64,000 nt of DNA, taken from the NCBI GenBank assembly GCA_965277495.1, contig OZ255824.1, forward strand, positions 2,687,452 through 2,751,451, read 5' to 3'. The position numbers were made by a program, and so were the translations under genes. Origin of the DNA: Acetobacteraceae bacterium. Lineage in GTDB: Bacteria; Pseudomonadota; Alphaproteobacteria; Acetobacterales; Acetobacteraceae. Within the stretch, counting starts at the first letter, position 1, and each line of letters opens with the position of its first letter. A model generated the notes under the pieces. It ran no database searches. It was not told where the DNA came from and worked only from the letters and a program-made list of their open reading frames with translations. This document shows positions 1-64,000 of the stretch, one piece after another.

Positions 1-1197
1 TCCGCCACGCAACGTTACTGGCGCGATTGGATCGGCCAATTCGACGACAAGCGGACGCAGTGGCCCGGCGCCGTCCGGCGTTCGCTTATTACGCTCAAGG
101 CGATGATCGACCGCGAGAGCGGTGGCCTGGTCGCGGCGCCCACGACATCCCTGCCGGAAGCGCCCGGCGGCTCGCTGAACTGGGACTACCGTTACTGCTG
201 GCTGCGGGATGCGAGCTTCACGGTCGGCGCCCTGCTGAATGCCGGGTATGAGAAAGAGGCCCAGGCGTGGCGCGACTGGCTGCTGCGCGCGGTTGCGGGC
301 GAGCCCGGGCGGATGCGGATCATGTACCGTACCGACGGGGAGCGGCATTTGTCGGAATGGTGCGTCAGTACACTGCCGGGCTATGGCTACAGCAGCCCGG
401 TCCGCATCGGCAACGCCGCCTCCACCCAGCACCAGATCGACGTGTTCGGAGAGGTGCTGGACTGCCTGAGCCTGGCCCGGAAAGGCGGCTTGCCGGTATC
501 GAACCAGGAGCACGTGGCGCAGATGCGGATCGTCGAACACCTCGCGGACATTTGGGACACGCCAGGCTCCGGCATATGGGAGTCGCGCGCCGAGCCGCGA
601 CGGTACACCTATTCGCAGGCGATGGCCTGGGCCGGGGTGGACCGCGTGCTGCGTTTCCTGCAATCCGACGCGGGCCGGGGCGATGCCGACGAGGCGACGG
701 TCGAACGGCTGACGGCGCTCCGGCAGCGGATACACGACCAGGTCTGCCGCGAAGGCTGGAACGAGGGGCTCGGCAGCTTCACGCAGTATTTCGGCGGCCA
801 GGAGCTCGATGCGAGCTTGCTGCTGCTGCCGCTGGTCGGCTTCCTGCCGGCGACGGACCCGCGCATGGCCGCCACCATCGAGGCGATCCGGCGCGACCTG
901 ACGGAGGGCGGCCTGGTGCGGCGCGACAAGGCCACGCCGTGCACGCCGCCCGAGGGCGCGTTCCTCGCCTGCTCCTGCTGGATGGCCCACTGCCTGGAGC
1001 TGCAGGGACGCCACGACGAGGCGCGCGAGCAGTTCGAGCGCGTGCTCGCGGTGGCCAACGACCTCGGCTTGCTGGCGGAGGAATACAACGTGCCGGGACG
1101 GCGGCTTGCCGGCAACTTTCCCCAGGCGCTGACCCACCTCGCCGTGGTGAATGCCGCGCTCAGCCTGTCCGGACCGGTCCTTCAACGCGGCGTTTGA
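1..1197 (+). CDS. Glycoside hydrolase family 15 (glucoamylase/trehalase-like), 5'-partial
   Basis: Frame 1 is open from base 1 (SATQRYWRDWIGQF...SLITLKAM). GH15 motifs AAPTTSLPE, NWDYRYCWLRD, GIWE, EGAFLACSCW, LLAEE, GNFPQALTH. Confidence 0.9.
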   Translation, partial: SATQRYWRDWIGQFDDKRTQWPGAVRRSLITLKAMIDRESGGLVAAPTTSLPEAPGGSLNWDYRYCWLRDASFTVGALLNAGYEKEAQAWRDWLLRAVAGEPGRMRIMYRTDGERHLSEWCVSTLPGYGYSSPVRIGNAASTQHQIDVFGEVLDCLSLARKGGLPVSNQEHVAQMRIVEHLADIWDTPGSGIWESRAEPRRYTYSQAMAWAGVDRVLRFLQSDAGRGDADEATVERLTALRQRIHDQVCREGWNEGLGSFTQYFGGQELDASLLLLPLVGFLPATDPRMAATIEAIRRDLTEGGLVRRDKATPCTPPEGAFLACSCWMAHCLELQGRHDEAREQFERVLAVANDLGLLAEEYNVPGRRLAGNFPQALTHLAVVNAALSLSGPVLQRGV

Positions 1198-1237
1198 CGT
1201 CCCGGCCAACCGAACGAACCGAAGGGCCTTCGATCCC

Positions 1238-2815
1238 ATGGCATCATCGTCAGACCATTACGACGTCATCATTATCGGCAGCGGCCCCGGCGGCGGGTCG
1301 GCGGCGCATCGGCTCGCAGCGACCGGCAAGCGCGTGCTGATGCTCGAGCGGGGCGGCTATCTTCCACGTTCCCGGGCCAATTGGGACTCGAAGACGGTGT
1401 TCGTCGACGGCGCATACCAGGCCGCCGAGACGTGGTACGGCAAGGACGGGTCGAGCTTCCATCCGGGACTGCATTACTGGGTCGGCGGCAACTCCAAGGT
1501 CTATGGGTCCGCCCTGTTCCGCCTGCGGGAGCGGGACTTCGGCGAGTTGCGGCACAAGGACGGCATCTCCCCCGCCTGGCCGCTCAACTACGACGTGTTC
1601 GAACCGTATTATTGCCAAGCGGAAGCGCTGTTCCACGTGCATGGGCAGCGCGGCGAGGACCCGACCGAACCTTGGTCGAGCAAGCCCTATCCCTATCCCC
1701 CCGTCAGCCACGAACCGCGCATCGCGGAATTGAGCCGCACGCTGGAGGGGGAAGGATTGCACCCGTTCCACCTGCCGCTCGGCATCCTGCTCGACGAGAA
1801 GGACGGGAAGCCCACGCCTACCAGCCCGTGCATCCGCTGCGACGCGTTCGACGGCTTTCCGTGCGCCACCAACGCCAAGGCCGACTCCCAGGTGGTCTGC
1901 GTGGACCCGACGCTGGCCGCGCACCCCAATTTCACCCTGATGACTGGCGCCTACGTTTCGCGGCTGGACACCGATGTGGCGGGACGCAGTATCCGCGACG
2001 TGCACGTGACCCGCGATGGCCAGGAGGAGCGTTACTCCGCCGATATCGTGATCGTCGCGTGCGGCGCGCTGAGTTCGGCGCTGCTGCTGCTGCGCTCCGC
2101 CAACGACGCGCATCCCAAGGGCCTGGCCAACGGGTCCGACCAGGTGGGCCGCAACTACATGCGGCACAACATGTCCGTGCTGATGGCGTTGCTGAAGGAG
2201 CCGAACCATACCGTCTTCCAGAAGACGATGGCGATGAGCGACTATTACTTCGGCGCGCCCGACTGGGATTTTCCGTTGGGGCTGATCCAGATGTGCGCGA
2301 CCTCGCACGGCGAGCAGATCCGCGGCGAGGCGCCGGCGCAGGCGATCATGCCGTTCATGCCGGGCTGGCCGTTCGAGAAGATGGCGCTGCACTCGATCGA
2401 CTTCTGGCTGCAAAGCGAGGACCTGCCGCGTCCGGAGAACCGGATCGCCTATGACGGCGACAAGGTCGTGCTGTCGATCACCGAGGGGAACGAGGAGGCG
2501 GCGTCCCGGCTGAAACACAAGCTCGAGGGCCTGCTGGAGCCGATGGGGGCCTACAAGCATCTCATGGACCGGCGGCTTTACCTCGGCAAGGGCATCCCGA
2601 TCAGCGGCACTTCGCACCAGGCCGGAACCTGCCGTTTCGGCGCCGATCCGGCCAATTCGGTGCTGGATCTCGACTGCAAGGCGCACGAGCTCGACAACCT
2701 GTATATCACCGACGCGAGCTTTTTCCCCTCGATCGGCGCGGTGAACCCGACGTTGACCATCGTCGCCAACGCCCTGCGCGTCGCCGACATCATCGCGCAA
2801 CGCCTAAAGGCATGA
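1238..2815 (+). CDS. GMC family FAD oxidoreductase (glucose/gluconate dehydrogenase flavoprotein-like), no signal peptide
   Basis: ATG at 1238. N-terminal YDVIIIGSGPGG Rossmann motif; C-terminal HQAGTCRFG and GAVNPTLT. Confidence 0.9.
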   Translation: MASSSDHYDVIIIGSGPGGGSAAHRLAATGKRVLMLERGGYLPRSRANWDSKTVFVDGAYQAAETWYGKDGSSFHPGLHYWVGGNSKVYGSALFRLRERDFGELRHKDGISPAWPLNYDVFEPYYCQAEALFHVHGQRGEDPTEPWSSKPYPYPPVSHEPRIAELSRTLEGEGLHPFHLPLGILLDEKDGKPTPTSPCIRCDAFDGFPCATNAKADSQVVCVDPTLAAHPNFTLMTGAYVSRLDTDVAGRSIRDVHVTRDGQEERYSADIVIVACGALSSALLLLRSANDAHPKGLANGSDQVGRNYMRHNMSVLMALLKEPNHTVFQKTMAMSDYYFGAPDWDFPLGLIQMCATSHGEQIRGEAPAQAIMPFMPGWPFEKMALHSIDFWLQSEDLPRPENRIAYDGDKVVLSITEGNEEAASRLKHKLEGLLEPMGAYKHLMDRRLYLGKGIPISGTSHQAGTCRFGADPANSVLDLDCKAHELDNLYITDASFFPSIGAVNPTLTIVANALRVADIIAQRLKA

Positions 2816-2865
2816 CGGCGGCCGCATGGCCCGGCCCGCGGCATCGATAGAGGGAGCATCCTGAA

Positions 2866-3198
2866 ATGTTGACACGCGTCGCGGTGTTCGAGGGCGTCAT
2901 CGAGGACAATGGCGAGGATGCGTTCTTCGCCGACGTCCATGCGCGGCTGGAACCGATCTGGCGCCGTTTCCCGCATGTGACCGGCGTCCGCGTGCTGCGC
3001 ACCCAGCAGGCCGACCCCGGCGCCATCCCGATCGTCATGGTGCTGGAGATGGATTTCCCCGACCTCGACGCCATCCACGCCTCACTTGCCTCGGACATCA
3101 AGACGACGGCGCATGCGGCGACGCTGGAAGTGTTGAAGCCGTTCAACGGGCGCTTTTTCCACTTCATTACCGAAAACCGCTCGATTGGCGCGGGCTGA
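2866..3198 (+). CDS. Small EthD-like/dimeric alpha-beta barrel hypothetical protein
   Basis: SD GAGGGAG upstream. The pattern (RRFPHV.GVRV...LEMDFPDLDAIHASLAS) resembles EthD-like proteins; family is tentative. Confidence 0.55.
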   Translation: MLTRVAVFEGVIEDNGEDAFFADVHARLEPIWRRFPHVTGVRVLRTQQADPGAIPIVMVLEMDFPDLDAIHASLASDIKTTAHAATLEVLKPFNGRFFHFITENRSIGAG

Positions 3199-3272
3199 AG
3201 CCGCATGACGCCGTCCTACCGGAGTTCAGTGCCATAGCCGACCGCCCGCTTTCCATCGACATCCGCCGCCCG

Positions 3273-5393
3273 ATGCTGCTCAAGGCCAACGACCTGGCGC
3301 TGCTCACGGGCCAGGACGGGAACTTTGCCGATAAGTTCCCGGGGTTCGGCCTATTTTTCCGCGACACGTGCTACCTGAGCATCTACCAACTGCGGCTGCA
3401 CGCCACCAAGCTGCAATTGCTGATGTCGTCCGACTCGGAAGGGATGGCGGCGCATATCGAGGCGACCAACAGCACGCTGTCGGCTTCCAACGGCACGATC
3501 ATCCCCGCTCACAAACTCAGCCTGCGGCGGAGCTTGCTGCTGCTGGAGGACGGCCCCTCATTCATCGACACCATCGCCATCCGCAACTTCGCCGACTGCG
3601 CAGTCGCGCTGCCGGTCTCGCTCAAGTTCCGCGCCACCTTCCAAGACATGTTCGTCCTGCGCGGTGCGCCGCCGGGCAAGCGCGGGCAACTGCAGGCGCC
3701 GATGTGGGACGGAACGGCCCTGCGCTTCAGCTACGAGGGCGCCGACGGCGTCCGGCGGACGTTGCTGGTGGATTTTTCCGTGGCCCCGATCGTTGCGCCA
3801 TGCACCACGGAGCGGACCGTCGCCCATTTCGAGCTGCACCTGCAACCGCGGGCCAGTGAGGAGTTGGCCGTCACCTTCCGGGTGGACGAACGTCCGGTCG
3901 CCGACGCGCCCCCGGAATCAGCCGGGCCACCCCGAGGGGCCGCATCCGTGCGCGCAGCAAAGCAGGCCGCGGCCGATCGGCTGCTGGATGGCTACGCCCG
4001 CATCGAGACGCCTAGCAAGAACCTCGGCGATGTCATTGCCCGCTCGCTGTCGGACCTGGCGCTGCTTGGGGTCCAGCGCGGCGAGCACCGATTTACCGCC
4101 GCTGGCATGCCCTGGTTCGTCGGACTGTTCGGACGCGACAGCCTGCTGCCCACGATCCAGTGCCTTGCCTTCAACCCCGATCTCGGCGCCCACACGGCGC
4201 GGGCCCTGGCGTACTGGCAGGGCAAGCGGGAGGACCCGAAGACCCGCGAGCAGCCGGGCAAGATCCTGCATGAGCTGCGGGTCGGCGAGATGGCGCACCT
4301 GCATGAGGTGTCGCAGACCCCGAGCTACGCCGCCGTCGACTCCACGCTGCTGTTCCTGATTTCCATCGCGCGGCATGTCGGCTGGACCGGCGACATGGCG
4401 CTGTTGACGGAACTGCGGCCCAACGTGGATGCGGCGCTTGGCTGGGTGATGCGCAAGCTGGACGAAGGCGGCGGGTATATCGCCTACGATGGGCTGGCCG
4501 ACGGCAAGCAGCCGGTGAACCAGAGCTGGCGGGATTCGGGCACGGGCGTGCTGCGCCAGGATGGCAGCTATCCGGAGCCGCCATTGGCCCTGGTGGAGGT
4601 GCAGGGCTACGCGTTCCAGGCCATGATGATGCTGGCAGCGTTGTTCCGCCGGGCCGGGGACGATGGGCTGGCCGGCAAACTGGAGACGACGGCGTCCGGG
4701 CTGCGCGAACGCTTCCTGCGCGATTTCTGGATGGCGGACGAGGACTGCTATTGCCTCGCGCTGGAAGCGGGGGGCAAGCAGGTCGCCTCCGTCACCTCCA
4801 ATGCGGCGCAGGTGCTGTGGACCGGCATCGCTTCGCCGGAGCACGCGGCCCGCATCGCCGCGCGCATGATGAAGCCGGACATGTTCTCCGGCTGGGGCGT
4901 GCGCACGCTGTCGTCCGATCATGCGGCGTTCGATCCGCTCGCTTATCAGCAGGGCAGCGTGTGGGCGTTCGACAGTTCCCTGATCGTGTCGGGGTTGCGC
5001 CGCTATGGCGAGGATGCGGCGGCGTTGCGGGTCGTGGCCGCCACGCTCGATGCGAGTGGCGGCTTTCGCCAGCGCCGCCTGCCGGAGTTCATCGCCGGCA
5101 TGCAGCGGCAGCCCGGCGACGGACCCACCCGCACGCCGCGCGCCGATCCAATGCAGGCATGGTCGGCCGCCGCCGTGCCGTTCATGCTGACGGAGTTGCT
5201 GGGCCTGTCGGCGGACGGGTTCGCCGGGCGCTTGTCCGTGCGGCGTCCGCTGCTGCCCGACGGGGTGAACGGGCTGGCGCTGCACGGCATCAGGGCCGGC
5301 GGCGGCACGGCGGCGTTGCGCTTCAGCCGCAGCGGCGAGACCGTGGCCACCGAGGTGCTCGAGGCGAACGGGCTTGAGGTCGTCGTGGAATGA
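3273..5393 (+). CDS. Amylo-alpha-1,6-glucosidase / glycogen debranching enzyme family
   Basis: N-terminal GLFFRDTCYLS; AGMPWFVGLFGRDS, EQPGKILHELR, NQSWRDSG, YQQGSVWAFD, RLPEFIAG. The frame is open upstream of 3273, so the start is uncertain. Confidence 0.85.
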   Translation: MLLKANDLALLTGQDGNFADKFPGFGLFFRDTCYLSIYQLRLHATKLQLLMSSDSEGMAAHIEATNSTLSASNGTIIPAHKLSLRRSLLLLEDGPSFIDTIAIRNFADCAVALPVSLKFRATFQDMFVLRGAPPGKRGQLQAPMWDGTALRFSYEGADGVRRTLLVDFSVAPIVAPCTTERTVAHFELHLQPRASEELAVTFRVDERPVADAPPESAGPPRGAASVRAAKQAAADRLLDGYARIETPSKNLGDVIARSLSDLALLGVQRGEHRFTAAGMPWFVGLFGRDSLLPTIQCLAFNPDLGAHTARALAYWQGKREDPKTREQPGKILHELRVGEMAHLHEVSQTPSYAAVDSTLLFLISIARHVGWTGDMALLTELRPNVDAALGWVMRKLDEGGGYIAYDGLADGKQPVNQSWRDSGTGVLRQDGSYPEPPLALVEVQGYAFQAMMMLAALFRRAGDDGLAGKLETTASGLRERFLRDFWMADEDCYCLALEAGGKQVASVTSNAAQVLWTGIASPEHAARIAARMMKPDMFSGWGVRTLSSDHAAFDPLAYQQGSVWAFDSSLIVSGLRRYGEDAAALRVVAATLDASGGFRQRRLPEFIAGMQRQPGDGPTRTPRADPMQAWSAAAVPFMLTELLGLSADGFAGRLSVRRPLLPDGVNGLALHGIRAGGGTAALRFSRSGETVATEVLEANGLEVVVE

Positions 5394-5469
5394 GCAGCGT
5401 GCGATCCAGTTTCGGGTCTTCGGCGGGCGCCGCGGCCTCGGGCAGCAACGTTGCGCGGAGTGGCGAGCC

Positions 5470-5943
5470 GTGACGGTGTCCAACATCGTCATCTTGATCG
5501 TGCGGTATGGCCTGGTGGTGCTGTTCTTCCCGGCCAGCGCGCTCGACAAGATCTTCAACTTCGGCGGCGCGGTGAAGCAGGCAGGCGAGGTGTTCTCGAA
5601 CCGGACGGTGGCGGTCGCGCTCATCCTGGCCGGCGTCTTCATCGAGCTGGTCATGCCGCTCGGCATCCTGACCGGCGTGGCCGATCGGCTCGCCGCCTTC
5701 ATCATGGCGGGCTACTGCGCGGTCACTGCCATCCTGTTCAAGCGGTTTTGGCAACCGGGCGATTTCTGGAAGAAGGGCGACAGCAAGGGAAGGGAGCTGT
5801 TCTGGGACTTCCTCAAGAATTTCTCCCTCGCGTCGGGCTTCCTGTTGATCACCGTCGGGATCGACGGCCACGCCTGGTGGAGCTTCGTCAGCAACCCGTT
5901 CGCATCCTCCCACCCTTATGCGGCGGCGCTGCTGCCCCGCTGA
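5470..5943 (+). CDS. DoxX family membrane protein
   Basis: Hydrophobic helices; SALDKI and FWDFLKNFSLASGFLL are typical of DoxX. GTG start inferred. Confidence 0.75.
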   Translation: MTVSNIVILIVRYGLVVLFFPASALDKIFNFGGAVKQAGEVFSNRTVAVALILAGVFIELVMPLGILTGVADRLAAFIMAGYCAVTAILFKRFWQPGDFWKKGDSKGRELFWDFLKNFSLASGFLLITVGIDGHAWWSFVSNPFASSHPYAAALLPR

Positions 5944-5957
5944 AAAGGAGACGGCCT

Positions 5958-6452
5958 ATGCAGAATCCGATCACCGCCATCGCGGAACGCCTCGGCGACG
6001 GCCCCGACAAGAAAAGCGGCCCCAAGCCCAACGTGCCTTTCTGGCATCTTTGGACGGACGAGGACGGCGTCAGCCACCAGAAGCCCTGTGCGCTGGAGGA
6101 CTTTACCCTGAAGGGCGTCGGCGGCGCGGACCCGCAATGGAACAACAAGCATGAAACCGTGTCCTCCACGGTCGTCGTCACGGTGCAGCCGGTCGGCTGG
6201 GTCGGCACCTGGCACGAGAACCCGGCGCCGCAATGGATCATCGTGCTGTCCGGACGCTGGTGGATCGAGAGCATGGACGGCACCCGCATCGAGCAGGGAC
6301 CGGGCGAGTTCTCGTTCGGCGAGGACCAGGGCTGCACGGAAACCGACGGCAAAAAGGGGCATCGGTCCGGCACGATCGGCGATGCGCCCGCGGTGCTGAT
6401 GACGGTGCAACTGCACGTCGATCCGAAGCATGAGCCTTGTCATATGAGCTGA
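5958..6452 (+). CDS. Cupin domain protein
   Basis: SD AAGGAG then ATG 5958. WHENPAPQWIIVLSG...GEFSFGED...GHRS beta-barrel metal-binding pattern. Confidence 0.75.
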   Translation: MQNPITAIAERLGDGPDKKSGPKPNVPFWHLWTDEDGVSHQKPCALEDFTLKGVGGADPQWNNKHETVSSTVVVTVQPVGWVGTWHENPAPQWIIVLSGRWWIESMDGTRIEQGPGEFSFGEDQGCTETDGKKGHRSGTIGDAPAVLMTVQLHVDPKHEPCHMS

Positions 6453-6466
6453 GCCGGGAGTTGGGC

Positions 6467-7300
6467 ATGACTGCGCAGGCGCTGCATTCGATCGCCGGGT
6501 TCCGCTTGGTGACGGCGGACCTGCCGCGCCTCACGCGGTTTTACGTCGACGTGCTCGGGTTCGCCGCAGACGGGCCGCCGGCGCCCATTGGAGCGGATGA
6601 GATGGCGGTGCTGGAGCTATCCGGCAGTGGGCAGCGGCAGCTTCTCAGGCTCGGTGAGCAGGCCGTTGCGCTCGATGCGTTCGGGACGCCGGGCGCGCCG
6701 TACCCAGCCGAGGGGAACGCGGCCTCGCTATGGTTCCAGCATCTGGCGCTCGTGGTGGACGACATCGCCGCCGCGGCCATGCGGCTGCACGGCGCAAGCG
6801 CGATCACGGACGGCGGGCCGCAGCACTTGCCGGCATCGTCCGGCGGCGTGGGCGCGTTCAAGTTCCGCGACCCGGACGGCCATCCGCTCGAACTGCTGCA
6901 GTTCCCCGCCGAGGGTACGCCGGCAGCCTGGCGCGGCAAACCGGCGCGGGGCCGGCAGATCGGCGTCGGCATCGATCATTCCGCGATCAGCGTCGGCGAT
7001 GTTGACGCCAGCGCTGCGTTCTATGCCGGGCTTGGCCTCGGGGCCGGCCAGCGCAGCCACAACAAGGGGGCGGAGCAACAGCGCCTGGACGATCTGCAGG
7101 ATGTCCATGTCGTCGTCGCGCCGATGCAGCCCGCCCGCAGCCCGCCGCACCTCGAGCTGCTCGGATACCAGGTGCCGCGCGGCGAGGCCGGGCCGCCGTT
7201 GCGGGCCAACGATGTCGCCGCGACGCGGGTGGTGTGGCGGAGCGGCCCGCCCGCCCTGCTGCGCGATCCCGACGGTCATTTGCACCAAGTCGAAACCTGA
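6467..7300 (+). CDS. VOC (glyoxalase/bleomycin-resistance/extradiol dioxygenase-like) protein, two domains
   Basis: FQHLALVVDD, FRDPDGHPLELL, IDHSAISV, HLELL, RDPDGH motifs. Confidence 0.8.
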   Translation: MTAQALHSIAGFRLVTADLPRLTRFYVDVLGFAADGPPAPIGADEMAVLELSGSGQRQLLRLGEQAVALDAFGTPGAPYPAEGNAASLWFQHLALVVDDIAAAAMRLHGASAITDGGPQHLPASSGGVGAFKFRDPDGHPLELLQFPAEGTPAAWRGKPARGRQIGVGIDHSAISVGDVDASAAFYAGLGLGAGQRSHNKGAEQQRLDDLQDVHVVVAPMQPARSPPHLELLGYQVPRGEAGPPLRANDVAATRVVWRSGPPALLRDPDGHLHQVET

Positions 7301-7316
7301 CGAGGAGATCGAACCG

Positions 7317-8291
7317 ATGGACATGGATGCGTCCCTGCTGCCGGGCCGGCTGTTGCGCCGGGCTGGCCCGCCCAAACCCGTCAAGCCGTTCCAGGGCGTG
7401 CAGATCGACGACGGGCGGCTGGCCGAGGCCCTCTCGCCGGACGCTGATTTGCTGTGCCTGTATGAAGGCACCCTGCATGGCGAGGGGCCGGTGTGGGAGC
7501 CCGCGCGCGGCCGCCTGCTGTGGTCCGATGTCCCGAACCGCCGGCTATTGGCCTGGCATCCCGACGGCCATGTCGATGCCGCGATCGACGGCACATACTT
7601 CATGAACGGCAACGCCCTGGAAGCCGATGGCGCGCTGGTGCATTGCGAGCACGGACGCCGCTGCATCAGCCGTTCGGAAGGCGACGGCGACCCTGCCCCG
7701 ATCATCACGCATTACCGGGGCAAGCGGCTGAACTCGCCCAACGATGTCGCCGTGGCCGCGGACGGCACGATCTGGTTCACCGACCCGACCTTCGGCATCC
7801 TGATGCCCAACCAGGGCAGCCTGGCCGAGCCGGAGCTGGACCACCGCAGCGTCTACCGGTTCGATCCGGCGACCGGTGAACTGGGCCGGATGGCCGATTT
7901 CGAGCAGCCCAACGGGCTGGCCTTCGCGCCGGACGGGCATACGCTCTATGTGTCCGACACCTCATTGTCGCTGGACGAGATTCCGGGTGACCAGACCGGG
8001 ACCGCGCACCGGATCGAGGCGTTCGATATTGGCGCAGACGGCAGCCTTTCCGGCCGGCGCCTGTTCTACCAGACCGACCATGGCTACCCCGACGGCTTCG
8101 CGGTGGACCGGCGCGGCTGGGTCTGGACCACAGCCGCCGACGGCATTCACGTCGTTGCGCCTGACCGCACCCGGCTCGGCTTCATCCCCACGCCGGCGAT
8201 TGCGTCCAATTGCGCGTTCGGCGGACCGGATGGCCGGCGGCTGTTCATCGCGGCGACCAAGTTCCTGCTGGCGATTGACCTTAACGGGTGA
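7317..8291 (+). CDS. SMP-30/gluconolactonase/LRE family protein
   Basis: HGEGPVW, LLWSDVP, LNSPNDV, PNGLAFAPD, PDGFAVD, SNCAFGG. SD GAGGAG. Confidence 0.9.
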   Translation: MDMDASLLPGRLLRRAGPPKPVKPFQGVQIDDGRLAEALSPDADLLCLYEGTLHGEGPVWEPARGRLLWSDVPNRRLLAWHPDGHVDAAIDGTYFMNGNALEADGALVHCEHGRRCISRSEGDGDPAPIITHYRGKRLNSPNDVAVAADGTIWFTDPTFGILMPNQGSLAEPELDHRSVYRFDPATGELGRMADFEQPNGLAFAPDGHTLYVSDTSLSLDEIPGDQTGTAHRIEAFDIGADGSLSGRRLFYQTDHGYPDGFAVDRRGWVWTTAADGIHVVAPDRTRLGFIPTPAIASNCAFGGPDGRRLFIAATKFLLAIDLNG

Positions 8292-8314
8292 TGCCCTGCA
8301 TCAGCCGGCAGTAG

Positions 8315-9463
8315 TCAGCCGGCCAGGCACTCCGCCGCCCAGTCCGCCATGAAGTCGCGGGCGTTGTCTTGGCGGTCGGCGTTGACGTGCTCCACGCCGC
8401 CATCCGCGGCCTGGTAGATCTTCAGCTCGCGGCGGACGCTGTTGACCAGCTCGTCATAGGTCTTGTGCGCGTATTCGAGCGGAATCTGCCGGTCATTGGC
8501 GCCGTGCGTGACCAAGGCCGGCATGCGTATCCGGTCGAGCACGCCTTCGAGGCTGACCTGCGGGGCGAGCGCCATGAATTCGTCCATCGAGGCCGCGCCC
8601 CAGACCCATTGCACGTGTTCCCAATAGTGCGGGACGGGGTTGCTGCCCTCGCGCGCCAGCCGCCGCTTCTGCAGCTCGCCCCAGTTGTAGTTGGCGCCCC
8701 AGGCGATGCAGCATTGCAGCCTCGGCTCGAAGGCGGCGGCACGTGGCGCGTAATAGCCCCCCAGCGACCAGCCGATGATGCCGATGCGGTCCGGGCGCAC
8801 GTCTGCCCGGCCTTGCAGGTAGTCGACCAGGACACTGGCCCAGCGCTCCGCCTGCGGGACCGCGGTCAGGCCGTGCAGGCGCAGGGCCTCGCCGACGCCG
8901 GGCTGGTCGACCATGAGCGTCGACACGCCGCGCCGGGCCAGCGCCTGGGCGAAGCCGGAGCCGTAGATCATCTCCTTCGTGCTATCGAGCCCATTGACGA
9001 AGATCATGCAGGGCGCCGGCTTGCCGCCGGTGCGGGCGGGGTAGAAATAGCAGGCGATCGCCTTGCCTTCGTACGGGACCTCGACCCGCTCCGACGGCTC
9101 CTGCGAAAGCGCCATATGCTTGGCGAAGCAGTCCAGCATCGTGCGATATGCGGCGTCGCGACCGGCCCCGCCGTGCCGCTGCAGCCGTTCGGCAGTGATA
9201 AGGTAGGTTGCGGCCCGATAGTACTTCGTCCCGGCGCTGAGCGTGCGGCCCTTCGCCTCGTCCTCCTTGGCCAAGCCAACTAAACGGTCGGCCAGGCCGG
9301 ACCAGGCCGCCAGGAACGCCTCCGTCCCCGCATCGGCGCCCTCGGCGGCGATCGGCAGCAGCGGGCGGCTTACCTCGTCCACCTCGCCCATGTTGGCGCC
9401 GGAGTTCAGCGCGATGTTGAGCGCCAGGTTCCAGACGTAGTTCTGCGGGAAGTATTCAAACAT
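8315..9463 (-). CDS. Alpha/beta hydrolase, 2,6-dihydroxy-pseudooxynicotine hydrolase/FrsA-like
   Basis: NGLDSTKE, DQPGVGEALR, nucleophile elbow GWSLGG, late Asp (ANDRQI) and His (EHVN). SD GGAGG. Confidence 0.85.
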   Translation of the reverse strand: MFEYFPQNYVWNLALNIALNSGANMGEVDEVSRPLLPIAAEGADAGTEAFLAAWSGLADRLVGLAKEDEAKGRTLSAGTKYYRAATYLITAERLQRHGGAGRDAAYRTMLDCFAKHMALSQEPSERVEVPYEGKAIACYFYPARTGGKPAPCMIFVNGLDSTKEMIYGSGFAQALARRGVSTLMVDQPGVGEALRLHGLTAVPQAERWASVLVDYLQGRADVRPDRIGIIGWSLGGYYAPRAAAFEPRLQCCIAWGANYNWGELQKRRLAREGSNPVPHYWEHVQWVWGAASMDEFMALAPQVSLEGVLDRIRMPALVTHGANDRQIPLEYAHKTYDELVNSVRRELKIYQAADGGVEHVNADRQDNARDFMADWAAECLAG

Positions 9464-9505
9464 CGGATGCCTCCGTATCCAGGTTGCCGTTCAACAAGCC
9501 GCTGA

Positions 9506-10441
9506 TTATTTCACCACCATCGCCGCCGCGTCCGGCTCGGCGTCGACCAGGCCCTGCGCCTTGGCCAGGCCGGACCAGTAGCTAATCTGGCCGGCGGTGG
9601 CCTCGAACTGGAAGTTCGGCATCGGCGTCTGCTCGACGGCCTGCGGCGGCAGCTTGGTGAACTTGGCGAGGATCTGCCGCGCCTGCTCGGGGTGCTCGGC
9701 AATGAAGCGCCCGGCCTCCGCCAATGACGCGCGGAAGCCAGCCACCGCTTCGGCATGGGCCTGGGCCCAATCCGCCGTACAAGTGTAAAAGGCGCTCGCG
9801 GTGCCCGCAGGCGTCGAGTTCAGCAGGTCGAAGATCGAGCGTCCGGCATGCGCGTCCACGATCCGGGTCAGGAACGGGTCGATGCTGGTGAGCGCGTCCA
9901 CCTGGTTGCTGCGCAGCGCGTCCGCCATCTGGGAGAACGACAGCTCCACGAACGTGACCCGGCGGAGGTCCACCCCGTTGTCGCCCAGCCATTTCCGCGC
10001 CAGCACGTGCAGCGCGCCATTGATCCCGGCGACCGCGACCTTCTTGCCGATCAGGTCCTGCGCCCGCTGGATCGGGCTGTCCTCGCGCACCACGATGCCG
10101 GAGTGGATGGGCGAGGGCACCACGTCGCTGGACGCGATGGCGACCAGGCCAAGCCCCGCCGCCCCCGCCTGGACCAGCGGCACCGGCGACAATGTGCCGA
10201 CCTGGCCGGACCCGGAGAACAGCGCCGCCGTGGTATAGGAGGCGTTCGGCACGACCGTGCGCTCCACCGTGAGGCCATGCCGGGCGAAGATGCCCTGGTC
10301 AATGGCGACGTAGGCGGGCAGGTAGTTGACGATGTTGGAATCGAGCAGCGTGATCCGGGTTTGCGCCGCCGTGGGCGAGGATGCGGCGATGGTCGCGAGG
10401 ATCGCCACGCCGGCGAACTTGAGTGCTATGCGCCTGAACAT
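9506..10441 (-). CDS. NitT/TauT (SsuA/THI5-like) ABC substrate-binding protein
   Basis: Signal peptide MFRRIALKFAGVAILATIAASSPTAA; YVAIDQGIFARHGL; DLIGKKVAV. Confidence 0.85.
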   Translation of the reverse strand: MFRRIALKFAGVAILATIAASSPTAAQTRITLLDSNIVNYLPAYVAIDQGIFARHGLTVERTVVPNASYTTAALFSGSGQVGTLSPVPLVQAGAAGLGLVAIASSDVVPSPIHSGIVVREDSPIQRAQDLIGKKVAVAGINGALHVLARKWLGDNGVDLRRVTFVELSFSQMADALRSNQVDALTSIDPFLTRIVDAHAGRSIFDLLNSTPAGTASAFYTCTADWAQAHAEAVAGFRASLAEAGRFIAEHPEQARQILAKFTKLPPQAVEQTPMPNFQFEATAGQISYWSGLAKAQGLVDAEPDAAAMVVK

Positions 10442-10479
10442 GCCCGGGTCTCCCTTGATTGGCTTGCCTTGGCCGGGCT

Positions 10480-11244
10480 TCATCGCGCCGCCGCCCGCCA
10501 GCGGAGCAGGCGGCCCTCGACGGCCGAAATGCCCTGCGCGCTGGCGTAGCCGAGCGCGCCCAGCAGGATCACGCCGGCGAACAGGTCCGGCGAACGGAAC
10601 GACCGCGCGGCGAGCAGAATCCAGTTGCCCAGCCCGTCATGGCCGGTCAGCATCTCACCCACTATGGCGAGGATCAGCGCGACCGTGAGGCCAAGGCGCA
10701 TCCCGGCCAGGATATCCGGCATTGAACTGGGCAGCGCGATCTTGCCGATCACCGCCAGGCGCGACATGCCCAGCGCACGGGAGACCTCATACAGCCGCGG
10801 GTCCACCGCGCCGAAGCCGTGCACCGTGGCCAGCAGCATCGGCCATAGCGCGCCGAACGCGATCACGCCGACGACCATGCCATCCGACAGGCCGAACAGC
10901 GCGATTGCGGGCGGGATGATCGCGGAGGCCGGCAGCGGGCGCAGGAATTCGAGCGTGGGGTCGAGGGCGCGGCGCGCCCGGGGCAACAGGCTGATGGCCG
11001 CCCCCAGCGCCACCCCGGCCAGGGAAGCGAGCAGCCAGCCCAGCGCCATCCGCTGGATGGTCCCGAGCAGCTTGTCCAGCAGCACCCCGGTCCCGAACCC
11101 GCGCACCAGCGCCGCCCAGGCGCGGTCCGGCCCGGGCAGGAACACCGGCGAGACGAGCCGGGCGTCGGCCGCCTGCTGCCAGAGCCAGACGAACCCAGCG
11201 GCCACCAGCACGCTGCCGATCCGCCAGAGCCAGCGCGCTTTCAT
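10480..11244 (-). CDS. NitT/TauT ABC permease
   Basis: LDPTLEFLRPLP, EVSRALGMSR...KIALPSSMP EAA-like loop. ATG 11244 overlaps the upstream stop (ATGA). Confidence 0.88.
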   Translation of the reverse strand: MKARWLWRIGSVLVAAGFVWLWQQAADARLVSPVFLPGPDRAWAALVRGFGTGVLLDKLLGTIQRMALGWLLASLAGVALGAAISLLPRARRALDPTLEFLRPLPASAIIPPAIALFGLSDGMVVGVIAFGALWPMLLATVHGFGAVDPRLYEVSRALGMSRLAVIGKIALPSSMPDILAGMRLGLTVALILAIVGEMLTGHDGLGNWILLAARSFRSPDLFAGVILLGALGYASAQGISAVEGRLLRWRAAAR

Positions 11245-12044
11245 CGTCCGCCGGGCACGGTGGCAAGGTGGCCGAATAGCCGCCCTTGCACGCCGACCAG
11301 GAGGCGGTTGAGGCCCCAGCCGACCACGCCGATCCAGGCCAGGAAAGCCAGCATCAGCGCCGGCTGCAGCGATTGCTCGGCCGAGACCAGCGCATAGCCG
11401 AGGCCTGACGGGTTGGCGGAAATCTCGCAGGTGACGGCGACGATCAGCGCCACCCCCATCGCCAGGCGCAGCGCCACGAAGATGCGGGGCATCGCCGCGG
11501 GAAGCACGATCTTGGTGATGCGCCGCACCATGCCGAAACGCAGGGCGCGCGCGACCTCGATCAAGCGCGGCTCCACCCCGGCGATGGCGGACCGGGTCAG
11601 CACCAGCACCGGCCACACGCACGCGAAGGCCACCACCGCGATCTCCATGCGGTAGCCGAAACCGTAAACCAGCAGGGCGATAGGGATCAGCGCGACCGCC
11701 GGGATCGGACGCAGCGCCTCGATCGTGACATCCATCAGGCGGTCGAGCACCGGCACGCTGCCCAGCGCCAGCCCGGCCAGCAACCCGGCCCCGCCGCCCA
11801 GCGCCAGCCCGGCGAATGCCGCGAGCAGGGTCTCGCCCGTCGCCCGCAGCAGCGAGCCGTCGCCGAGCGCGCCGATCAAGGCAATGAAGGCGGCGCTGGG
11901 CGGCGCGATGCTGTCCCACTTGACGCCGCTCCAGCCGTAGCAGGCCTCGGCCAACACCAGGGCCGCCACCGGCACAACGAGGCCGGACAGCGCGGCACGC
12001 GGCCCGGACAGCCGGCGCCATCCGGGAGGGCCGCCCTGCCTCAT
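11241..12044 (-). CDS. NitT/TauT ABC permease
   Basis: EALRPIPAVALIP, EVARALRFG...KIVLPAAMP. ATGA overlap with the ATPase stop. Confidence 0.88.
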   Translation of the reverse strand: MRQGGPPGWRRLSGPRAALSGLVVPVAALVLAEACYGWSGVKWDSIAPPSAAFIALIGALGDGSLLRATGETLLAAFAGLALGGGAGLLAGLALGSVPVLDRLMDVTIEALRPIPAVALIPIALLVYGFGYRMEIAVVAFACVWPVLVLTRSAIAGVEPRLIEVARALRFGMVRRITKIVLPAAMPRIFVALRLAMGVALIVAVTCEISANPSGLGYALVSAEQSLQPALMLAFLAWIGVVGWGLNRLLVGVQGRLFGHLATVPGGR

Positions 12045-12850
12045 GCCTCGGCGCCCTTGATGAATTCGAACAACTGCCGCCTGAGGCGGAGGAATTCCGG
12101 CGCCTCGCGCGTGGCAAGCTGGTCGCGCGGACGCGGCAGGCCCACGTCGAACAGGCGGCCGACCCGCCCGGGTCGCGGCAGCAGGCCGATCACGCGGTCA
12201 CCGAGGTAAGCCGCTTCCTCCAGGTCGTGGGTGACGAAGAAGATGGTGGCGCCCGTGCCGGCGACGATGGCGAGAATCTCGTCCTGCAGGCCTTGCCGGG
12301 TCATGGCGTCGAGCGCGCCGAACGGCTCGTCCATCAGCAGCACCGCCGGTTCCTGCGCCAGGCAGCGGGCGATCTGCAGGCGCTGCTGCATCCCGCCCGA
12401 CAGCTCGCCGGGATAGCGGGCGCCCTGCCCACTCAGGCCGACCTTGGCCAGCAGCGCCTCGATGCGGGCCGGGCGCTCCGCCCGCTTGGTGCCCAGCGAT
12501 TCCAATGCGAGCGAGACGTTTCCGGTCACCGTCCGCCAGGGCAGCAGGGCGCGTCCGTAATCCTGGAACACGATGGCGATATCCTGGCGCGGCGCGGTCA
12601 CCGGACGGCCGGCATAGGTCACGCGCCCGGCGCTGGGCTGCATCAGCCCGGCAATCAGCCGCAGCGTCGTGGTCTTCCCGCAGCCCGACGGCCCCACGAC
12701 GCACACGAACTCGCCTTTGCCGATGGTGAACGTGATGCCGCGCAGGATCTCGCTCCCGCCGATGGTCAGGCCGACGTTGTCGAAGGCGATCAGCGTCTCC
12801 CGTGCCGGGCAGCCGACGGCCGCGGCCCGCTCCGCCGCCGCAACGGTCAT
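12041..12850 (-). CDS. NitT/TauT ABC ATP-binding protein
   Basis: Walker A GPSGCGKT, signature LSGGMQQR, Walker B LLMDEPF, H-loop FVTHD. Confidence 0.92.
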   Translation of the reverse strand: MTVAAAERAAAVGCPARETLIAFDNVGLTIGGSEILRGITFTIGKGEFVCVVGPSGCGKTTTLRLIAGLMQPSAGRVTYAGRPVTAPRQDIAIVFQDYGRALLPWRTVTGNVSLALESLGTKRAERPARIEALLAKVGLSGQGARYPGELSGGMQQRLQIARCLAQEPAVLLMDEPFGALDAMTRQGLQDEILAIVAGTGATIFFVTHDLEEAAYLGDRVIGLLPRPGRVGRLFDVGLPRPRDQLATREAPEFLRLRRQLFEFIKGAEA

Positions 12851-12932
12851 GGCCCGGCGCCGTCGAAAGCGGGCCGGTCCTGCAGCCTGATCGTCGCTGG
12901 CCCCGTCACGCGCCACACCTCTCCCATCCCCG

Positions 12933-13706
12933 TCAATCCTCGAAGATCGCCACCGCCCGCGTCCATCCTGCCGAGGCGGCCTTGATCTTCACCGGCAGGC
13001 AGGAGATCAGGAATCCCGTGGGCGGCAGGGCCTCGAGGTTGTGCAGCTTCTCGATCTGGCAGTAGCCGGCTTCGCGCCCGGCCTTGTGCCCCTCCCAGAT
13101 GATGGCCGGGTCCCTCGTTTCCGTGAACCGCCGCAGCGTGTGGGAGAACGGCGCGTCCCAGCTCCAGCCGTCGGTGCCGACCACGCGGATGCCTTGCCGG
13201 ACCAAGTGCAGCGTGCCGTCGCGGCCCACGCCGCAACCGCTGTCGACGTAGTCCGTGGCGCCGTAGCGCTCGCCGGCCCTGGTGTTCAGGACCACGATCT
13301 CCAGCGGGCTCAGCACATGGCCGACGCGCGCCAGCTCCGCGTCGATCTCGCCCGGCGTGACCACGTGGCCGTCCGGCAAATGGCGGAAATCGAGCTTGAC
13401 GCCGGGCTGGCAGCACCAGTCGAGCGGGACCTCGTCGATCGTGATCGCGCGCCGTCCGTTGTCCATGGTGCTGTGGTAATGCCAGGGCGCGTCCAGGTGG
13501 GTACCGTTATGCGTGGAGATGTCCAGCCGCTCCACCGCCCAGCCTTGGCCGTCCGGCAGGTCGCTGGCCGCTAGGCCGGGGAACAGCGAAGCGAGCGCCG
13601 CCGCGGTCTGTTGGTGGGCGCTGTAGCTTATGGTCAGCCGCTGGAACGGCGGGTCTGCCGGGACATCGTTTTCGATCGGAATGGACAGGTCGACGATGCG
13701 CCTCAA
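12933..13706 (-). CDS. Cyclase family (kynurenine formamidase-like) metal-dependent hydrolase
   Basis: IVDLSIP, THNGTHLDAPWHY (HxGTHxDxPxH), VGTDGWSWD, IEKLHNL. TTG start after AAGGGG is inferred. Confidence 0.88.
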   Translation of the reverse strand: MRRIVDLSIPIENDVPADPPFQRLTISYSAHQQTAAALASLFPGLAASDLPDGQGWAVERLDISTHNGTHLDAPWHYHSTMDNGRRAITIDEVPLDWCCQPGVKLDFRHLPDGHVVTPGEIDAELARVGHVLSPLEIVVLNTRAGERYGATDYVDSGCGVGRDGTLHLVRQGIRVVGTDGWSWDAPFSHTLRRFTETRDPAIIWEGHKAGREAGYCQIEKLHNLEALPPTGFLISCLPVKIKAASAGWTRAVAIFED

Positions 13707-13728
13707 GCCCGGAATCCCCCTTGCTGCA

Positions 13729-13762
13729 TTATACGGCCGTACAGTGTTATACGACCGTATAA
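13729..13762. promoter_or_regulatory. Two tandem palindromic operators (TTATACG-NN-CGTATAA type), probable TetR sites
   Basis: TTATACGGCCGTACAG (13729-13744) and TTATACGACCGTATAA (13747-13762), 18 bp apart, between the divergent cyclase and tetR genes. Confidence 0.7.
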
Positions 13763-13831
13763 GACATCCCCGCCGGTTGGCAAGCACTGTGTTGCCGGGA
13801 CCGGGCGCGGCAACTGGATGGAGGGCGCGCA

Positions 13832-14476
13832 TTGCCGAGACCAACCGCCGAGCGGAGCAGCCGGCGCGCCGATATCCTGCACGCGGCGGAGCGGCTGTTC
13901 GCCGATAAAGGTTACCTGGGTGTCTCGATCCGCGATATCGCGAACTCCGCCTCGGTGCCGATAGCCCTGATTAGGTATTATTTCGGCCGCAAGGAGGACC
14001 TGTTCCGCACCATCTTCGAAATGCACCGCCATTACATCGACGAGCGGTGCGAGGCCATGCGCCAGGTCGCTGGACGGCCCGGCCCGGCGCGGGCCGTACG
14101 CGTCATCCGGGCCTGGACCGAGCCCGTCCTGCGCGAACGGGCCGGCAAGGCGGCGGAGGCGTTCTCGGTCATCATGGCGCGGAGCATCTGGGAGGCAGGG
14201 CCCGAGAACCGGCGGATTGTCGAGTGCTACTACGATCCATTGGCGCAAACCTTCATTTCGGCCATGTGCGAGGCGCTGCCGGCCAGCCACCGTGCGACGG
14301 TGATATGGAGCTACCAATTCGCTGTCGGCGCCCTGTTGACCTTCATTGCCGACAGCCGGGTTGAGCGCCTATCGAACGGCAGCGAAACCACGGCCGACCC
14401 GGCGCGCGGAGAACAGCTTATCGACTTCATCACGGCGGGCTTCCTTGCTTCGGCGAACCCCGGCAACAGGAGGTGA
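13832..14476 (+). CDS. TetR/AcrR family transcriptional regulator
   Basis: ILHAAERLFADKGYLGVSIRDIA...LIRYYFGRKEDL helix-turn-helix. SD GGAGG before the TTG start. Confidence 0.92.
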   Translation: MPRPTAERSSRRADILHAAERLFADKGYLGVSIRDIANSASVPIALIRYYFGRKEDLFRTIFEMHRHYIDERCEAMRQVAGRPGPARAVRVIRAWTEPVLRERAGKAAEAFSVIMARSIWEAGPENRRIVECYYDPLAQTFISAMCEALPASHRATVIWSYQFAVGALLTFIADSRVERLSNGSETTADPARGEQLIDFITAGFLASANPGNRR

Positions 14477-14581
14477 GATCAAATCAACGTGCACCCCACG
14501 TGATGGTTTATTAGGTTGCAATGCATTTAGCTTTACGCCTCGCCATTCCTGGTGTAATTTGCTCGTCAGGGTGGAAAGAAT

Positions 14582-14887
14582 ATGCGGCAATCAAGCTGGT
14601 TCAAAAGCGACGTTTCGCGACTGCGCGCTCCTCGGCAGCATGGCTCGACAATCCTTTTCGGGATCAGTGTCGCCGGAACGATTTTCGCGACTGCATTTCT
14701 GTTGTTTGACGGCTGGGTCGATGCTCTGGCCATCTATGCAATGAGCGGTCTCATGCTGATCTTGTTCCTGTCCCGGCTCACTCGGCAGCAAGCGGAACTG
14801 CAGTCAGGGGCGGCGGTCGGTACCCACCTGCACGTCCTTGGCGAAGCCAAGCCAGGCCTGGTGTTCGGACGGGCGCCGCGGGCATAG
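14582..14887 (+). CDS. Small hypothetical membrane protein (two TM helices)
   Basis: 101-aa ORF with two hydrophobic stretches after an AT-rich intergenic region. No recognised family. Confidence 0.45.
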   Translation: MRQSSWFKSDVSRLRAPRQHGSTILFGISVAGTIFATAFLLFDGWVDALAIYAMSGLMLILFLSRLTRQQAELQSGAAVGTHLHVLGEAKPGLVFGRAPRA

Positions 14888-14907
14888 AGTCGGCTATTGG
14901 CGTCGGC

Positions 14908-15105
14908 TTAATTGCCGCTTTCGCCTATCCATCCAGCAGCTTCGTCCGCCTTGGGCAGCTTCTCCGCCATGCCGAGCAACACCTCGCGCCGGTCCATCTC
15001 GGCCCACACCTCGTCGGCCGGCACGCCCAGCGCCGACCACAGCACGACCAGGTTGTAAAGCAGGTCCGCACTCTCGTTGACGAACCCGGCCCGTTCCTCG
15101 CGCTC
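14908..15105 (-). pseudogene. hisE: 5'-truncated relic of phosphoribosyl-ATP pyrophosphohydrolase
   Basis: Uncalled frame reads ERAGFVNESADLLYNLVVLWSALGVPADEVWAEMDRREVLLGMAEKLPK, matching the HisE C-terminal half (ESADLLY..V.W.E..RR). No in-frame ATG/GTG/TTG lies between the upstream TGA (15220-15222) and this motif. Confidence 0.7.
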
Positions 15106-15340
15106 GGATATGCATGACGCATATATTGCATCTTGATGAAGAAATATGGCTTCGCTGCCGGAACAAGCAACGTTTTCCGCATTCCAACTCAGGAAATTGG
15201 GACATTCGGCGGGCGTGGGTCATCGACCAAGCCAGAAACCGCCCGCGTTCGCCTGATCGAGGCTCTTGCCCCACCCTGCGATATCGTCGCATTTGTCGCG
15301 GGAACGGGACCGCCTGGCCCCGAAGCCGAGGACACACAGA

Positions 15341-16678
15341 ATGCAACGTCGCACCCTGCTGGCCGGCGCGATCTCGCTCGCCGCTACCACCGCCGCTGCG
15401 CCCGCCTTGGCTGAGGGCAGCAAAACGCGCATCGTGCTCTGGCACGCGATGGCGGCCGCCAACGGCGAGGAGGTCAACCGCCTGGTGCGCGAGTTCAACG
15501 CAAGCCAGGCAGACGTCGAGCTCGAGGCGGTGTTCAAGGGCACCTACCCGGACACGCTGACCGCCGCGATCGCCGCCTACCGCGCCGGCCAAGCACCGCA
15601 CATGGTCCAGGTCTTCGAGGTCGGCACCGGCACGATGCTCCAGGCCGGCCCAGCGGTGAAGCCGGCCTGGCAACTGGCCAAGGAGACCGGGCTCGCGCTC
15701 GACCCAAGCGCCTACATCCCCGGCGTCCGCGGCTATTACAGCCTGCCAAACGGCGACCTCGCCTCGATGCCGTTCAATTCGTCCACGGCGATCATGTGGT
15801 ACAACAAGGACGCGTTCGAGAAGGCGGGCCTCGACCCGGACGCGCCGCCCTTGGTCTGGACCGACTTCATCAAGGCGGCGCAAACCTTGGCGTCCAAGGC
15901 GCCGACCCCGATCGCCAGCACGTCGGCGTGGATGATCTGGATTCAGTTTGAGGAGTTCGCGGCCATCCACAACCTGCCCTACGCGACCGAGGACGACGGC
16001 TATAAGGGGCTGGACGCCAAGCTGCTGATCAACAGCAAACCGATGGTCGCGCAATTGCAGCGATTCTTAGATATGTCCAAGGATGGGTCGTTCAAATACA
16101 CCGGACGCGACACCGCGCCGGACCCGATCTTCTATTCCGGCCAGGCTGCCATCGGCTTCGGCTCGTCCTCGGGCCGCGCCGACATCGTGAAGAACGCCCA
16201 GTTCCGCTACGCCGAAGCGTTCCTGCCCTATGACCCCGCCATCAATCCGAAGCCGAACAACTCGATCATCGGCGGCGCAAGCCTGTGGACCATGACGGCG
16301 CCGAAGCGGAGCGAAGCCGAATACAAGGGCGTCGCCAAGTTCTTCCAGTTCATCGGCCAGCCCGAACAGGCGGCGCTGTATTCGCAGAATACCGGCTACG
16401 TGCCGGTCACCACCGCCGCCTATGAGCTGTCGAAGCAGCAAGGCTATTATACCAGAAATCCCGGCACCGACCTGCCGGTCCAGCAGCTCGCCCGCGGGAC
16501 GTTGACCGTGAACTCCCGCGGATTGCGCCTCGGACGCCTGCCGGAGATACGCAACATCGTCTACGAGGAGATCGAGAAGGCGTTGCAGGGCCAGCAGACC
16601 TCGCAACAGGCGCTGGACACCGCGGCCGAACGCGGCGACCGGGTGCTGCGCGATTTCCAGAAATCGGCGCGCGGCTGA
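15341..16678 (+). CDS. ugpB: sn-glycerol-3-phosphate ABC substrate-binding protein
   Basis: WHAM, FNASQ, QVFEVGTGTM, SMPFNSST, NSIIGGASLW, TGYVP. N-terminal export signal MQRRTLLAG. Confidence 0.9.
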   Translation: MQRRTLLAGAISLAATTAAAPALAEGSKTRIVLWHAMAAANGEEVNRLVREFNASQADVELEAVFKGTYPDTLTAAIAAYRAGQAPHMVQVFEVGTGTMLQAGPAVKPAWQLAKETGLALDPSAYIPGVRGYYSLPNGDLASMPFNSSTAIMWYNKDAFEKAGLDPDAPPLVWTDFIKAAQTLASKAPTPIASTSAWMIWIQFEEFAAIHNLPYATEDDGYKGLDAKLLINSKPMVAQLQRFLDMSKDGSFKYTGRDTAPDPIFYSGQAAIGFGSSSGRADIVKNAQFRYAEAFLPYDPAINPKPNNSIIGGASLWTMTAPKRSEAEYKGVAKFFQFIGQPEQAALYSQNTGYVPVTTAAYELSKQQGYYTRNPGTDLPVQQLARGTLTVNSRGLRLGRLPEIRNIVYEEIEKALQGQQTSQQALDTAAERGDRVLRDFQKSARG

Positions 16679-16702
16679 ATGCTCCATAGTTTGGCCTGAT
16701 GC

Positions 16703-17584
16703 GTGATGGAGCGGCGCACGCTGTTTCCCGGGCGGCTCCTGCCCGCGTTGCTGGTCCTGCCGCAGCTATTGCTGACCGCCGTGTTCTTCCTCTGGCCGGC
16801 GGGCCAGGCAATCTGGTCCAGCATGAGGCGCGAGGACGCGTTCGGCACCAGCACGCAGTTCACCGGGCTGGAGAACTTCACCGACCTGTTCGCCGACCCG
16901 CTCTATGTCGCCACCATCCAGCGGACGGTGGTGTTTTGCCTGTGCGTCGCCGTCATCTCGATGGGGGTGGCGCTGCTGCTGGCGGTGTTCGCCGACAAGG
17001 AGGTACGCGGGCGCGCGCTGTATCGCACGATGCTGATCTGGCCCTACGCGGTGGCGCCGGCCATGGCTGCCGTATTGTGGGTGCTGATGCTGCATCCGCA
17101 GATCGGCCTCATCGGCGCCTGGCTGAACCGCCACGGGGTCGCCTGGGACTACAAGCTTAACGGCCTCCAGGCGATGGCGATGGTCGTGCTGGCCAGCGCA
17201 TGGAAGCAGGTGAGCTATAACTTCATCTTCTTCTTGGCCGGCCTGCAATCGATCCCGAAGACGGTGATCGAGGCCGCGCGCATGGACGGCAGCGACGGCT
17301 TCTACCGCTTCCGCACCATCGTGCTGCCGCTGCTGATGCCGACCGTGTTCTTCCTGCTGGTGGTGAACCTGGTCTATGCGGCGTTCGACACCTTCGCCAC
17401 GGTCTATGCGCTCACCGCCGGGGGACCCGGCCAGTCCACCCAGACCATGGTGCTGAAGGTGTATTTCGACGGCGTGGTCAACGCGAACATCGGCGCGGCG
17501 GCGGCCCAATCGGTCGTGCTGATGGCGGGCGTCATCGCGCTGTCGGCCGTGCAGTTCCGCTTCCTGGGACGGGCCGCCGCGTGA
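16703..17584 (+). CDS. ugpA: sn-glycerol-3-phosphate ABC permease
   Basis: LVLPQLLLTAVFFLWPA, WPYAVAPA, WKQVSYNFIFFLAGLQSIP, EAARMDG. Confidence 0.9.
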   Translation: MMERRTLFPGRLLPALLVLPQLLLTAVFFLWPAGQAIWSSMRREDAFGTSTQFTGLENFTDLFADPLYVATIQRTVVFCLCVAVISMGVALLLAVFADKEVRGRALYRTMLIWPYAVAPAMAAVLWVLMLHPQIGLIGAWLNRHGVAWDYKLNGLQAMAMVVLASAWKQVSYNFIFFLAGLQSIPKTVIEAARMDGSDGFYRFRTIVLPLLMPTVFFLLVVNLVYAAFDTFATVYALTAGGPGQSTQTMVLKVYFDGVVNANIGAAAAQSVVLMAGVIALSAVQFRFLGRAAA

Positions 17585-18411
17585 CGGGACGGCGCGACTG
17601 GCTGGCGCATGCCGTGCTGCTGCTGGGGGTGGCGCTGTTCGCGGCGCCGGTCTGGATCGCCATTGCCGGCTCGACACAGGAGTCGGGCGCCATCGCGCGT
17701 GGCCAGGTCTCGCTGCTGCCGCGGCTGTCGGGACTAGGCGTCTATGCGGACGTGCTGCGCAATGGCGCCGCCGGCGCTGGCCCAGTATGGCGGGAACTGC
17801 TGGTGTCGGCGGCGATGGCGTTCACCATCGCAACCGGCAAGATCGCGATCTCGATCCTGTCGGCCTATGCCATCGCGTTCTTCCGGTTCCCGTTCCGCAT
17901 GACGGCGTTCTGGCTGATCTTCATCACGCTGATGCTGCCGGTGGAGGTGCGCCTGATCCCGACTTATCAGGTCATGTCCGACCTTGGGATCATCAACACG
18001 TTCACCGGGTTATGCGTGCCGTTGATCGCCTCCGCCACCGCCACGCTGCTGTTCCGCCAGACCTTCCTGGCGTTTCCGGACGAGTTGATGGAGGCGGCAC
18101 GGATAGACGGGGCCGGGCCGCTGCGCTTCCTTTGGGACATCGTCATCCCGGTCTCGGCCGCGAACATCGCCGCCCTGTTCGTGATCCTGTTCGTTTATGG
18201 CTGGAACCAATACCTCTGGCCGCTGCTGGTTGCCACCGACCCCCGGCTCGACACGGTCGTGATCGGCATCGTCAAGATGATCGGCGTCGACACCGCGACG
18301 GAGTGGAACAAGGTGATGGCGACCGCCGTGCTGGCGCTGCTGCCGCCGGTGGCGGTGGTGCTGCTGATGCAGCGCTGGTTCGTCAAGGGCCTGACGGAAG
18401 GCGACAAGTAG
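17581..18411 (+). CDS. ugpE: sn-glycerol-3-phosphate ABC permease
   Basis: GKIAISILSAYA, ITLMLPVEVR, SATATLLFRQ, EAARIDGAG, QRWFVKGL. Confidence 0.9.
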   Translation: MTGRRDWLAHAVLLLGVALFAAPVWIAIAGSTQESGAIARGQVSLLPRLSGLGVYADVLRNGAAGAGPVWRELLVSAAMAFTIATGKIAISILSAYAIAFFRFPFRMTAFWLIFITLMLPVEVRLIPTYQVMSDLGIINTFTGLCVPLIASATATLLFRQTFLAFPDELMEAARIDGAGPLRFLWDIVIPVSAANIAALFVILFVYGWNQYLWPLLVATDPRLDTVVIGIVKMIGVDTATEWNKVMATAVLALLPPVAVVLLMQRWFVKGLTEGDK

Positions 18412-19499
18412 TGGCCAGCCTGACGCTCGTGGGATTGCGCAAGAGCTTCGGCCCGGTCGAAATCCTCAAGGGCGTCGATGTCGCGCTCGCCGATGGCGAG
18501 ATGCTCGTCATCGTCGGCGCGTCCGGCTGCGGCAAGTCCACGTTGCTGCGCCTGGTGGCCGGGCTTGAGGCGCCAACGAGCGGCCGGGTCCTGCTCGATG
18601 GCCGCGACGTCACCGAGGTCGATCCGTCGGCCCGGGACATCGCCATGGTATTCCAGAACTATGCGCTCTATCCGCATATGAACGTGTTCGACAACATGGC
18701 GTATGGCCTGCGCATCCGTGGATTGTCCAGGGACGCGATCAAGCAGCGCGTCAACGAGACGGCGCTGCTGCTGGGCCTGGACCAGCTCCTGGCCCGCAAG
18801 CCGCGCCAGCTTTCCGGCGGGCAACGCCAGCGCGTGGCGATGGGCCGGGCGATCGTGCGCGACCCCAAGCTGTTCCTGTTCGACGAGCCGCTTTCAAATC
18901 TCGACGCCAAGCTGCGCGTGCAGATGCGGGGCGAAATACGCCGCCTGCAGCGCCGCCTGCGGGTGACCAGCCTGTATGTGACCCATGACCAGGTCGAGGC
19001 GATGACGCTGGGCGACCGCCTGCTGGTGATGCATCTCGGCATTCCCGTGCAGCTCGCGACGCCCATGCAGGTGTTCGAGCGCCCGGCGAACACCTATGTC
19101 GCCAGCTTCGTCGGCACGCCGGCCATGAACATCCTGCCGGCAACGCTCGGCCGGAACGGGGCGGCCGTGACCATCCACGGCACCGAGATAGTGCTGGGCG
19201 GCCAGCGTTACCCCGGCGGCAATGGCCATGCCTTGTCCGTCGGCATTCGCCCGGAGCATGTCGTCCTCGGCCGTTGCGGGATGACCCTGCCGGTCGATCT
19301 CATTGAGCCGCTTGGGTCCGAGACCCTGGTGCACGCCCGCCTGCCAGACGGTTCGCTGCTGACCGTGAAGGCGCCGAATTCCTTGATGATAGGGGAAACG
19401 ATCACCGTGTCATTCCAGCCCGGCCACTTGCACGTCTTCGATCAGGAAACCGGCATGCGCCTTGAAAGCGTTGCCGGTGCCGCGAGCTGCGTCGGATAG
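18411..19499 (+). CDS. ugpC: sn-glycerol-3-phosphate ABC ATP-binding protein
   Basis: GASGCGKST, LSGGQRQR, LFDEPLSNLDAKLR, YVTHDQ. GTG overlaps the ugpE stop. Confidence 0.9.
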   Translation: MASLTLVGLRKSFGPVEILKGVDVALADGEMLVIVGASGCGKSTLLRLVAGLEAPTSGRVLLDGRDVTEVDPSARDIAMVFQNYALYPHMNVFDNMAYGLRIRGLSRDAIKQRVNETALLLGLDQLLARKPRQLSGGQRQRVAMGRAIVRDPKLFLFDEPLSNLDAKLRVQMRGEIRRLQRRLRVTSLYVTHDQVEAMTLGDRLLVMHLGIPVQLATPMQVFERPANTYVASFVGTPAMNILPATLGRNGAAVTIHGTEIVLGGQRYPGGNGHALSVGIRPEHVVLGRCGMTLPVDLIEPLGSETLVHARLPDGSLLTVKAPNSLMIGETITVSFQPGHLHVFDQETGMRLESVAGAASCVG

Positions 19500-19517
19500 C
19501 TGGGCCGGCCCTATGTC

Positions 19518-20996
19518 TCACGTGCCGCAGAAAGTCTGGTAGGCGCGGTCGGCCCGCGCGGGCGGCATGGCGTAACGCTCGAAGCCCGGCGTGTCTTCGT
19601 AGGGCCTCGACAGCGCCGCCAGCAGGCGCTCGAACGGTTGAAGGTCGTCGCGTTCCACGGCGGCGGCGAGCGCCTCCTCCACGAGGTGGTTGCGCGGGAT
19701 CACCGCCGGGTTCACTGCACGCATGGCGGCGGCGCGTGCGGCCGGGGCCTCGGGTTCGTCCGCCAGGCGCTCGCGCCAACGTGCGGCCCACCCGTCGTAG
19801 GCGGTGCCGTCCGTGAACAGCCTGCGCACGGCCGCGTCGCCCTCCGGCCCCGCTGCTGCGGCGCACAGGCCGCGGAACGTCAGGGTGAAATCGGCTCCGT
19901 TCTCGGCCATGCGCGTCAGTAGGTCCTGCACCAAGGCGTCGTCGCCCTCGCGCCCGGCGGCGAGGCCGATCTTGCGATACAAGCCGCCGAGATAGGCCGC
20001 CTCGAAGCGCGGGCCGAAGGCGGCAAGCGCCTCCTGTGCCGATACGATGGCCGAGTCCTTATCCTTGCCGAGCAGCGGCAGCATCGCCTCGGCCAGCCGC
20101 GCGACGTTCCAGTGCGCGATGCTTGGCTGGTTGGCATAGGCGTAGCGTCCGGCGTGGTCGATGGAGCTGAACACCGTGGCCGGGTCGTAGGCATCCATGA
20201 AGGCGCACGGGCCGTAATCGATGGTCTCGCCGGATAGGGAGGTGTTGTCGGTGTTCATCACGCCGTGGATGAAGCCGATCAGCAGCCATTGCGCCACAAG
20301 CCCCGCCTGGCGGGCGACAACGCCGTCCAGCAGGGCGCGGTATGGGTTCTGGGTTCCCTCGGCTTCCGGGTAGTGGCGGGCGATCACGTGATCGGCCAGC
20401 AGCCGCGACCCCTCCACGTCGCTCCGCGCTGCGAAATACTGGAACGTGCCCACGCGGACATGGCTCGCAGCGACCCGCGTCAGCACGGCGCCGGGCAGCG
20501 GCATCTCGCGCAGCACGGTTTCCCCGGTGGCCACCGCAGCCAGCGCCCGGGTGGTCGGCACGCCGAGCGCGGCCATGGCCTCGCTGATTAGATATTCGCG
20601 CAGCACCGGGCCCAAGGCGGCGCGTCCGTCGCCCCGGCGGGAGAACGGCGTCGGCCCGGCGCCCTTGAGCTGGATATCGCGCCGGACGCCGTCCCGGCCG
20701 ACGACCTCGCCGAGCAGGATGGCGCGTCCGTCCCCGAGCTGCGGCACGAAGCCGCCGAACTGGTGCCCGGCATAGGCGAGCGCAATGGCCTCCGCCGCCG
20801 CGGGCAGGCGATTGCCGGCGAGGGTTTCCACCCCGTCCGGGCTGCCCAACTCGTTGGGATCAAGCCCAAGCTGCTCGGCAAGCGGGACGTTGATCCGGAT
20901 GAGCCGGGGCGCGGCGACGGGTGTCGGGGCGACGCGCGCATAGAAGCGCTCCGGCAGGCGGGCATAGCTGTTGTCGAACGGGAAATGGACGGTCAT
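19518..20996 (-). CDS. selO: Protein adenylyltransferase SelO/YdiU
   Basis: [54 protein letters not shown]-terminal YQTFCGT. Confidence 0.93.
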
Positions 20997-21132
20997 GCGG
21001 TCGACTCCTCAGCAAAGCTCTGGACGTTTGCGCATAAACAAACGCGCTCGTTGGCGTCATATAGGTCGGCGGCGGCGTGGCCCACCTCGCCGCGAATTGA
21101 ACCCGATTGCGTAGGGTTGCCCGGGCATCCGC

Positions 21133-22380
21133 TCAGCCTCCGGAAGGTGCGCGCGGGTTGGCACTTCCTGCCCGTGCGGCCGTCCAGAACGCAACCTGGC
21201 CGATCACCCCAGCCGCGGCCAGCACGGACGCAGCGGCGAGCGCCGGGTCGCGTCCCAGCCCGGCCAGCGTGGTGCATAGCGCCCCGATCGCCATCTGGGT
21301 GAAGCCGTACAGCCCCGCGGCTGAGCCGATCACCTTCTGGTTAACGCCCAGCGCCTTGGTCAATGCCATGGGGCTCGCCACGCCGACGCCTACGGTGAAA
21401 ACGAACATCGGCCCGACGATGAGCGGCACGCTAAGCGTCCCGTGCAGCACGATGCCCAGCAGGGCGAAGGCCGCGAGAACGGCGGTTCCGCTCGCCCACG
21501 CCAACAGCCGCTCGATCGCTATGCGCGCGGCCAGGCGGCTGGCGAGGACGCTGCCCAAGGAAATCCCGGCGATCAGCAGCGCCAGGTAAACCCCGACCTC
21601 GTGCGGCGACCGGTGCAGCTCGTCCACGAACACGAACGGGGCGACCGCGAGGAAGGCATACAGCGAGGTCGTGGCGCAGCCGCCCCCAATCGCATAGCCC
21701 AGGAAGGCCGGCGAATGCAGCAGCCGTCCGTATTCCCGCGCCAACGACGCCGCGTTGAGGCTGGCCCGGCGCTGTCCCGTTTCCGGCAGCCGGCGCACCG
21801 TGAGCCAGATGTTGGCGGCGCCAAGCCCGCACAGCGCGACGAAGATGGAGCGCCAGCCGAACGCCTCGGACAGCGCGCCCCCGATCAGCGGCGCGAGGCC
21901 GGGACCTAGCGTCACCATCAGGTTCAGCAGCGCGAGCCGCCGGGCCGCGTCCTGGGGCGCTGCGGTGTCGCGCACGATGGCGCGGCCCAGCGCCAGCCCG
22001 GCGCATCCGCCCAACGCCTGGAACAACCGGGCGGCGATCAGCGTGCGCACCCCCGGCGCGAGCGCGGCGGCCAGGCCGGCCACGGTGTAGAGCGCCAGTC
22101 CCGCGACCAGCAGCGGACGCCGCCCGTATCGGTCGGACAACGGCCCATAGGCGAGCTGTCCCACGGCAAGCCCGAGGATATAGACGCTCACGGTGCCCTG
22201 CATCGCCCCGGCGCTGGCGCCCAGCTCGCGCGCCGCCCGCGGCAGGGCGGGCACGAACATGTGCATCGCCAGCGTGCCGCTGAGGGTGATCAGCGCCAGC
22301 AGCCAGAGCGGCGGCATCCGCGACACCACGCCGCCGGACGGTATCGCGCTCCCTGTTGCCTCGTCGCTGTCTCTCGGCAT
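21133..22380 (-). CDS. Bcr/CflA family MFS drug-resistance transporter
   Basis: MFVPALP, YGPLSDRYGRRPLL (MFS motif A), ARLFQALGGC, about 12 TM. Alternative start at 22317. Confidence 0.88.
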   Translation of the reverse strand: MPRDSDEATGSAIPSGGVVSRMPPLWLLALITLSGTLAMHMFVPALPRAARELGASAGAMQGTVSVYILGLAVGQLAYGPLSDRYGRRPLLVAGLALYTVAGLAAALAPGVRTLIAARLFQALGGCAGLALGRAIVRDTAAPQDAARRLALLNLMVTLGPGLAPLIGGALSEAFGWRSIFVALCGLGAANIWLTVRRLPETGQRRASLNAASLAREYGRLLHSPAFLGYAIGGGCATTSLYAFLAVAPFVFVDELHRSPHEVGVYLALLIAGISLGSVLASRLAARIAIERLLAWASGTAVLAAFALLGIVLHGTLSVPLIVGPMFVFTVGVGVASPMALTKALGVNQKVIGSAAGLYGFTQMAIGALCTTLAGLGRDPALAAASVLAAAGVIGQVAFWTAARAGSANPRAPSGG

Positions 22381-22564
22381 CCCGGTCTCCTGGCCCGCTA
22401 TGCTGTTCTGGGCTGTCTTGGGCCGTTTTGCACAGGTCTGCGCTGTGGCCGGATATGCATAATTGATGGAACAGCGGTCAGCGCCGCCACATCTTTGCCA
22501 TCCGTCAATCCTAGATTAACAGTGGACCCGGGTGTCCACCTTCGAACCATGGATGGAGTTTCCG

Positions 22565-22816
22565 ATGAAGAAGTTTACTGCTCTGACGCTTGCGGGCTTT
22601 GCGGCCATCGCCCTGATGGCGGCTCCGATGGCCGCCTATGCGGAGGACAGTACGCCGCAGCCGAAGGGCGGCACCCTGAAGGGCGCGGCGGTCGGCGGCG
22701 TCGCCGGTCATATGATGGGCGGGCACACCAAGACCGGGGCGGCGGTGGGCGCTGCGGCAGGCCATCACGAGAAGGCCAAGTCCGAAGACCGCATCAACGC
22801 CGGCAAACAGCCGTAA
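22565..22816 (+). CDS. Small secreted glycine-zipper protein
   Basis: SD GGAG; signal peptide ending AYA; KGAAVGGVAGH...GAAVGAAAGH glycine zipper. Confidence 0.75.
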   Translation: MKKFTALTLAGFAAIALMAAPMAAYAEDSTPQPKGGTLKGAAVGGVAGHMMGGHTKTGAAVGAAAGHHEKAKSEDRINAGKQP

Positions 22817-22856
22817 CGAGAACACGCTTACAACGGCAGGGAAACCTGGGCGGATG

Positions 22857-22892
22857 GTGCGAACCCTACGGTTCTTTCCGTTGGGTTCGCAC
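22857..22892. terminator. Hairpin between convergent genes, probable bidirectional terminator
   Basis: GTGCGAACCC-t-ACGG-ttcttt-CCGT-t-GGGTTCGCAC (10+4 bp stem). U-tails are weak. Confidence 0.55.
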
Positions 22893-25504
22893 TAACCGGT
22901 GTAGGCCACGTTGAGGTAAGGCACGCCGCCGATGTTCCCCAACGAGGTCGTCGTCCTCGACAACAGGTCGGCCAAAGCCATGCCCGCGAAAGTCACCGAG
23001 GCGGTGACGCCGGTCCCAACGCCGGCCAGCTCCGAATGCATGGTGGCGCCTCGGTAGCCGGACGCGCCGTCGGACGCCGTCCATGGCGTCGTGCTGACGC
23101 CGGGCTGGAACCCCCATACGGTGAGAGCGTCGCCGTGGTGGAAGCCGACGACCGTGCTCCAGGTCGTGCCGTTGCGTCCGTCGACGAAGAACGTGTCCGC
23201 GCCGTCGGCGCCGACCAGGAAGTTGGAGCCGGCACCGCCGTCGAGCACGTTGACGCCGCCAACCGCCGACAATGCGTCGTCCCCCTGGCCGCCATGCATG
23301 AACACGTTGGGCGCCATGGCTGCCATCGCGACCCCGTGCGGCCCGGCCCAGACCTTTTGCCGCTGCAGCGACGCGACCGGACCACAATAGGCGTCGCCGC
23401 CGCTCCGGGAGGATACCATGGACGTGGTGTCCGTCAGTGCGAACATGGGAGCCGGGGATGGAGGCGGTGCCGGCGCTGCAGGCGCAAGGATGGGGCCAGC
23501 GGACGGCATGACCGATGCTGTCATCGGGACAGTCACTGGGCCACGGACGCCAATGTTCGCCGCGACCGTCAAGGTCTGGGACCCGCCCTGGAAAAGTGCC
23601 AGGCTCCCGTGCAGGACCACGGAACCGTCATAGGCCATGCCATCCACATACAGGTTCCGGTCGGCCAGTGCCGACCCGCCCCAGGCGTCGTTGAGGAAAT
23701 CCACCGACACCTGGTGCGCCCCGGTCCCGAACGCGCCGTGGAACGCGAAATCCTGGGTGCGGCCCGCCGCATGGGCCGCGGTGGCCGTCTGCACGCCGCC
23801 GACCGCCTTGCCGTCAACGTCCACGATGAAACGGGCGTCGCCCTGCCATGCGTCTTCGGAGACCGAGAGAATAAGGGTATCCGGGCCGGATCCGGCGGTC
23901 GGCGTGCCCGGCGCGGTGAACGCCACCTCCTGCGTGCCGCCCCGCAGCAGCGCCAACGTGCCGCCCGGCACGGCACTCCCGTCGAACGAAGCGCGGTCGA
24001 GGTAAAGGTTGCGGTCGGCGGCCGGGCTGCCACCCCAGGCGTCATTGAGGTACTTCAATGCGGCGACGTGCCGGCCAGGGGTGAAGTCGCCCCGCACGTC
24101 GAACGTCTGCGAAGCGCCGGCGGCATGGGCGGCCGTGGCCGTCTGCACTCCGCCGACCTGCACGCCGTCGATGAGGACGGCAAATTGGGCGTCGCCGAGC
24201 CATGCGTCGCCGGACACCGACAGCGCCAAGAGATGCGGCCCGGAACCGAGGACGACCGGCGCCGATGTCGGGCCTTGAAACGAGAAGCTGCGCACGCCTG
24301 CCGTCGACGCCCTGGTATCCAGGCCGGAGACGGTTGCGCCGTCGATGGTGGCGGCGGAAATGTAGACGGCGCGGCCTGGGGCCGGGCTGCCCACGAGCTC
24401 GACCGACACGGCGTGGGCGCCTGGACGGAAGTTGCCGGCGATATCGAAAATCTGCGTCTGCCCGGACGCATGCGACGCAGTGACCGTCTGTGTGCCGCCG
24501 ATGCGCACCCCGTCCACGCTGACGATGAACTGGACGCCCCCCGTCCCGGCGTCCCCCGACATCGACAGGGCCAGGGTGTCGTTGCCCAAGCCGACCGCAA
24601 CGGTGGCCGTCGCCGGCAACGGAGGGAGGTCGGCAGCTCCGGTCGGGCCTTTGCCTTTCGCGTCCGTCGCGCCGCGGAAACTGTGGCCGCGTCCGTCGGG
24701 CGACGAGATGAGGCCCTGGGCGACCGCCGGGTTGGCGCCGTCGCGTGAGTAGGCGCGGACATAGTCGACCTTGAAGTCCGCGGCTTCACCGACGGGAGCG
24801 CCGGCCCAGTTGCCGCCGACCGCGAGGTTCACGAGCATGTACATCGGCTGGTGATAGTCGGAGGGGGTCGGCGCCGTCGCGTAAGCCACTCCGTTGAAGT
24901 AGAACGTAATGGAATGCGGCTCCCAGTCGACCCCGAAGGTGTTGTACTGGGTGTACAGGCTGGCGCCGGCGGTGCCGCCCCAGCCGGACTCCGACCCGGC
25001 GCCCGAGGTCTGCAGGCCGTGATGGAGCGAGTAGGCGCCGCCCTCGGCGTTGGTGGTGGTCTGGCCGAACGCCTCCAACACGTCCAACTCGGGCGGCCAG
25101 ACGTGCTGCTGCGGCAACAGCCAGAACGCCGGCCACATCCCAGACCCGGACGGCAGCTCCGCACGCATCTCGAAGTATCCATAAAGCTGCGAGAATGAGT
25201 GGTTCGTGGTGATGATGCCGGACGTGTAGGTTTGGCCCCAGGTCTTCGACGGGTCCGGAGCGGGCGCCGCGTGGATGTCCAGGACCCCGCCTGCCACCGA
25301 GAACGGATTGGCGCCGACCGTCGGGTCGGAATACAGTTCGGCCTCGTCGTTCAGCTTGCGCTCGCCATACGACAGCGTGGTGTCCCAGGTCCCGGTATGA
25401 CCGCGGTTTTGGTAGTTCGACGGCCCATTCGAGCTGAACGAATTAAACTCGTCGTCGAAGGTCAGCTTATAGCCGGTGAGGTCGAGCGCAGTTGGGGACG
25501 GCAT
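22892..25504 (-). CDS. GH16 beta-glucanase with three CBM60-like repeats and RTX-like Gly-rich C-terminus
   Basis: WPAFWLL...PPELDVLE (ExDxxE), YGYFEMRA, three internal repeats, GGQGDD/DGGAGSN/GADGADTF nonapeptide-like repeats. No N-terminal signal peptide. Confidence 0.85.
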   Translation of the reverse strand: MPSPTALDLTGYKLTFDDEFNSFSSNGPSNYQNRGHTGTWDTTLSYGERKLNDEAELYSDPTVGANPFSVAGGVLDIHAAPAPDPSKTWGQTYTSGIITTNHSFSQLYGYFEMRAELPSGSGMWPAFWLLPQQHVWPPELDVLEAFGQTTTNAEGGAYSLHHGLQTSGAGSESGWGGTAGASLYTQYNTFGVDWEPHSITFYFNGVAYATAPTPSDYHQPMYMLVNLAVGGNWAGAPVGEAADFKVDYVRAYSRDGANPAVAQGLISSPDGRGHSFRGATDAKGKGPTGAADLPPLPATATVAVGLGNDTLALSMSGDAGTGGVQFIVSVDGVRIGGTQTVTASHASGQTQIFDIAGNFRPGAHAVSVELVGSPAPGRAVYISAATIDGATVSGLDTRASTAGVRSFSFQGPTSAPVVLGSGPHLLALSVSGDAWLGDAQFAVLIDGVQVGGVQTATAAHAAGASQTFDVRGDFTPGRHVAALKYLNDAWGGSPAADRNLYLDRASFDGSAVPGGTLALLRGGTQEVAFTAPGTPTAGSGPDTLILSVSEDAWQGDARFIVDVDGKAVGGVQTATAAHAAGRTQDFAFHGAFGTGAHQVSVDFLNDAWGGSALADRNLYVDGMAYDGSVVLHGSLALFQGGSQTLTVAANIGVRGPVTVPMTASVMPSAGPILAPAAPAPPPSPAPMFALTDTTSMVSSRSGGDAYCGPVASLQRQKVWAGPHGVAMAAMAPNVFMHGGQGDDALSAVGGVNVLDGGAGSNFLVGADGADTFFVDGRNGTTWSTVVGFHHGDALTVWGFQPGVSTTPWTASDGASGYRGATMHSELAGVGTGVTASVTFAGMALADLLSRTTTSLGNIGGVPYLNVAYTG
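23560..24595 (-). repeat. Three tandem ~115-aa carbohydrate-binding-module repeats (boundaries approximate)
   Basis: Recurring DTL.LS.S.DAW.GDA.F.V.VDG..VGG.QT.TA.HA.G..Q.F...G.F..G.H. Near-identical DNA at ~23765-23803 and ~24120-24158. Confidence 0.8.
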
Positions 25505-25589
25505 GAAAATCCTCGGCCAATGCCTCGATCATATCCCCCGTCACCTTAAGATTTCGTAAGTTTTGGGCCGGCGTATTGGACCGCCGCCG

Positions 25590-25904
25590 CTACGGCCCGT
25601 CTTGCCCCGACGCCATCGCGGCCAGCACTCCACGCGCCCGTTCCACCTCGGGCCACGGCACCTTGCCCAGCGGGAAGTGCCCGGCCAGCACGACGCTGAT
25701 CAATGCGTTCACCCGTTCCAGCCGCCGGCGCGAATCCCCGTGTCCCTGCCGGGCTTCGGCGAGCAGCAGGTCGCGCAGTTTGCAAAGGTGCTCGGTCGCG
25801 GCTGCGAAATCCGTGTCGTCCTTGCGGGGCTTATGCGCGATCGCCTTGTCCAGCGAGGCAAGCGCCGCCCATGCTTGGTCTTCCTGGGCTTGCTCCTCAG
25901 CCAT
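25590..25904 (-). CDS. Small helical hypothetical protein, translationally coupled downstream of Sec-FDH alpha
   Basis: SD GGGAGG; its ATG overlaps the alpha-subunit stop (ATGGCTGA); VNALISVVLAGHFPLG segment. Confidence 0.75.
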   Translation of the reverse strand: MAEEQAQEDQAWAALASLDKAIAHKPRKDDTDFAAATEHLCKLRDLLLAEARQGHGDSRRRLERVNALISVVLAGHFPLGKVPWPEVERARGVLAAMASGQDGP

Positions 25905-28900
25905 GGCCGCCTCCCGCAACCGCCAGCCGGCCCGGACGCAAGCCGCACGTCAGCGCCTTCGTGCTGTGGATGCTGGTGTTGGCATCACCGGTGATCGCCA
26001 GCAGCGCATTGGCCACGTCGCCGCGCGCATAACCCTGCCAGCCGAACACCCAGGGCACGCCGATCTGATAGACGGTCCGGCCATTGATCTGGAACGGGCG
26101 CATGCGCTCCGTCACCATAGCCTTCGCCTCGATCTCGGCCCTGAGCGTCGAAAGCACGGTCCAGCCCAGGTGCTCGATGCCAAGTAGCCCGGCCAGCTCG
26201 GGCGGGATCTCCACGAACATCTCCGGCTGCAGTTCCGCGGTATGCGGGGCGACCCGGCTGATGACGCCGCCGCAATGCAGCTCGGTCAGCCGGAAGGTCG
26301 TCAGCACGTAGGGGAAGCGTGGATCCTCCGGCGCGTGCAGCTCGTTGCCCGGACGGGTCCAAAGCTTGGCGCCCGGATTGAACTGCTGGCCGGGATACAA
26401 CGAGTTGCGCACCGGGCTTTCGACGGGTTCGTAGTGCGCCGGCAACGGCCCGTCCTTCAATCCGGACGGCGCGAACAGCATGGACCGCCCGTCCACCTCC
26501 ATGATGAACGGGTCGTCGCCGCCCAGCGCGTCCATGCCGTGCGGGTGCTTGCTCCAATCCGGGCGGTAGTCGGGGCGCTTGGTTTCCTCGAAGTCCGGCA
26601 CGTCGTCGCCGGTCCACTTGCCCGCGTCCTCGCTCCACCAGACCATGCGCTTGCGCTCGGACCATGGCTTGCCGTCGGGGTCGGCGGAGGCACGGTTATA
26701 CAAGGTGCGGCGGTTGGACGGCCAGGAGAACGCCCAGCCGAGGTGGCTGCCGGGGCCGCCGGGGCCGTCCGGCGTGCGGGACCGCGCCACGTTGTGCCCG
26801 TCCGCCGGGTAGACGCCGCAATACATCCAGCCGCCGCACGCGGTGGAGCCGTCGTCCTTCAATTGCTTGTAGCTTGGCACCTGCTTGCGGTCGGCGACGG
26901 TGTAGCCGTTGATCTCGCGCAGCACCGCCTCGGCGTCCGGTTCCTGCCGCTCGCCACGCTCCGGGTAATCCCATGTCAGCGCCTGCATTGCCGCATCGGA
27001 CGCCGCCGTGCTTCCGGCGTACAGCTCCTTTAACCGCTTGCCGAGGTGGTAGATGAACCAGAGGTCCGACCGGCTGTCGCCCGGCGCGTCCAGCACGGCA
27101 TCGTGCCATTGCACCAGGCGGCTGGTGTTGGTGACGGTGCCATCCTTCTCCCCCGACAGCGCCGTGGGCAGGAAGAACATCTCCGTGCCGATGTCCGCGG
27201 GCGTCGTCTCACCCTTCTGCACCAGGCGGCCCTTCTGCCAAAAGTTGGCGGTCTCGGTCATCGCGAAATCGCGCACCACCATCCATTCCAGCTTGGCGAA
27301 GCCGCGCTCCACCAGTTCGGAGTTGACGGCGCCGACGGCGGGGTTCTGGCCGAGGATGAACTGCCCCTTCACCACGCCCGCCGCCATGGCCAGCGTCATC
27401 GGCAACTGCGACACGTCCCCGGTCAGCTTGGGGATGAAATCATAGCCCCAACTATTCGCCGCCTGCGCGTGCTCGCCGTACCAGGCTTTCAGCAGGCTGA
27501 TCATGTATTTGGGGAAGTTGTGCCACCAGCCGGTCGCCGGCGTCTCGACCTTGAGGAAGCGGTCCAGGGTGCCGTGGTCGTGAAAGGCGTTCGGCTGCGG
27601 CAGATAGGTCGGCAGCATGTTGTACAGCGTCGGGATGTCGGTGCTGCCCTGGATGCTGGCGTGGCCGCGCAGCGCCATGATGCCTCCGCCGGGCCGTCCG
27701 ATATTGCCCAATAGGCCCTGGATGATGCTGGCCGCGCGGATGATCTGCACGCCGGTCGTATGATGCGTCCAGCCGACAGCGTAGCAGAATGCCCCGGTGC
27801 GCTCGCGCCCGGAGTTGCGCGCTAGCGCGTCGGCGACCCGGAGGAACGTCTCGGCCGGGCACCCGGTCGCCTGCTCGACCATCTCCGGCGTGTAGCGGGC
27901 ATAATGCCGGCGCATGATCTGGTAGACGCAGTTCGGGTGCTGCAGGGTCGGGTCCTGTTGCGGCGGGCTGTCGGCCATGCTCTCCTGCTGGCCGGCATCC
28001 GCCTCCTGCTCCTCCACCCGGTGCTCGGCAAGCGGCGCCTGCACGAGCTTGCCCTTGTATTGCCAGGTGTCGTGCTCGTAGGTCCCGGTCTCGGGATCGA
28101 AGCCGGAGAACACGCCGCCCATTTCCTCGGGTCCGCGGTAGCCGTCCTCGATGATGTGGGCGATGTTGGTGTAGCGCAGCGCGAACTCACGGAACCAGAG
28201 ATCGCCCTCGAGGATGTGGCGGATGATCCCGCCGAGGAAGGCGATGTCCGACCCCGACCGGATCGGCGCATGGATGTCGGCCAACGCCGAGGTGCGGGTG
28301 AAGCGCGGGTCCACGTGGATCACGGTCGCCCCGCGCGTCTTCGCCTCGATGACGAAGCGGAACGCGATCGGATGGTTCTCCGCCATGTTGGAGCCCATGA
28401 TGACGACGCAGTCCGAGTTCGCCAGGTCCCACAGGGACATCGTGGCGGCGCCGCGTCCGAAGGTGGCGCCCAAACTGGGCACCGATGAGGAGTGTCAAAT
28501 TCGGGCTTGGTTCTCGATGCTCACCATGCCGAGGCCGCCGCCGAACAGCTTCTTGATGAGGTAGTTTTCCTCGTTGTCCAGCGTGGCGCCACCGAGCGAG
28601 GCGACGCCGACCGTGTGGTTGACCAGCTTGCCGTCCGGCAGCCGCTCCACGAACGTCTCGTCCCGCGCCTGCTTCGTCAGTTGCGCGATACGCTCCATGG
28701 CCCAGCCGAGCGGCCTTTCCTCCCAATGGTCGCTGTGCGGGGCGCGGTAGAGCACCTGGTTGATCCGCTCCGGGCTGAGCAGCACGCCCAGCGTGCTGGC
28801 GCCTTTGGGGCAGAGCGTCCCCTGGTTGACCGGGCTGCGCGGGTCGCCCTCGATGTGGATGGGCTTGCCGTTCTTGGCATAGACGAGCTGCGCGCAGCCG

Positions 28901-29088
28901 ACGGCGCAGAACGGGCAGATGCTGGTGCCGACCCGGTCCGCCTGCTCAAGCCGCGGGCGCAGCGTTTCGGACGCCGTGCTGCGCGCCGCGGCGGACATCG
29001 CGCTCTGCCCGGCCATCTGGCGCGGCAACGACCAATCGCGCAGGAAGCGGGAGATGCGTCGTGCAGGGGTGCGGCGGATTTTCGGCAT
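25897..29088 (-). CDS. fdhA: Selenocysteine-containing formate dehydrogenase alpha subunit (Mo/W-bis-PGD), 1063 aa with UGA read as Sec at 28495-28497
   Basis: ORFs 28495..29346 and 25897..28482 are in one frame, joined by ENQARI-[TGA]-HSSSVPSLGATFGRGAAT (FdnG-like QARVUH). CPFCAVGC...CPKG Fe-S motif; ALRGHASIQGSTD; SD AAGGA before ATG 29088. Confidence 0.92.
28465..28497 (-). promoter_or_regulatory. UGA codon plus bacterial SECIS hairpin
   Basis: UGA-CACUCCUCAUC-GGUGCCCA-GUU-UGGGCGCC: an 8-bp stem (one G.U pair) whose loop starts with GU, 20 nt after UGA. Confidence 0.8.
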
Positions 29089-29250
29089 GGGCTTATCCTT
29101 TGGCTGCCAGCAAGTGGGGCCTGGCATAAACGCGGCGCACGGCTTAGGTCGCAAGCGCCATCGATTACAAAATGTTAAGTATCCCACTATCGAGCAAGCC
29201 GAGCCGGATTGCGCGTGTTGTAGTCCGGAGCGCGCAAAGGACGGTTCGCG

Positions 29251-29472
29251 ATGGACGTTATGGACGGCATGGTCACGGTGGTGCAGGAAAGCCGGTTCCA
29301 ACTGACGGACGACCGGGGCGTGTCGCATTTGTTCATCCTGGGCCACGACGCGGCCGCGGAGCCCGACCAGCTCGCCGTACTATCACGGCGGCAGGCCCGG
29401 GTCCGGGTGCGCTACACGCAAGCAGAAAACCTGATCGGCCTCGTCGCCCACTCCGTTTCCACCGCCCCCTGA
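29251..29472 (+). CDS. Small hypothetical protein (beta-rich), first gene of the divergent FDH beta/NrfD operon
   Basis: SD AAGGA; GMVTVVQESRFQLTDDRGVSHLFIL; high-GC codon usage; ends 15 bp before the beta subunit. Confidence 0.75.
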   Translation: MDVMDGMVTVVQESRFQLTDDRGVSHLFILGHDAAAEPDQLAVLSRRQARVRVRYTQAENLIGLVAHSVSTAP

Positions 29473-29487
29473 TCCGAAAGGCGCATC

Positions 29488-30384
29488 ATGGACATGCACC
29501 CCCGCGTGCTCGATCACACGCAATCCCGCTTGGACCATGTCATCCCGAACGAGAGCGAGCTGACGGCCGGCGCGCTGATCGAGCCCGGCAAGTCCTATGG
29601 CTTTTTCACCGACACCACGGTCTGCATCGGCTGCAAGGCGTGCGAGGTCGCGTGCAAGGAGTGGAACAACCTGCCCGCCGACAACATCGGGCTGACCGGC
29701 CAGAGCTACGACAACACCGGGGCGTTGTCGGCCAACACCTGGCGGCACGTCAGCTTCGTCGAGAAAAGCGGCTGCGGCGGCGTGCGCGACAACAACGAGG
29801 CGCCGTTCCAGAGCGGCTGGCTGATGATGAGCGACGTGTGCAAGCACTGCCATAATGCGCCCTGCATAGAGGCCTGTCCGACCGGGGCGCTGTTCCACAC
29901 CGAGTTCAGCACAGTCGTCGTGCAGCAGGACATCTGCAACGGCTGCGGCTATTGCATTCCCGCCTGTCCGTTCGGCGTGGTCGACCTCAACACCATCGAC
30001 GGCAAGGCGCATAAGTGCACGCTTTGCTACGACCGGCTGAAGGGCGGGCTGGAACCGGCGTGCTCGAAGGCGTGCCCGACCGACAGCATCCAGTTCGGCG
30101 AGATCGGCGGCCTGCAACAGCGCGCGGCGCGCCGGGTCGAGCAACTGCACGAGGCCGGGGCCGCCAACGCCTACCTTTATGGCGTGCCGGGTTCGCCCGG
30201 CGCCACCGGGGACCTGGGCCACCTCAATGCCTTCTTCCTGCTGACCGAGCGTCCGGAGGTTTACAACCTGCCGGCAGCGCCAACCCGCGCCTCGAACCGG
30301 GTGGCGCCAAGCCTCGCCTCCGGCCTGGCGACGGTGGCCGGGCTGGCGCTCGCCGCGTTCGCCGTTTTCTCCAGCCGGGACTGA
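29488..30384 (+). CDS. FDH beta (FdnH-like) 4x[4Fe-4S] subunit with C-terminal TM anchor
   Basis: CIGCKACEVAC, CKHC...PCIEACP, CNGCGYCIPACP, CTLC...PACSKACP; hydrophobic C-terminal helix. Confidence 0.9.
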   Translation: MDMHPRVLDHTQSRLDHVIPNESELTAGALIEPGKSYGFFTDTTVCIGCKACEVACKEWNNLPADNIGLTGQSYDNTGALSANTWRHVSFVEKSGCGGVRDNNEAPFQSGWLMMSDVCKHCHNAPCIEACPTGALFHTEFSTVVVQQDICNGCGYCIPACPFGVVDLNTIDGKAHKCTLCYDRLKGGLEPACSKACPTDSIQFGEIGGLQQRAARRVEQLHEAGAANAYLYGVPGSPGATGDLGHLNAFFLLTERPEVYNLPAAPTRASNRVAPSLASGLATVAGLALAAFAVFSSRD

Positions 30385-30393
30385 GGAGGCATC

Positions 30394-31431
30394 ATGTCCG
30401 ACGAACGCGTGACGTCCACTCAGCGCCTGGCCACCGGGCATGGCCCGCAGGAAGCGCCGCTGGTCCCGCAATCGGGCACCGCCGGCGCCGTGGTGCGCGA
30501 CGGCATACCTACTTACTATGGCCGGTCGCAGCTCAAGCCGGCGCCGTTCAACAACTGGGTCGTGGGCGGCTACGTTTTCCTGGCCGGGCTATCGGGCGCG
30601 TCCGCCTTGCTGGCCGCGGCGGGGGACCTGGGGCGCGGACGGGAGGCGGGCGGCCTCGTGCGCCGGGGCCGTTATTTGTCGTTGCTGGCGCCCACCATCG
30701 GCTCCGCCCTGCTGGTTTGGGACCTGCATACGCCGCAGCGGTTCTATAACATGCTGCGCATCGCCAAGGCGACCTCGCCCATGTCGATCGGCACCTGGCT
30801 GCTGATGTCGTTCACGGGGTTCGCCGGATTGAGCGCTGCGGCGCAATTCGGGGCGGACCGGTTCGGCTGGCGCTGGATGCGCCGGGCGGCGCGGTTCACC
30901 CAAGTGCCGGCCGCCGCGGTGGGCGCGGGCATGTCCACCTACACGGCCGCGCTGCTGTCCGCGACCAGCACGCCGCTCTGGGCCGCCGCCCCGCAGGCGC
31001 TGGCCGTCCGGTTCGGCAGCTCCTCGATCGCGAGCGGGGCTGCGGCGCTTTCGCTCGGCGAACGTCCGGGGCGGAACCGACGCGCGCTGGACACCATCGC
31101 ATTGGCGGCGCTGGCGACGGAACTCATGGCCGCCACGGCGTCGCACCGCACCTATCGGCAAAAGGGCGTGGCCGCGGCGCTCGATGGCGGCTGGGGCCAG
31201 GTGGAGCGGATGGGCGCCACCGGGGCCGGCAACCTGCTGCCGCTTGGCCTTCACGCCGCGTCGCTGCTGCTGGGGCGGGGCCGCGATTCGGGGCTGTCGA
31301 GGCTTGCCTCGTTCGCTGTCCTGGCCGGCAGCGCCTTGCTGCGGGTCTCGATCATGGCGGCGGGCGACGAGTCGGCGCGGCGGCCAGAGATCAGCCTTGG
31401 CTACGCGCAACCGGAGAACTTGCCGGAGTAG
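30394..31431 (+). CDS. NrfD/PsrC family membrane anchor (quinone-interacting)
   Basis: GGYVFLAGLSG, LVWDLHTPQRF, SPMSIGTW, YTAALL, TPLW; about 8 TM. SD GAGGAGG. Confidence 0.88.
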   Translation: MSDERVTSTQRLATGHGPQEAPLVPQSGTAGAVVRDGIPTYYGRSQLKPAPFNNWVVGGYVFLAGLSGASALLAAAGDLGRGREAGGLVRRGRYLSLLAPTIGSALLVWDLHTPQRFYNMLRIAKATSPMSIGTWLLMSFTGFAGLSAAAQFGADRFGWRWMRRAARFTQVPAAAVGAGMSTYTAALLSATSTPLWAAAPQALAVRFGSSSIASGAAALSLGERPGRNRRALDTIALAALATELMAATASHRTYRQKGVAAALDGGWGQVERMGATGAGNLLPLGLHAASLLLGRGRDSGLSRLASFAVLAGSALLRVSIMAAGDESARRPEISLGYAQPENLPE

Positions 31432-31443
31432 CCCGCCAGAAAC

Positions 31444-31536
31444 GGGCGGAGGCGGATAGGAATCGAACCTACCGCACGCTGTTGGCGCGCCACTGGTTTT
31501 GAAGACCAGGGAGGCCACCAGACCCCAATCGCCTCC
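31444..31536 (-). tRNA. selC: tRNA-Sec (anticodon UCA)
   Basis: GGAGGCGA acceptor, 6-bp D-stem GGGGUC/GGCCUC, CUGGU-CUUCAAA-ACCAG anticodon arm, long variable arm GCGCGC/GCGUGC, GUAGG-UUCGAUU-CCUAU T-arm, G discriminator. CCA is not encoded. Confidence 0.95.
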
Positions 31537-31570
31537 GCTACCCAGGCTATCACCGGCCCGCGGGTCTCTG

Positions 31571-33445
31571 CTAGCCCGCCTGCGCCAGCACGCGGCGGTC
31601 GCCGATTCGGCGGGTGAAGTGCATGGCGTCCAGGTGCTCCAACAGCGGCACGCTATACTTGCGGGAGATGCCGAGCGCCGCGCCGGCCTCCGCCACCCGC
31701 AGCCCCGGCCCTTGCGCCAACAGGGGCGCCAGCACCCGCCGGGCGGCATCGACGGCATCGCGATGGAACACCACGTCGCGCTTCTGCACGCGGTCCGCCG
31801 CACGGATCGCCGCGCCCTCCCGCACCAGCCGGTCCAGCGCCTGACGGGTCGGCAGGTCCGGCGCCAGCGCAGCCGGGTCGGGCGGCGACAGCCCAGCGCG
31901 GCGCAGCGTGTCGGACAGGCGGGCCGCAAGGGTTGCCGCGGTCCGTGCCCGGCTGGCATCCTGGTCCGGCCGGGGCAGCCCGACCAGCCCGCCCTTGACC
32001 TGGACGACGCCCGATGCCGAGAGGCGGGCCAAGGCCGCATCCAGCACCGCCGGGCCAGTGCCGGGCATCAACCGTTGCAGCCCGTCCCGCGGCAGCCCGA
32101 CCGCCGGCTGTGCGGCCAGCAGGGCTGGGATACGGCGCAGCACGGCGTCAAAGGCTTCCCGCGCGACCGCGGCCTGGCCAGGCAGCACGAGGGCCGAGTC
32201 CGGGAGCAGGTCCGCCAGGCGGCCCGGGGCCACGCCGGCGAGCCGCGCGAGATCGGGCAGCGGCACCCCTGCGCCGCCGACTGCCACGATACACTGCGCC
32301 ACGATGCCCCGCGCATCCGATCCAGGCAGGGCCGCAAGCCGTCCTAGTGCCGCCGGCGTGCTCCGGCGCAACCGGACCGCCGCGGGATCAAGGACCATCC
32401 CGCCGGCGACCGTCAGCGCCGGGGACGCCGTGCGCAGGATGAAGCGTTCACGCGCCGGGGTTGCGACCGGCTGGGTGCAGCGCAGTTGCACCTGGGCCGC
32501 AGCGCCCGGCGCCAGCTCGTCGCGGTCGAGCAGGCGGAGGCGCACCGGCACCTCGGTCGTGCCCAGCAGCAGTTGCAGCACCATGCCGTTGCGCAGCGGC
32601 GGCGCGTCGTCCAGTGCATGCACGTCGACGCTTAACCAGGCCGACGCGGGCAGCAGCCCCGCCGCTGTGAGGGCGACGCCGCGTCCGACCTGCGCCACGT
32701 CCACCCCGCGCAGATTGGCCGCCACGCGCTGGCCCGGAACGGCGGTGGCCACTCGCGCGCCATGGACCTGCAATCCCCGGATGCGCGCCGTCAGCCCGCC
32801 CGGCGCGACCTCGATGGTGTCGCCCGCCGCCAGCACGCCGCGGCGGAGCGTTCCGGTCACGACGGTCCCATGGCCCGGCACGCTGAACGCGCGGTCCACC
32901 GGCAGGAACGGGAATCCGTCGTCGCCCGGCGGCGCTGCACCGTCCCCCAAAGCCGCGATGGCCTGCCGCAGCGCCTCGATGCCCTGGCCGGTGGCCGCGG
33001 ACACGGCCACTGCCGGCGATGCTTCCAGGCCGGCCCGCGCCAACAGGGCGGCGGCGTCCCGGCCGGCCGCTGCGGCCTGCGCGGGGGACACGAGGTCGGC
33101 CTTGGTGACGGCCACCACCGCCCGGCGCAGCCCGAGCAAACCGGCGATGTCCACGTGCTCCCGGGTCTGCGGCATGACCCCCTCATTCGCCGCAACGGCC
33201 AGCAGCGCCGCGCCGATGCCGGTCGCGCCGGACACCATCGTTCGCACGAAACGCTCGTGGCCCGGCATGTCCACCAGATCCACCACCGCATCGCCGGCGC
33301 CAAAATGGGCGAAGCCGAGCACGATGGAGATGCCGCGCTGCCGTTCCTCCTCCAGCCGGTCGGTTTCCATGCCGGTCAGGGCGCGCACAAGGGCGGTCTT
33401 GCCGTGGTCCACATGGCCGAGCACGCCCACTACCAGCCGCGTCAT
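31571..33445 (-). CDS. selB: Selenocysteine-specific elongation factor
   Basis: GHVDHGKT, DRLEEERQRGISI, DMPGHERF, TKAD, PVDRAFSVPGHGTVVTGT, C-terminal winged helix SRKYSVPLLEHLD. Confidence 0.95.
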   Translation of the reverse strand: MTRLVVGVLGHVDHGKTALVRALTGMETDRLEEERQRGISIVLGFAHFGAGDAVVDLVDMPGHERFVRTMVSGATGIGAALLAVAANEGVMPQTREHVDIAGLLGLRRAVVAVTKADLVSPAQAAAAGRDAAALLARAGLEASPAVAVSAATGQGIEALRQAIAALGDGAAPPGDDGFPFLPVDRAFSVPGHGTVVTGTLRRGVLAAGDTIEVAPGGLTARIRGLQVHGARVATAVPGQRVAANLRGVDVAQVGRGVALTAAGLLPASAWLSVDVHALDDAPPLRNGMVLQLLLGTTEVPVRLRLLDRDELAPGAAAQVQLRCTQPVATPARERFILRTASPALTVAGGMVLDPAAVRLRRSTPAALGRLAALPGSDARGIVAQCIVAVGGAGVPLPDLARLAGVAPGRLADLLPDSALVLPGQAAVAREAFDAVLRRIPALLAAQPAVGLPRDGLQRLMPGTGPAVLDAALARLSASGVVQVKGGLVGLPRPDQDASRARTAATLAARLSDTLRRAGLSPPDPAALAPDLPTRQALDRLVREGAAIRAADRVQKRDVVFHRDAVDAARRVLAPLLAQGPGLRVAEAGAALGISRKYSVPLLEHLDAMHFTRRIGDRRVLAQAG

Positions 33446-34812
33446 GCGCCGCACGCCGCCCGCACCGCGGCCGCGACCTCGGGCACCTCGGCGTCCCCGA
33501 CGGCCACCATGTCGAGCCAAACCCGTCCGTCGGCGATGCGCCCGACGACGGCGGGGCGCTGTGCCCGCAGGCGCCGGGCCAGGCCGTCTGCCGGCAGGCC
33601 TGGAACGCACAGGGTTACGGCTCGGCTGGGGAAGGATTGCAACGGCAGCGTCCCGCCGCCGGCCTCTGCGCGGCTGGCCTCGATGGCGGCGTCGGCCAGG
33701 GCCGGCAGCAGCGCGGCCAGGCGTTCCGCCCGGGCCTGCAAGGTGGCCTCATCCTGGCCCAGCATCCGCAGGGCCGGGACCGCCGCCCCGTCCGCATGTA
33801 GGCGCAGCGTCGCTTCCAGCGCGGCCAGCGTCAGCTTGTCCAGCCGGACGGCCCGCAGCAGCGGATGACGCCGCAAGGGATGCACCGCCGCCTGGCGCCC
33901 CACCAGCAGCCCGGCCTGCGGGCCGCCCAGCAGCTTGTCGCCGCTGAACATCACCAGGTCTGTCCCGGCGGCGAGCGAGTCCCGCACCGTCGCCTCCTCA
34001 AAGTTTCCGAGGCCGGCCAGCGCGCCGCTGCCCAGGTCGTGCAGCAACAGCAGCCCACGCTCCCGCGCCAGCGCCGACAGCTCGTCCAGCCCGGCGGCGG
34101 CGGTGAACCCGGCGATGCGGTAGTTGCTGGGATGCACCTTGAGCAGCACGCGGGTCGCTGGCGTGATGGCGTCGCGGTAGTCGGCCAGCCGGGTCTTGTT
34201 GGTGGTCCCGACCTCCACCAACCGGGCGCCGCCTTGCCGGATCACCTCGGGGATGCGGAACCCGCCGCCGATCTCGACCAGTTCGCCGCGGGACACCACG
34301 ACCTCGCCGCCGCCCGCCAGCGCGGCGAGGGCGAGCAGCACGGCGGCGGCGCAGTTGTTGACGGCCAGCGCCGCCTCCGCGCCGGTGACGGCCTGCAACG
34401 CCGCTTCTACCCCGCCGCCCCGAGGGCCGCGCGCGCCGGCGTCCAGGTCATACTCCAGGTTGGTGTAGCCCTGCGCCGCTTCCGCAACCGCCGCCGCCGC
34501 TTCCGGCGCCAGGGGCGCGCGGCCGAGATTCGTGTGCAGGATGATTCCGGTCGCGTTCACGACCCGGCGCAGCACCGGACGCCGGGCCGACTCCAGGGCC
34601 GCGCCGGCCCTTGCCAGCACCCAATCCGGGTCCGGCGGCGCGGCCGTGCCCCCTTGCAGCAGGGCCGCCCGCGCCTCGTCCAGCACGGCCCGAATCGCAT
34701 TGGCGACGGCGGCGCGCGACGCCGTGCCGAGCAGGGCCTGCGCCGCCGTCGACTCCAGCAGCCGCTGCACCTGCGGCAATGCACGCAACTTTGCGGCGAC
34801 AGCCTCGTCCAT
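33442..34812 (-). CDS. selA: L-seryl-tRNA(Sec) selenium transferase
   Basis: VVNATGIILHTNLGRAP, SRGELVEIGGGFRIP, EVGTTNKT, LKVHPSNY, FSGDKLLGGPQAG (PLP Lys). Confidence 0.95.
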   Translation of the reverse strand: MDEAVAAKLRALPQVQRLLESTAAQALLGTASRAAVANAIRAVLDEARAALLQGGTAAPPDPDWVLARAGAALESARRPVLRRVVNATGIILHTNLGRAPLAPEAAAAVAEAAQGYTNLEYDLDAGARGPRGGGVEAALQAVTGAEAALAVNNCAAAVLLALAALAGGGEVVVSRGELVEIGGGFRIPEVIRQGGARLVEVGTTNKTRLADYRDAITPATRVLLKVHPSNYRIAGFTAAAGLDELSALARERGLLLLHDLGSGALAGLGNFEEATVRDSLAAGTDLVMFSGDKLLGGPQAGLLVGRQAAVHPLRRHPLLRAVRLDKLTLAALEATLRLHADGAAVPALRMLGQDEATLQARAERLAALLPALADAAIEASRAEAGGGTLPLQSFPSRAVTLCVPGLPADGLARRLRAQRPAVVGRIADGRVWLDMVAVGDAEVPEVAAAVRAACGA

Positions 34813-34893
34813 CCGGCGTTCCGGCCTCCCTCTAAGCATCATCTCGCAGGGCGCCCTTGCGCGCTGCGAATAAGATGATGCGTTATCAAAGGC

Positions 34894-34939
34894 CCCTAAG
34901 CAGGCATTCGTTGGCCACGCCACGAATGCCTGCTTAGGG
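34894..34939. repeat. Perfect 17-bp inverted repeat in the divergent selA/selD intergenic region
   Basis: CCCTAAGCAGGCATTCG (34894-34910) / CGAATGCCTGCTTAGGG (34923-34939). The spacer adds a TGGC/GCCA stem. Confidence 0.9.
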
Positions 34940-34985
34940 CGGCGGTAATGTCATGCTTGCGCCGCAGCGCTCAAGGAGGAATCGG

Positions 34986-36029
34986 TTGGCCGACATCAAA
35001 CTTCGCCTGACGGAGCTTGCCCATGGCGGCGGCTGCGGCTGCAAGCTGGCGCCGTCCGTGCTGCATGGCCTTCTGGCGGCGATGCCGGAAGCGGCGGCCT
35101 TCCCGAACCTGCTGGTGGGAACGGAGACCGGCGACGACGCCGCGGTTTACCGGCTGAACGCCAGCCAGGCGCTGGTCGCCACCACGGATTTCTTCACGCC
35201 AATCGTCGACGATCCCTACGACTTCGGGCGGATCGCCGCGACGAATGCGCTGTCGGACGTGTATGCCATGGGCGGCACGCCGATCCTGGCGCTGGCCATC
35301 GTCGGGATGCCGTTGAACAAGCTGTCCGTCGCGGAGGTGGGGCGCATCCTGGCGGGCGGGGCGTCGGTCTGCGCCGCCGCGGGCATCCCGGTCGCGGGCG
35401 GGCATTCCATCGACAGCCCGGAGCCGATCTACGGCCTGGCGGCGCTGGGCCTGGTGCATCCGGACCGGGTGTTGCGGAACAGCGGGGCGCGTCCGGGGGA
35501 CCGGCTGATCCTGACCAAGGGCCTGGGCGTCGGCGTGCTCGGCGCGGCGTTGAAGGCGGGACGGCTGGACGCGCCGGGATACGCCGCCATGCTGGCCTCC
35601 ACGACGCGGCTGAACGATGCCGGCACTTGGCTGGCGGAGCTGCCGGGCGTGCATGCCGCCACGGATGTGACCGGCTTCGGGCTGTTGGGCCATTTGCTGG
35701 AAATGTGCCGCGGCTCCGGCCTGAGGGCGACGGTCCGGCTGCAGGATGTGCCCTTGCTGGCGGGCGTCGCGGACCTGGCGCAGCAAGGCCTGGCAACCGG
35801 CGCGTCGGCACGCAACTGGGCCAGCTATGGCGCCGAAGTGACGCTGCCCGCGGCCTTGCCGGACTGGCAGCGCGTCCTGCTGTGCGATCCGCAGACCAGC
35901 GGCGGCCTGCTGATCGCGGCATTGCCGGAGGCAGCGAGGCCATTATTGGACCGCCTGCTTGCGTCGGGATGGGCGGCTGCCGACATCGGCGATGTCGGCG
36001 CAGGGTTGCCCGGCGTGACCGTCGTTTAG
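34986..36029 (+). CDS. selD: Selenide, water dikinase (Cys-type)
   Basis: [74 protein letters not shown] before TTG 34986. Confidence 0.95.
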
Positions 36030-36071
36030 GCGGCCGACGGCCGCAGCCGCTCCGATTGGTTGAGCCGCCGC

Positions 36072-36308
36072 CTATCCGGGTGCGGTTTCCTCAAAGGTTA
36101 TCGCCACGTCGGCGTTGGCCGACAGCCGGACCGTGCCGTCCTCGACTTCGGCGACCAGGCCGAGCGAGATGTAGTGGTGGCGTTGGTCGCTCGAGTCTTT
36201 CTTCGTCAGCTTGATGCGGTCGCCCTCGACATGGTCGACCGTGCCGACATGCACCCCGTCGGCGCCGATAACGTCGGCATGTTCCTTGATCTCAGCAGAA
36301 TTCACCAT
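36072..36308 (-). CDS. DUF2171 family protein
   Basis: IKEHADVIGADGVHVGTVDHVEGDRIKLTKKD...HHYI pattern. Confidence 0.85.
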   Translation of the reverse strand: MVNSAEIKEHADVIGADGVHVGTVDHVEGDRIKLTKKDSSDQRHHYISLGLVAEVEDGTVRLSANADVAITFEETAPG

Positions 36309-36411
36309 TTGAGAGTCCCTGTTTCCGTGGATTCGAGTCCAAGATGCCGTAGGCGCAAGGCACCCGGCCGCCACACATGGCCAACAGCCTTGCAATGTCC
36401 AGGGTTTGCAC

Positions 36412-36427
36412 TGGCATGGGCGTTGCG
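36412..36427 (+). promoter_or_regulatory. Putative sigma54 -24/-12 promoter for the OYE gene
   Basis: TGGCATGGGCGTTGCG: GG-N10-GC with TGGCA and TTGC elements, 45 bp upstream of ATG 36472. Confidence 0.45.
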
Positions 36428-36471
36428 TATCCTCTCCGGGACTGCGCGTCTTGAAATAGGTGAGCTTGGCG

Positions 36472-37611
36472 ATGCCGGATCTTTTCAGTCCCTACACGCT
36501 CAAGGGCGTCACGCTGCGCAACCGGATCGCCATGTCGCCGATGACCATGTACCGGTCCGTCGATGGCCGGATGAACGACTTCCACGTCATGCTGATGGGG
36601 TCGCGCGCCGCGGGGGGCTTCGGCCTCGTGTTCCCCGAGCAACTGGCGATCACCCCGGACGGACGCACCGGCACCGGTTGCGCCGGCATCTACGACGATG
36701 CGCAGATCGAGGGCCTGTCGCGGGTGACGGCGATGATCAAGGACATGGGGTCCGTGCCCGCCGTGCAGCTCGGCCATACCGGGCGTAAAGGCAGCGAATT
36801 GAAGCCATGGCAGGGGAAGCTGCAATTGCCGCCCGATCATCCCGACGGGTGGCAAGTTCGCGGACCCTCGGCGATCCCGTATGGCGGACGCTACACCTTT
36901 CCCGTCCATGCGCTGACGGTCGAGGAGATCAAGGAGCTCCACCGCAGCTACGCCCGTGCGGCGCAGCGGGCGCTGGATGCCGGGTTCGAGTGGCTGGAGA
37001 TGCACTTCGCGCATGGCTACCTCGGCGCGAGCTTTTTCTCGCCGTTGGCCAACCAGCGCGGCGACGAGTATGGCGGCAGCCTCGAAAACCGGCTCCGCTT
37101 CCATCGCGAGGCGCTGGACGCGGTGCGGGCGGTGTGGCCGGAGCGCCTGCCGCTGACGATGCGCCTCGGTTCCGACGACTTCAACGAGCGCGGCGTGCAG
37201 TTCGACGATGCCGTTTGGGCGGTGGGCGTCATGAAGCAGCACGGTCTCGACTTGGCCGATCTCAGCCTCGGCATGAACACGGACGACATCAAGGACGTGC
37301 CGTTCGGCGACGTGGCGTTCATGGTCGAGCGCGGCAGCCGCGTCCGGCGCGAGGTCGGCATCCCCGTGGGCGTGAGCTGGAACCTCGGGCTGCCCGCGGT
37401 GGCCGACCGGGTGATCCGCGAGGAGCTGATCGACCTGGTGCTGCTGGGGCGGCCCGCCTTGTCGAACCCGCACTGGCCGGTCTGGGCCGCGCGCGAGCTG
37501 GCGCACAACGACCCGTTCTCGCTGATTCCGGAGGACTGGTCGTGGTGGCTGCGCAACCGGCCCGGCCCGGAAGGGTCGCTCGGCTGGCCCGCCGTCGCCC
37601 GTGGTGCCTGA
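36472..37611 (+). CDS. NADH:flavin oxidoreductase (Old Yellow Enzyme family)
   Basis: LRNRIAMSPM, VQLGHTGRK, EMHFAHGYL, NQRGDEYGGSLENR, LLGRPALSNPHW. Confidence 0.92.
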   Translation: MPDLFSPYTLKGVTLRNRIAMSPMTMYRSVDGRMNDFHVMLMGSRAAGGFGLVFPEQLAITPDGRTGTGCAGIYDDAQIEGLSRVTAMIKDMGSVPAVQLGHTGRKGSELKPWQGKLQLPPDHPDGWQVRGPSAIPYGGRYTFPVHALTVEEIKELHRSYARAAQRALDAGFEWLEMHFAHGYLGASFFSPLANQRGDEYGGSLENRLRFHREALDAVRAVWPERLPLTMRLGSDDFNERGVQFDDAVWAVGVMKQHGLDLADLSLGMNTDDIKDVPFGDVAFMVERGSRVRREVGIPVGVSWNLGLPAVADRVIREELIDLVLLGRPALSNPHWPVWAARELAHNDPFSLIPEDWSWWLRNRPGPEGSLGWPAVARGA

Positions 37612-37722
37612 TCCAGCCTTTCGCAACCGTCCGCTGCAGCCGCCACGACCGCTTTTGTTCCGGTAGAGCCCTCGCACCCGGAGTGCCACATTCGAGCCCG
37701 ACCAGGCGGGAGAGGCCAGAAG

Positions 37723-38124
37723 GTGGCGCGCAGGCCGGAGGCGGATCGGCGACAGGCAGACTTTTTCGGCGTGCCTGCCCCGGCGCCAGCCGCGCCGGAG
37801 CGTCTGCCGGCCCCGAAGCCGCAACCCGGGCAGGACATCAAGCGCTGGCCGCCGACGCCGGACAGCGGAGATGCGCCGTTGGGCGACAGCATCGACGCGC
37901 TGGCTGCGCGCTTGTCCCCTGCCGAGCTGAACGAACTCGTCGCCGCGTTGCCGGACGAAGCCCTGGCGCACTTGGTCGTCGCCACCGCCCGCCAGCTCCG
38001 TCGCCGGCTTGCACGCAGCGGCGGGCGTGGCGGCAAAGGCCGCGCCTCCGCCCTCGAGCGCTCGGCCCGGCAGCTTATCGCCGAGCTGGGCGAACAAGGC
38101 GACGATGATTGGCGCGAGGGTTAA
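37723..38124 (+). CDS. Hypothetical protein (Pro-rich N-terminus, helical C-terminus)
   Basis: SD GGGAGAGG, GTG start, high-GC codon usage. No recognised family. Confidence 0.6.
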   Translation: MARRPEADRRQADFFGVPAPAPAAPERLPAPKPQPGQDIKRWPPTPDSGDAPLGDSIDALAARLSPAELNELVAALPDEALAHLVVATARQLRRRLARSGGRGGKGRASALERSARQLIAELGEQGDDDWREG

Positions 38125-38207
38125 CATGGGCGCCATTCAGGGATGGACAGCCGTCGCTCCGTCAGCCAGCTTTTATCCGCAACGAGCGAGCCGCGAGCAC
38201 GACAGCC

Positions 38208-38999
38208 ATGGCCGAGAAGCCCAACTTTGTCCTAGTGCCAGACCCCGACGCGAACACCGCGGGCCCCAGCCCCCCGATTCCGGCCCTGTTCAACCGGCTT
38301 CGTCGCGCGGCGGCGTCCGCCATCTCCGCGCTGCCGTACCGCCCGGCAGCGATATCGGCCGCGGACCCCACGGCGCTCACCGACGCCACCGTGCCAGGTC
38401 GGCCCAGGCTGCTGTTCGGCTTCGATGCCACCGCGTCGCGTGAGCCGGCCTGGGCCACGGCTCGCCAGGTCACCGACGCCCTCGTGCGCGCGCTGCCGGG
38501 CGAACTCGACATCGCCCTTGCCGTCCACGGCGGCTCCCGCCTGCATACCTTCACCGATTTCACCGCGGACCCGAACACGCTGCGTGACCGCGCCGCGACG
38601 ATCACCTGCGCCGCAGGCCAGACCCAGCTCCTGCCGATCCTTTCGCGCGCGCTCGCGTTGCCTGGCATCCGGGTCATCACCTACATCGGCGACGTTTACG
38701 AGGAGTCTCCCGCACGTGGCCGCAAGCTTGCGGACGAGCTTGGGCGCCGGGGCATCAAGCTTATTGTCTTTCACGACACCGCCGACTGGGCCGCGCGCCG
38801 GGACGCCGAGCTGTTCCTCGATCTTGCGCGCCGGACCGGCGGCTGCGTCCTGCCGTTCGATGCCACCGCTGCCGGACGGTTGCGCGAGTTGCTCGCCGCG
38901 GTCGCGGTTTACGCCGTGGGTGGCAAGGCGATGCTGCAGGACAAGCGTGGCGAGCTGCCCGGCGCCGTGATCCTGCTCCAGCATCTTGATGGAAAATGA
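38208..38999 (+). CDS. Stand-alone vWA-domain protein
   Basis: LLFGFDATASR (MIDAS DxTxS), later Thr, and YIGDVYEE Asp. Confidence 0.8.
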   Translation: MAEKPNFVLVPDPDANTAGPSPPIPALFNRLRRAAASAISALPYRPAAISAADPTALTDATVPGRPRLLFGFDATASREPAWATARQVTDALVRALPGELDIALAVHGGSRLHTFTDFTADPNTLRDRAATITCAAGQTQLLPILSRALALPGIRVITYIGDVYEESPARGRKLADELGRRGIKLIVFHDTADWAARRDAELFLDLARRTGGCVLPFDATAAGRLRELLAAVAVYAVGGKAMLQDKRGELPGAVILLQHLDGK

Positions 39000-39066
39000 G
39001 TCCGGCCGGAATGTGCCGGTGGCGTCATGGCGTCACCGGCATCGGCGGATAAGAGGCGGCTCCGTT

Positions 39067-39705
39067 TCACGCAGGCACGCGGTCCCGATCCGCTACGAAC
39101 TCGATGAGGATGGGCCGGTGATCGGACTTGCCATAGTTGAGCGCCGTGGCGGCCGTGCACGACAGCCCGCGCACCAGGCAGCGGTCCAGCCGGAGCGGCA
39201 CGAAACCATACGCCAGATGGGTCGTGCGGCGGGGCCCGACATCGGCAAAGCCCGGCAGCGCGACCGTGCCCAGGGCATTGTAGTCGCCGATCACGATGTC
39301 GAGCCGCCGATGGCTGTCCAGCAGGTGGCGGAGCTGGCGCCGGTTGGCCAACTGGCCATGGTCCAGGTGCACGTTCGCCACCTCCAGGGCGCCCAGGTGC
39401 ACGATGAGGGCCACGCGGGACGCCACCGCGCGAAAGATCGGCATCGGCAGGTCGAGCCGGGTGGCCAGCGGCAGCGCCTCGGTGGCAGCCGCGAAGGGCT
39501 GCGGGCTCCAGGCTGCCGGACCGTGGTTGCGCCGGCCCATCGCCTTGCGGACGTAGTGGCCGCCGATCAGCCCGGGCAGCGCGTCGATGGGTTCCGTCGC
39601 TTCCTGCATCAGCACCAGGTCTGGGCGGTGCCGTTCAATCAGGCGGCCGATGTCCGCCACGTCCGCGCCGCCGGTTTTCAGCAGGTTCCAGCTCAAGATG
39701 CGCAT
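39067..39705 (-). CDS. Endonuclease/exonuclease/phosphatase (EEP) family protein
   Basis: MRILSWNL, DLVLMQE, NVHLD, IGDYN, LDR, SDHRP. Confidence 0.85.
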   Translation of the reverse strand: MRILSWNLLKTGGADVADIGRLIERHRPDLVLMQEATEPIDALPGLIGGHYVRKAMGRRNHGPAAWSPQPFAAATEALPLATRLDLPMPIFRAVASRVALIVHLGALEVANVHLDHGQLANRRQLRHLLDSHRRLDIVIGDYNALGTVALPGFADVGPRRTTHLAYGFVPLRLDRCLVRGLSCTAATALNYGKSDHRPILIEFVADRDRVPA

Positions 39706-39878
39706 CAGGACCGTATGGCGCCGGCGCGCTGAACGAGGCAAGGCCGATTGGGCATCAGGGCATCCCGGGACGTGAGAACAGCGTTGGAAACCTACGCCAC
39801 GCTCGAACATTGAAGCCTGGCGAGCGCGAAGAGTCCGCTGCCTGCCTTCGCCGGCAAATGGATCAAGGAGGATGGCAT

Positions 39879-40196
39879 ATGTTGGACCAAAAGCGGGTCG
39901 TCGCAGTCGCGGCAGCCCTCATGCTTGGCTTGTCGATGCACGCCGCGTCCGCCCAAACCGGCAAAGCCCCTGGCGAAACCAATTCGAGCAACATGGGGCC
40001 GGCGACCGGCAATAACGCCGGGGCCAACAACGGCGTCGGCACCGCCGGTTCGCTCGACCACGATGCCGGAAGCGCCAGCAGCACGGTGACCGGCGTGAAC
40101 GGGGGCAAGACCAACTTCGGCGGCAGCGCGTCCAAGCCCGCGGGCGGCGAAATGGAATCCGACCCGGCGCAAGGCGGCGGCAAGCCCCACACGTAG
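39879..40196 (+). CDS. Small secreted Gly/Asn/Ser-rich low-complexity protein
   Basis: SD AAGGAGG; signal peptide ending ASA-Q; disordered mature part. Confidence 0.75.
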   Translation: MLDQKRVVAVAAALMLGLSMHAASAQTGKAPGETNSSNMGPATGNNAGANNGVGTAGSLDHDAGSASSTVTGVNGGKTNFGGSASKPAGGEMESDPAQGGGKPHT

Positions 40197-40201
40197 CAAT
40201 G

Positions 40202-42199
40202 TCAGCGGTAGTCGTCGGTCGTCCGGGTTGGAGGCCGCGCCGGCCCGGCATAAGGATCGAGATTGTGCCGCGTCTGCGCCACGACCCGGCAATCCCCGCA
40301 CATCCGGATGCGGTCGGTGATGGCCGGGTCGGTGAACATCCAGTGGCGGCCCTCCAACTGCGCCACGACCCGGTCGATTGAGGATTTGATCCCGAACGGC
40401 TTGGCGCAGCGGACGCAGATCGCCGGCGGCTCCTCGTTCAGCACGATTTCGGCCTTCCGGGCCATGCCGAACACCGCCCGCGGCTCAAGGCTCACCACAT
40501 TCTCCGGGCAGGTGGTCTGGCACAGGCCGCATTGCACGCACAGGTCCTCGACGAACTTCAGCATCGGGCGCTCGCTGTGGTCCCGCAACGCCGAGGTTGG
40601 GCAAGCCGATACGCAGGCCAGGCACAAGGTGCAGCCTTGCGTATTGACATGCACACGGCCAATCGGCGCGCCGCGCGGCAACGGAACCGCGTCCATCGGC
40701 GTCGGCGCTGCATTCCGCACCGCGTTCAATGCCTGCGTGGTCAGGGCCATCTTGTCGCCGGTCGGCATGTAGGGCGCCGGAGCCATGCCGTCCCGGTGCG
40801 GCATGTCCTGCAAGGCTGCGGCGAGCTCGAACGGATCATCGGCAACGAGCGGCGCGAGCCGTCCTGCGCCATGGCCGAGCGGGCCGAGGATCGCCTCCAG
40901 CAACCCCGCCTCACGCCCAATCGCATCCTGCCGGGCCTGGTCGCGGCGGCCTGAAAGCACGCGCAGTTCGGCGGCGCCGAAGGCGAAGGCGGTGGCGAAC
41001 ATGTCCAGCCCGAACTGCCCCGCCATCGCGACCGGGATCACCCGTGCCGGCAGTCCGTCGCCGTGCCGGCCCAGCATATCGATAAGCGGCGCGCCGTGTG
41101 CCGCGTCATGCAGCAGCAGCACGGGCGCCTGCCCCCCGGCGCGGTGATACGCGCCGAGCAGGGTGCGCAGCAACCGGGCCGTCGCCTCCGCGGTTGGCGT
41201 CGCGAGCCGCACCGCCGAGGTTGGGCACACCGCCGCGCAGGTGCCGCAGCCGGCGCAGACGTGCGGGTCGACGGCTACGCTGTCGCCCGCCGGGCTGATC
41301 GCGCCGGTGGGGCAGACGTCCAGGCAGCGGGTGCAGCCGACCTGGCCCGACCGGGAATGCGCGCAGAGGTCCGGCTGCAGCGCCACGTAGCGCGGTTTGC
41401 TGAATGCGCCCACCAGGTCAGAGGCGGCAAACAGCGCCCGCTGCACCCCGACGGGGTCGTCCGGCGACGCGCGCAAATAGCCATAGCGGTGCTCGTGCGC
41501 CGGGAACATCGGCAGCCCGCCGCTGAGGTCGATGATGACGTCGCAGCGTGATTTGGCGCCGTTGCGGGCCGGGCCGAACTGGAGCACGCGGCGCGAGGAC
41601 GGCGAAGGCAGGGCGAACCCGTCCACCACGAGGTCGAATGCGCCGAGGTAGCCGGTGGCGCGGACGATGGTGCCGCGCACGACCGGAAACTCGTCGACCC
41701 GCGGCGGCGTCAGCTCCGCCGACCCCGCGATGATGACCGTGAGGTCGAGCCGGTCCTTCAATTGCTCCGCCGCCGCGATCGCAATGTCGTCGCGGCCGTA
41801 GATGACGGTCACGCCCTCCGACTGCAGCGCGACCTCGGCGGGCGGCGCGGATTCTGCCGCCTGCGCCGCGGCGGCGATCAGGGCGGCCATCTTCGGCAGC
41901 GCCTGCCCGGCCTCGTCCGACCAGCCCGCGCTCTCCCGGATGTTGACGAAATCGAGCTTGGCGGCGGATGCGGTGTCGGCATGGGCCTGGCGAAAGGCCG
42001 GCGCCTCCTGGGTGCAGGCGACCAGCACCGGGCCGGGCCCGGCCACGGCCTCGGTGAACCGGCCCAGCTCTGCGCCGCACAGCTCGTGGGCCAGCGGCGC
42101 GCCCGCATCGGCGCCGCAGGCCCGCGCGAGCGCCCCGGCCTCGATCGGCATGGTGGCCTGGCAGGTGCAAGCAAGAATTGTACGCCCGTGCAGTTTCAT
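40202..42199 (-). CDS. Multi-[4Fe-4S] ferredoxin with HdrA/MvhD-like segments (FDH-cluster associated)
   Basis: ACTCQ, ACTQE, NIRESAGWS; CAHS...CTRCLDVCP, CAGCGTCAAVCP, CTLCLACVSACP, CVQCGLCQTTCP, CVRC...CGDC. Confidence 0.88.
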   Translation of the reverse strand: MKLHGRTILACTCQATMPIEAGALARACGADAGAPLAHELCGAELGRFTEAVAGPGPVLVACTQEAPAFRQAHADTASAAKLDFVNIRESAGWSDEAGQALPKMAALIAAAAQAAESAPPAEVALQSEGVTVIYGRDDIAIAAAEQLKDRLDLTVIIAGSAELTPPRVDEFPVVRGTIVRATGYLGAFDLVVDGFALPSPSSRRVLQFGPARNGAKSRCDVIIDLSGGLPMFPAHEHRYGYLRASPDDPVGVQRALFAASDLVGAFSKPRYVALQPDLCAHSRSGQVGCTRCLDVCPTGAISPAGDSVAVDPHVCAGCGTCAAVCPTSAVRLATPTAEATARLLRTLLGAYHRAGGQAPVLLLHDAAHGAPLIDMLGRHGDGLPARVIPVAMAGQFGLDMFATAFAFGAAELRVLSGRRDQARQDAIGREAGLLEAILGPLGHGAGRLAPLVADDPFELAAALQDMPHRDGMAPAPYMPTGDKMALTTQALNAVRNAAPTPMDAVPLPRGAPIGRVHVNTQGCTLCLACVSACPTSALRDHSERPMLKFVEDLCVQCGLCQTTCPENVVSLEPRAVFGMARKAEIVLNEEPPAICVRCAKPFGIKSSIDRVVAQLEGRHWMFTDPAITDRIRMCGDCRVVAQTRHNLDPYAGPARPPTRTTDDYR

Positions 42200-42303
42200 T
42201 CAGCGTCCATCCCCTGCCGGTCCCTATGCACGGCAGCGCGGCATACATATGCTTGCTATCGCCTGGATGTGCCACCCATTGCCCGTATTAAGGAGAGGCT
42301 GCC

Positions 42304-42885
42304 ATCGACCAACCGCTTACCCTGCCGCCCGGCTTCCATGCCCTGCCCGGCGGCGATGATCCCTGGGGAGCCGCGGTCCGCGCCGCGCCGGATGCAGAGC
42401 CTGGCAGCGTGTTCTGGGACGGGGCGCAGGGCCGGTGCCGTGCGGCCTTCGTTTTCACGCCGGACCGTCCGCTCACCGCCGGGCTGCTGCTCGACCTCGG
42501 CGCGCTCGCGCTGTTCGACGCCATCGCGGTGCTGTCGCCGCCGCAGGTGCCGGTGCACCTCCTGCCGCCGGACGGCCTGGCGGTCGATGGCGGCCGGGTC
42601 GCGACCCTGCGGGCCACCGCGGCGTCCGCCGGCGCGGATGACGTGCCGGAGTGGGCGGTGCTCGAGTTCGACGCCGCCGTGAGCATCAGCGTGGCCGCGC
42701 CTGGCGAGACGCCGGACCGGACCTCGTTGGCCGAGGAGGGGTTCGGGGATGTCGCCCCGTCCGACCTGCTGATGCATATGTGCCGCCATTTGCTGGGCTG
42801 GCTCGACGTATGGCGCGAGGACGGCGCGGCGGCGCTACGCCGGGCCGTAGCGCAGCGGGCGGCCCCTGCGTCGGTGGCGGCATGA
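42304..42885 (+). CDS. Biotin/lipoate-protein-ligase-like protein of FDH clusters, probable non-canonical ATC start
   Basis: The frame of track ORF 42409 extends upstream (IDQPLTLPPGFHAL) to TAA 42289-42291. SD AGGAGAGG at 42291-42298 is followed by ATC 42304. AFVFTPD, SLAEEG and DLLMHMCRHLLGWLDVW segments. Confidence 0.7.
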   Translation: MDQPLTLPPGFHALPGGDDPWGAAVRAAPDAEPGSVFWDGAQGRCRAAFVFTPDRPLTAGLLLDLGALALFDAIAVLSPPQVPVHLLPPDGLAVDGGRVATLRATAASAGADDVPEWAVLEFDAAVSISVAAPGETPDRTSLAEEGFGDVAPSDLLMHMCRHLLGWLDVWREDGAAALRRAVAQRAAPASVAA

Positions 42886-43403
42886 CGCTCCGGCTGCCGC
42901 GGACCATCCAGCTCGACGCCTCCGACCGGTCGGTGTTCGACCACGCGGCGGAACCCGGCGAATGGGCGGTCACCGGGTCGTTCGTCTTTTTGGATGACGA
43001 TCCCGAGGAAGTTACCCGCAAGCGGCGGCAGGCGTTCCAGCACGGTTTCCTGGGCACCGCGAGCTTCGGCTGGTCCACGCTGGTGATGGTGGCCGACGCC
43101 CCGGATGCGGTGGTGCGGTCGGTGACGGACGCGCTCGCGCAGCATTTCGTGGACCGGCACGGCGCGCCCTCCTTGGCGGCGGCGCGCGAGGTGGCGGAGC
43201 GCGAGATCGCCTTTGCCGCAAGCCTGTGCGGGCACCCGGTCGGCACGTTGCTGACCATCTTTCGCCAACATGGGCCGGACGGTGTCGTCGAGCAGTTCGC
43301 GACCGTCACCCGGGACGCCGCGCCCGGCATCGACGCCGGTCCGGATTTTGGCCAGCCGTTCGACCTGCTCGCCCTCGCTGCCCAGCGGAGCGACGCGACG
43401 TGA
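42882..43403 (+). CDS. DUF6505-like protein
   Basis: LPRTIQLDASDRSVF..AAEPGEWAV.GSF; RQAFQHGFLG..SFGWST. ATGA coupling. Confidence 0.75.
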   Translation: MTLRLPRTIQLDASDRSVFDHAAEPGEWAVTGSFVFLDDDPEEVTRKRRQAFQHGFLGTASFGWSTLVMVADAPDAVVRSVTDALAQHFVDRHGAPSLAAAREVAEREIAFAASLCGHPVGTLLTIFRQHGPDGVVEQFATVTRDAAPGIDAGPDFGQPFDLLALAAQRSDAT

Positions 43404-43906
43404 ACGGCCAGGAGCGGCGCGAGGTCGGGGTGATCGCCGAGTGGCAGGCGGTGGACAGCCCCTGGTGCGACCACCGCTGGCGGGTGACGGAGGTGCTGCC
43501 GGGTCCGGCGGCGGTGACGCCCTGGGCCGTGCTGGACGAGGGGCCGGGCGTCCGGCGCTATTTTGCCGGCAATGCCGAGCTGTTGCTGTTTCCGCTCGAG
43601 ACCGACACGTTGAAGCATAACCTGGAGGGGCGGCAGCCGGCGGTTTACGTGTTCCTGCGCACGACTGCGGATGCGCCGGGCATGGCGTTGCTCGGCGCGA
43701 CCGTGTGCGCCGGTGAGGCGCAGGCGCATGTCGACACCGGGTCGGACCTGGTCGAGGGCGTGCCGATGCCGCCGGAGATCGCGGCGTGGATTTCGGGCTT
43801 CGTGAAGCGGCACCACGTGGACCGCCCAAGCTATAAGCGGCGGCGGGACCGTTGGCAGAACGGCGGCGGGCCGCACGCCGAGGCGGACGCCGATGACGAT
43901 GGATGA
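43400..43906 (+). CDS. DUF3305 family protein
   Basis: SPWCDHRWR, YKHNL-like TLKHNL, VEGVPMP, YKRRRD. GTGA coupling. Confidence 0.8.
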   Translation: MNGQERREVGVIAEWQAVDSPWCDHRWRVTEVLPGPAAVTPWAVLDEGPGVRRYFAGNAELLLFPLETDTLKHNLEGRQPAVYVFLRTTADAPGMALLGATVCAGEAQAHVDTGSDLVEGVPMPPEIAAWISGFVKRHHVDRPSYKRRRDRWQNGGGPHAEADADDDG

Positions 43907-44429
43907 GGGACTGCTGCGCCGCTGGTCCCGGCGCAAGCAGGCTGCAAAGGCCGAACCGGCGCCGGTCGAAATCATTGCGCCCATGGAGCCTGCTGCCCCG
44001 CCTCCAGGGCCGGCGCCGGCAGACTTGCCGCCTTCGGATTTGCCCGCCATCGAGAGCCTTGGCGAAGCCAGCGACTATACCGCCTTTCTGCAAAAGGGCG
44101 TGACGGCGGCGGTGCAGCAGCTTGCCCTCAGGCGCGCATGGGTGAGCGACGAGCGGATTGCCGGGTTCCGCGGCATGGCCGAGTATGCCTGGGACTTCAA
44201 CGCTCCGTCCTATGGGCGGCTGTGGCCGGCCGACAACGTGGCGCAACTGCTGCGGGCGGTGCTTGAGACCCCGGCCGAGGAACCGCCCGTCGAGACGGAG
44301 CAGTCCGTCGCCCTCACCGCCGAGCCGGACATCCCCGCGCCGGATCCGGTCGCCGAGCCGCAACGCGAGGCCGAGGCGCCTGCGGAATCAGGCAGGGTCC
44401 GCCGCCACGGCAGCGCGCTGCCGTGCTAG
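43893..44429 (+). CDS. DUF3306 family protein
   Basis: LLRRWSRRK, SDYTAFL, ALRRAW, EYAWDFN. Confidence 0.8.
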   Translation: MTMDEGLLRRWSRRKQAAKAEPAPVEIIAPMEPAAPPPGPAPADLPPSDLPAIESLGEASDYTAFLQKGVTAAVQQLALRRAWVSDERIAGFRGMAEYAWDFNAPSYGRLWPADNVAQLLRAVLETPAEEPPVETEQSVALTAEPDIPAPDPVAEPQREAEAPAESGRVRRHGSALPC

Positions 44430-44482
44430 GGACAGCGGGGTCGTTGCCGTATGCAAATCGTGCATTGTCAAGCTGCTGCGAT

Positions 44483-44496
44483 TTGATAAGTATCGC
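44483..44496 (+). promoter_or_regulatory. FNR/FixK-like box (imperfect)
   Basis: TTGAT-AAGT-ATCGC versus consensus TTGAT-N4-ATCAA (8/10), in an AT-rich 100-bp gap before the TorD-like gene. Confidence 0.3.
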
Positions 44497-44528
44497 GCGC
44501 AATCGATCGGGGACGCGAAATCAACCCT

Positions 44529-45125
44529 TTGGCGCATAAGTTGGACGAGGTCGAGACGGCGCGCGCGCTGGTGTACCGGATGCTCGGCCACGCCCTGGCC
44601 CAGCCGCCTGACGCTCGGCTTCTGGCGCGGCTTGCCGGCGTGGACGGCGATGGCAGCTCGGTCGGCCTGGCGTTGCGGGAACTGGCGGCGCAGGCGTCCG
44701 GCTGTTCCATCGAGGCCGCGCGCGCCGAGTATAACGCCCTGTTCATCGGCGTGGCCCGCGGCGAGCTGCTGCCCTACGCGTCGTTCTACCTGACCGGCTT
44801 CCTGCATGAACGCCCATTGGCCCGGCTGCGCACCGACCTGGCGCGGCTCGGCTTCGTGCGGGCGCCGGGCCGGTCGGACCCCGAGGACCATATCGCGACG
44901 GTGTGCGAGGTGATGGCGAGCCTTACCGAACGCGGACCCGTCGCCGGGGCGGAGTTTTTCGCCCGGCACTTGGCGCCATGGGGCACTAGCTTTTTCACCG
45001 ACCTGGAACGGGCCAATGCGGCGCGCCTGTATCGCCCGATCGGCGCCATTGGCCGGTTGATGGTCGAGTTGGACCGCCAAGGCTTCGCCTACGCCGAAAC
45101 ACCCCCACAACGAGGTGCAGCATGA
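44529..45125 (+). CDS. TorD/DmsD family redox-enzyme maturation chaperone
   Basis: EYNALFIGVARGELLPYASFYLTG, PEDHIA, FFARHLAPW. Confidence 0.9.
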   Translation: MAHKLDEVETARALVYRMLGHALAQPPDARLLARLAGVDGDGSSVGLALRELAAQASGCSIEAARAEYNALFIGVARGELLPYASFYLTGFLHERPLARLRTDLARLGFVRAPGRSDPEDHIATVCEVMASLTERGPVAGAEFFARHLAPWGTSFFTDLERANAARLYRPIGAIGRLMVELDRQGFAYAETPPQRGAA

Positions 45126-45316
45126 CCGATAAGCCCGATACGCCCGTCCGGGCAAACCGGCGCGCCTTCCTCCGCGGCGCCGGCATCGCCGCCGTCGCCG
45201 CCCCCTTGTCCGCCAGCGCCGCCGAAAAGCTGGTGCAGCCGACCAGCCACCAGGCTCCGGCGCGCTATAAGGACAGCGAGCACGTCCAGCAATTCTACGC
45301 GCTGAACCGCCGTTAG
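45122..45316 (+). CDS. Formate dehydrogenase region small Tat-target protein
   Basis: NRRAFL twin-arginine signal; C-terminal YKDSEHVQQFYALNR. Confidence 0.85.
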   Translation: MTDKPDTPVRANRRAFLRGAGIAAVAAPLSASAAEKLVQPTSHQAPARYKDSEHVQQFYALNRR

Positions 45317-45325
45317 AGGCCCGCC

Positions 45326-48208
45326 ATGCTGACAAAACAACGCCCCGCCTTTGCCTCTCGCGCGCTTCCGGTCCTGCCAGAAGCCGCCGACACGCCCGGC
45401 GCGCTCGACCGGCGCGGGTTCCTGCGCACCTCCGGCCTGGCCGCCGCCGGGCTTGGCGCGCTGGGTGGTCTCGGGATGACGACGGTGCAGCACGCCGCCG
45501 CCGGGGAGATCGTGCCCGGCGAACCCGTTGAAACCCGCAAGACCGTCTGCACCCATTGCTCGGTCGGCTGCTCCGTCATCGCCCGGGTGCAGAACGGCGT
45601 TTGGGTCGGGCAGGACCCGGCGTTCGACAGCCCAAACAACCTCGGCACCCATTGCGCCAAGGGCGCCGCGGTGCGCGAGCTGACGCATGGCGACCGCCGG
45701 CTGAAATACCCGATGAAGCTGGTGGGCGGCTCTTGGCAGCGGTTAAGCTGGGAGCAGGCGATCGACGAAATCGGCGACAAGATGCTGGAAATCCGCGAGA
45801 AGTCCGGCCCGGATTCCGTGTTCTGGCTCGGCTCCGCCAAATTCAACAACGAGGCCGCCTACCTGTTCCGCAAGTTCGCGGCGCTGTGGGGCACCAACAC
45901 CTGCGATCACCAGGCGCGGATTTGCCACTCCACCACCGTGGCGGGCGTGGCCAACACGTTCGGCTATGGCGCCATGACCAACAGCTTCAACGACCTGGTC
46001 AATTCCAAAGCCATCATGATCATGGGCGGTAACCCCGCCGAGGCGCATCCGGTCTCATTGCAGCATCTGCTGCGCTCCAAGGAGATCAACCAGGCCGAGC
46101 TGATCGTCGTCGACCCGCGTTTCACCCGCACCGCCGCGCATGCGACGGAATACGTGCGCATCCGGCCCGGCACCGACATCCCGGTAATCTGGAGCATCCT
46201 CTGGCACGTGTTCGATAACCACTGGGAGGACCAGGGCTTCATCGACCGGCGCGTCTACGGCATGGACGCGGTCCGCGAGGAGGTGAAGAACTGGCATCCG
46301 GAGGAGTCTGAGCGGGTCACCGGCGTGCCGCGCGCGCAGCTCCGCAAGGTCGCGGAGATCATGGCGAAGAACCGGCCTTCGAGCCTGATCTGGTGCATGG
46401 GCGCGACGCAGAAGACCGTCGGCACCGCGAACGTCCGCGCCTACAGCATCCTGCAACTGGCGCTCGGCAACATGGGCATCTCGGGCGGCGGCACCAACAT
46501 CTTCCGCGGCCACTGCAACGTGCAGGGCGCGACCGACCTCGGGCTCGATGTGACGACCCTGCCGGCCTATTTGGGCCTCGACGAGGCGGCGTGGCGGCAT
46601 TTCGCCCGGGTATGGGACCTGGACTACGACTACCTGGTGTCGCGTTTCGCGTCCAAGAAGCTGATGGAGACAAAGGGCATCCCGTCCACCCGCTGGTTCG
46701 ATGCCGTGCTGGCGGAAAAGGGCACGCTCGACCAGCCCGACAACGTGCGCGCGATGGTCGCCTGGGGCCACGCGGCCAACTCGATCACCCGCGAGCCGGT
46801 GATGCGGCAGGGCATGAACAAGCTGGATCTGATGCTGGTGGTGGACCCGCACCCGACCACCTTCGCCATCTCGGGCGACCGCAAGGACGGCACCTATCTG
46901 CTGCCGGCCTGCACGCAATTCGAGCAGTCGGGCAGCGTGACCGGGTCGAACCGGTCGATACAGTGGCGCGAGCAGGTGGTGAAGCCGATCTTCGAGAGCA
47001 AGCAAGACTCCGAGATCATGTACCTGCTCGCGAAGAAGTTCGGTTTCGCCGAGCAGCTCGTGAAGCACATCGAGGTGCAGGACAACGTGCCGGTGTCGGA
47101 GGACATCCTGCGCGAGATCAACCGCGGGTGCTTCGCCATCGGCTACAGCGGCCAGTCGCCAGAGCGGATCAAGATGCACATGAAGCATCAGGGCGACTTC
47201 GACCCGGCCACGCTGCGGGCCACCAGCGGTCCCTGTGCCGGCGACTATTATGGCCTGCCGTGGCCGTGCTGGGGCACGCCGGAGCTGAAGCATCCAGGGA
47301 CCGCGTTCCTGTATAACACCAAGGTTCCGGTCAAGGAGGGCGGCAGCGGCTTCCGCGCGCGCTGGGGCGTGGAGCGCAACGGCGTGTCCATGCTGGCCGA
47401 CGATTACCCCGAGGGTTCCGAGATCAAGGGCGGCTATCCCGAGTTCACCATGGCCGTGCTGAAAAAGCTCGGCTGGGACAATGAGCTCACGGCGGCGGAG
47501 ATGGACGTCATCCGCAAGGTCGGCGGCAACAACCTCGATGCCGTAAGCTGGCAGACCGACCTCAGCGGCGGCATCCAGCGGGTGGCGATCGAGCATGGCT
47601 GCGCGCCATTCGGCAACGGCCGCGCCCGCGCCAACGCCTGGAACCTGATCGACCCGGTGCCGATCCACCGCGAGCCGATCCAGACGCCGCGGCGCGACCT
47701 GGTGGCGAAGTATCCGGCGCTCGAGGACCGGCGCGACTTCCGCCTGCCGTATCTCGGGCGCAGCCTGCAGATGGTGGACAAGTCGAAGGACTTCCCGCTG
47801 ATCCTCACCTCCGGACGCCTGGTGGAATACGAGGGCGGCGGCGACGAAACGCGCTCGAACCGCTGGCTCGCCGAGATCGTCGAGGAGGCGTATGCCGAGA
47901 TCAACGTCGAGGATGCCAAGCGCCTGGGGATCGCCGACAAGGGCATGATCTGGGTTTACGGCGCCGAGAGCAACTCGAAAGCGCACCTGCGGGCGCATGT
48001 CAGCACGCGGACCGGACCCGGCGTCGTGTTCATCCCGTTCCACTTCGGCGGCATTACCGCGGGCGTGGACAACCGCGGCAAGTATCCGCAGGGATTGGAC
48101 CCGATCGTGGTGGGCCACGCGGTGAACCAGCTCACCACCTACGGCTATGACTCCGTGACGCATATGCAGGAAACCAAGGTTACGCTTTGCCGGGTCGAAG
48201 CGGCTTAA
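45326..48208 (+). CDS. Cys-type periplasmic formate dehydrogenase alpha subunit (Fdh3-like)
   Basis: Tat DRRGFL; CTHCSVGC...CAKG; DHQARICHSTT (Cys ligand); RGHCNVQGATD; TSGRLVEYEGGG. Confidence 0.93.
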   Translation: MLTKQRPAFASRALPVLPEAADTPGALDRRGFLRTSGLAAAGLGALGGLGMTTVQHAAAGEIVPGEPVETRKTVCTHCSVGCSVIARVQNGVWVGQDPAFDSPNNLGTHCAKGAAVRELTHGDRRLKYPMKLVGGSWQRLSWEQAIDEIGDKMLEIREKSGPDSVFWLGSAKFNNEAAYLFRKFAALWGTNTCDHQARICHSTTVAGVANTFGYGAMTNSFNDLVNSKAIMIMGGNPAEAHPVSLQHLLRSKEINQAELIVVDPRFTRTAAHATEYVRIRPGTDIPVIWSILWHVFDNHWEDQGFIDRRVYGMDAVREEVKNWHPEESERVTGVPRAQLRKVAEIMAKNRPSSLIWCMGATQKTVGTANVRAYSILQLALGNMGISGGGTNIFRGHCNVQGATDLGLDVTTLPAYLGLDEAAWRHFARVWDLDYDYLVSRFASKKLMETKGIPSTRWFDAVLAEKGTLDQPDNVRAMVAWGHAANSITREPVMRQGMNKLDLMLVVDPHPTTFAISGDRKDGTYLLPACTQFEQSGSVTGSNRSIQWREQVVKPIFESKQDSEIMYLLAKKFGFAEQLVKHIEVQDNVPVSEDILREINRGCFAIGYSGQSPERIKMHMKHQGDFDPATLRATSGPCAGDYYGLPWPCWGTPELKHPGTAFLYNTKVPVKEGGSGFRARWGVERNGVSMLADDYPEGSEIKGGYPEFTMAVLKKLGWDNELTAAEMDVIRKVGGNNLDAVSWQTDLSGGIQRVAIEHGCAPFGNGRARANAWNLIDPVPIHREPIQTPRRDLVAKYPALEDRRDFRLPYLGRSLQMVDKSKDFPLILTSGRLVEYEGGGDETRSNRWLAEIVEEAYAEINVEDAKRLGIADKGMIWVYGAESNSKAHLRAHVSTRTGPGVVFIPFHFGGITAGVDNRGKYPQGLDPIVVGHAVNQLTTYGYDSVTHMQETKVTLCRVEAA

Positions 48209-48225
48209 TTTAGGGAGAGGCGCCC

Positions 48226-48822
48226 ATGGCGCGGATGAAGTTCCTCTGCGACGCCGAGCGGTGCATCGATTGCAACGCCTGCGTCACCGCCTGCAAGAAC
48301 GAGCACGAGGTGCCCTGGGGTCTCAACCGGCGGCGCGTGGTCACGCTGAACGACGGCGAGCCCGGCGAGCTCTCGGTCTCCATGGCATGCATGCATTGCA
48401 CGGACGCGCCATGCGCCTCGGTGTGCCCGGTGAACTGCTTTGTGCAGACCGCCGACGGAATCGTGCTGCACAACAAGGACCAGTGCATCGGCTGCGGCTA
48501 TTGTTTCTACGCCTGCCCGTTCGGCGCGCCGCAGTTCCCGTCCAAATCCAACTTCGGCAGCCGCGGCAAGATGGACAAGTGCACCTTCTGCGCCGGCGGT
48601 CCCGAGGGCAGCAACTCGCCGGAGCAGTTTGCCAAGTACGGCCGTAACCGGCTGGCGGAGGGCAAGCTGCCGATCTGCGCCGAGATGTGCTCGACACGCT
48701 CGCTGCTGGCCGGCGACGGGGCGACGATCGGCGCGATCTACAAGGAGCGCGTCCTGCGGCGCGGCTATGGCTCCGGCGCCTGGGGCTGGTCCACCGCCTA
48801 TCGCGACAGCCCGACGGTCTAA
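48226..48822 (+). CDS. fdh3B: FDH beta Fe-S subunit
   Basis: CIDCNACVTAC, CMHCTDAPCASVCP, CIGCGYCFYACP, CTFC...PICAEMC. Confidence 0.92.
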   Translation: MARMKFLCDAERCIDCNACVTACKNEHEVPWGLNRRRVVTLNDGEPGELSVSMACMHCTDAPCASVCPVNCFVQTADGIVLHNKDQCIGCGYCFYACPFGAPQFPSKSNFGSRGKMDKCTFCAGGPEGSNSPEQFAKYGRNRLAEGKLPICAEMCSTRSLLAGDGATIGAIYKERVLRRGYGSGAWGWSTAYRDSPTV

Positions 48823-48834
48823 AAGGGACTTCCT

Positions 48835-49830
48835 ATGCGCATTGCCCCGCTTCTGGCGCTTCTCGTTTTCTTCGGCGGCACCGCCTGGGCGGTCGATATG
48901 CCGCGAAACCGGCCCGAACCCGACCGTGCGGCGCTGGAGCAGCGGCTCGATCAGGAGCGCAATCTTCCGCCCGGACGCATCCAGGGCTTCGTGCACGAGC
49001 CCGACACAAAGCTCGGCGTGCTGATCCAGCCGCAGGGCCGGGAGTTCCGCGATTTCCGCACGCGCTGGCAGCCCTGGATCGATGCCGCACTCATTGTGGT
49101 CGCCGTGGGCGCCATGGTGCTGTTGTATTTCGTCGCGGGTCCGATGCGCTATACCAAGGACCCGCGCGGCCGCACGATCCAGCGCTTCACCGTGCTGGAG
49201 CGGCTTGTGCATTGGCTGACGGCGGTGTCGTTCATCTGGCTGTCGCTGACCGGGCTGAACCTGGTGTTCGGGCGCTGGTTGCTGGAGCCGCTGATGGGCG
49301 ATAACGCCTATGCCAGCATGACGTCGCTGGCGAAGCTGTCGCACAACTCGGTCGCCTTCGCCTTCATGCTGGGGCTTGCGGTTATGGCGGTGCAGTGGCT
49401 GGGGCGCAACCTGCCGACCATGCTGGACCTGCAGTGGATCAAGGCGGCTGGCGGCATATTCGGCGGGCCGCATCCGCCGGCGCAGAAGTTCAACGCCGGG
49501 CAGAAGATGATCTATTGGATTGCGGTCGGCGGCGGCGGGCTGATTTCACTCACCGGCCTCGCGCTGCTGATGCCGTTCTATGTGTTCGACATCGGCGGCA
49601 TGCAGCTCATGCAGGTGGTGCACTCGGTGGTCGCGGCGTTGATGATGGCGGTGGTGATTGGCCACATCTACCTTGGCTCGATTGGCGTGCAGGGGTCGCT
49701 GCAGGCGATGACCACTGGCCGGGTCGATGTGAACTGGGCGCGGGAGCACCACGGGCTGTGGCTCAAGGAGGAACAGGCGAAGGGCCGCGCGCCTAGGGAT
49801 GTCGACGCGTCGATGCACGCGGCCGAGTAG
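48835..49830 (+). CDS. FDH gamma subunit, cytochrome b (FdnI-like) with N-terminal periplasmic extension
   Basis: Signal-like N-terminus; ERLVHW, KLSHN, KFNAGQK, VVHS, GHIYLG His ligands; WAREHH. Confidence 0.92.
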   Translation: MRIAPLLALLVFFGGTAWAVDMPRNRPEPDRAALEQRLDQERNLPPGRIQGFVHEPDTKLGVLIQPQGREFRDFRTRWQPWIDAALIVVAVGAMVLLYFVAGPMRYTKDPRGRTIQRFTVLERLVHWLTAVSFIWLSLTGLNLVFGRWLLEPLMGDNAYASMTSLAKLSHNSVAFAFMLGLAVMAVQWLGRNLPTMLDLQWIKAAGGIFGGPHPPAQKFNAGQKMIYWIAVGGGGLISLTGLALLMPFYVFDIGGMQLMQVVHSVVAALMMAVVIGHIYLGSIGVQGSLQAMTTGRVDVNWAREHHGLWLKEEQAKGRAPRDVDASMHAAE

Positions 49831-49833
49831 GCG

Positions 49834-49959
49834 TCACACTCGGGTCGAGGATGTCGAGTAGGCGCGCTCCGAGCTTTCGCCCGCGACGCGTGTCAAGGCA
49901 AGTTGTGATACTGCCGCGATTGCGACCATTACGACTGCTGCGGCTACTATAAGCTTCAA
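49834..49959 (-). CDS. Uncalled 41-aa hydrophobic small protein (MKLIVAAAVVMVAIAAVSQLALTRVAGESSERAYSTSSTRV)
   Basis: SD GGGAG (49972-49968) 8 nt before TTG 49959; single hydrophobic helix; TGA at 49834-49836. The C-terminus resembles small alphaproteobacterial proteins as I recall them (unverified). Confidence 0.6.
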   Translation of the reverse strand: MKLIVAAAVVMVAIAAVSQLALTRVAGESSERAYSTSSTRV

Positions 49960-50046
49960 CGCGTCTGCTCCCTTGATCATCCGTTTGATAATGTAGTCGC
50001 GACATCCGCACCGGCGATGGCGCGGCGATCACAACTTGGCTGGGCC

Positions 50047-50181
50047 TCAATGCGGGATCAGCAGGGCCTTCAGCCCATAGGCGACGACGCCTACCACCGC
50101 GACCCCGGCCACATACAGCCCGACGAACCACAGCAGCCGCGATACCCACGCGATCTGGCCGGCTTTAGTGGTAATTGGCAC
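50047..50181 (-). CDS. DUF2474-like small membrane protein (44 aa) downstream of cydB
   Basis: GTG overlaps the cydB end; MPITTKAGQIAWVSRLLWFVGLYVAGVAVVGVVAYGLKALLIPH matches the RLLWF...A.GVVAY.L pattern. Confidence 0.8.
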   Translation of the reverse strand: MPITTKAGQIAWVSRLLWFVGLYVAGVAVVGVVAYGLKALLIPH

Positions 50182-51190
50182 CGACGATCACCTTTCCACG
50201 GAACACCCAATACGCATAGAAGGTGTAAACCAGGATAAGCGGCACCAGCACCGACGCGCCCACCAGCAGGAACGCCTGGCTGGCCGGGGGCGCGGCGGCG
50301 TCCCACAAGGTGATGCCCGGCGGCACGATGTTGGGATAGACGCTGATGCCCAGACCGGCAAAACACAGCGCGAACACGCCGAGCGTGCACAGGAACGGCG
50401 TGACATGCGACGTGTCCCGCTGCAGCGACCGCCAGAACACCAAGGCGAGGACCGCCACCAGCACCGGCACCGGGCTGGTAAGCGCAATGCCGGGCCAGCC
50501 GAACCAGCGCGCGGCGAAGACCTCGTTCTGCAGCGGCGTCCAGATGCTGACGACCACGATCATGAACAGCGTCGCCACCCCGAGCGTGCCGGCAAGCCGG
50601 CGTCCGCGGACCTGCATCAGCCCCTCGGTCCGCCACACCAGCCAGGTCGCCCCCAGCAGCGCATAACCGATGACGGTGGCGATGGCGCAGACCACGGTGA
50701 ACGGCGTCAGCCAGTCCCACCAGCCGCCGGCATAGGCGCCGTTCACCACATGGATGCCCTGCAGCAGCCCGCCCAGGGTCATGCCCTGGCACAAAGCGGC
50801 AACGAGCGATCCGCCGAAGAAGGCGAAGTCCCAGCCGCGCCGTCCGCGCCGGGTCGCGGCGCGGAAGCGGAACTCGAACGCCACGCCGCGGAACACCAGC
50901 GCCAGCAGCATGGCCATGATGGTGGGATACAGCGCCGGCATGATGATCGAGTAGGCGAGGGGGAACACCGCGAACAGGCCGCCGCCGCCCAGCACGAGCC
51001 AGGTCTCGTTGCCGTCCCACACCGGGGCGATGGAGTTCACCATCACGTCGCGGGCCTCGTCCTCGTTCTCGACGGCGAACAGGATACCGGTGCCGAGGTC
51101 GAAACCGTCCAATAGGACATAGGCCAGCACCGCAAAGGCGATCAGCCCTCCCCAAATTAAGGGCAGGTCCAGGAATGGGAGCGTCATCAT
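50165..51190 (-). CDS. cydB: Cytochrome bd-type quinol oxidase subunit II
   Basis: YVLLDGFDLG, PVWDGNETWLV, FRGVAFEFR, YAYWVFRGKV. Confidence 0.95.
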   Translation of the reverse strand: MMTLPFLDLPLIWGGLIAFAVLAYVLLDGFDLGTGILFAVENEDEARDVMVNSIAPVWDGNETWLVLGGGGLFAVFPLAYSIIMPALYPTIMAMLLALVFRGVAFEFRFRAATRRGRRGWDFAFFGGSLVAALCQGMTLGGLLQGIHVVNGAYAGGWWDWLTPFTVVCAIATVIGYALLGATWLVWRTEGLMQVRGRRLAGTLGVATLFMIVVVSIWTPLQNEVFAARWFGWPGIALTSPVPVLVAVLALVFWRSLQRDTSHVTPFLCTLGVFALCFAGLGISVYPNIVPPGITLWDAAAPPASQAFLLVGASVLVPLILVYTFYAYWVFRGKVIVGANYH

Positions 51191-51211
51191 GGGCCGCTGT
51201 CCTTTTGCGTT

Positions 51212-52639
51212 CTACTCAGCCGGCGCAGGCACGCTGGAGCCGTGTTTGGCGGCAGGCCCCGGAGTGATGCCGGCGGTGCGCACCGGCAGCTTCGGGTCAG
51301 GCCCGTGCTCGCCCACGACGATCGGCTTGCTCAACAGCTTGAGCAGAAAGATGAACCCGGCGCTGAACACAATCAGGTACACGACCGCGAAGGCGGCGAG
51401 CGACGTCGCCACCCCGGGCAGCCCGATCGGCGACACGCTCTCGATGGTGCGCAACATGCCATAGACGGTGAACGGCTGCCGCCCGACCTCGGTCGTGGTC
51501 CAACCGGCCAGCAGCGCCACGAAGCCCGCCGGCGCCATCGCCACCGCCATCCAGTGCAGCCAGCGGGTCTCATACAGCCGGCGGCGGAACCGCTGCAGCA
51601 GCGCCAGCGCCCCCACGCCCAGCATCGCGAAACCCAGGCCCACCATGAGGCGGAACGACCAGAACACCACCGGCGAATACGGCCGGTTCTCCTTCGGCAC
51701 GTCCTTGAGGCCCGGGACCTCGCCGTTCCATTCATGGGTCAGGATCAGCGAGCCTAGATGCGGGATCGCAAGCTCGTAGTCGGTGCGCTCGGTCTCCATG
51801 TTCGGCATGCCGAACAGGATCAGCGGCGCGCCCTTCATCGTGTCCCAGTCGCCCTCCATGGCGGCGATCTTGGCCGGCTGGTACTTCAGGGTGTTGAGGC
51901 CGTGGATGTCGCCCATCACGATCTGCAACGGCGCCACCAGCACCGCCATCCACATCGCCATGGAGAACATGGTCTGCGCGGGCTGGTTCCGGCGGTCGCG
52001 CAGCAGGTGCCATGCGCCAATGGCGCCGACGAAGAAGGCGACCGAGAGGTAGGATGCCAGCACCATGTGCGGCAGGCGCACCGGGAAGCTCGGGTTGAAG
52101 ATGATCTCCATCCAGCTCGCCGGCAGGAAACGGCCGTCGGGCGCCATCGTGTAGCCGCGCGGCGTCTGCATCCAGGAGTTGACCGACAGGATCCAGAACG
52201 CGCTGAGCAAGGTGCCGAAGGCGACGACGCAGGTGGCGAAGAAGTGCAGGCCCTTGCCGACCTTCTTCATGCCGAACAGCATGATGCCGAGGAACCCGGC
52301 TTCCAGGAAGAATGCCGTCAACACCTCATAGCCCATCAACGGTCCCACGACCGGGCCGGCGAGCTTGGCGAATTGCGACCAGTTGGTGCCGAACTCGTAG
52401 GACATCACCAGGCCGCTGACGACGCCCATGCCGAACACCAGGCTGAAGCCCTTCACCCAGAACTGGAACAGGTCGAGGTAAACCTGCTGCTTGGTGCGCA
52501 GCCACAGCCCCTCCAGCACCGCCAGGTAGCTGGCGAGCCCGATGGAGAATGCCGGCAGCACGATGTGGAACCCGACGGTGAAGGCGAACTGTAGCCGCGC
52601 CAGGAACACCGCGTCGAGACTTGTAGCGAGACTGTTCAC
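51212..52639 (-). CDS. cydA: Cytochrome bd-type quinol oxidase subunit I (short Q-loop, CioA-like)
   Basis: ARLQF...FHI, GVVSG...YEFG, NSWMQTP, RLPHM, QPAKIAAMEG, GWTTTEVGRQP. SD GGAGG before GTG 52639. Confidence 0.95.
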   Translation of the reverse strand: MNSLATSLDAVFLARLQFAFTVGFHIVLPAFSIGLASYLAVLEGLWLRTKQQVYLDLFQFWVKGFSLVFGMGVVSGLVMSYEFGTNWSQFAKLAGPVVGPLMGYEVLTAFFLEAGFLGIMLFGMKKVGKGLHFFATCVVAFGTLLSAFWILSVNSWMQTPRGYTMAPDGRFLPASWMEIIFNPSFPVRLPHMVLASYLSVAFFVGAIGAWHLLRDRRNQPAQTMFSMAMWMAVLVAPLQIVMGDIHGLNTLKYQPAKIAAMEGDWDTMKGAPLILFGMPNMETERTDYELAIPHLGSLILTHEWNGEVPGLKDVPKENRPYSPVVFWSFRLMVGLGFAMLGVGALALLQRFRRRLYETRWLHWMAVAMAPAGFVALLAGWTTTEVGRQPFTVYGMLRTIESVSPIGLPGVATSLAAFAVVYLIVFSAGFIFLLKLLSKPIVVGEHGPDPKLPVRTAGITPGPAAKHGSSVPAPAE

Positions 52640-52838
52640 TAGACACCTCCGGCAACCGCTCACGCCCACCGCCATGCGGCGCGATGGCCGGAATGGCATC
52701 CAACATCGGAACCGGCGAGATGACCCTATCGTCCGAACCCGCCTCACGCCATGGCCGAAGCGGCGCAGAAACAGGCACGTGCCGTTAAATAGCGAGTGAA
52801 CGCAAACTGTCCATGATCCCCGTGGCTGGACCGCGGCG

Positions 52839-53783
52839 CTAACGCTCCGACCGCGGATCGAAGGCGTGCTGCAGCCCGTCGCCGAGGAAATTGACCGCGA
52901 TCACGGTGATGAAGATCATCAGGCCCGGGTAAACCGCGAGCGCCGGCGCCGTCGTCACCAGTTCCTGCGCGTTGGTCAGCATGTTGCCCCATGACGGCGT
53001 GGGCGGCACGATGCCGAAACCGAGGAAGCTCAGCACGCTTTCGAGCAGGATCACCCGTCCGACCGTCAAGGTGAATGCGACGATGATCGGGCTGGCGACG
53101 TTGGGCAGCACGTGCGAGACCATCGCATAGACCGGCCCGGCGCCGCTCGCCCGCGCCGCGCGCACGAAGTCGCGCTCCCGGATCGACAGCGTCGCCGCCC
53201 GCACCAGGCGCGCGATGGCGGTCCAATCGACGATGGAGATGATGATGACGATGCGCCAGAACCCGGCGGCGCCGGAATGCGCGAACTCGGCGCTGAAGCC
53301 GAGCTTCGTGAGGTCGACGGCGCCCAACACGATCAGCAGCGGCAGCAGCGGCAGCGTGATCATGCCGTCGGTGAACCGCATCAGCACCGCGTCGGTGCGC
53401 CCGCCCATATAGCCGGACACGACGCCGACAACCAGCCCCAGCACGCCGCCGACGACGGTCGCGAGCAGCCCCACCAACAGCGAGACCTGCCCGCCGATCA
53501 TCAACCGCAGCAGCTCGTCCCGCCCGGCGTCGTCGGTGCCGAGCCAGTGCGCGGACGAGGGCGGGTCGTAGCGCGACAGCAGGTCGGTGCCGTCGGGGTC
53601 GATGCCCAGCAGGCTCTGCAACGGATACGCGGCGAGGCAGAACAGCACCAGCGCCAGCAGCATCGCCAGCGCGATCACCCCCGGACGGTGCCGCAGGAAG
53701 CGCCGCCAGCGCAGCCGCCACGGCGAGACCGCCGCCTCGAACAAGACATCCGCCGAGACCGCAACGGCTTCGCTCGTGCTCAC
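52839..53783 (-). CDS. Peptide/nickel ABC permease (DppC/OppC-like)
   Basis: HWLGTDDAGRD, ARLVRA, VRAARASGA, HVLPN, ESVLSFLGFG, PSWGNML. GTGA coupling. Confidence 0.9.
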   Translation of the reverse strand: MSTSEAVAVSADVLFEAAVSPWRLRWRRFLRHRPGVIALAMLLALVLFCLAAYPLQSLLGIDPDGTDLLSRYDPPSSAHWLGTDDAGRDELLRLMIGGQVSLLVGLLATVVGGVLGLVVGVVSGYMGGRTDAVLMRFTDGMITLPLLPLLIVLGAVDLTKLGFSAEFAHSGAAGFWRIVIIISIVDWTAIARLVRAATLSIRERDFVRAARASGAGPVYAMVSHVLPNVASPIIVAFTLTVGRVILLESVLSFLGFGIVPPTPSWGNMLTNAQELVTTAPALAVYPGLMIFITVIAVNFLGDGLQHAFDPRSER

Positions 53784-54733
53784 TTTACGGCGATCCGCGG
53801 GTCGAGCGCGCCGTAGGCGATGTCGGTCGCGAGATTGCAAAGCAGGGTCACGAGCGTCGCGAACAGCAGCCCGGTCAGCGCCAAGTTGAAGTCGTTGCCG
53901 AGGATCGAGTCGTAGATCATCTTGCCCATGCCGGGCTGCGCGAACATCGTCTCGGTCAGCAGCGCCCCGCCGAACAGCGTGCCGAAGTTCAGCCCCATCA
54001 CCGTCACCACGGGGATCAACGCATTGCGGAACGCGTGCACCAGCACGACCCGGCCCGCGCCCGCTCCCTTGGCCCGCGCCGTCCGCACATGGTCCATCCG
54101 CAGCGTCTCGATCATGCTGGCGCGGACATAGCGGGTGAAGCCGCCGGTATTGGCCAGCGCCAGGGTCGCCACCGGCATCACCAGATGGTGCAGTTGGTCG
54201 CCCACGCTGCCGTCGCCCACGTTGGCGATGCCGCTGGCGGGGAACCAGTGCAGATTGACCGCGAAAACCAGGATGAGCATGAGCGCCAGCCAGAACACCG
54301 GGATCGAGATGCCGGCAAAGGCGAACAGGCTGACGAGCCCGTCCACGACGCCGCCGGGCCGCAGCGCCGCGAGGATGCCGAGCACGAATGCCAGCACGAC
54401 GCTGATGACGAAGCTCGAGATCAGCAGCTTGGCCGTCTGCCACAGCGCCGGCAGCAGCACCTCCAGCACCGGCTGCGAGTGGATGCGCGAGAAGCCGAAG
54501 TCGCCCTGCAGCGCCGCCAGCAGCCAGTGCCAGTAGCGCAGCAGCAGCGGCTGGTCGAGGCCGTAGATCGCGCGGAGGCGGGCCACCACTTCGGGCGTGG
54601 CGCCGGGGTTGCTGGCGATCATGATGTCGATGGGGTCGCCGGGCATGAGGCCGATCAGGTTGTAGATGACGAACGACATCACCAGCAGCACCAGGAAGCA
54701 CTGCACCAGCCGGCGGACGATGAATTGGGCCAT
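53780..54733 (-). CDS. Peptide/nickel ABC permease (DppB/OppB-like)
   Basis: MPGDP, YGLDQP, TRYVRASM, TARAKG, HAFRNAL, DPRI. Confidence 0.92.
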   Translation of the reverse strand: MAQFIVRRLVQCFLVLLVMSFVIYNLIGLMPGDPIDIMIASNPGATPEVVARLRAIYGLDQPLLLRYWHWLLAALQGDFGFSRIHSQPVLEVLLPALWQTAKLLISSFVISVVLAFVLGILAALRPGGVVDGLVSLFAFAGISIPVFWLALMLILVFAVNLHWFPASGIANVGDGSVGDQLHHLVMPVATLALANTGGFTRYVRASMIETLRMDHVRTARAKGAGAGRVVLVHAFRNALIPVVTVMGLNFGTLFGGALLTETMFAQPGMGKMIYDSILGNDFNLALTGLLFATLVTLLCNLATDIAYGALDPRIAVK

Positions 54734-54742
54734 GATGCCTCC

Positions 54743-55707
<965 letters not shown>

Positions 55708-55711
<4 letters not shown>

Positions 55712-55765
55712 ACCCGCGCCTTGAAGCTGGCGACCTTCATACCCGCGCCTTGAAGCAGGCGACGA
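55708..55765. repeat. 29-bp tandem duplication of the 3' end of the upstream ATPase gene
   Basis: TCACACCCGCGCCTTGAAGCTGGCGAC (55708-55734) and TCATACCCGCGCCTTGAAGCAGGCGAC (55737-55763): 25/27 identical. Confidence 0.9.
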
Positions 55766-56699
55766 GATGCCCGGGCTGCAATTCCTCAAGCGGCGGCTCG
55801 GCGCGCAGGCATCCGGCGTCGCCGCGCGTGCAGCGGTTCGCGAAGCGGCAGCCGGTCAGCCCGGCGTCCAGCGTCGGCACCGCGCCGGGGATGACCGGCA
55901 GCCGCGCCACCCGATGATCGGGATCGGGCAAGGTCGCGATCAGGCCGAGCGTGTAGGGATGCAGCGGCTGCGCGAACAGCGCCTCCGCCGGCGCCCGTTC
56001 CACGACCCGCCCGGCATACATGACGATGATGTCGTGGGCGATCTCGGACACCACGGCCAGGTTGTGGCTGATGAACTGGATCGCCATGCCGATGCGCGCC
56101 TGCAAGTCGAGCATGAGGTCGACGATCTGCGCCTGGATGGTCACGTCCAGCGCGGTGGTCGGCTCGTCGGCGATCAGCAGCTTCGGCTCGCAGGCCAGCG
56201 CCATGGCGATCATCGCCCGCTGGCGCATGCCGCCCGAGAGCTGGTGCGGATAGGCCCGCGCCCGCTCGCCCGGCGAGTTGATGCCGACTGCCTCCAGCAG
56301 CCCGACGGCCTGTTCTTCCGCGGCGGCCCAGGCGGTATGGCGGTGCAGCACCAGCACCTCGGCGATCTGCCGGCCCACCGGCATAACGGGGTTCAGCGCC
56401 GTCATCGGCTCCTGGAACACCATCGCCACCTGCTCGCCGCGCAGCCGCCGCCACGCCGCCTCCGGCTGGCCGACCAGCTCGCGCCCGTCAAAGCGGATCG
56501 ATCCCGTGACCTCGCCGGGCCGGGGCACCAGCCCCATCATCGCCAGCGCCGTCACCGATTTGCCGCAGCCGCTTTCCCCGACCACGCCCAGCGTCCGGCC
56601 CGGCGCGATTGAGTAATCGACTCCCGCCACCACTTCCCGCCGCCCGCCTGGACGCGGAAAGGCGACGCGCAGGCCGGAGACCTCCAACAATGCGCTCAC
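55737..56699 (-). CDS. Peptide ABC ATPase (DppD/OppD-like)
   Basis: [51 protein letters not shown]. Confidence 0.92.
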
Positions 56700-56709
56700 G
56701 CCGGGAGAC

Positions 56710-58374
56710 TCAGCCCGGATGCCAATTCTCGGACCACAGCGGGCTGTAGTCGCCATGGCCGGTCGCGACGAAGCCCTTCATCCACTTCGGCAGCACATAC
56801 TGTTCGGCACGGAAGAACAGCGGCAGCGCCGGTAGCTGGTCGGCGTAGATCTTCTGCATGTCCGCCCATAGCGGCTTCTGCTTGGCGGGATCGAGCTCCG
56901 CTTCGGACTGCGCGATATCGGCATCCATCTGCTTGTCGTTGAAGGCGAGCGCGTTGTTGCCGCCGTAGTTGTTGGCCGCCGTCGGGATCTGGTCGCTGCC
57001 GAGCGTCCGGCGCGGGCTCTCGCCCACCGGGCTCGACCACGCATACATCACCATCCCTTTGTATTTCCGCTGCTTGAGCGTCTCGCCGAACAGCGTGCGG
57101 GCCGGCTCATTGTGGATGGTGACCTCGATGCAGGCGGCCTTCCACTGGCTTTGCAGCACCTGCTGCTGCAGCTCGCGCAGGCGGTTCCCCGACGTGGTCA
57201 CGAACTCGACCGAGAGCCGGTCGCCCTTGGCATTGCGGCAGATGCCGTCCGGACCCGGCGTCCATCCGGCCTCGGCCAGCAGCGCCTTGGCCTTGGCCGG
57301 GTCATACGGGTAGGCGGCGGTGTCCTTGGTGGAGTTCGGATCGAGCGGGTTGACCCAGGTGGCGGCGACCGGCTGCTTGCCCTCGAACAGCCGCTTGACC
57401 ATGGTGTCGCGGTCCACGGCATACGCCATCGCACGGCGCACCCGCACGTCGGCCAGGATCGGGTTGTCGATCTGGAAGTCGATGTGCTCGTAGTTGAGGC
57501 TCGGTTTGAACAGGTAGTCGAATAGGTCGGGCTTCTGCTTCTGCAGCGCCAGCACCTGGTCGATGGTGAGCGCCGGCGCGTCGCCGGGCGTCATGTCGAC
57601 GTCGCCCGATTGCAGGTTGGCCTGCAGCGCCGCCGTATTCTCGATCAGCTTGATGACGATGCGCTTAAGCCCGGGTTTCTGCCCTGTCCAATAACGGTTT
57701 GGCTGGAACACCACCTGCACGCCGGACTGGTAATCGGTGAGCAGGAACGGCCCGTCCCACAAGCCCGGCGTCGTCGGCGCGCGGTTATACGCGGTCTGCT
57801 TGATGTAGTCGCCCGCCGCGGCCGATTTCGCATAGATCGGTCCCTCGATATGCTCGGGCAGCAACTGGTCCCATTCGTTGTAGGACACGGTGACGTTCTT
57901 CAGGTGCAGCACCGCCGTATGCTCGTCCACGACGTCGACCGAACTGGCGCGGTCCCATGGATGCGGGTTGCTGAAGCCCGACGCCGGGTCGGTGCCAAGC
58001 TTCCAGGTGAAAGCGAGGTCCTTGGTCGTGACCGGCACGCCGTCGCCCCATGTCAGGTCGGGCTTGAGCTTGATCGTGACCGCCATGCCCTGCTTGCCGT
58101 CGCCGAGGTCCTCGATCTTGGCGAGCCCGTTTTCGACCGTCGGCAGCTCGGTGCACAGCAGGCACGAGTTCTTCCAATCCTTGTCGAAGGCGGTGATCGG
58201 GCGGAGGGCGAAATCAACCACATAGAGCTTGATCACCTCCGCATCGATGTCCGGGTGCAGACTGGACGGGAACTGCGCCACCCCGATCACCAGGTCGTCC
58301 TTCGCCTGGGCCGCCGGCGCCAGAAGCGGGGCGCTCAGCAGGCATAGGGCAACGAGCCCGGCACGGTGGGTCAT
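56710..58374 (-). CDS. Peptide ABC substrate-binding protein (family 5)
   Basis: Signal peptide ending AQA; LKPDLTWGDGVPVT; VRRAMAYAVDR; LLAEAGW; LPALPLF. Confidence 0.9.
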   Translation of the reverse strand: MTHRAGLVALCLLSAPLLAPAAQAKDDLVIGVAQFPSSLHPDIDAEVIKLYVVDFALRPITAFDKDWKNSCLLCTELPTVENGLAKIEDLGDGKQGMAVTIKLKPDLTWGDGVPVTTKDLAFTWKLGTDPASGFSNPHPWDRASSVDVVDEHTAVLHLKNVTVSYNEWDQLLPEHIEGPIYAKSAAAGDYIKQTAYNRAPTTPGLWDGPFLLTDYQSGVQVVFQPNRYWTGQKPGLKRIVIKLIENTAALQANLQSGDVDMTPGDAPALTIDQVLALQKQKPDLFDYLFKPSLNYEHIDFQIDNPILADVRVRRAMAYAVDRDTMVKRLFEGKQPVAATWVNPLDPNSTKDTAAYPYDPAKAKALLAEAGWTPGPDGICRNAKGDRLSVEFVTTSGNRLRELQQQVLQSQWKAACIEVTIHNEPARTLFGETLKQRKYKGMVMYAWSSPVGESPRRTLGSDQIPTAANNYGGNNALAFNDKQMDADIAQSEAELDPAKQKPLWADMQKIYADQLPALPLFFRAEQYVLPKWMKGFVATGHGDYSPLWSENWHPG

Positions 58375-58582
58375 GTCGCAGGGTTCCTGGCGGTCGGGAT
58401 GTCGTCGGCGCAGGCCAATGAAACGGGCAACGGCGTAGGCTTGTCAATGCGGGGCTTCGATCAATCCGGTTCCCGGGTTTCTATCCCAAGTTTTGTTTCA
58501 CGTTCCCGTGAACGCACATGGCGCGGGCTTAAACCGTGCGTAATCATTTTTGGCCGCTGCGGGCCTTCAAACACGGTGACCC

Positions 58583-59719
58583 ATGAAATTCCCCTACGCC
58601 CTGGCGCTCGCCGCCGTGCTGCTCGTTGGCGGCGGATACGCCGGATGGCGGGAGTTCAGCGCCCACAGCAACCAGAACCAGGCTCCGCCGCCGCCGCCCG
58701 TGCCGGTCACTACGGCAATCAGCAAAACCGCCGACGTGCCGGTCTATTTGCGCGGCATCGGCACCGTTCAGGCGCTGAACTCGATTGAGGTGCATCCCCA
58801 GGTCGGCGGCGTGCTGATCAGCGTGCCGGTGCGCGAGGGGCAGGACGTGAAGCAGGGCGACGTCCTTGCCGTGATCGACCCGCGTCCGTATCAGGCGGCG
58901 CTCGACAAGGCGCAGGCGCAGATGCAGCAAGACCAAGCGCAGCTCGAGAACGGCAAGGCCGACCTTACGCGCTACTCGAGTCTCGCCCGCAGCGATTTCG
59001 CGTCCCGTCAGCAGGTCGAGACCCAGCAGGCCACGGTCGCGCGGTTCCAGGGCGTGATCGCCGCCGACCAGGCCGCGATCGACGACGCGCAGCTCAACCT
59101 CGGCTTCTGCGTGCTGCACGCCACGGTGGACGGGCGGGTGGGGCTGCGCCGGGTCGATCCCGGCAACCTGATCCAGGCCAACAGCAGCGGCCCGGGCATC
59201 CTGCTGGTCGTGCAGGTCCGGCCCATCGCCCTGGTGTTCACCTTGCCGGAAGAGGACGTGCGGCGGGTGCGGGAGGCCAATTCGCATGGGCCGCTGTCTG
59301 TGCTGATCGATAGCTCCGACGGGCGGGACGACCCCGCGCGCGGCACGCTGCTGACCACGGACAATGCCGTCAATGCCGCGAGCGGCACCATCCAGCTCAA
59401 GGCGACGTTCCCGAACGAGGACGACCGGTTGACGCCGGGCGAGTTCGTCAGCGCGCGGCTGCTGATACGCACCATGCGCGGCATAACCATCCCGCACGAG
59501 GCCGTGCAGCACGGGCAGAATGGCCTCTATGTCTTCACGGTCAAGCCGGACAATACCGCGGACCGGCGTGATATCCAGCTTGCCTATGACGACGGCACGA
59601 CGGCGATCATCGCCAAGGGGATCGACGACGGCGAGCAGGTTGTCGTCTCCGGCCAGACCCGTGTCGGCGTCGGCACGCGGCTGGCTCCGCAGGAACAAAC
59701 CCGGAGTGCGCAGCGTTGA
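58583..59719 (+). CDS. RND efflux membrane-fusion protein (MdtA-like)
   Basis: N-terminal TM; GIGTVQALN, IDPRPY, GRVGLRRVDPGN, GTIQLKATFPN. Confidence 0.9.
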   Translation: MKFPYALALAAVLLVGGGYAGWREFSAHSNQNQAPPPPPVPVTTAISKTADVPVYLRGIGTVQALNSIEVHPQVGGVLISVPVREGQDVKQGDVLAVIDPRPYQAALDKAQAQMQQDQAQLENGKADLTRYSSLARSDFASRQQVETQQATVARFQGVIAADQAAIDDAQLNLGFCVLHATVDGRVGLRRVDPGNLIQANSSGPGILLVVQVRPIALVFTLPEEDVRRVREANSHGPLSVLIDSSDGRDDPARGTLLTTDNAVNAASGTIQLKATFPNEDDRLTPGEFVSARLLIRTMRGITIPHEAVQHGQNGLYVFTVKPDNTADRRDIQLAYDDGTTAIIAKGIDDGEQVVVSGQTRVGVGTRLAPQEQTRSAQR

Positions 59720-62700
59720 GCATATCCAGCCCGTTCATCCGCCGTCCGATCGCCACCTCGCTGCTGGTTGCGGCCATTTTCCTGGCCGGCGCCGCAGCGT
59801 ATCCGTTCCTGCCGGTCTCGCCGCTGCCGGCAGTCGAGTTCCCGACCATCTCGGTGACCGGCTCATACCCCGGCGCCAGCCCGGCCACGATGGCGACCGC
59901 CGTCGCGACGCCGCTCGAAACCCAGTTCGGCCAGATCCCCGGCCTCGCGCAGATGACGTCGGTGAACGTCATGGGCAACTCGCAGATCACCCTGCAGTTC
60001 GACCTCAGCCGCGGCATCGACGCGGCCGCCGTGGACGTGCTCGAGGCGATCAACGCCGCCGGCGGGCAGTTGCCGAAGGACATCCCGAACCCGCCCACCT
60101 TCCGCAAGACCAACCCGGCCGACGCGCCCATCTTGATCATCGCCGTCCGCTCCGACACGCTGCCGATGACGGAGGTGGACGCGGCGGCGGAGAACATCCT
60201 GGCGCAGCAGCTCAGCCAGGTGTCCGGCGTGTCCCAAGTGCTCGTCGGCGGGCAGCAAACGCCGGCGGTGCGCGTCCAGGTCGACCCGGCGCGCCTGGCC
60301 GGCCTGGGCCTCACGCTCGAGGACGTGCGCAACGTGCTGGCCCAGTCCACCGCGAACCAGCCGAAGGGGTCGGTCGACGGGCCGCACCAGTCCTATACCG
60401 TCTATGCGAACGACCAGCGCACGCGTGCCGAGGAGTACAACGACGCCATCATCTCCTATCGCGACGGTGGCGCCGTGCGGGTGCGGGATGTGGGCAAGGC
60501 CATCGACGGGCCGACGAACCGCGAGCTCACGGCCTGGCAGGACAACAAGCCGGCCGTCTTGCTGCTGGTGTTCAAGCAGCCCGGCGCCAACGTGATCAGC
60601 ACGGTGGACGGGATACGCGCCAGGCTGCCGCGCCTGGTGCGCAGCGTGCCGGCGGACGTCCGCGTCGACATCGTCTCCGACCGCACGCAAACCATCCGCG
60701 CTTCGGTCAGCGACGTCGAGTTCACCCTAGGGCTGTCGATCGCGCTGGTGATCGCGGTCATCTTCGTGTTCTTGCGCAGCGTCTGGGCGACCGTCATCCC
60801 GAGCGTCACCATCCCGATCGCGCTGGTCGGCACCCTGGGCGTCATGTACCTGTGCGGGTTCAGCCTCGACAACCTCAGCCTGATGGGCCTCACCATCGCC
60901 GTGGGCTTCGTGGTCGACGACGCCATCGTCATGCTGGAGAACATCGTCCGCTACGTCGAGGACGGCATGACGCCGATGGATGCGGCGTTGAAGGGCGCCG
61001 GCGAGATCGGCTTCACCATCGTCAGCATCAGCATCAGCCTGATCGCGGTGTTCATACCCCTGTTGCTGATGGGTGGCATCGTCGGACGGCTGTTCCGCGA
61101 ATTCGCCGTCACCGTGTCCATCACCATCGCCGTGTCCGCGATGGTGTCGCTCACCCTCACCCCCATGATGGCGTCGCGCTTCCTTTCGTCCGAACGGCAT
61201 GAGCATGGGCGGGCATACAAGGCGGTCGAGGCAATGTTCGACGCGATGCTGCGCTTCTACGAGCGCACGCTGGACGTGGCGCTGCGGTTCCAGTTCATCA
61301 CGCTGATGGTGTTCCTGCTGACCGTCGCCGCCACCGTCGGCCTGTTCATCATTATCCCCAAGGGCTTCTTCCCGGTGCAGGACACCGGCATCATCATCGG
61401 CATCACCGACGCGGCGCAGGACGTGTCGTTCCAGGCCATGTCGCGCCTGCAAATGAAGGTGAACGAGCTGGTCGGGCAGGACCCGGCGGTCGCTGGCGTC
61501 ACCTCATCCGTCGGCGCCGGAGCGGGCGGGCAAACCGCGAACAACGGACGGCTGTATATTGCGTTGAAGCCCTGGAGCGAGCGCAGCGAGAACGCGGCCC
61601 AGATCGTGGCGCGGCTCAGCCAGAAGATGCAGGGCGTCGAGGGCATCCGGCTGTTCATGCAGCCGGCGCAGGACGTGAGCGTGGGCGGGCGGCTGTCGCG
61701 GACGCAATACCAATACACGCTGTCCGATCCGGACGGCGCCGAACTGAACACCTGGGCGCCGCGGGTGCTGGACAAGCTGCGCAGCATCCCGAGCCTGGCG
61801 GACGTGACGTCGGACGCGGCGGGCGCCGGGCTGACTGCGACGCTCACCTACGACAAGGAGGAGGCCGCGCGGTTTGGCGTGCAGCCCGGCACCATCGACG
61901 CGACGCTCGACGACGCATTCGGGCAGCGGCAGGTTGCGCAGTACTTCACCGCCCTCAAGGCGTATTACGTGGTGCTCGAGGTGACGCCGGGGCAGCAGGA
62001 GACGCTCGACACGCTGCGCCAGCTCTATGTCCGCACCTCATCGGGCGGGATGGCGCCGCTTTCGACGTTCGTGCGCATCGACACGGCGCCGGTGCAGCCG
62101 CTGGTGGTCAATCACCAGAGCCAGTTCCCGTCGGTGACGATCTCCTACAACCTGAAGCCCGGCGCATCGCTGGGCGAGTCCGTCACCGCCATCAACCAGG
62201 CGACTGCGGCGATGGGCGTGCCGTCGACGGTGACGGGGGCGTTCCAGGGCACGGCGCAGGCGTTCCAAAGCTCGCTCAGCTCGCAGCCGCTGCTGATCCT
62301 GGCGGCGCTGGTCGCGGTCTACATCATCCTGGGCATCCTGTATGAGAGCTACATCCTGCCGCTGACGATCCTGTCCACTTTGCCGTCGGCGGGGGTCGGG
62401 GCGCTATTGATGCTGCTGGCGGCTGGATACGACCTGACGGTGATCGCCATCGTGGGCATTATCCTGCTGATCGGCATCGTGAAAAAGAACGGCATCATCC
62501 TGGTGGATTTCGCCATCAATGCCGAGCGCAACGAGGGCGCGGAGCCGTTGGACGCGATCCGCCGGGCTTGCCTGCTGCGGTTCCGTCCGATCCTCATGAC
62601 GACGATGGCAGCGTTGCTGTCGGGCCTGCCGTTGATGCTCGAAAGCGGCGCCGGGTCCGAGCTGCGCAAGCCGCTCGGGTTCGCGATGGTGGGCGGGCTG

Positions 62701-62850
62701 GCATTGAGCCAGGTGCTGACGCTTTATACCACGCCGGTCATCTATCTGTATCTCGACCGCCTGCAGCGCTGGTTCGCCCCGGTGCCCAAGAAGCGCAACA
62801 TGCCCCGGCTCGCCGGCGCGATGCGGGCGGAGCCGGAGGCGTCGGGGTAG
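59716..62850 (+). CDS. RND efflux permease (MdtB/MdtC-like)
   Basis: FIRRPIATSLL, FVVDDAIVMLENI, GRLFREFA, GIVKKNGI, RFRPILMTT. ATGA coupling. Confidence 0.93.
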   Translation: MSISSPFIRRPIATSLLVAAIFLAGAAAYPFLPVSPLPAVEFPTISVTGSYPGASPATMATAVATPLETQFGQIPGLAQMTSVNVMGNSQITLQFDLSRGIDAAAVDVLEAINAAGGQLPKDIPNPPTFRKTNPADAPILIIAVRSDTLPMTEVDAAAENILAQQLSQVSGVSQVLVGGQQTPAVRVQVDPARLAGLGLTLEDVRNVLAQSTANQPKGSVDGPHQSYTVYANDQRTRAEEYNDAIISYRDGGAVRVRDVGKAIDGPTNRELTAWQDNKPAVLLLVFKQPGANVISTVDGIRARLPRLVRSVPADVRVDIVSDRTQTIRASVSDVEFTLGLSIALVIAVIFVFLRSVWATVIPSVTIPIALVGTLGVMYLCGFSLDNLSLMGLTIAVGFVVDDAIVMLENIVRYVEDGMTPMDAALKGAGEIGFTIVSISISLIAVFIPLLLMGGIVGRLFREFAVTVSITIAVSAMVSLTLTPMMASRFLSSERHEHGRAYKAVEAMFDAMLRFYERTLDVALRFQFITLMVFLLTVAATVGLFIIIPKGFFPVQDTGIIIGITDAAQDVSFQAMSRLQMKVNELVGQDPAVAGVTSSVGAGAGGQTANNGRLYIALKPWSERSENAAQIVARLSQKMQGVEGIRLFMQPAQDVSVGGRLSRTQYQYTLSDPDGAELNTWAPRVLDKLRSIPSLADVTSDAAGAGLTATLTYDKEEAARFGVQPGTIDATLDDAFGQRQVAQYFTALKAYYVVLEVTPGQQETLDTLRQLYVRTSSGGMAPLSTFVRIDTAPVQPLVVNHQSQFPSVTISYNLKPGASLGESVTAINQATAAMGVPSTVTGAFQGTAQAFQSSLSSQPLLILAALVAVYIILGILYESYILPLTILSTLPSAGVGALLMLLAAGYDLTVIAIVGIILLIGIVKKNGIILVDFAINAERNEGAEPLDAIRRACLLRFRPILMTTMAALLSGLPLMLESGAGSELRKPLGFAMVGGLALSQVLTLYTTPVIYLYLDRLQRWFAPVPKKRNMPRLAGAMRAEPEASG

Positions 62851-63001
62851 CCTGTTGCTGGCGTGAGAGTGGGTTGGCCTTCGCTGCTTGATCGAGCAGG
62901 CGGATGATGTGCGCGACCGTGATCGACAGACCATTCGGGGGATCCGTTCGCGCTATATATCAGTCCAACCAACACGGAACCGCTTGCGGTGATATGGCCC
63001 C

Positions 63002-64000
63002 ATGCCTCGCCTCGGCCTGCGTTTAACGCCGCACGGCCATCTGCTGCTGGAGCAGGCTGACGACGCGCCGGAGCTGGACGCGCGGATGGCAGCGCGCCTG
63101 GCCAATGCGTTTGGCCGCGGCAGCGGGCCGGGCCTGCTGCAGCTCGGGGCGGGCGAGGTGGGGCAAACGCTGCCGCCGGCATTTGCCTGGTGGCGCGGAT
63201 TTGCCGCGCGCTACGTGACGGCGTTGCGCCTGCATGCACCCGGCGGCAACGAGGGCGCCTCGTCCGCGTCCGCACTGCCCGATCTCGCTCCGCCCGATGC
63301 GGCGGAACTCGCCGCCCTGGCGCTGGCGGCGCCGATGATGCCGGGCTCCGAATACCTGGCGCCAGGCCTCCTGCGGACGCTGTGGGCGGACCTGGCGGCG
63401 GCGGCGTCCAACGCGCTGGCGGCTGCCAAAACGGACCTGCAAAGCTTCCTGAAAGCGCTGAACCCGGCCTGGAACCTCGTGGGGCGCGTGCACTTCAACC
63501 TGGCGGAAAACCGCCGCGACCCGGACTATCCGTTCGCCTTCATGGCGACCTACACGACGCAGCTCTCGGCGCAGGCCAAGGCCCAGCACCTCCCTTTGGG
63601 CCAGGCCCTGCGCGACTACGCAGGCAAAGCGGACAAGGGCAAGCTCCTGGCCTTGCTGGTGCCCATGCAGCGGGCGGCGGAAAGCTGCGCCTGGCTCCGT
63701 CCGATGGTGGACACGGGCGAGATCTTCCATCCCCTGCGCTGGAGCGTCCCCGATGCCTCGCGCTTCCTTTCGACCGTGCCGGAGCTGGAGGCCGCCGGCG
63801 TCGTCGTGCGCATGCCCGCGTCATGGCCCGCGAACCGCCCGGCGCGCCCCCGCGTGACGGCGACCGTCGGGACGCGCGCGCCCTCCGCCTTCGGCCTCGA
63901 TGGCTTGCTCGACTTCCAAGCGGAGATGACGCTGGAGGGCGAGCGGCTGACCGACCGGGAGATCAGCGCGCTGCTCGCCGGGACCGACGCCTTGGTGCTG
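63002..64000 (+). CDS. SNF2-related helicase, N-terminal part (3'-partial)
   Basis: Uncalled because it runs off the window: MPRLGLRLTPHG...LPPAFAWWR...GRVHFNLAEN...PFAFMATYT...GLDGLLDF. Resembles the N-terminus of bacterial SNF2 (DUF3670-type) helicases; the helicase motifs lie outside the window. Confidence 0.7.
   Translation, partial: MPRLGLRLTPHGHLLLEQADDAPELDARMAARLANAFGRGSGPGLLQLGAGEVGQTLPPAFAWWRGFAARYVTALRLHAPGGNEGASSASALPDLAPPDAAELAALALAAPMMPGSEYLAPGLLRTLWADLAAAASNALAAAKTDLQSFLKALNPAWNLVGRVHFNLAENRRDPDYPFAFMATYTTQLSAQAKAQHLPLGQALRDYAGKADKGKLLALLVPMQRAAESCAWLRPMVDTGEIFHPLRWSVPDASRFLSTVPELEAAGVVVRMPASWPANRPARPRVTATVGTRAPSAFGLDGLLDFQAEMTLEGERLTDREISALLAGTDALVL

Follow-up and report, generated by a model that had tools for sequence, protein, structure and literature searches.

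A probable membrane-bound selenocysteine formate dehydrogenase beside shared sel genes in an Acetobacteraceae chromosome

A stretch of about 10.4 kb in the chromosome of an Acetobacteraceae bacterium most probably encodes a membrane-bound selenocysteine (Sec) molybdopterin formate dehydrogenase (FDH) of the NF041513 type, which lies beside sel genes that provide shared machinery rather than belonging to a private, self-contained cassette. In this reading, in which as a whole we have good confidence, two small conserved proteins accompany an alpha subunit, a tail-anchored Fe-S (beta) subunit and a quinone-side NrfD anchor; the FDH genes track the genus, while the sel block has evolved separately and lies at varying places among relatives. 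Furthermore, the tRNA-Sec, SelA and SelD of the island must also supply a putative second UGA-containing client, which has its own SelB paralogue. The window (the whole stretch of DNA analysed, 64,000 nucleotides) is part of a complete chromosome, here termed G000, and the island within it comprises four alternating units: p109-alpha (-), p73-FeS-NrfD (+), selA-selB-tRNA-Sec (-) and selD (+) (Table 1). The original prediction had listed the alpha, Fe-S and NrfD subunits, tRNA-Sec, selA, selB and selD in four such units, and every one of them was recovered where it had been placed.

Table 1. Features of the FDH-sel island, in window coordinates
Feature	Coordinates	Strand	Description
p109	25590-25904	-	Conserved 104-aa protein; after alpha, start overlaps alpha stop
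FDH alpha	25897-29088	-	1063 aa; in-frame TGA 28495-28497 = codon 198; NF041513 match
SECIS hairpin	28465-28483	-	8-bp stem, G-U-(C/U) triloop, 15-33 nt past U of UGA
p73	29251-29472	+	Conserved 73-aa protein; opens the FeS-NrfD unit
Fe-S (beta) subunit	29488-30384	+	Fer4_11 and related models; C-terminal transmembrane helix
NrfD/PsrC-family membrane anchor	30394-31431	+	PF03916, 74.8 bits, residues 55-324
tRNA-Sec	31445-31536	-	Anticodon UCA; ARAGORN; Rfam RF01852 75.4 bits, gathering score 47
selB (SelB1)	31571-33445	-	624 aa; TIGR00475 292 bits, cut-off 242; SelB winged-helix domain
selA	33442-34812	-	456 aa; TIGR00474 521 bits, cut-off 268
Two-hairpin repeat element	34833-34934		102 nt, MITE/REP-like; selA-selD divergent spacer
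selD	34953-36029	+	Cys form (GGGCGCK); NF002098 503 bits, cut-off 299

The alpha subunit scored 1494 bits with the NF041513 model (formate_DH_Act), whose cut-off is 1400, in a match that spans profile positions 3-1051 of 1067, and it also passed TIGR01553 (952 bits, cut-off 814). In translation, the reading frame continues through one TGA, where the Sec codon has the context QARI-U-HSS. We consider it highly improbable that this TGA truly stops translation or is a mutation that disables the gene, with the two open reading frames as the remains of a split or dead gene. Standard gene callers would cut at the TGA, as happens in the other UGA-containing gene of this genome. However, a TGA occupies the identical codon position in 87 sequences, and GC3 is 0.82-0.90 in both halves, which indicates coding constraint on each; one TGA is likewise present in every same-genus alpha homologue. 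Furthermore, complete Sec machinery adjoins alpha, and a covarying hairpin lies at the correct distance from the TGA. Over 78 distinct homologous sequences, the stem of this hairpin was 95.5% paired, compared with 24-49% when the 3' partner was slid, and compensatory changes were found at third-codon positions. An Rfam SECIS_3 match was obtained at 28442-28500 (36 bits, E = 3e-5), which is under the gathering score. Alpha remains about 80% identical between genera, and the family is widespread in Acetobacteraceae and Methylobacterium.

The third FDH subunit is an NrfD protein (PF03916) and not Ni_hydr_CYTB, and a cytochrome b gamma subunit was absent from the FDH island, occurring only in a separate Cys-FDH3 cluster at 48835-49830. 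The Fe-S subunit scored 172 bits against the FDH-beta model TIGR01582, below its cut-off of 334.7. The passing NF041513 score and the NrfD anchor in place of cytochrome b bear out the original prediction that alpha is of an actinobacterial type rather than of the E. coli Fdn/Fdo type. The alpha/Fe-S/NrfD trio is also annotated in Arthrobacter and Chelatococcus records. In an N-terminal alignment, for which 87 alpha sequences were extracted and duplicates then removed, the twin-arginine RR was not conserved among the related sequences, and the alpha N terminus has no hydrophobic core. A conserved motif, F..DW(S/T)(L/I)PRQ, was found where the twin-arginine signal would sit, and alpha appears to lack an export signal of the form (S/T)RRxFLK.

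Two small open reading frames accompany the three subunits. p109 lies behind alpha in nearly all of 80 related loci, and its alignment contains the invariant residues P26, R44, N66, P78, G80 and W84. It had zero sequence matches in Pfam, NCBIfam and the PDB. Its AlphaFold model (pLDDT 92) has four helices and predicts a four-helix bundle, for which a fold search returned only weak FliS-like matches (E of at least 0.17). p73 sits upstream of the Fe-S gene in nearly all related loci, and its alignment columns are 65% identical on average. Its structure model (pLDDT 89) is predicted to form a small OB-like beta-barrel, with best fold matches to CusF/SilF (TM about 0.75, E about 1e-3). Both open reading frames are conserved members of the FDH module.

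Bioinformatic studies from 2026 reported an enzyme of alpha, beta and NrfD subunits from mycobacteria and Rhodococcus (PMC13449736, PMC13332983), and it shares with the present one the alpha family (1064 aa in M. marinum; a 1064-codon frame, or 1063 aa plus stop, here), the C-terminal helix of beta, the NrfD anchor and adjacent sel genes, there in the order selD-selC-selA-selB. About 40% of mycobacterial genomes carry FDH alpha/beta/NrfD, for which horizontal gain has been proposed (PMC13449736). The Tat status of those alpha subunits is as uncertain as it is here; a degenerate Tat signal was argued for the Rhodococcus homologue (PMC13332983). In contrast to the mycobacterial and Rhodococcus systems, the host here is alphaproteobacterial, the FDH genes are divergent, and tRNA-Sec lies after selB rather than ahead of selA. 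The one plasmid locus of an actinobacterium that was checked yielded neither p73 nor p109. The E. coli enzymes FdnGHI and FdoGHI resemble the present one in that Sec would serve as a metal ligand, alpha is of the TIGR01553 type and beta has a C-terminal helix; however, alpha here is only about 39% identical, beta falls below the equivalog cut-off, and both the cytochrome b556 gamma subunit and the RRxFLK signal are missing.

Sec machinery is likewise clustered with a Sec-FDH where selA-selB-selC accompanies fdhA in Alpha-, Beta- and Gammaproteobacteria, for example as fdoGHI-selABCD on Sinorhizobium meliloti pSymA (PMC1794560; PMC8124441). These clusters have in common with the island the selA-selB-selC order, a selD close by, a patchy distribution and a proposed horizontal spread. 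In contrast, the FDH studied here is of the NF041513 type with an NrfD anchor, has no cytochrome b subunit or conserved twin-arginine motif, is accompanied by two extra small conserved open reading frames, and is not the sole UGA-containing gene in its genome; furthermore, its tRNA-Sec is not nested in selB. The claim that the system is poorly described is only half true: fdh-sel clusters and their proposed horizontal spread have been described since 2006 (PMC1794560) and the enzyme since the bioinformatic reports of 2026 (PMC13449736, PMC13332983).

The sel genes passed their equivalog models and tRNA-Sec was found, which confirms the complete selA/B/C/D set that had been predicted. Only one of the 57 tRNA genes in the genome is a tRNA-SeC, the island copy; selA and selD are also present in one copy each, both in the island, and selU is absent from the genome. 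SelD additionally scored 428 bits against TIGR00476. The homologue in L097, a close relative, puts the start of selB at 33445; for selA, homologues of about 457 aa, which cover 92% of the long open reading frame, and a Shine-Dalgarno site put it at 34812. The two genes overlap by ATGA, with the selB ATG over the selA stop. The repeat element between selA and selD, which contains a perfect 18-bp inverted repeat (34894-34911/34922-34939), has 12 genome copies of 97-100% identity and is missing from the corresponding site in L097. By analogy with the established bacterial Sec pathway, SelD would form selenophosphate, SelA would convert Ser-tRNA-Sec to Sec-tRNA-Sec, and GTP-bound SelB would bind both Sec-tRNA-Sec and the hairpin 15-33 nt past UGA-198 of the alpha mRNA. 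Sec would then be inserted at codon 198 of alpha as a metal ligand, and electrons from formate may pass through alpha, beta and NrfD to the quinone pool.

The alpha-p109 and p73-FeS-NrfD cores were found in the 80 related loci, which come from Acetobacteraceae, Methylobacterium and Beijerinckiaceae. Among the 36 loci with full flanks, 15 have sel genes within 10 kb of FDH, in three different positions. Within the genus, whose genomes are mostly fragmented MAGs without shared synteny around the island, in G007 the sel block flanks the FDH genes on the opposite side, and in G013 it is on a different contig; both the FDH type and selA are patchily distributed in the genus and the family. Identity to the same-genus genomes was 92% for alpha and Fe-S, 83-86% for NrfD, 82% for p73 and 77% for p109, and it was 64-67% for SelA, 61-67% for SelB and 71-74% for SelD, with most other shared genes at 72-95%. 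In the alpha tree, the window copy joins its genus with 100* support, which it fails to do in the SelA and SelB trees. A single clade of window and genus was rejected by the AU test for SelA, SelB and SelD combined (p = 0.0048); for SelA alone, a common origin with the genus was not rejected (p = 0.116). Furthermore, the window and its genus gave a SelAB/alpha distance ratio of 8.5-8.7, when nearly all other pairs fell at 2-3.5.

A vertical sel block combined with a recent exchange of the FDH operon pair between this lineage and its congeners would account for an alpha identity of 92% beside a SelA identity of 65%, and we regard this alternative as unlikely. The outlying SelAB/alpha ratio is consistent with such an exchange, although the ratio alone is silent on which partner moved, and the order found in the window, selD / selA-selB-tRNA-Sec, is the commonest in other genera. 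However, the alpha identity suits a slowly evolving protein, given the baseline among shared genes and the conservation of alpha between genera, and p109, p73 and NrfD scale like vertical genes. Same-genus sel genes nest among those of other genera with 100/99* support, and the sel genes of the genus fall into three or more lineages (in G004 and G005, SelA is 44% and SelB 35% identical to that of the window), which also argues against an exchange of FDH. We favour the reading in which the FDH genes follow the genus and the history of the sel block is its own.

The differing histories also bear on the original prediction that the island is self-contained and could move as a cassette. That such modules can move is evident from the conjugative plasmid pYA7-1a of Arthrobacter sp. 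YA7-1 (NZ_CP110115.1), on which fdh-FeS-nrfD-selD-tRNASec-selA-selB form one collinear block between an integrase and a Tn3 transposase; its alpha is only about 51% identical, and the window copy is chromosomal and without such marks. We judge it somewhat less likely still than an FDH exchange that the 10.4 kb represent one recently acquired, self-sufficient mobile cassette with recoding machinery for one client. The plasmid, the patchy spread of selA and the FDH type, the proposed co-transfer of selABC-fdhA (PMC1794560) and the horizontal gain proposed for mycobacteria (PMC13449736) are consistent with this possibility. However, no integrase or transposase was present among the flanking genes scanned (SelO, MFS, GH16, an OYE-family flavin oxidoreductase (PF00724), an unknown protein and a polyferredoxin), direct repeats flanking the island were not found, and the island genes have a GC3 of 0.81-0.90, inside the range of the window, which indicates no compositional break. 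A mobile island with one history unlike that of its host is not what the trees revealed, since alpha groups with the genus and the sel genes do not, and the sel block sits elsewhere in G007 and G013. The maturation factor FdhD, at 1.709 Mb in G000, is about 1 Mb away, so the island is self-contained for recoding and not otherwise. The genome also carries, elsewhere, a second gene with an in-frame UGA and another selB, which argues against a one-client cassette.

This second gene encodes an SBP_bac_5-like protein (G000 2259425-2260915), about 456 kb from the island, and with it the suggestion of a single client fails. The SBP_bac_5 domain match runs across the in-frame TGA; orthologues and paralogues down to 58% identity also have a TGA in that column of the alignment, and the DNA flanking the TGA is nearly invariant and hairpin-forming. 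The database homologues listed, 120 in number, all measure 295-333 aa and align with 60-66% of the query, the size expected of fragments cut at the UGA; in both of the two loci inspected, the split at the UGA was directly visible. The product, a candidate selenoprotein with a GHW-U-VID motif, is leaderless and probably cytoplasmic, and its family was not found in the 2026 prokaryotic selenoprotein catalogue (PMC13188914) or among NCBIfam models. Immediately 3' of this gene lies that of SelB2 (TIGR00475, 409 bits), which forms a clade separate from the FDH-linked SelBs.

Because tRNA-Sec, selA and selD are single-copy and a second UGA gene is present, the island machinery would not be private to FDH. 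The more specific reading, to which we give an even chance, is that the tRNA-Sec, SelA and SelD of the island form a single Sec hub with two clients, FDH through SelB1 and the SBP_bac_5-like selenoprotein with SelB2. In this reading, the SBP_bac_5-like gene always travels with its own deeply divergent SelB2 and its own near-invariant SECIS. Shared machinery with two SelB genes is a by-product of interest from this analysis, and, if the two-client reading is true, two SelB/SECIS specificities would operate on one tRNA-Sec in one cell.

The window spans positions 2687452-2751451 of a complete chromosome (4.59 Mb, 67% GC), and translation, profile matches and a tRNA-Sec call bore out the anatomy that the original prediction had given for the selenium formate dehydrogenase (FDH) island, including its four alternating units. 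In a profile search, the catalytic alpha subunit matched NF041513, the NCBIfam family 'formate_DH_Act', at 1494 bits against a cut-off of 1400, and it matched TIGR01553 at 952 bits. Because alpha passes the NF041513 cut-off and an NrfD-family protein is present, the description of an 'actinobacterial-type' alpha with an NrfD anchor also held. A scan for promoters and terminators gave no signal exceeding chance. The two-hairpin repeat element in the selA-selD spacer occurs in 12 copies in the genome (97-100% identity) and is missing from this spacer in the near-identical metagenomic relative L097. The SelO-family gene is 75-80% identical in same-genus genomes, and a second FDH, of the Cys type, stands 10 kb from the Sec enzyme.

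Features of the island, its surroundings and the distant SBP_bac_5-like gene; positions are those of the window unless marked G000 (the genome holding the window)
Feature	Position	Orientation	Details
SelO-family protein adenylyltransferase gene	19518-20996		4.6 kb left of island; no internal stop
FDH alpha	29088 to 25897	minus	1063 aa; single internal TGA at codon 198, context ENQARI-U-HSSSVP (translated with TGA as Sec)
4Fe-4S subunit (FeS)	29488-30384	divergent from alpha	C-terminal hydrophobic helix
NrfD-family protein	30394-31431	divergent from alpha
tRNA-Sec	31445-31536	minus
selB	31571-33445		above equivalog cut-off
selA	33442-34812		ATGA overlap with selB; above equivalog cut-off
Repeat element, two hairpins	34833-34934		102 nt; selA-selD divergent spacer, 18 nt ahead of selD start
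selD, Cys form	34953-36029		above equivalog cut-off
Second FDH, Cys type	44529-49830		alpha of 960 aa without internal stop, FDH3-type beta, cytochrome b gamma, TorD-like chaperone
SBP_bac_5-like frame	G000 2259425-2260915		497 codons; TGA at codon 167, context GHW-U-VIDAPGPWGTGPF (GHW-U-VID)
SBP_bac_5-like gene and selB pair	G000:C1:2259425-2262896		first gene in locus L102

The Rfam model SECIS_3 matched alpha with the model's UGA aligned to the alpha UGA, at a score of 36 bits (E = 3e-5) that is under the gathering score. Across 78 distinct homologous sequences, a hairpin with an 8-bp stem and a G-U-(C/U) triloop lies 15-33 nt past the U of the UGA. Its stem positions pair in 95.5% of cases, compared with 24-49% for alignments in which the 3' partner was shifted by 1-3 nt, and stem pairs at third codon positions switch from G:C to C:G and from C:G to U:A. 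On these sequence comparisons, the hairpin is taken as the putative functional SECIS of alpha.

Scanning species-representative genomes yielded 246 relatives, of which the 80 that were kept are 72-92% identical. Their hosts belong to the Acetobacteraceae (Belnapia, Roseomonas, Rhodopila, Acidocella, Paracraurococcus), Methylobacterium and the Beijerinckiaceae, which indicates that 'actinobacterial' is a family name and not a host range, and shows that the NrfD-anchored enzyme of this type is common in aerobic alphaproteobacteria. Nearly every related locus also contains two small ORFs, p73 (73 aa), which stands first in the FeS-NrfD unit, and p109 (104 aa), which is coupled to the alpha stop. 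Sequence searches of Pfam, NCBIfam and PDB gave no match to either protein (best PDB E-values 0.26 or worse). Structure prediction yielded confident models, an OB-like barrel nearest to CusF/SilF for p73 and a four-helix bundle for p109, with which fold searches recovered just generic OB-fold and four-helix-bundle matches; we list both proteins as parts of the module. The N-terminus of alpha has neither a conserved twin arginine nor a hydrophobic core, and the motif F..DW(S/T)(L/I)PRQ is conserved there instead. For the Rhodococcus equi homologue, a degenerate Tat signal has been argued for (2026 paper, PMC13332983). A second Sec-FDH type, FdnG-like (about 600 bits, one TGA), is found in the same-genus genomes G001, G003, G007, G009, G015 and G016 and sometimes co-occurs with the NF041513 type in congeners; G000 lacks it.

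The original prediction also held that the island could move as a cassette and proposed phylogenies of its genes as a check. These were discordant, with alpha following the genus and SelA and SelB not doing so: the window groups with its own genus in the alpha tree (support 100) and falls outside it in the SelA and SelB trees. Relative to same-genus genomes, identity is 92% for alpha and FeS, 83-86% for NrfD, 82% for p73, 77% for p109 and mostly 72-95% for the remaining shared genes; it is 64-67% for SelA, 61-67% for SelB and 71-74% for SelD, values that are not above those to other genera. The ratio of SelAB to alpha maximum-likelihood distances is 8.5-8.7 between the window and its genus, versus 2-3.5 for nearly all other pairs. 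An AU test on SelA alone did not reject a common clade with the genus (p = 0.116), and with concatenated SelA+SelB+SelD monophyly with the genus was rejected (p-AU = 0.0048). The simplest reading of this discordance takes the FDH operons as inherited along with the genus and the sel block as the part that was exchanged; that the FDH genes were exchanged instead is less likely. Adjacent enzyme and recoding genes thus differ in history here, which argues that such clusters are reassembled and not moved whole. Between the compared loci L032 and L051, the alpha distance is 0.036 and the SelA + SelB distance 0.23 (ratio 6.4), so that the sel block may have been exchanged in this pair as well.

Proteobacterial selA-selB-selC operons with an fdhA neighbour were described by Zhang et al. 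(2006; PMC1794560), who argued that transfer of the trait requires a co-transferred selenoprotein gene, and the same view has been taken for other lineages (Mukai, 2021, PMC8124441; 2026 mycobacterial study, PMC13449736). Mobility of this module type is supported by the conjugative Arthrobacter plasmid pYA7-1a, which carries fdh, FeS, nrfD, selD, tRNA-Sec, selA and selB as a single block bounded by a site-specific integrase and a Tn3 transposase. In contrast, the window's island is chromosomal, and its scanned flanks hold ordinary genes (SelO, MFS, GH16, an OYE-family flavin oxidoreductase [PF00724] and polyferredoxin). No flanking repeats were found around it, and the GC3 of its genes is inside the window's own range. 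A search for empty sites in 17 same-genus genomes, anchored on SelO and polyferredoxin, found SelO alone to be shared and synteny absent. Sel genes lie nearby in only 15 of the 36 related loci whose 10-kb flanks are complete, where they are found past NrfD, following p109 or upstream of alpha. Within the genus, the sel block is on the opposite side in G007 and on a separate contig in G013, and in the congeneric arrangement tRNA-Sec adjoins selD, not selB. L097, whose proteins are 93-98% identical, matches the window's gene order between FeS and the right-hand flank. Taken together, the cassette proposal stands for the module type, but the ordinary flanks, absent repeats, in-range GC3 and variable sel placement speak against it for the island in G000. 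The island is a cluster of known kind, in which Sec machinery sits beside its main client FDH in the textbook pattern.

The machinery had further been predicted to serve one client, and a genome-wide scan overturned this by finding a second conserved in-frame UGA gene with its own SelB, for which a Sec reading is suggested by the evidence that follows. The scan looked for TGA codons in frame and flanked on either side by coding signal, a criterion that short selenoproteins with Sec near an end may escape. A strict version (in-frame TGA, codon-position GC) yielded 50 candidates, of which nearly all were junctions between genes; a relaxed version with a hairpin filter gave 308 matches, mostly off-frame ORF noise in this 67% GC genome, and re-found alpha and the SBP_bac_5-like gene. 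Besides alpha, the SBP_bac_5-like frame was the one further non-junction case. Its protein lacks a signal peptide, its Pfam domain (residues 51-374) runs across the TGA, and the TGA column is the same in orthologues (75%) and paralogues (58-60%) of two same-genus genomes. The DNA around the TGA is near-invariant, including synonymous sites, and contains a hairpin with a GUGGG loop. Among the database matches listed, all homologues (120/120) are 295-333 aa long with query coverage of 60-66%, as expected of C-terminal fragments cut at the TGA, and the split was seen directly in both loci inspected (2/2).

The SBP_bac_5-like gene lies about 456 kb from the island, and directly downstream of it is a full-length gene for SelB2 (635 aa, 409 bits on TIGR00475), which is 36% identical to the island SelB. 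The pair is also present in Methylobacterium sp. WL2, in a 4.57-Mb genome and in the same-genus genomes G004 and G005, and the SBP-linked SelBs form their own clade, distant from FDH-linked SelBs. G004 (L090, G004:C2:2003000-2022000) and G005 (G005:C14) have selA, selB and tRNA-Sec without a Sec formate dehydrogenase. These sel genes lie on the same strand as the SBP_bac_5-like UGA gene (order in G004: SBP-U, selB, tRNA-Sec, selA), are 44% (SelA) and 35% (SelB) identical to those of the window, and are a third sel lineage within one genus. A class-wide search for the SBP_bac_5-like protein was positive in 0 of 400 evenly drawn genomes, which indicates that it is rare at that sampling, and the family was not found in a 2026 prokaryotic selenoprotein catalogue (PMC13188914). 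At locus L109 (ERZ26692348 contig_1: 198459-213415), the UGA gene and selB have an IS66-family transposase gene on one side and genes for relaxase and LPD7 on the other, a setting suggestive of a mobile element.

G000 carries tRNA-Sec, selA and selD in single copy, every one inside the island, and selU was not found in this genome, which indicates that SelD is not retained for selenouridine. With single copies of these genes, the island machinery must serve both UGA genes if the second one is translated; the island is not private to one client. Formate dehydrogenases need FdhD for activation, and the FdhD gene lies about 1 Mb from the island. The island is a clean case of neighbouring enzyme and recoding genes differing in history, and its points of interest are an NrfD-type enzyme with two small partners and the arrangement of two SelBs around a putative shared hub, which makes G000 a natural setting in which to ask whether SECIS elements are divided among paralogous SelB factors.
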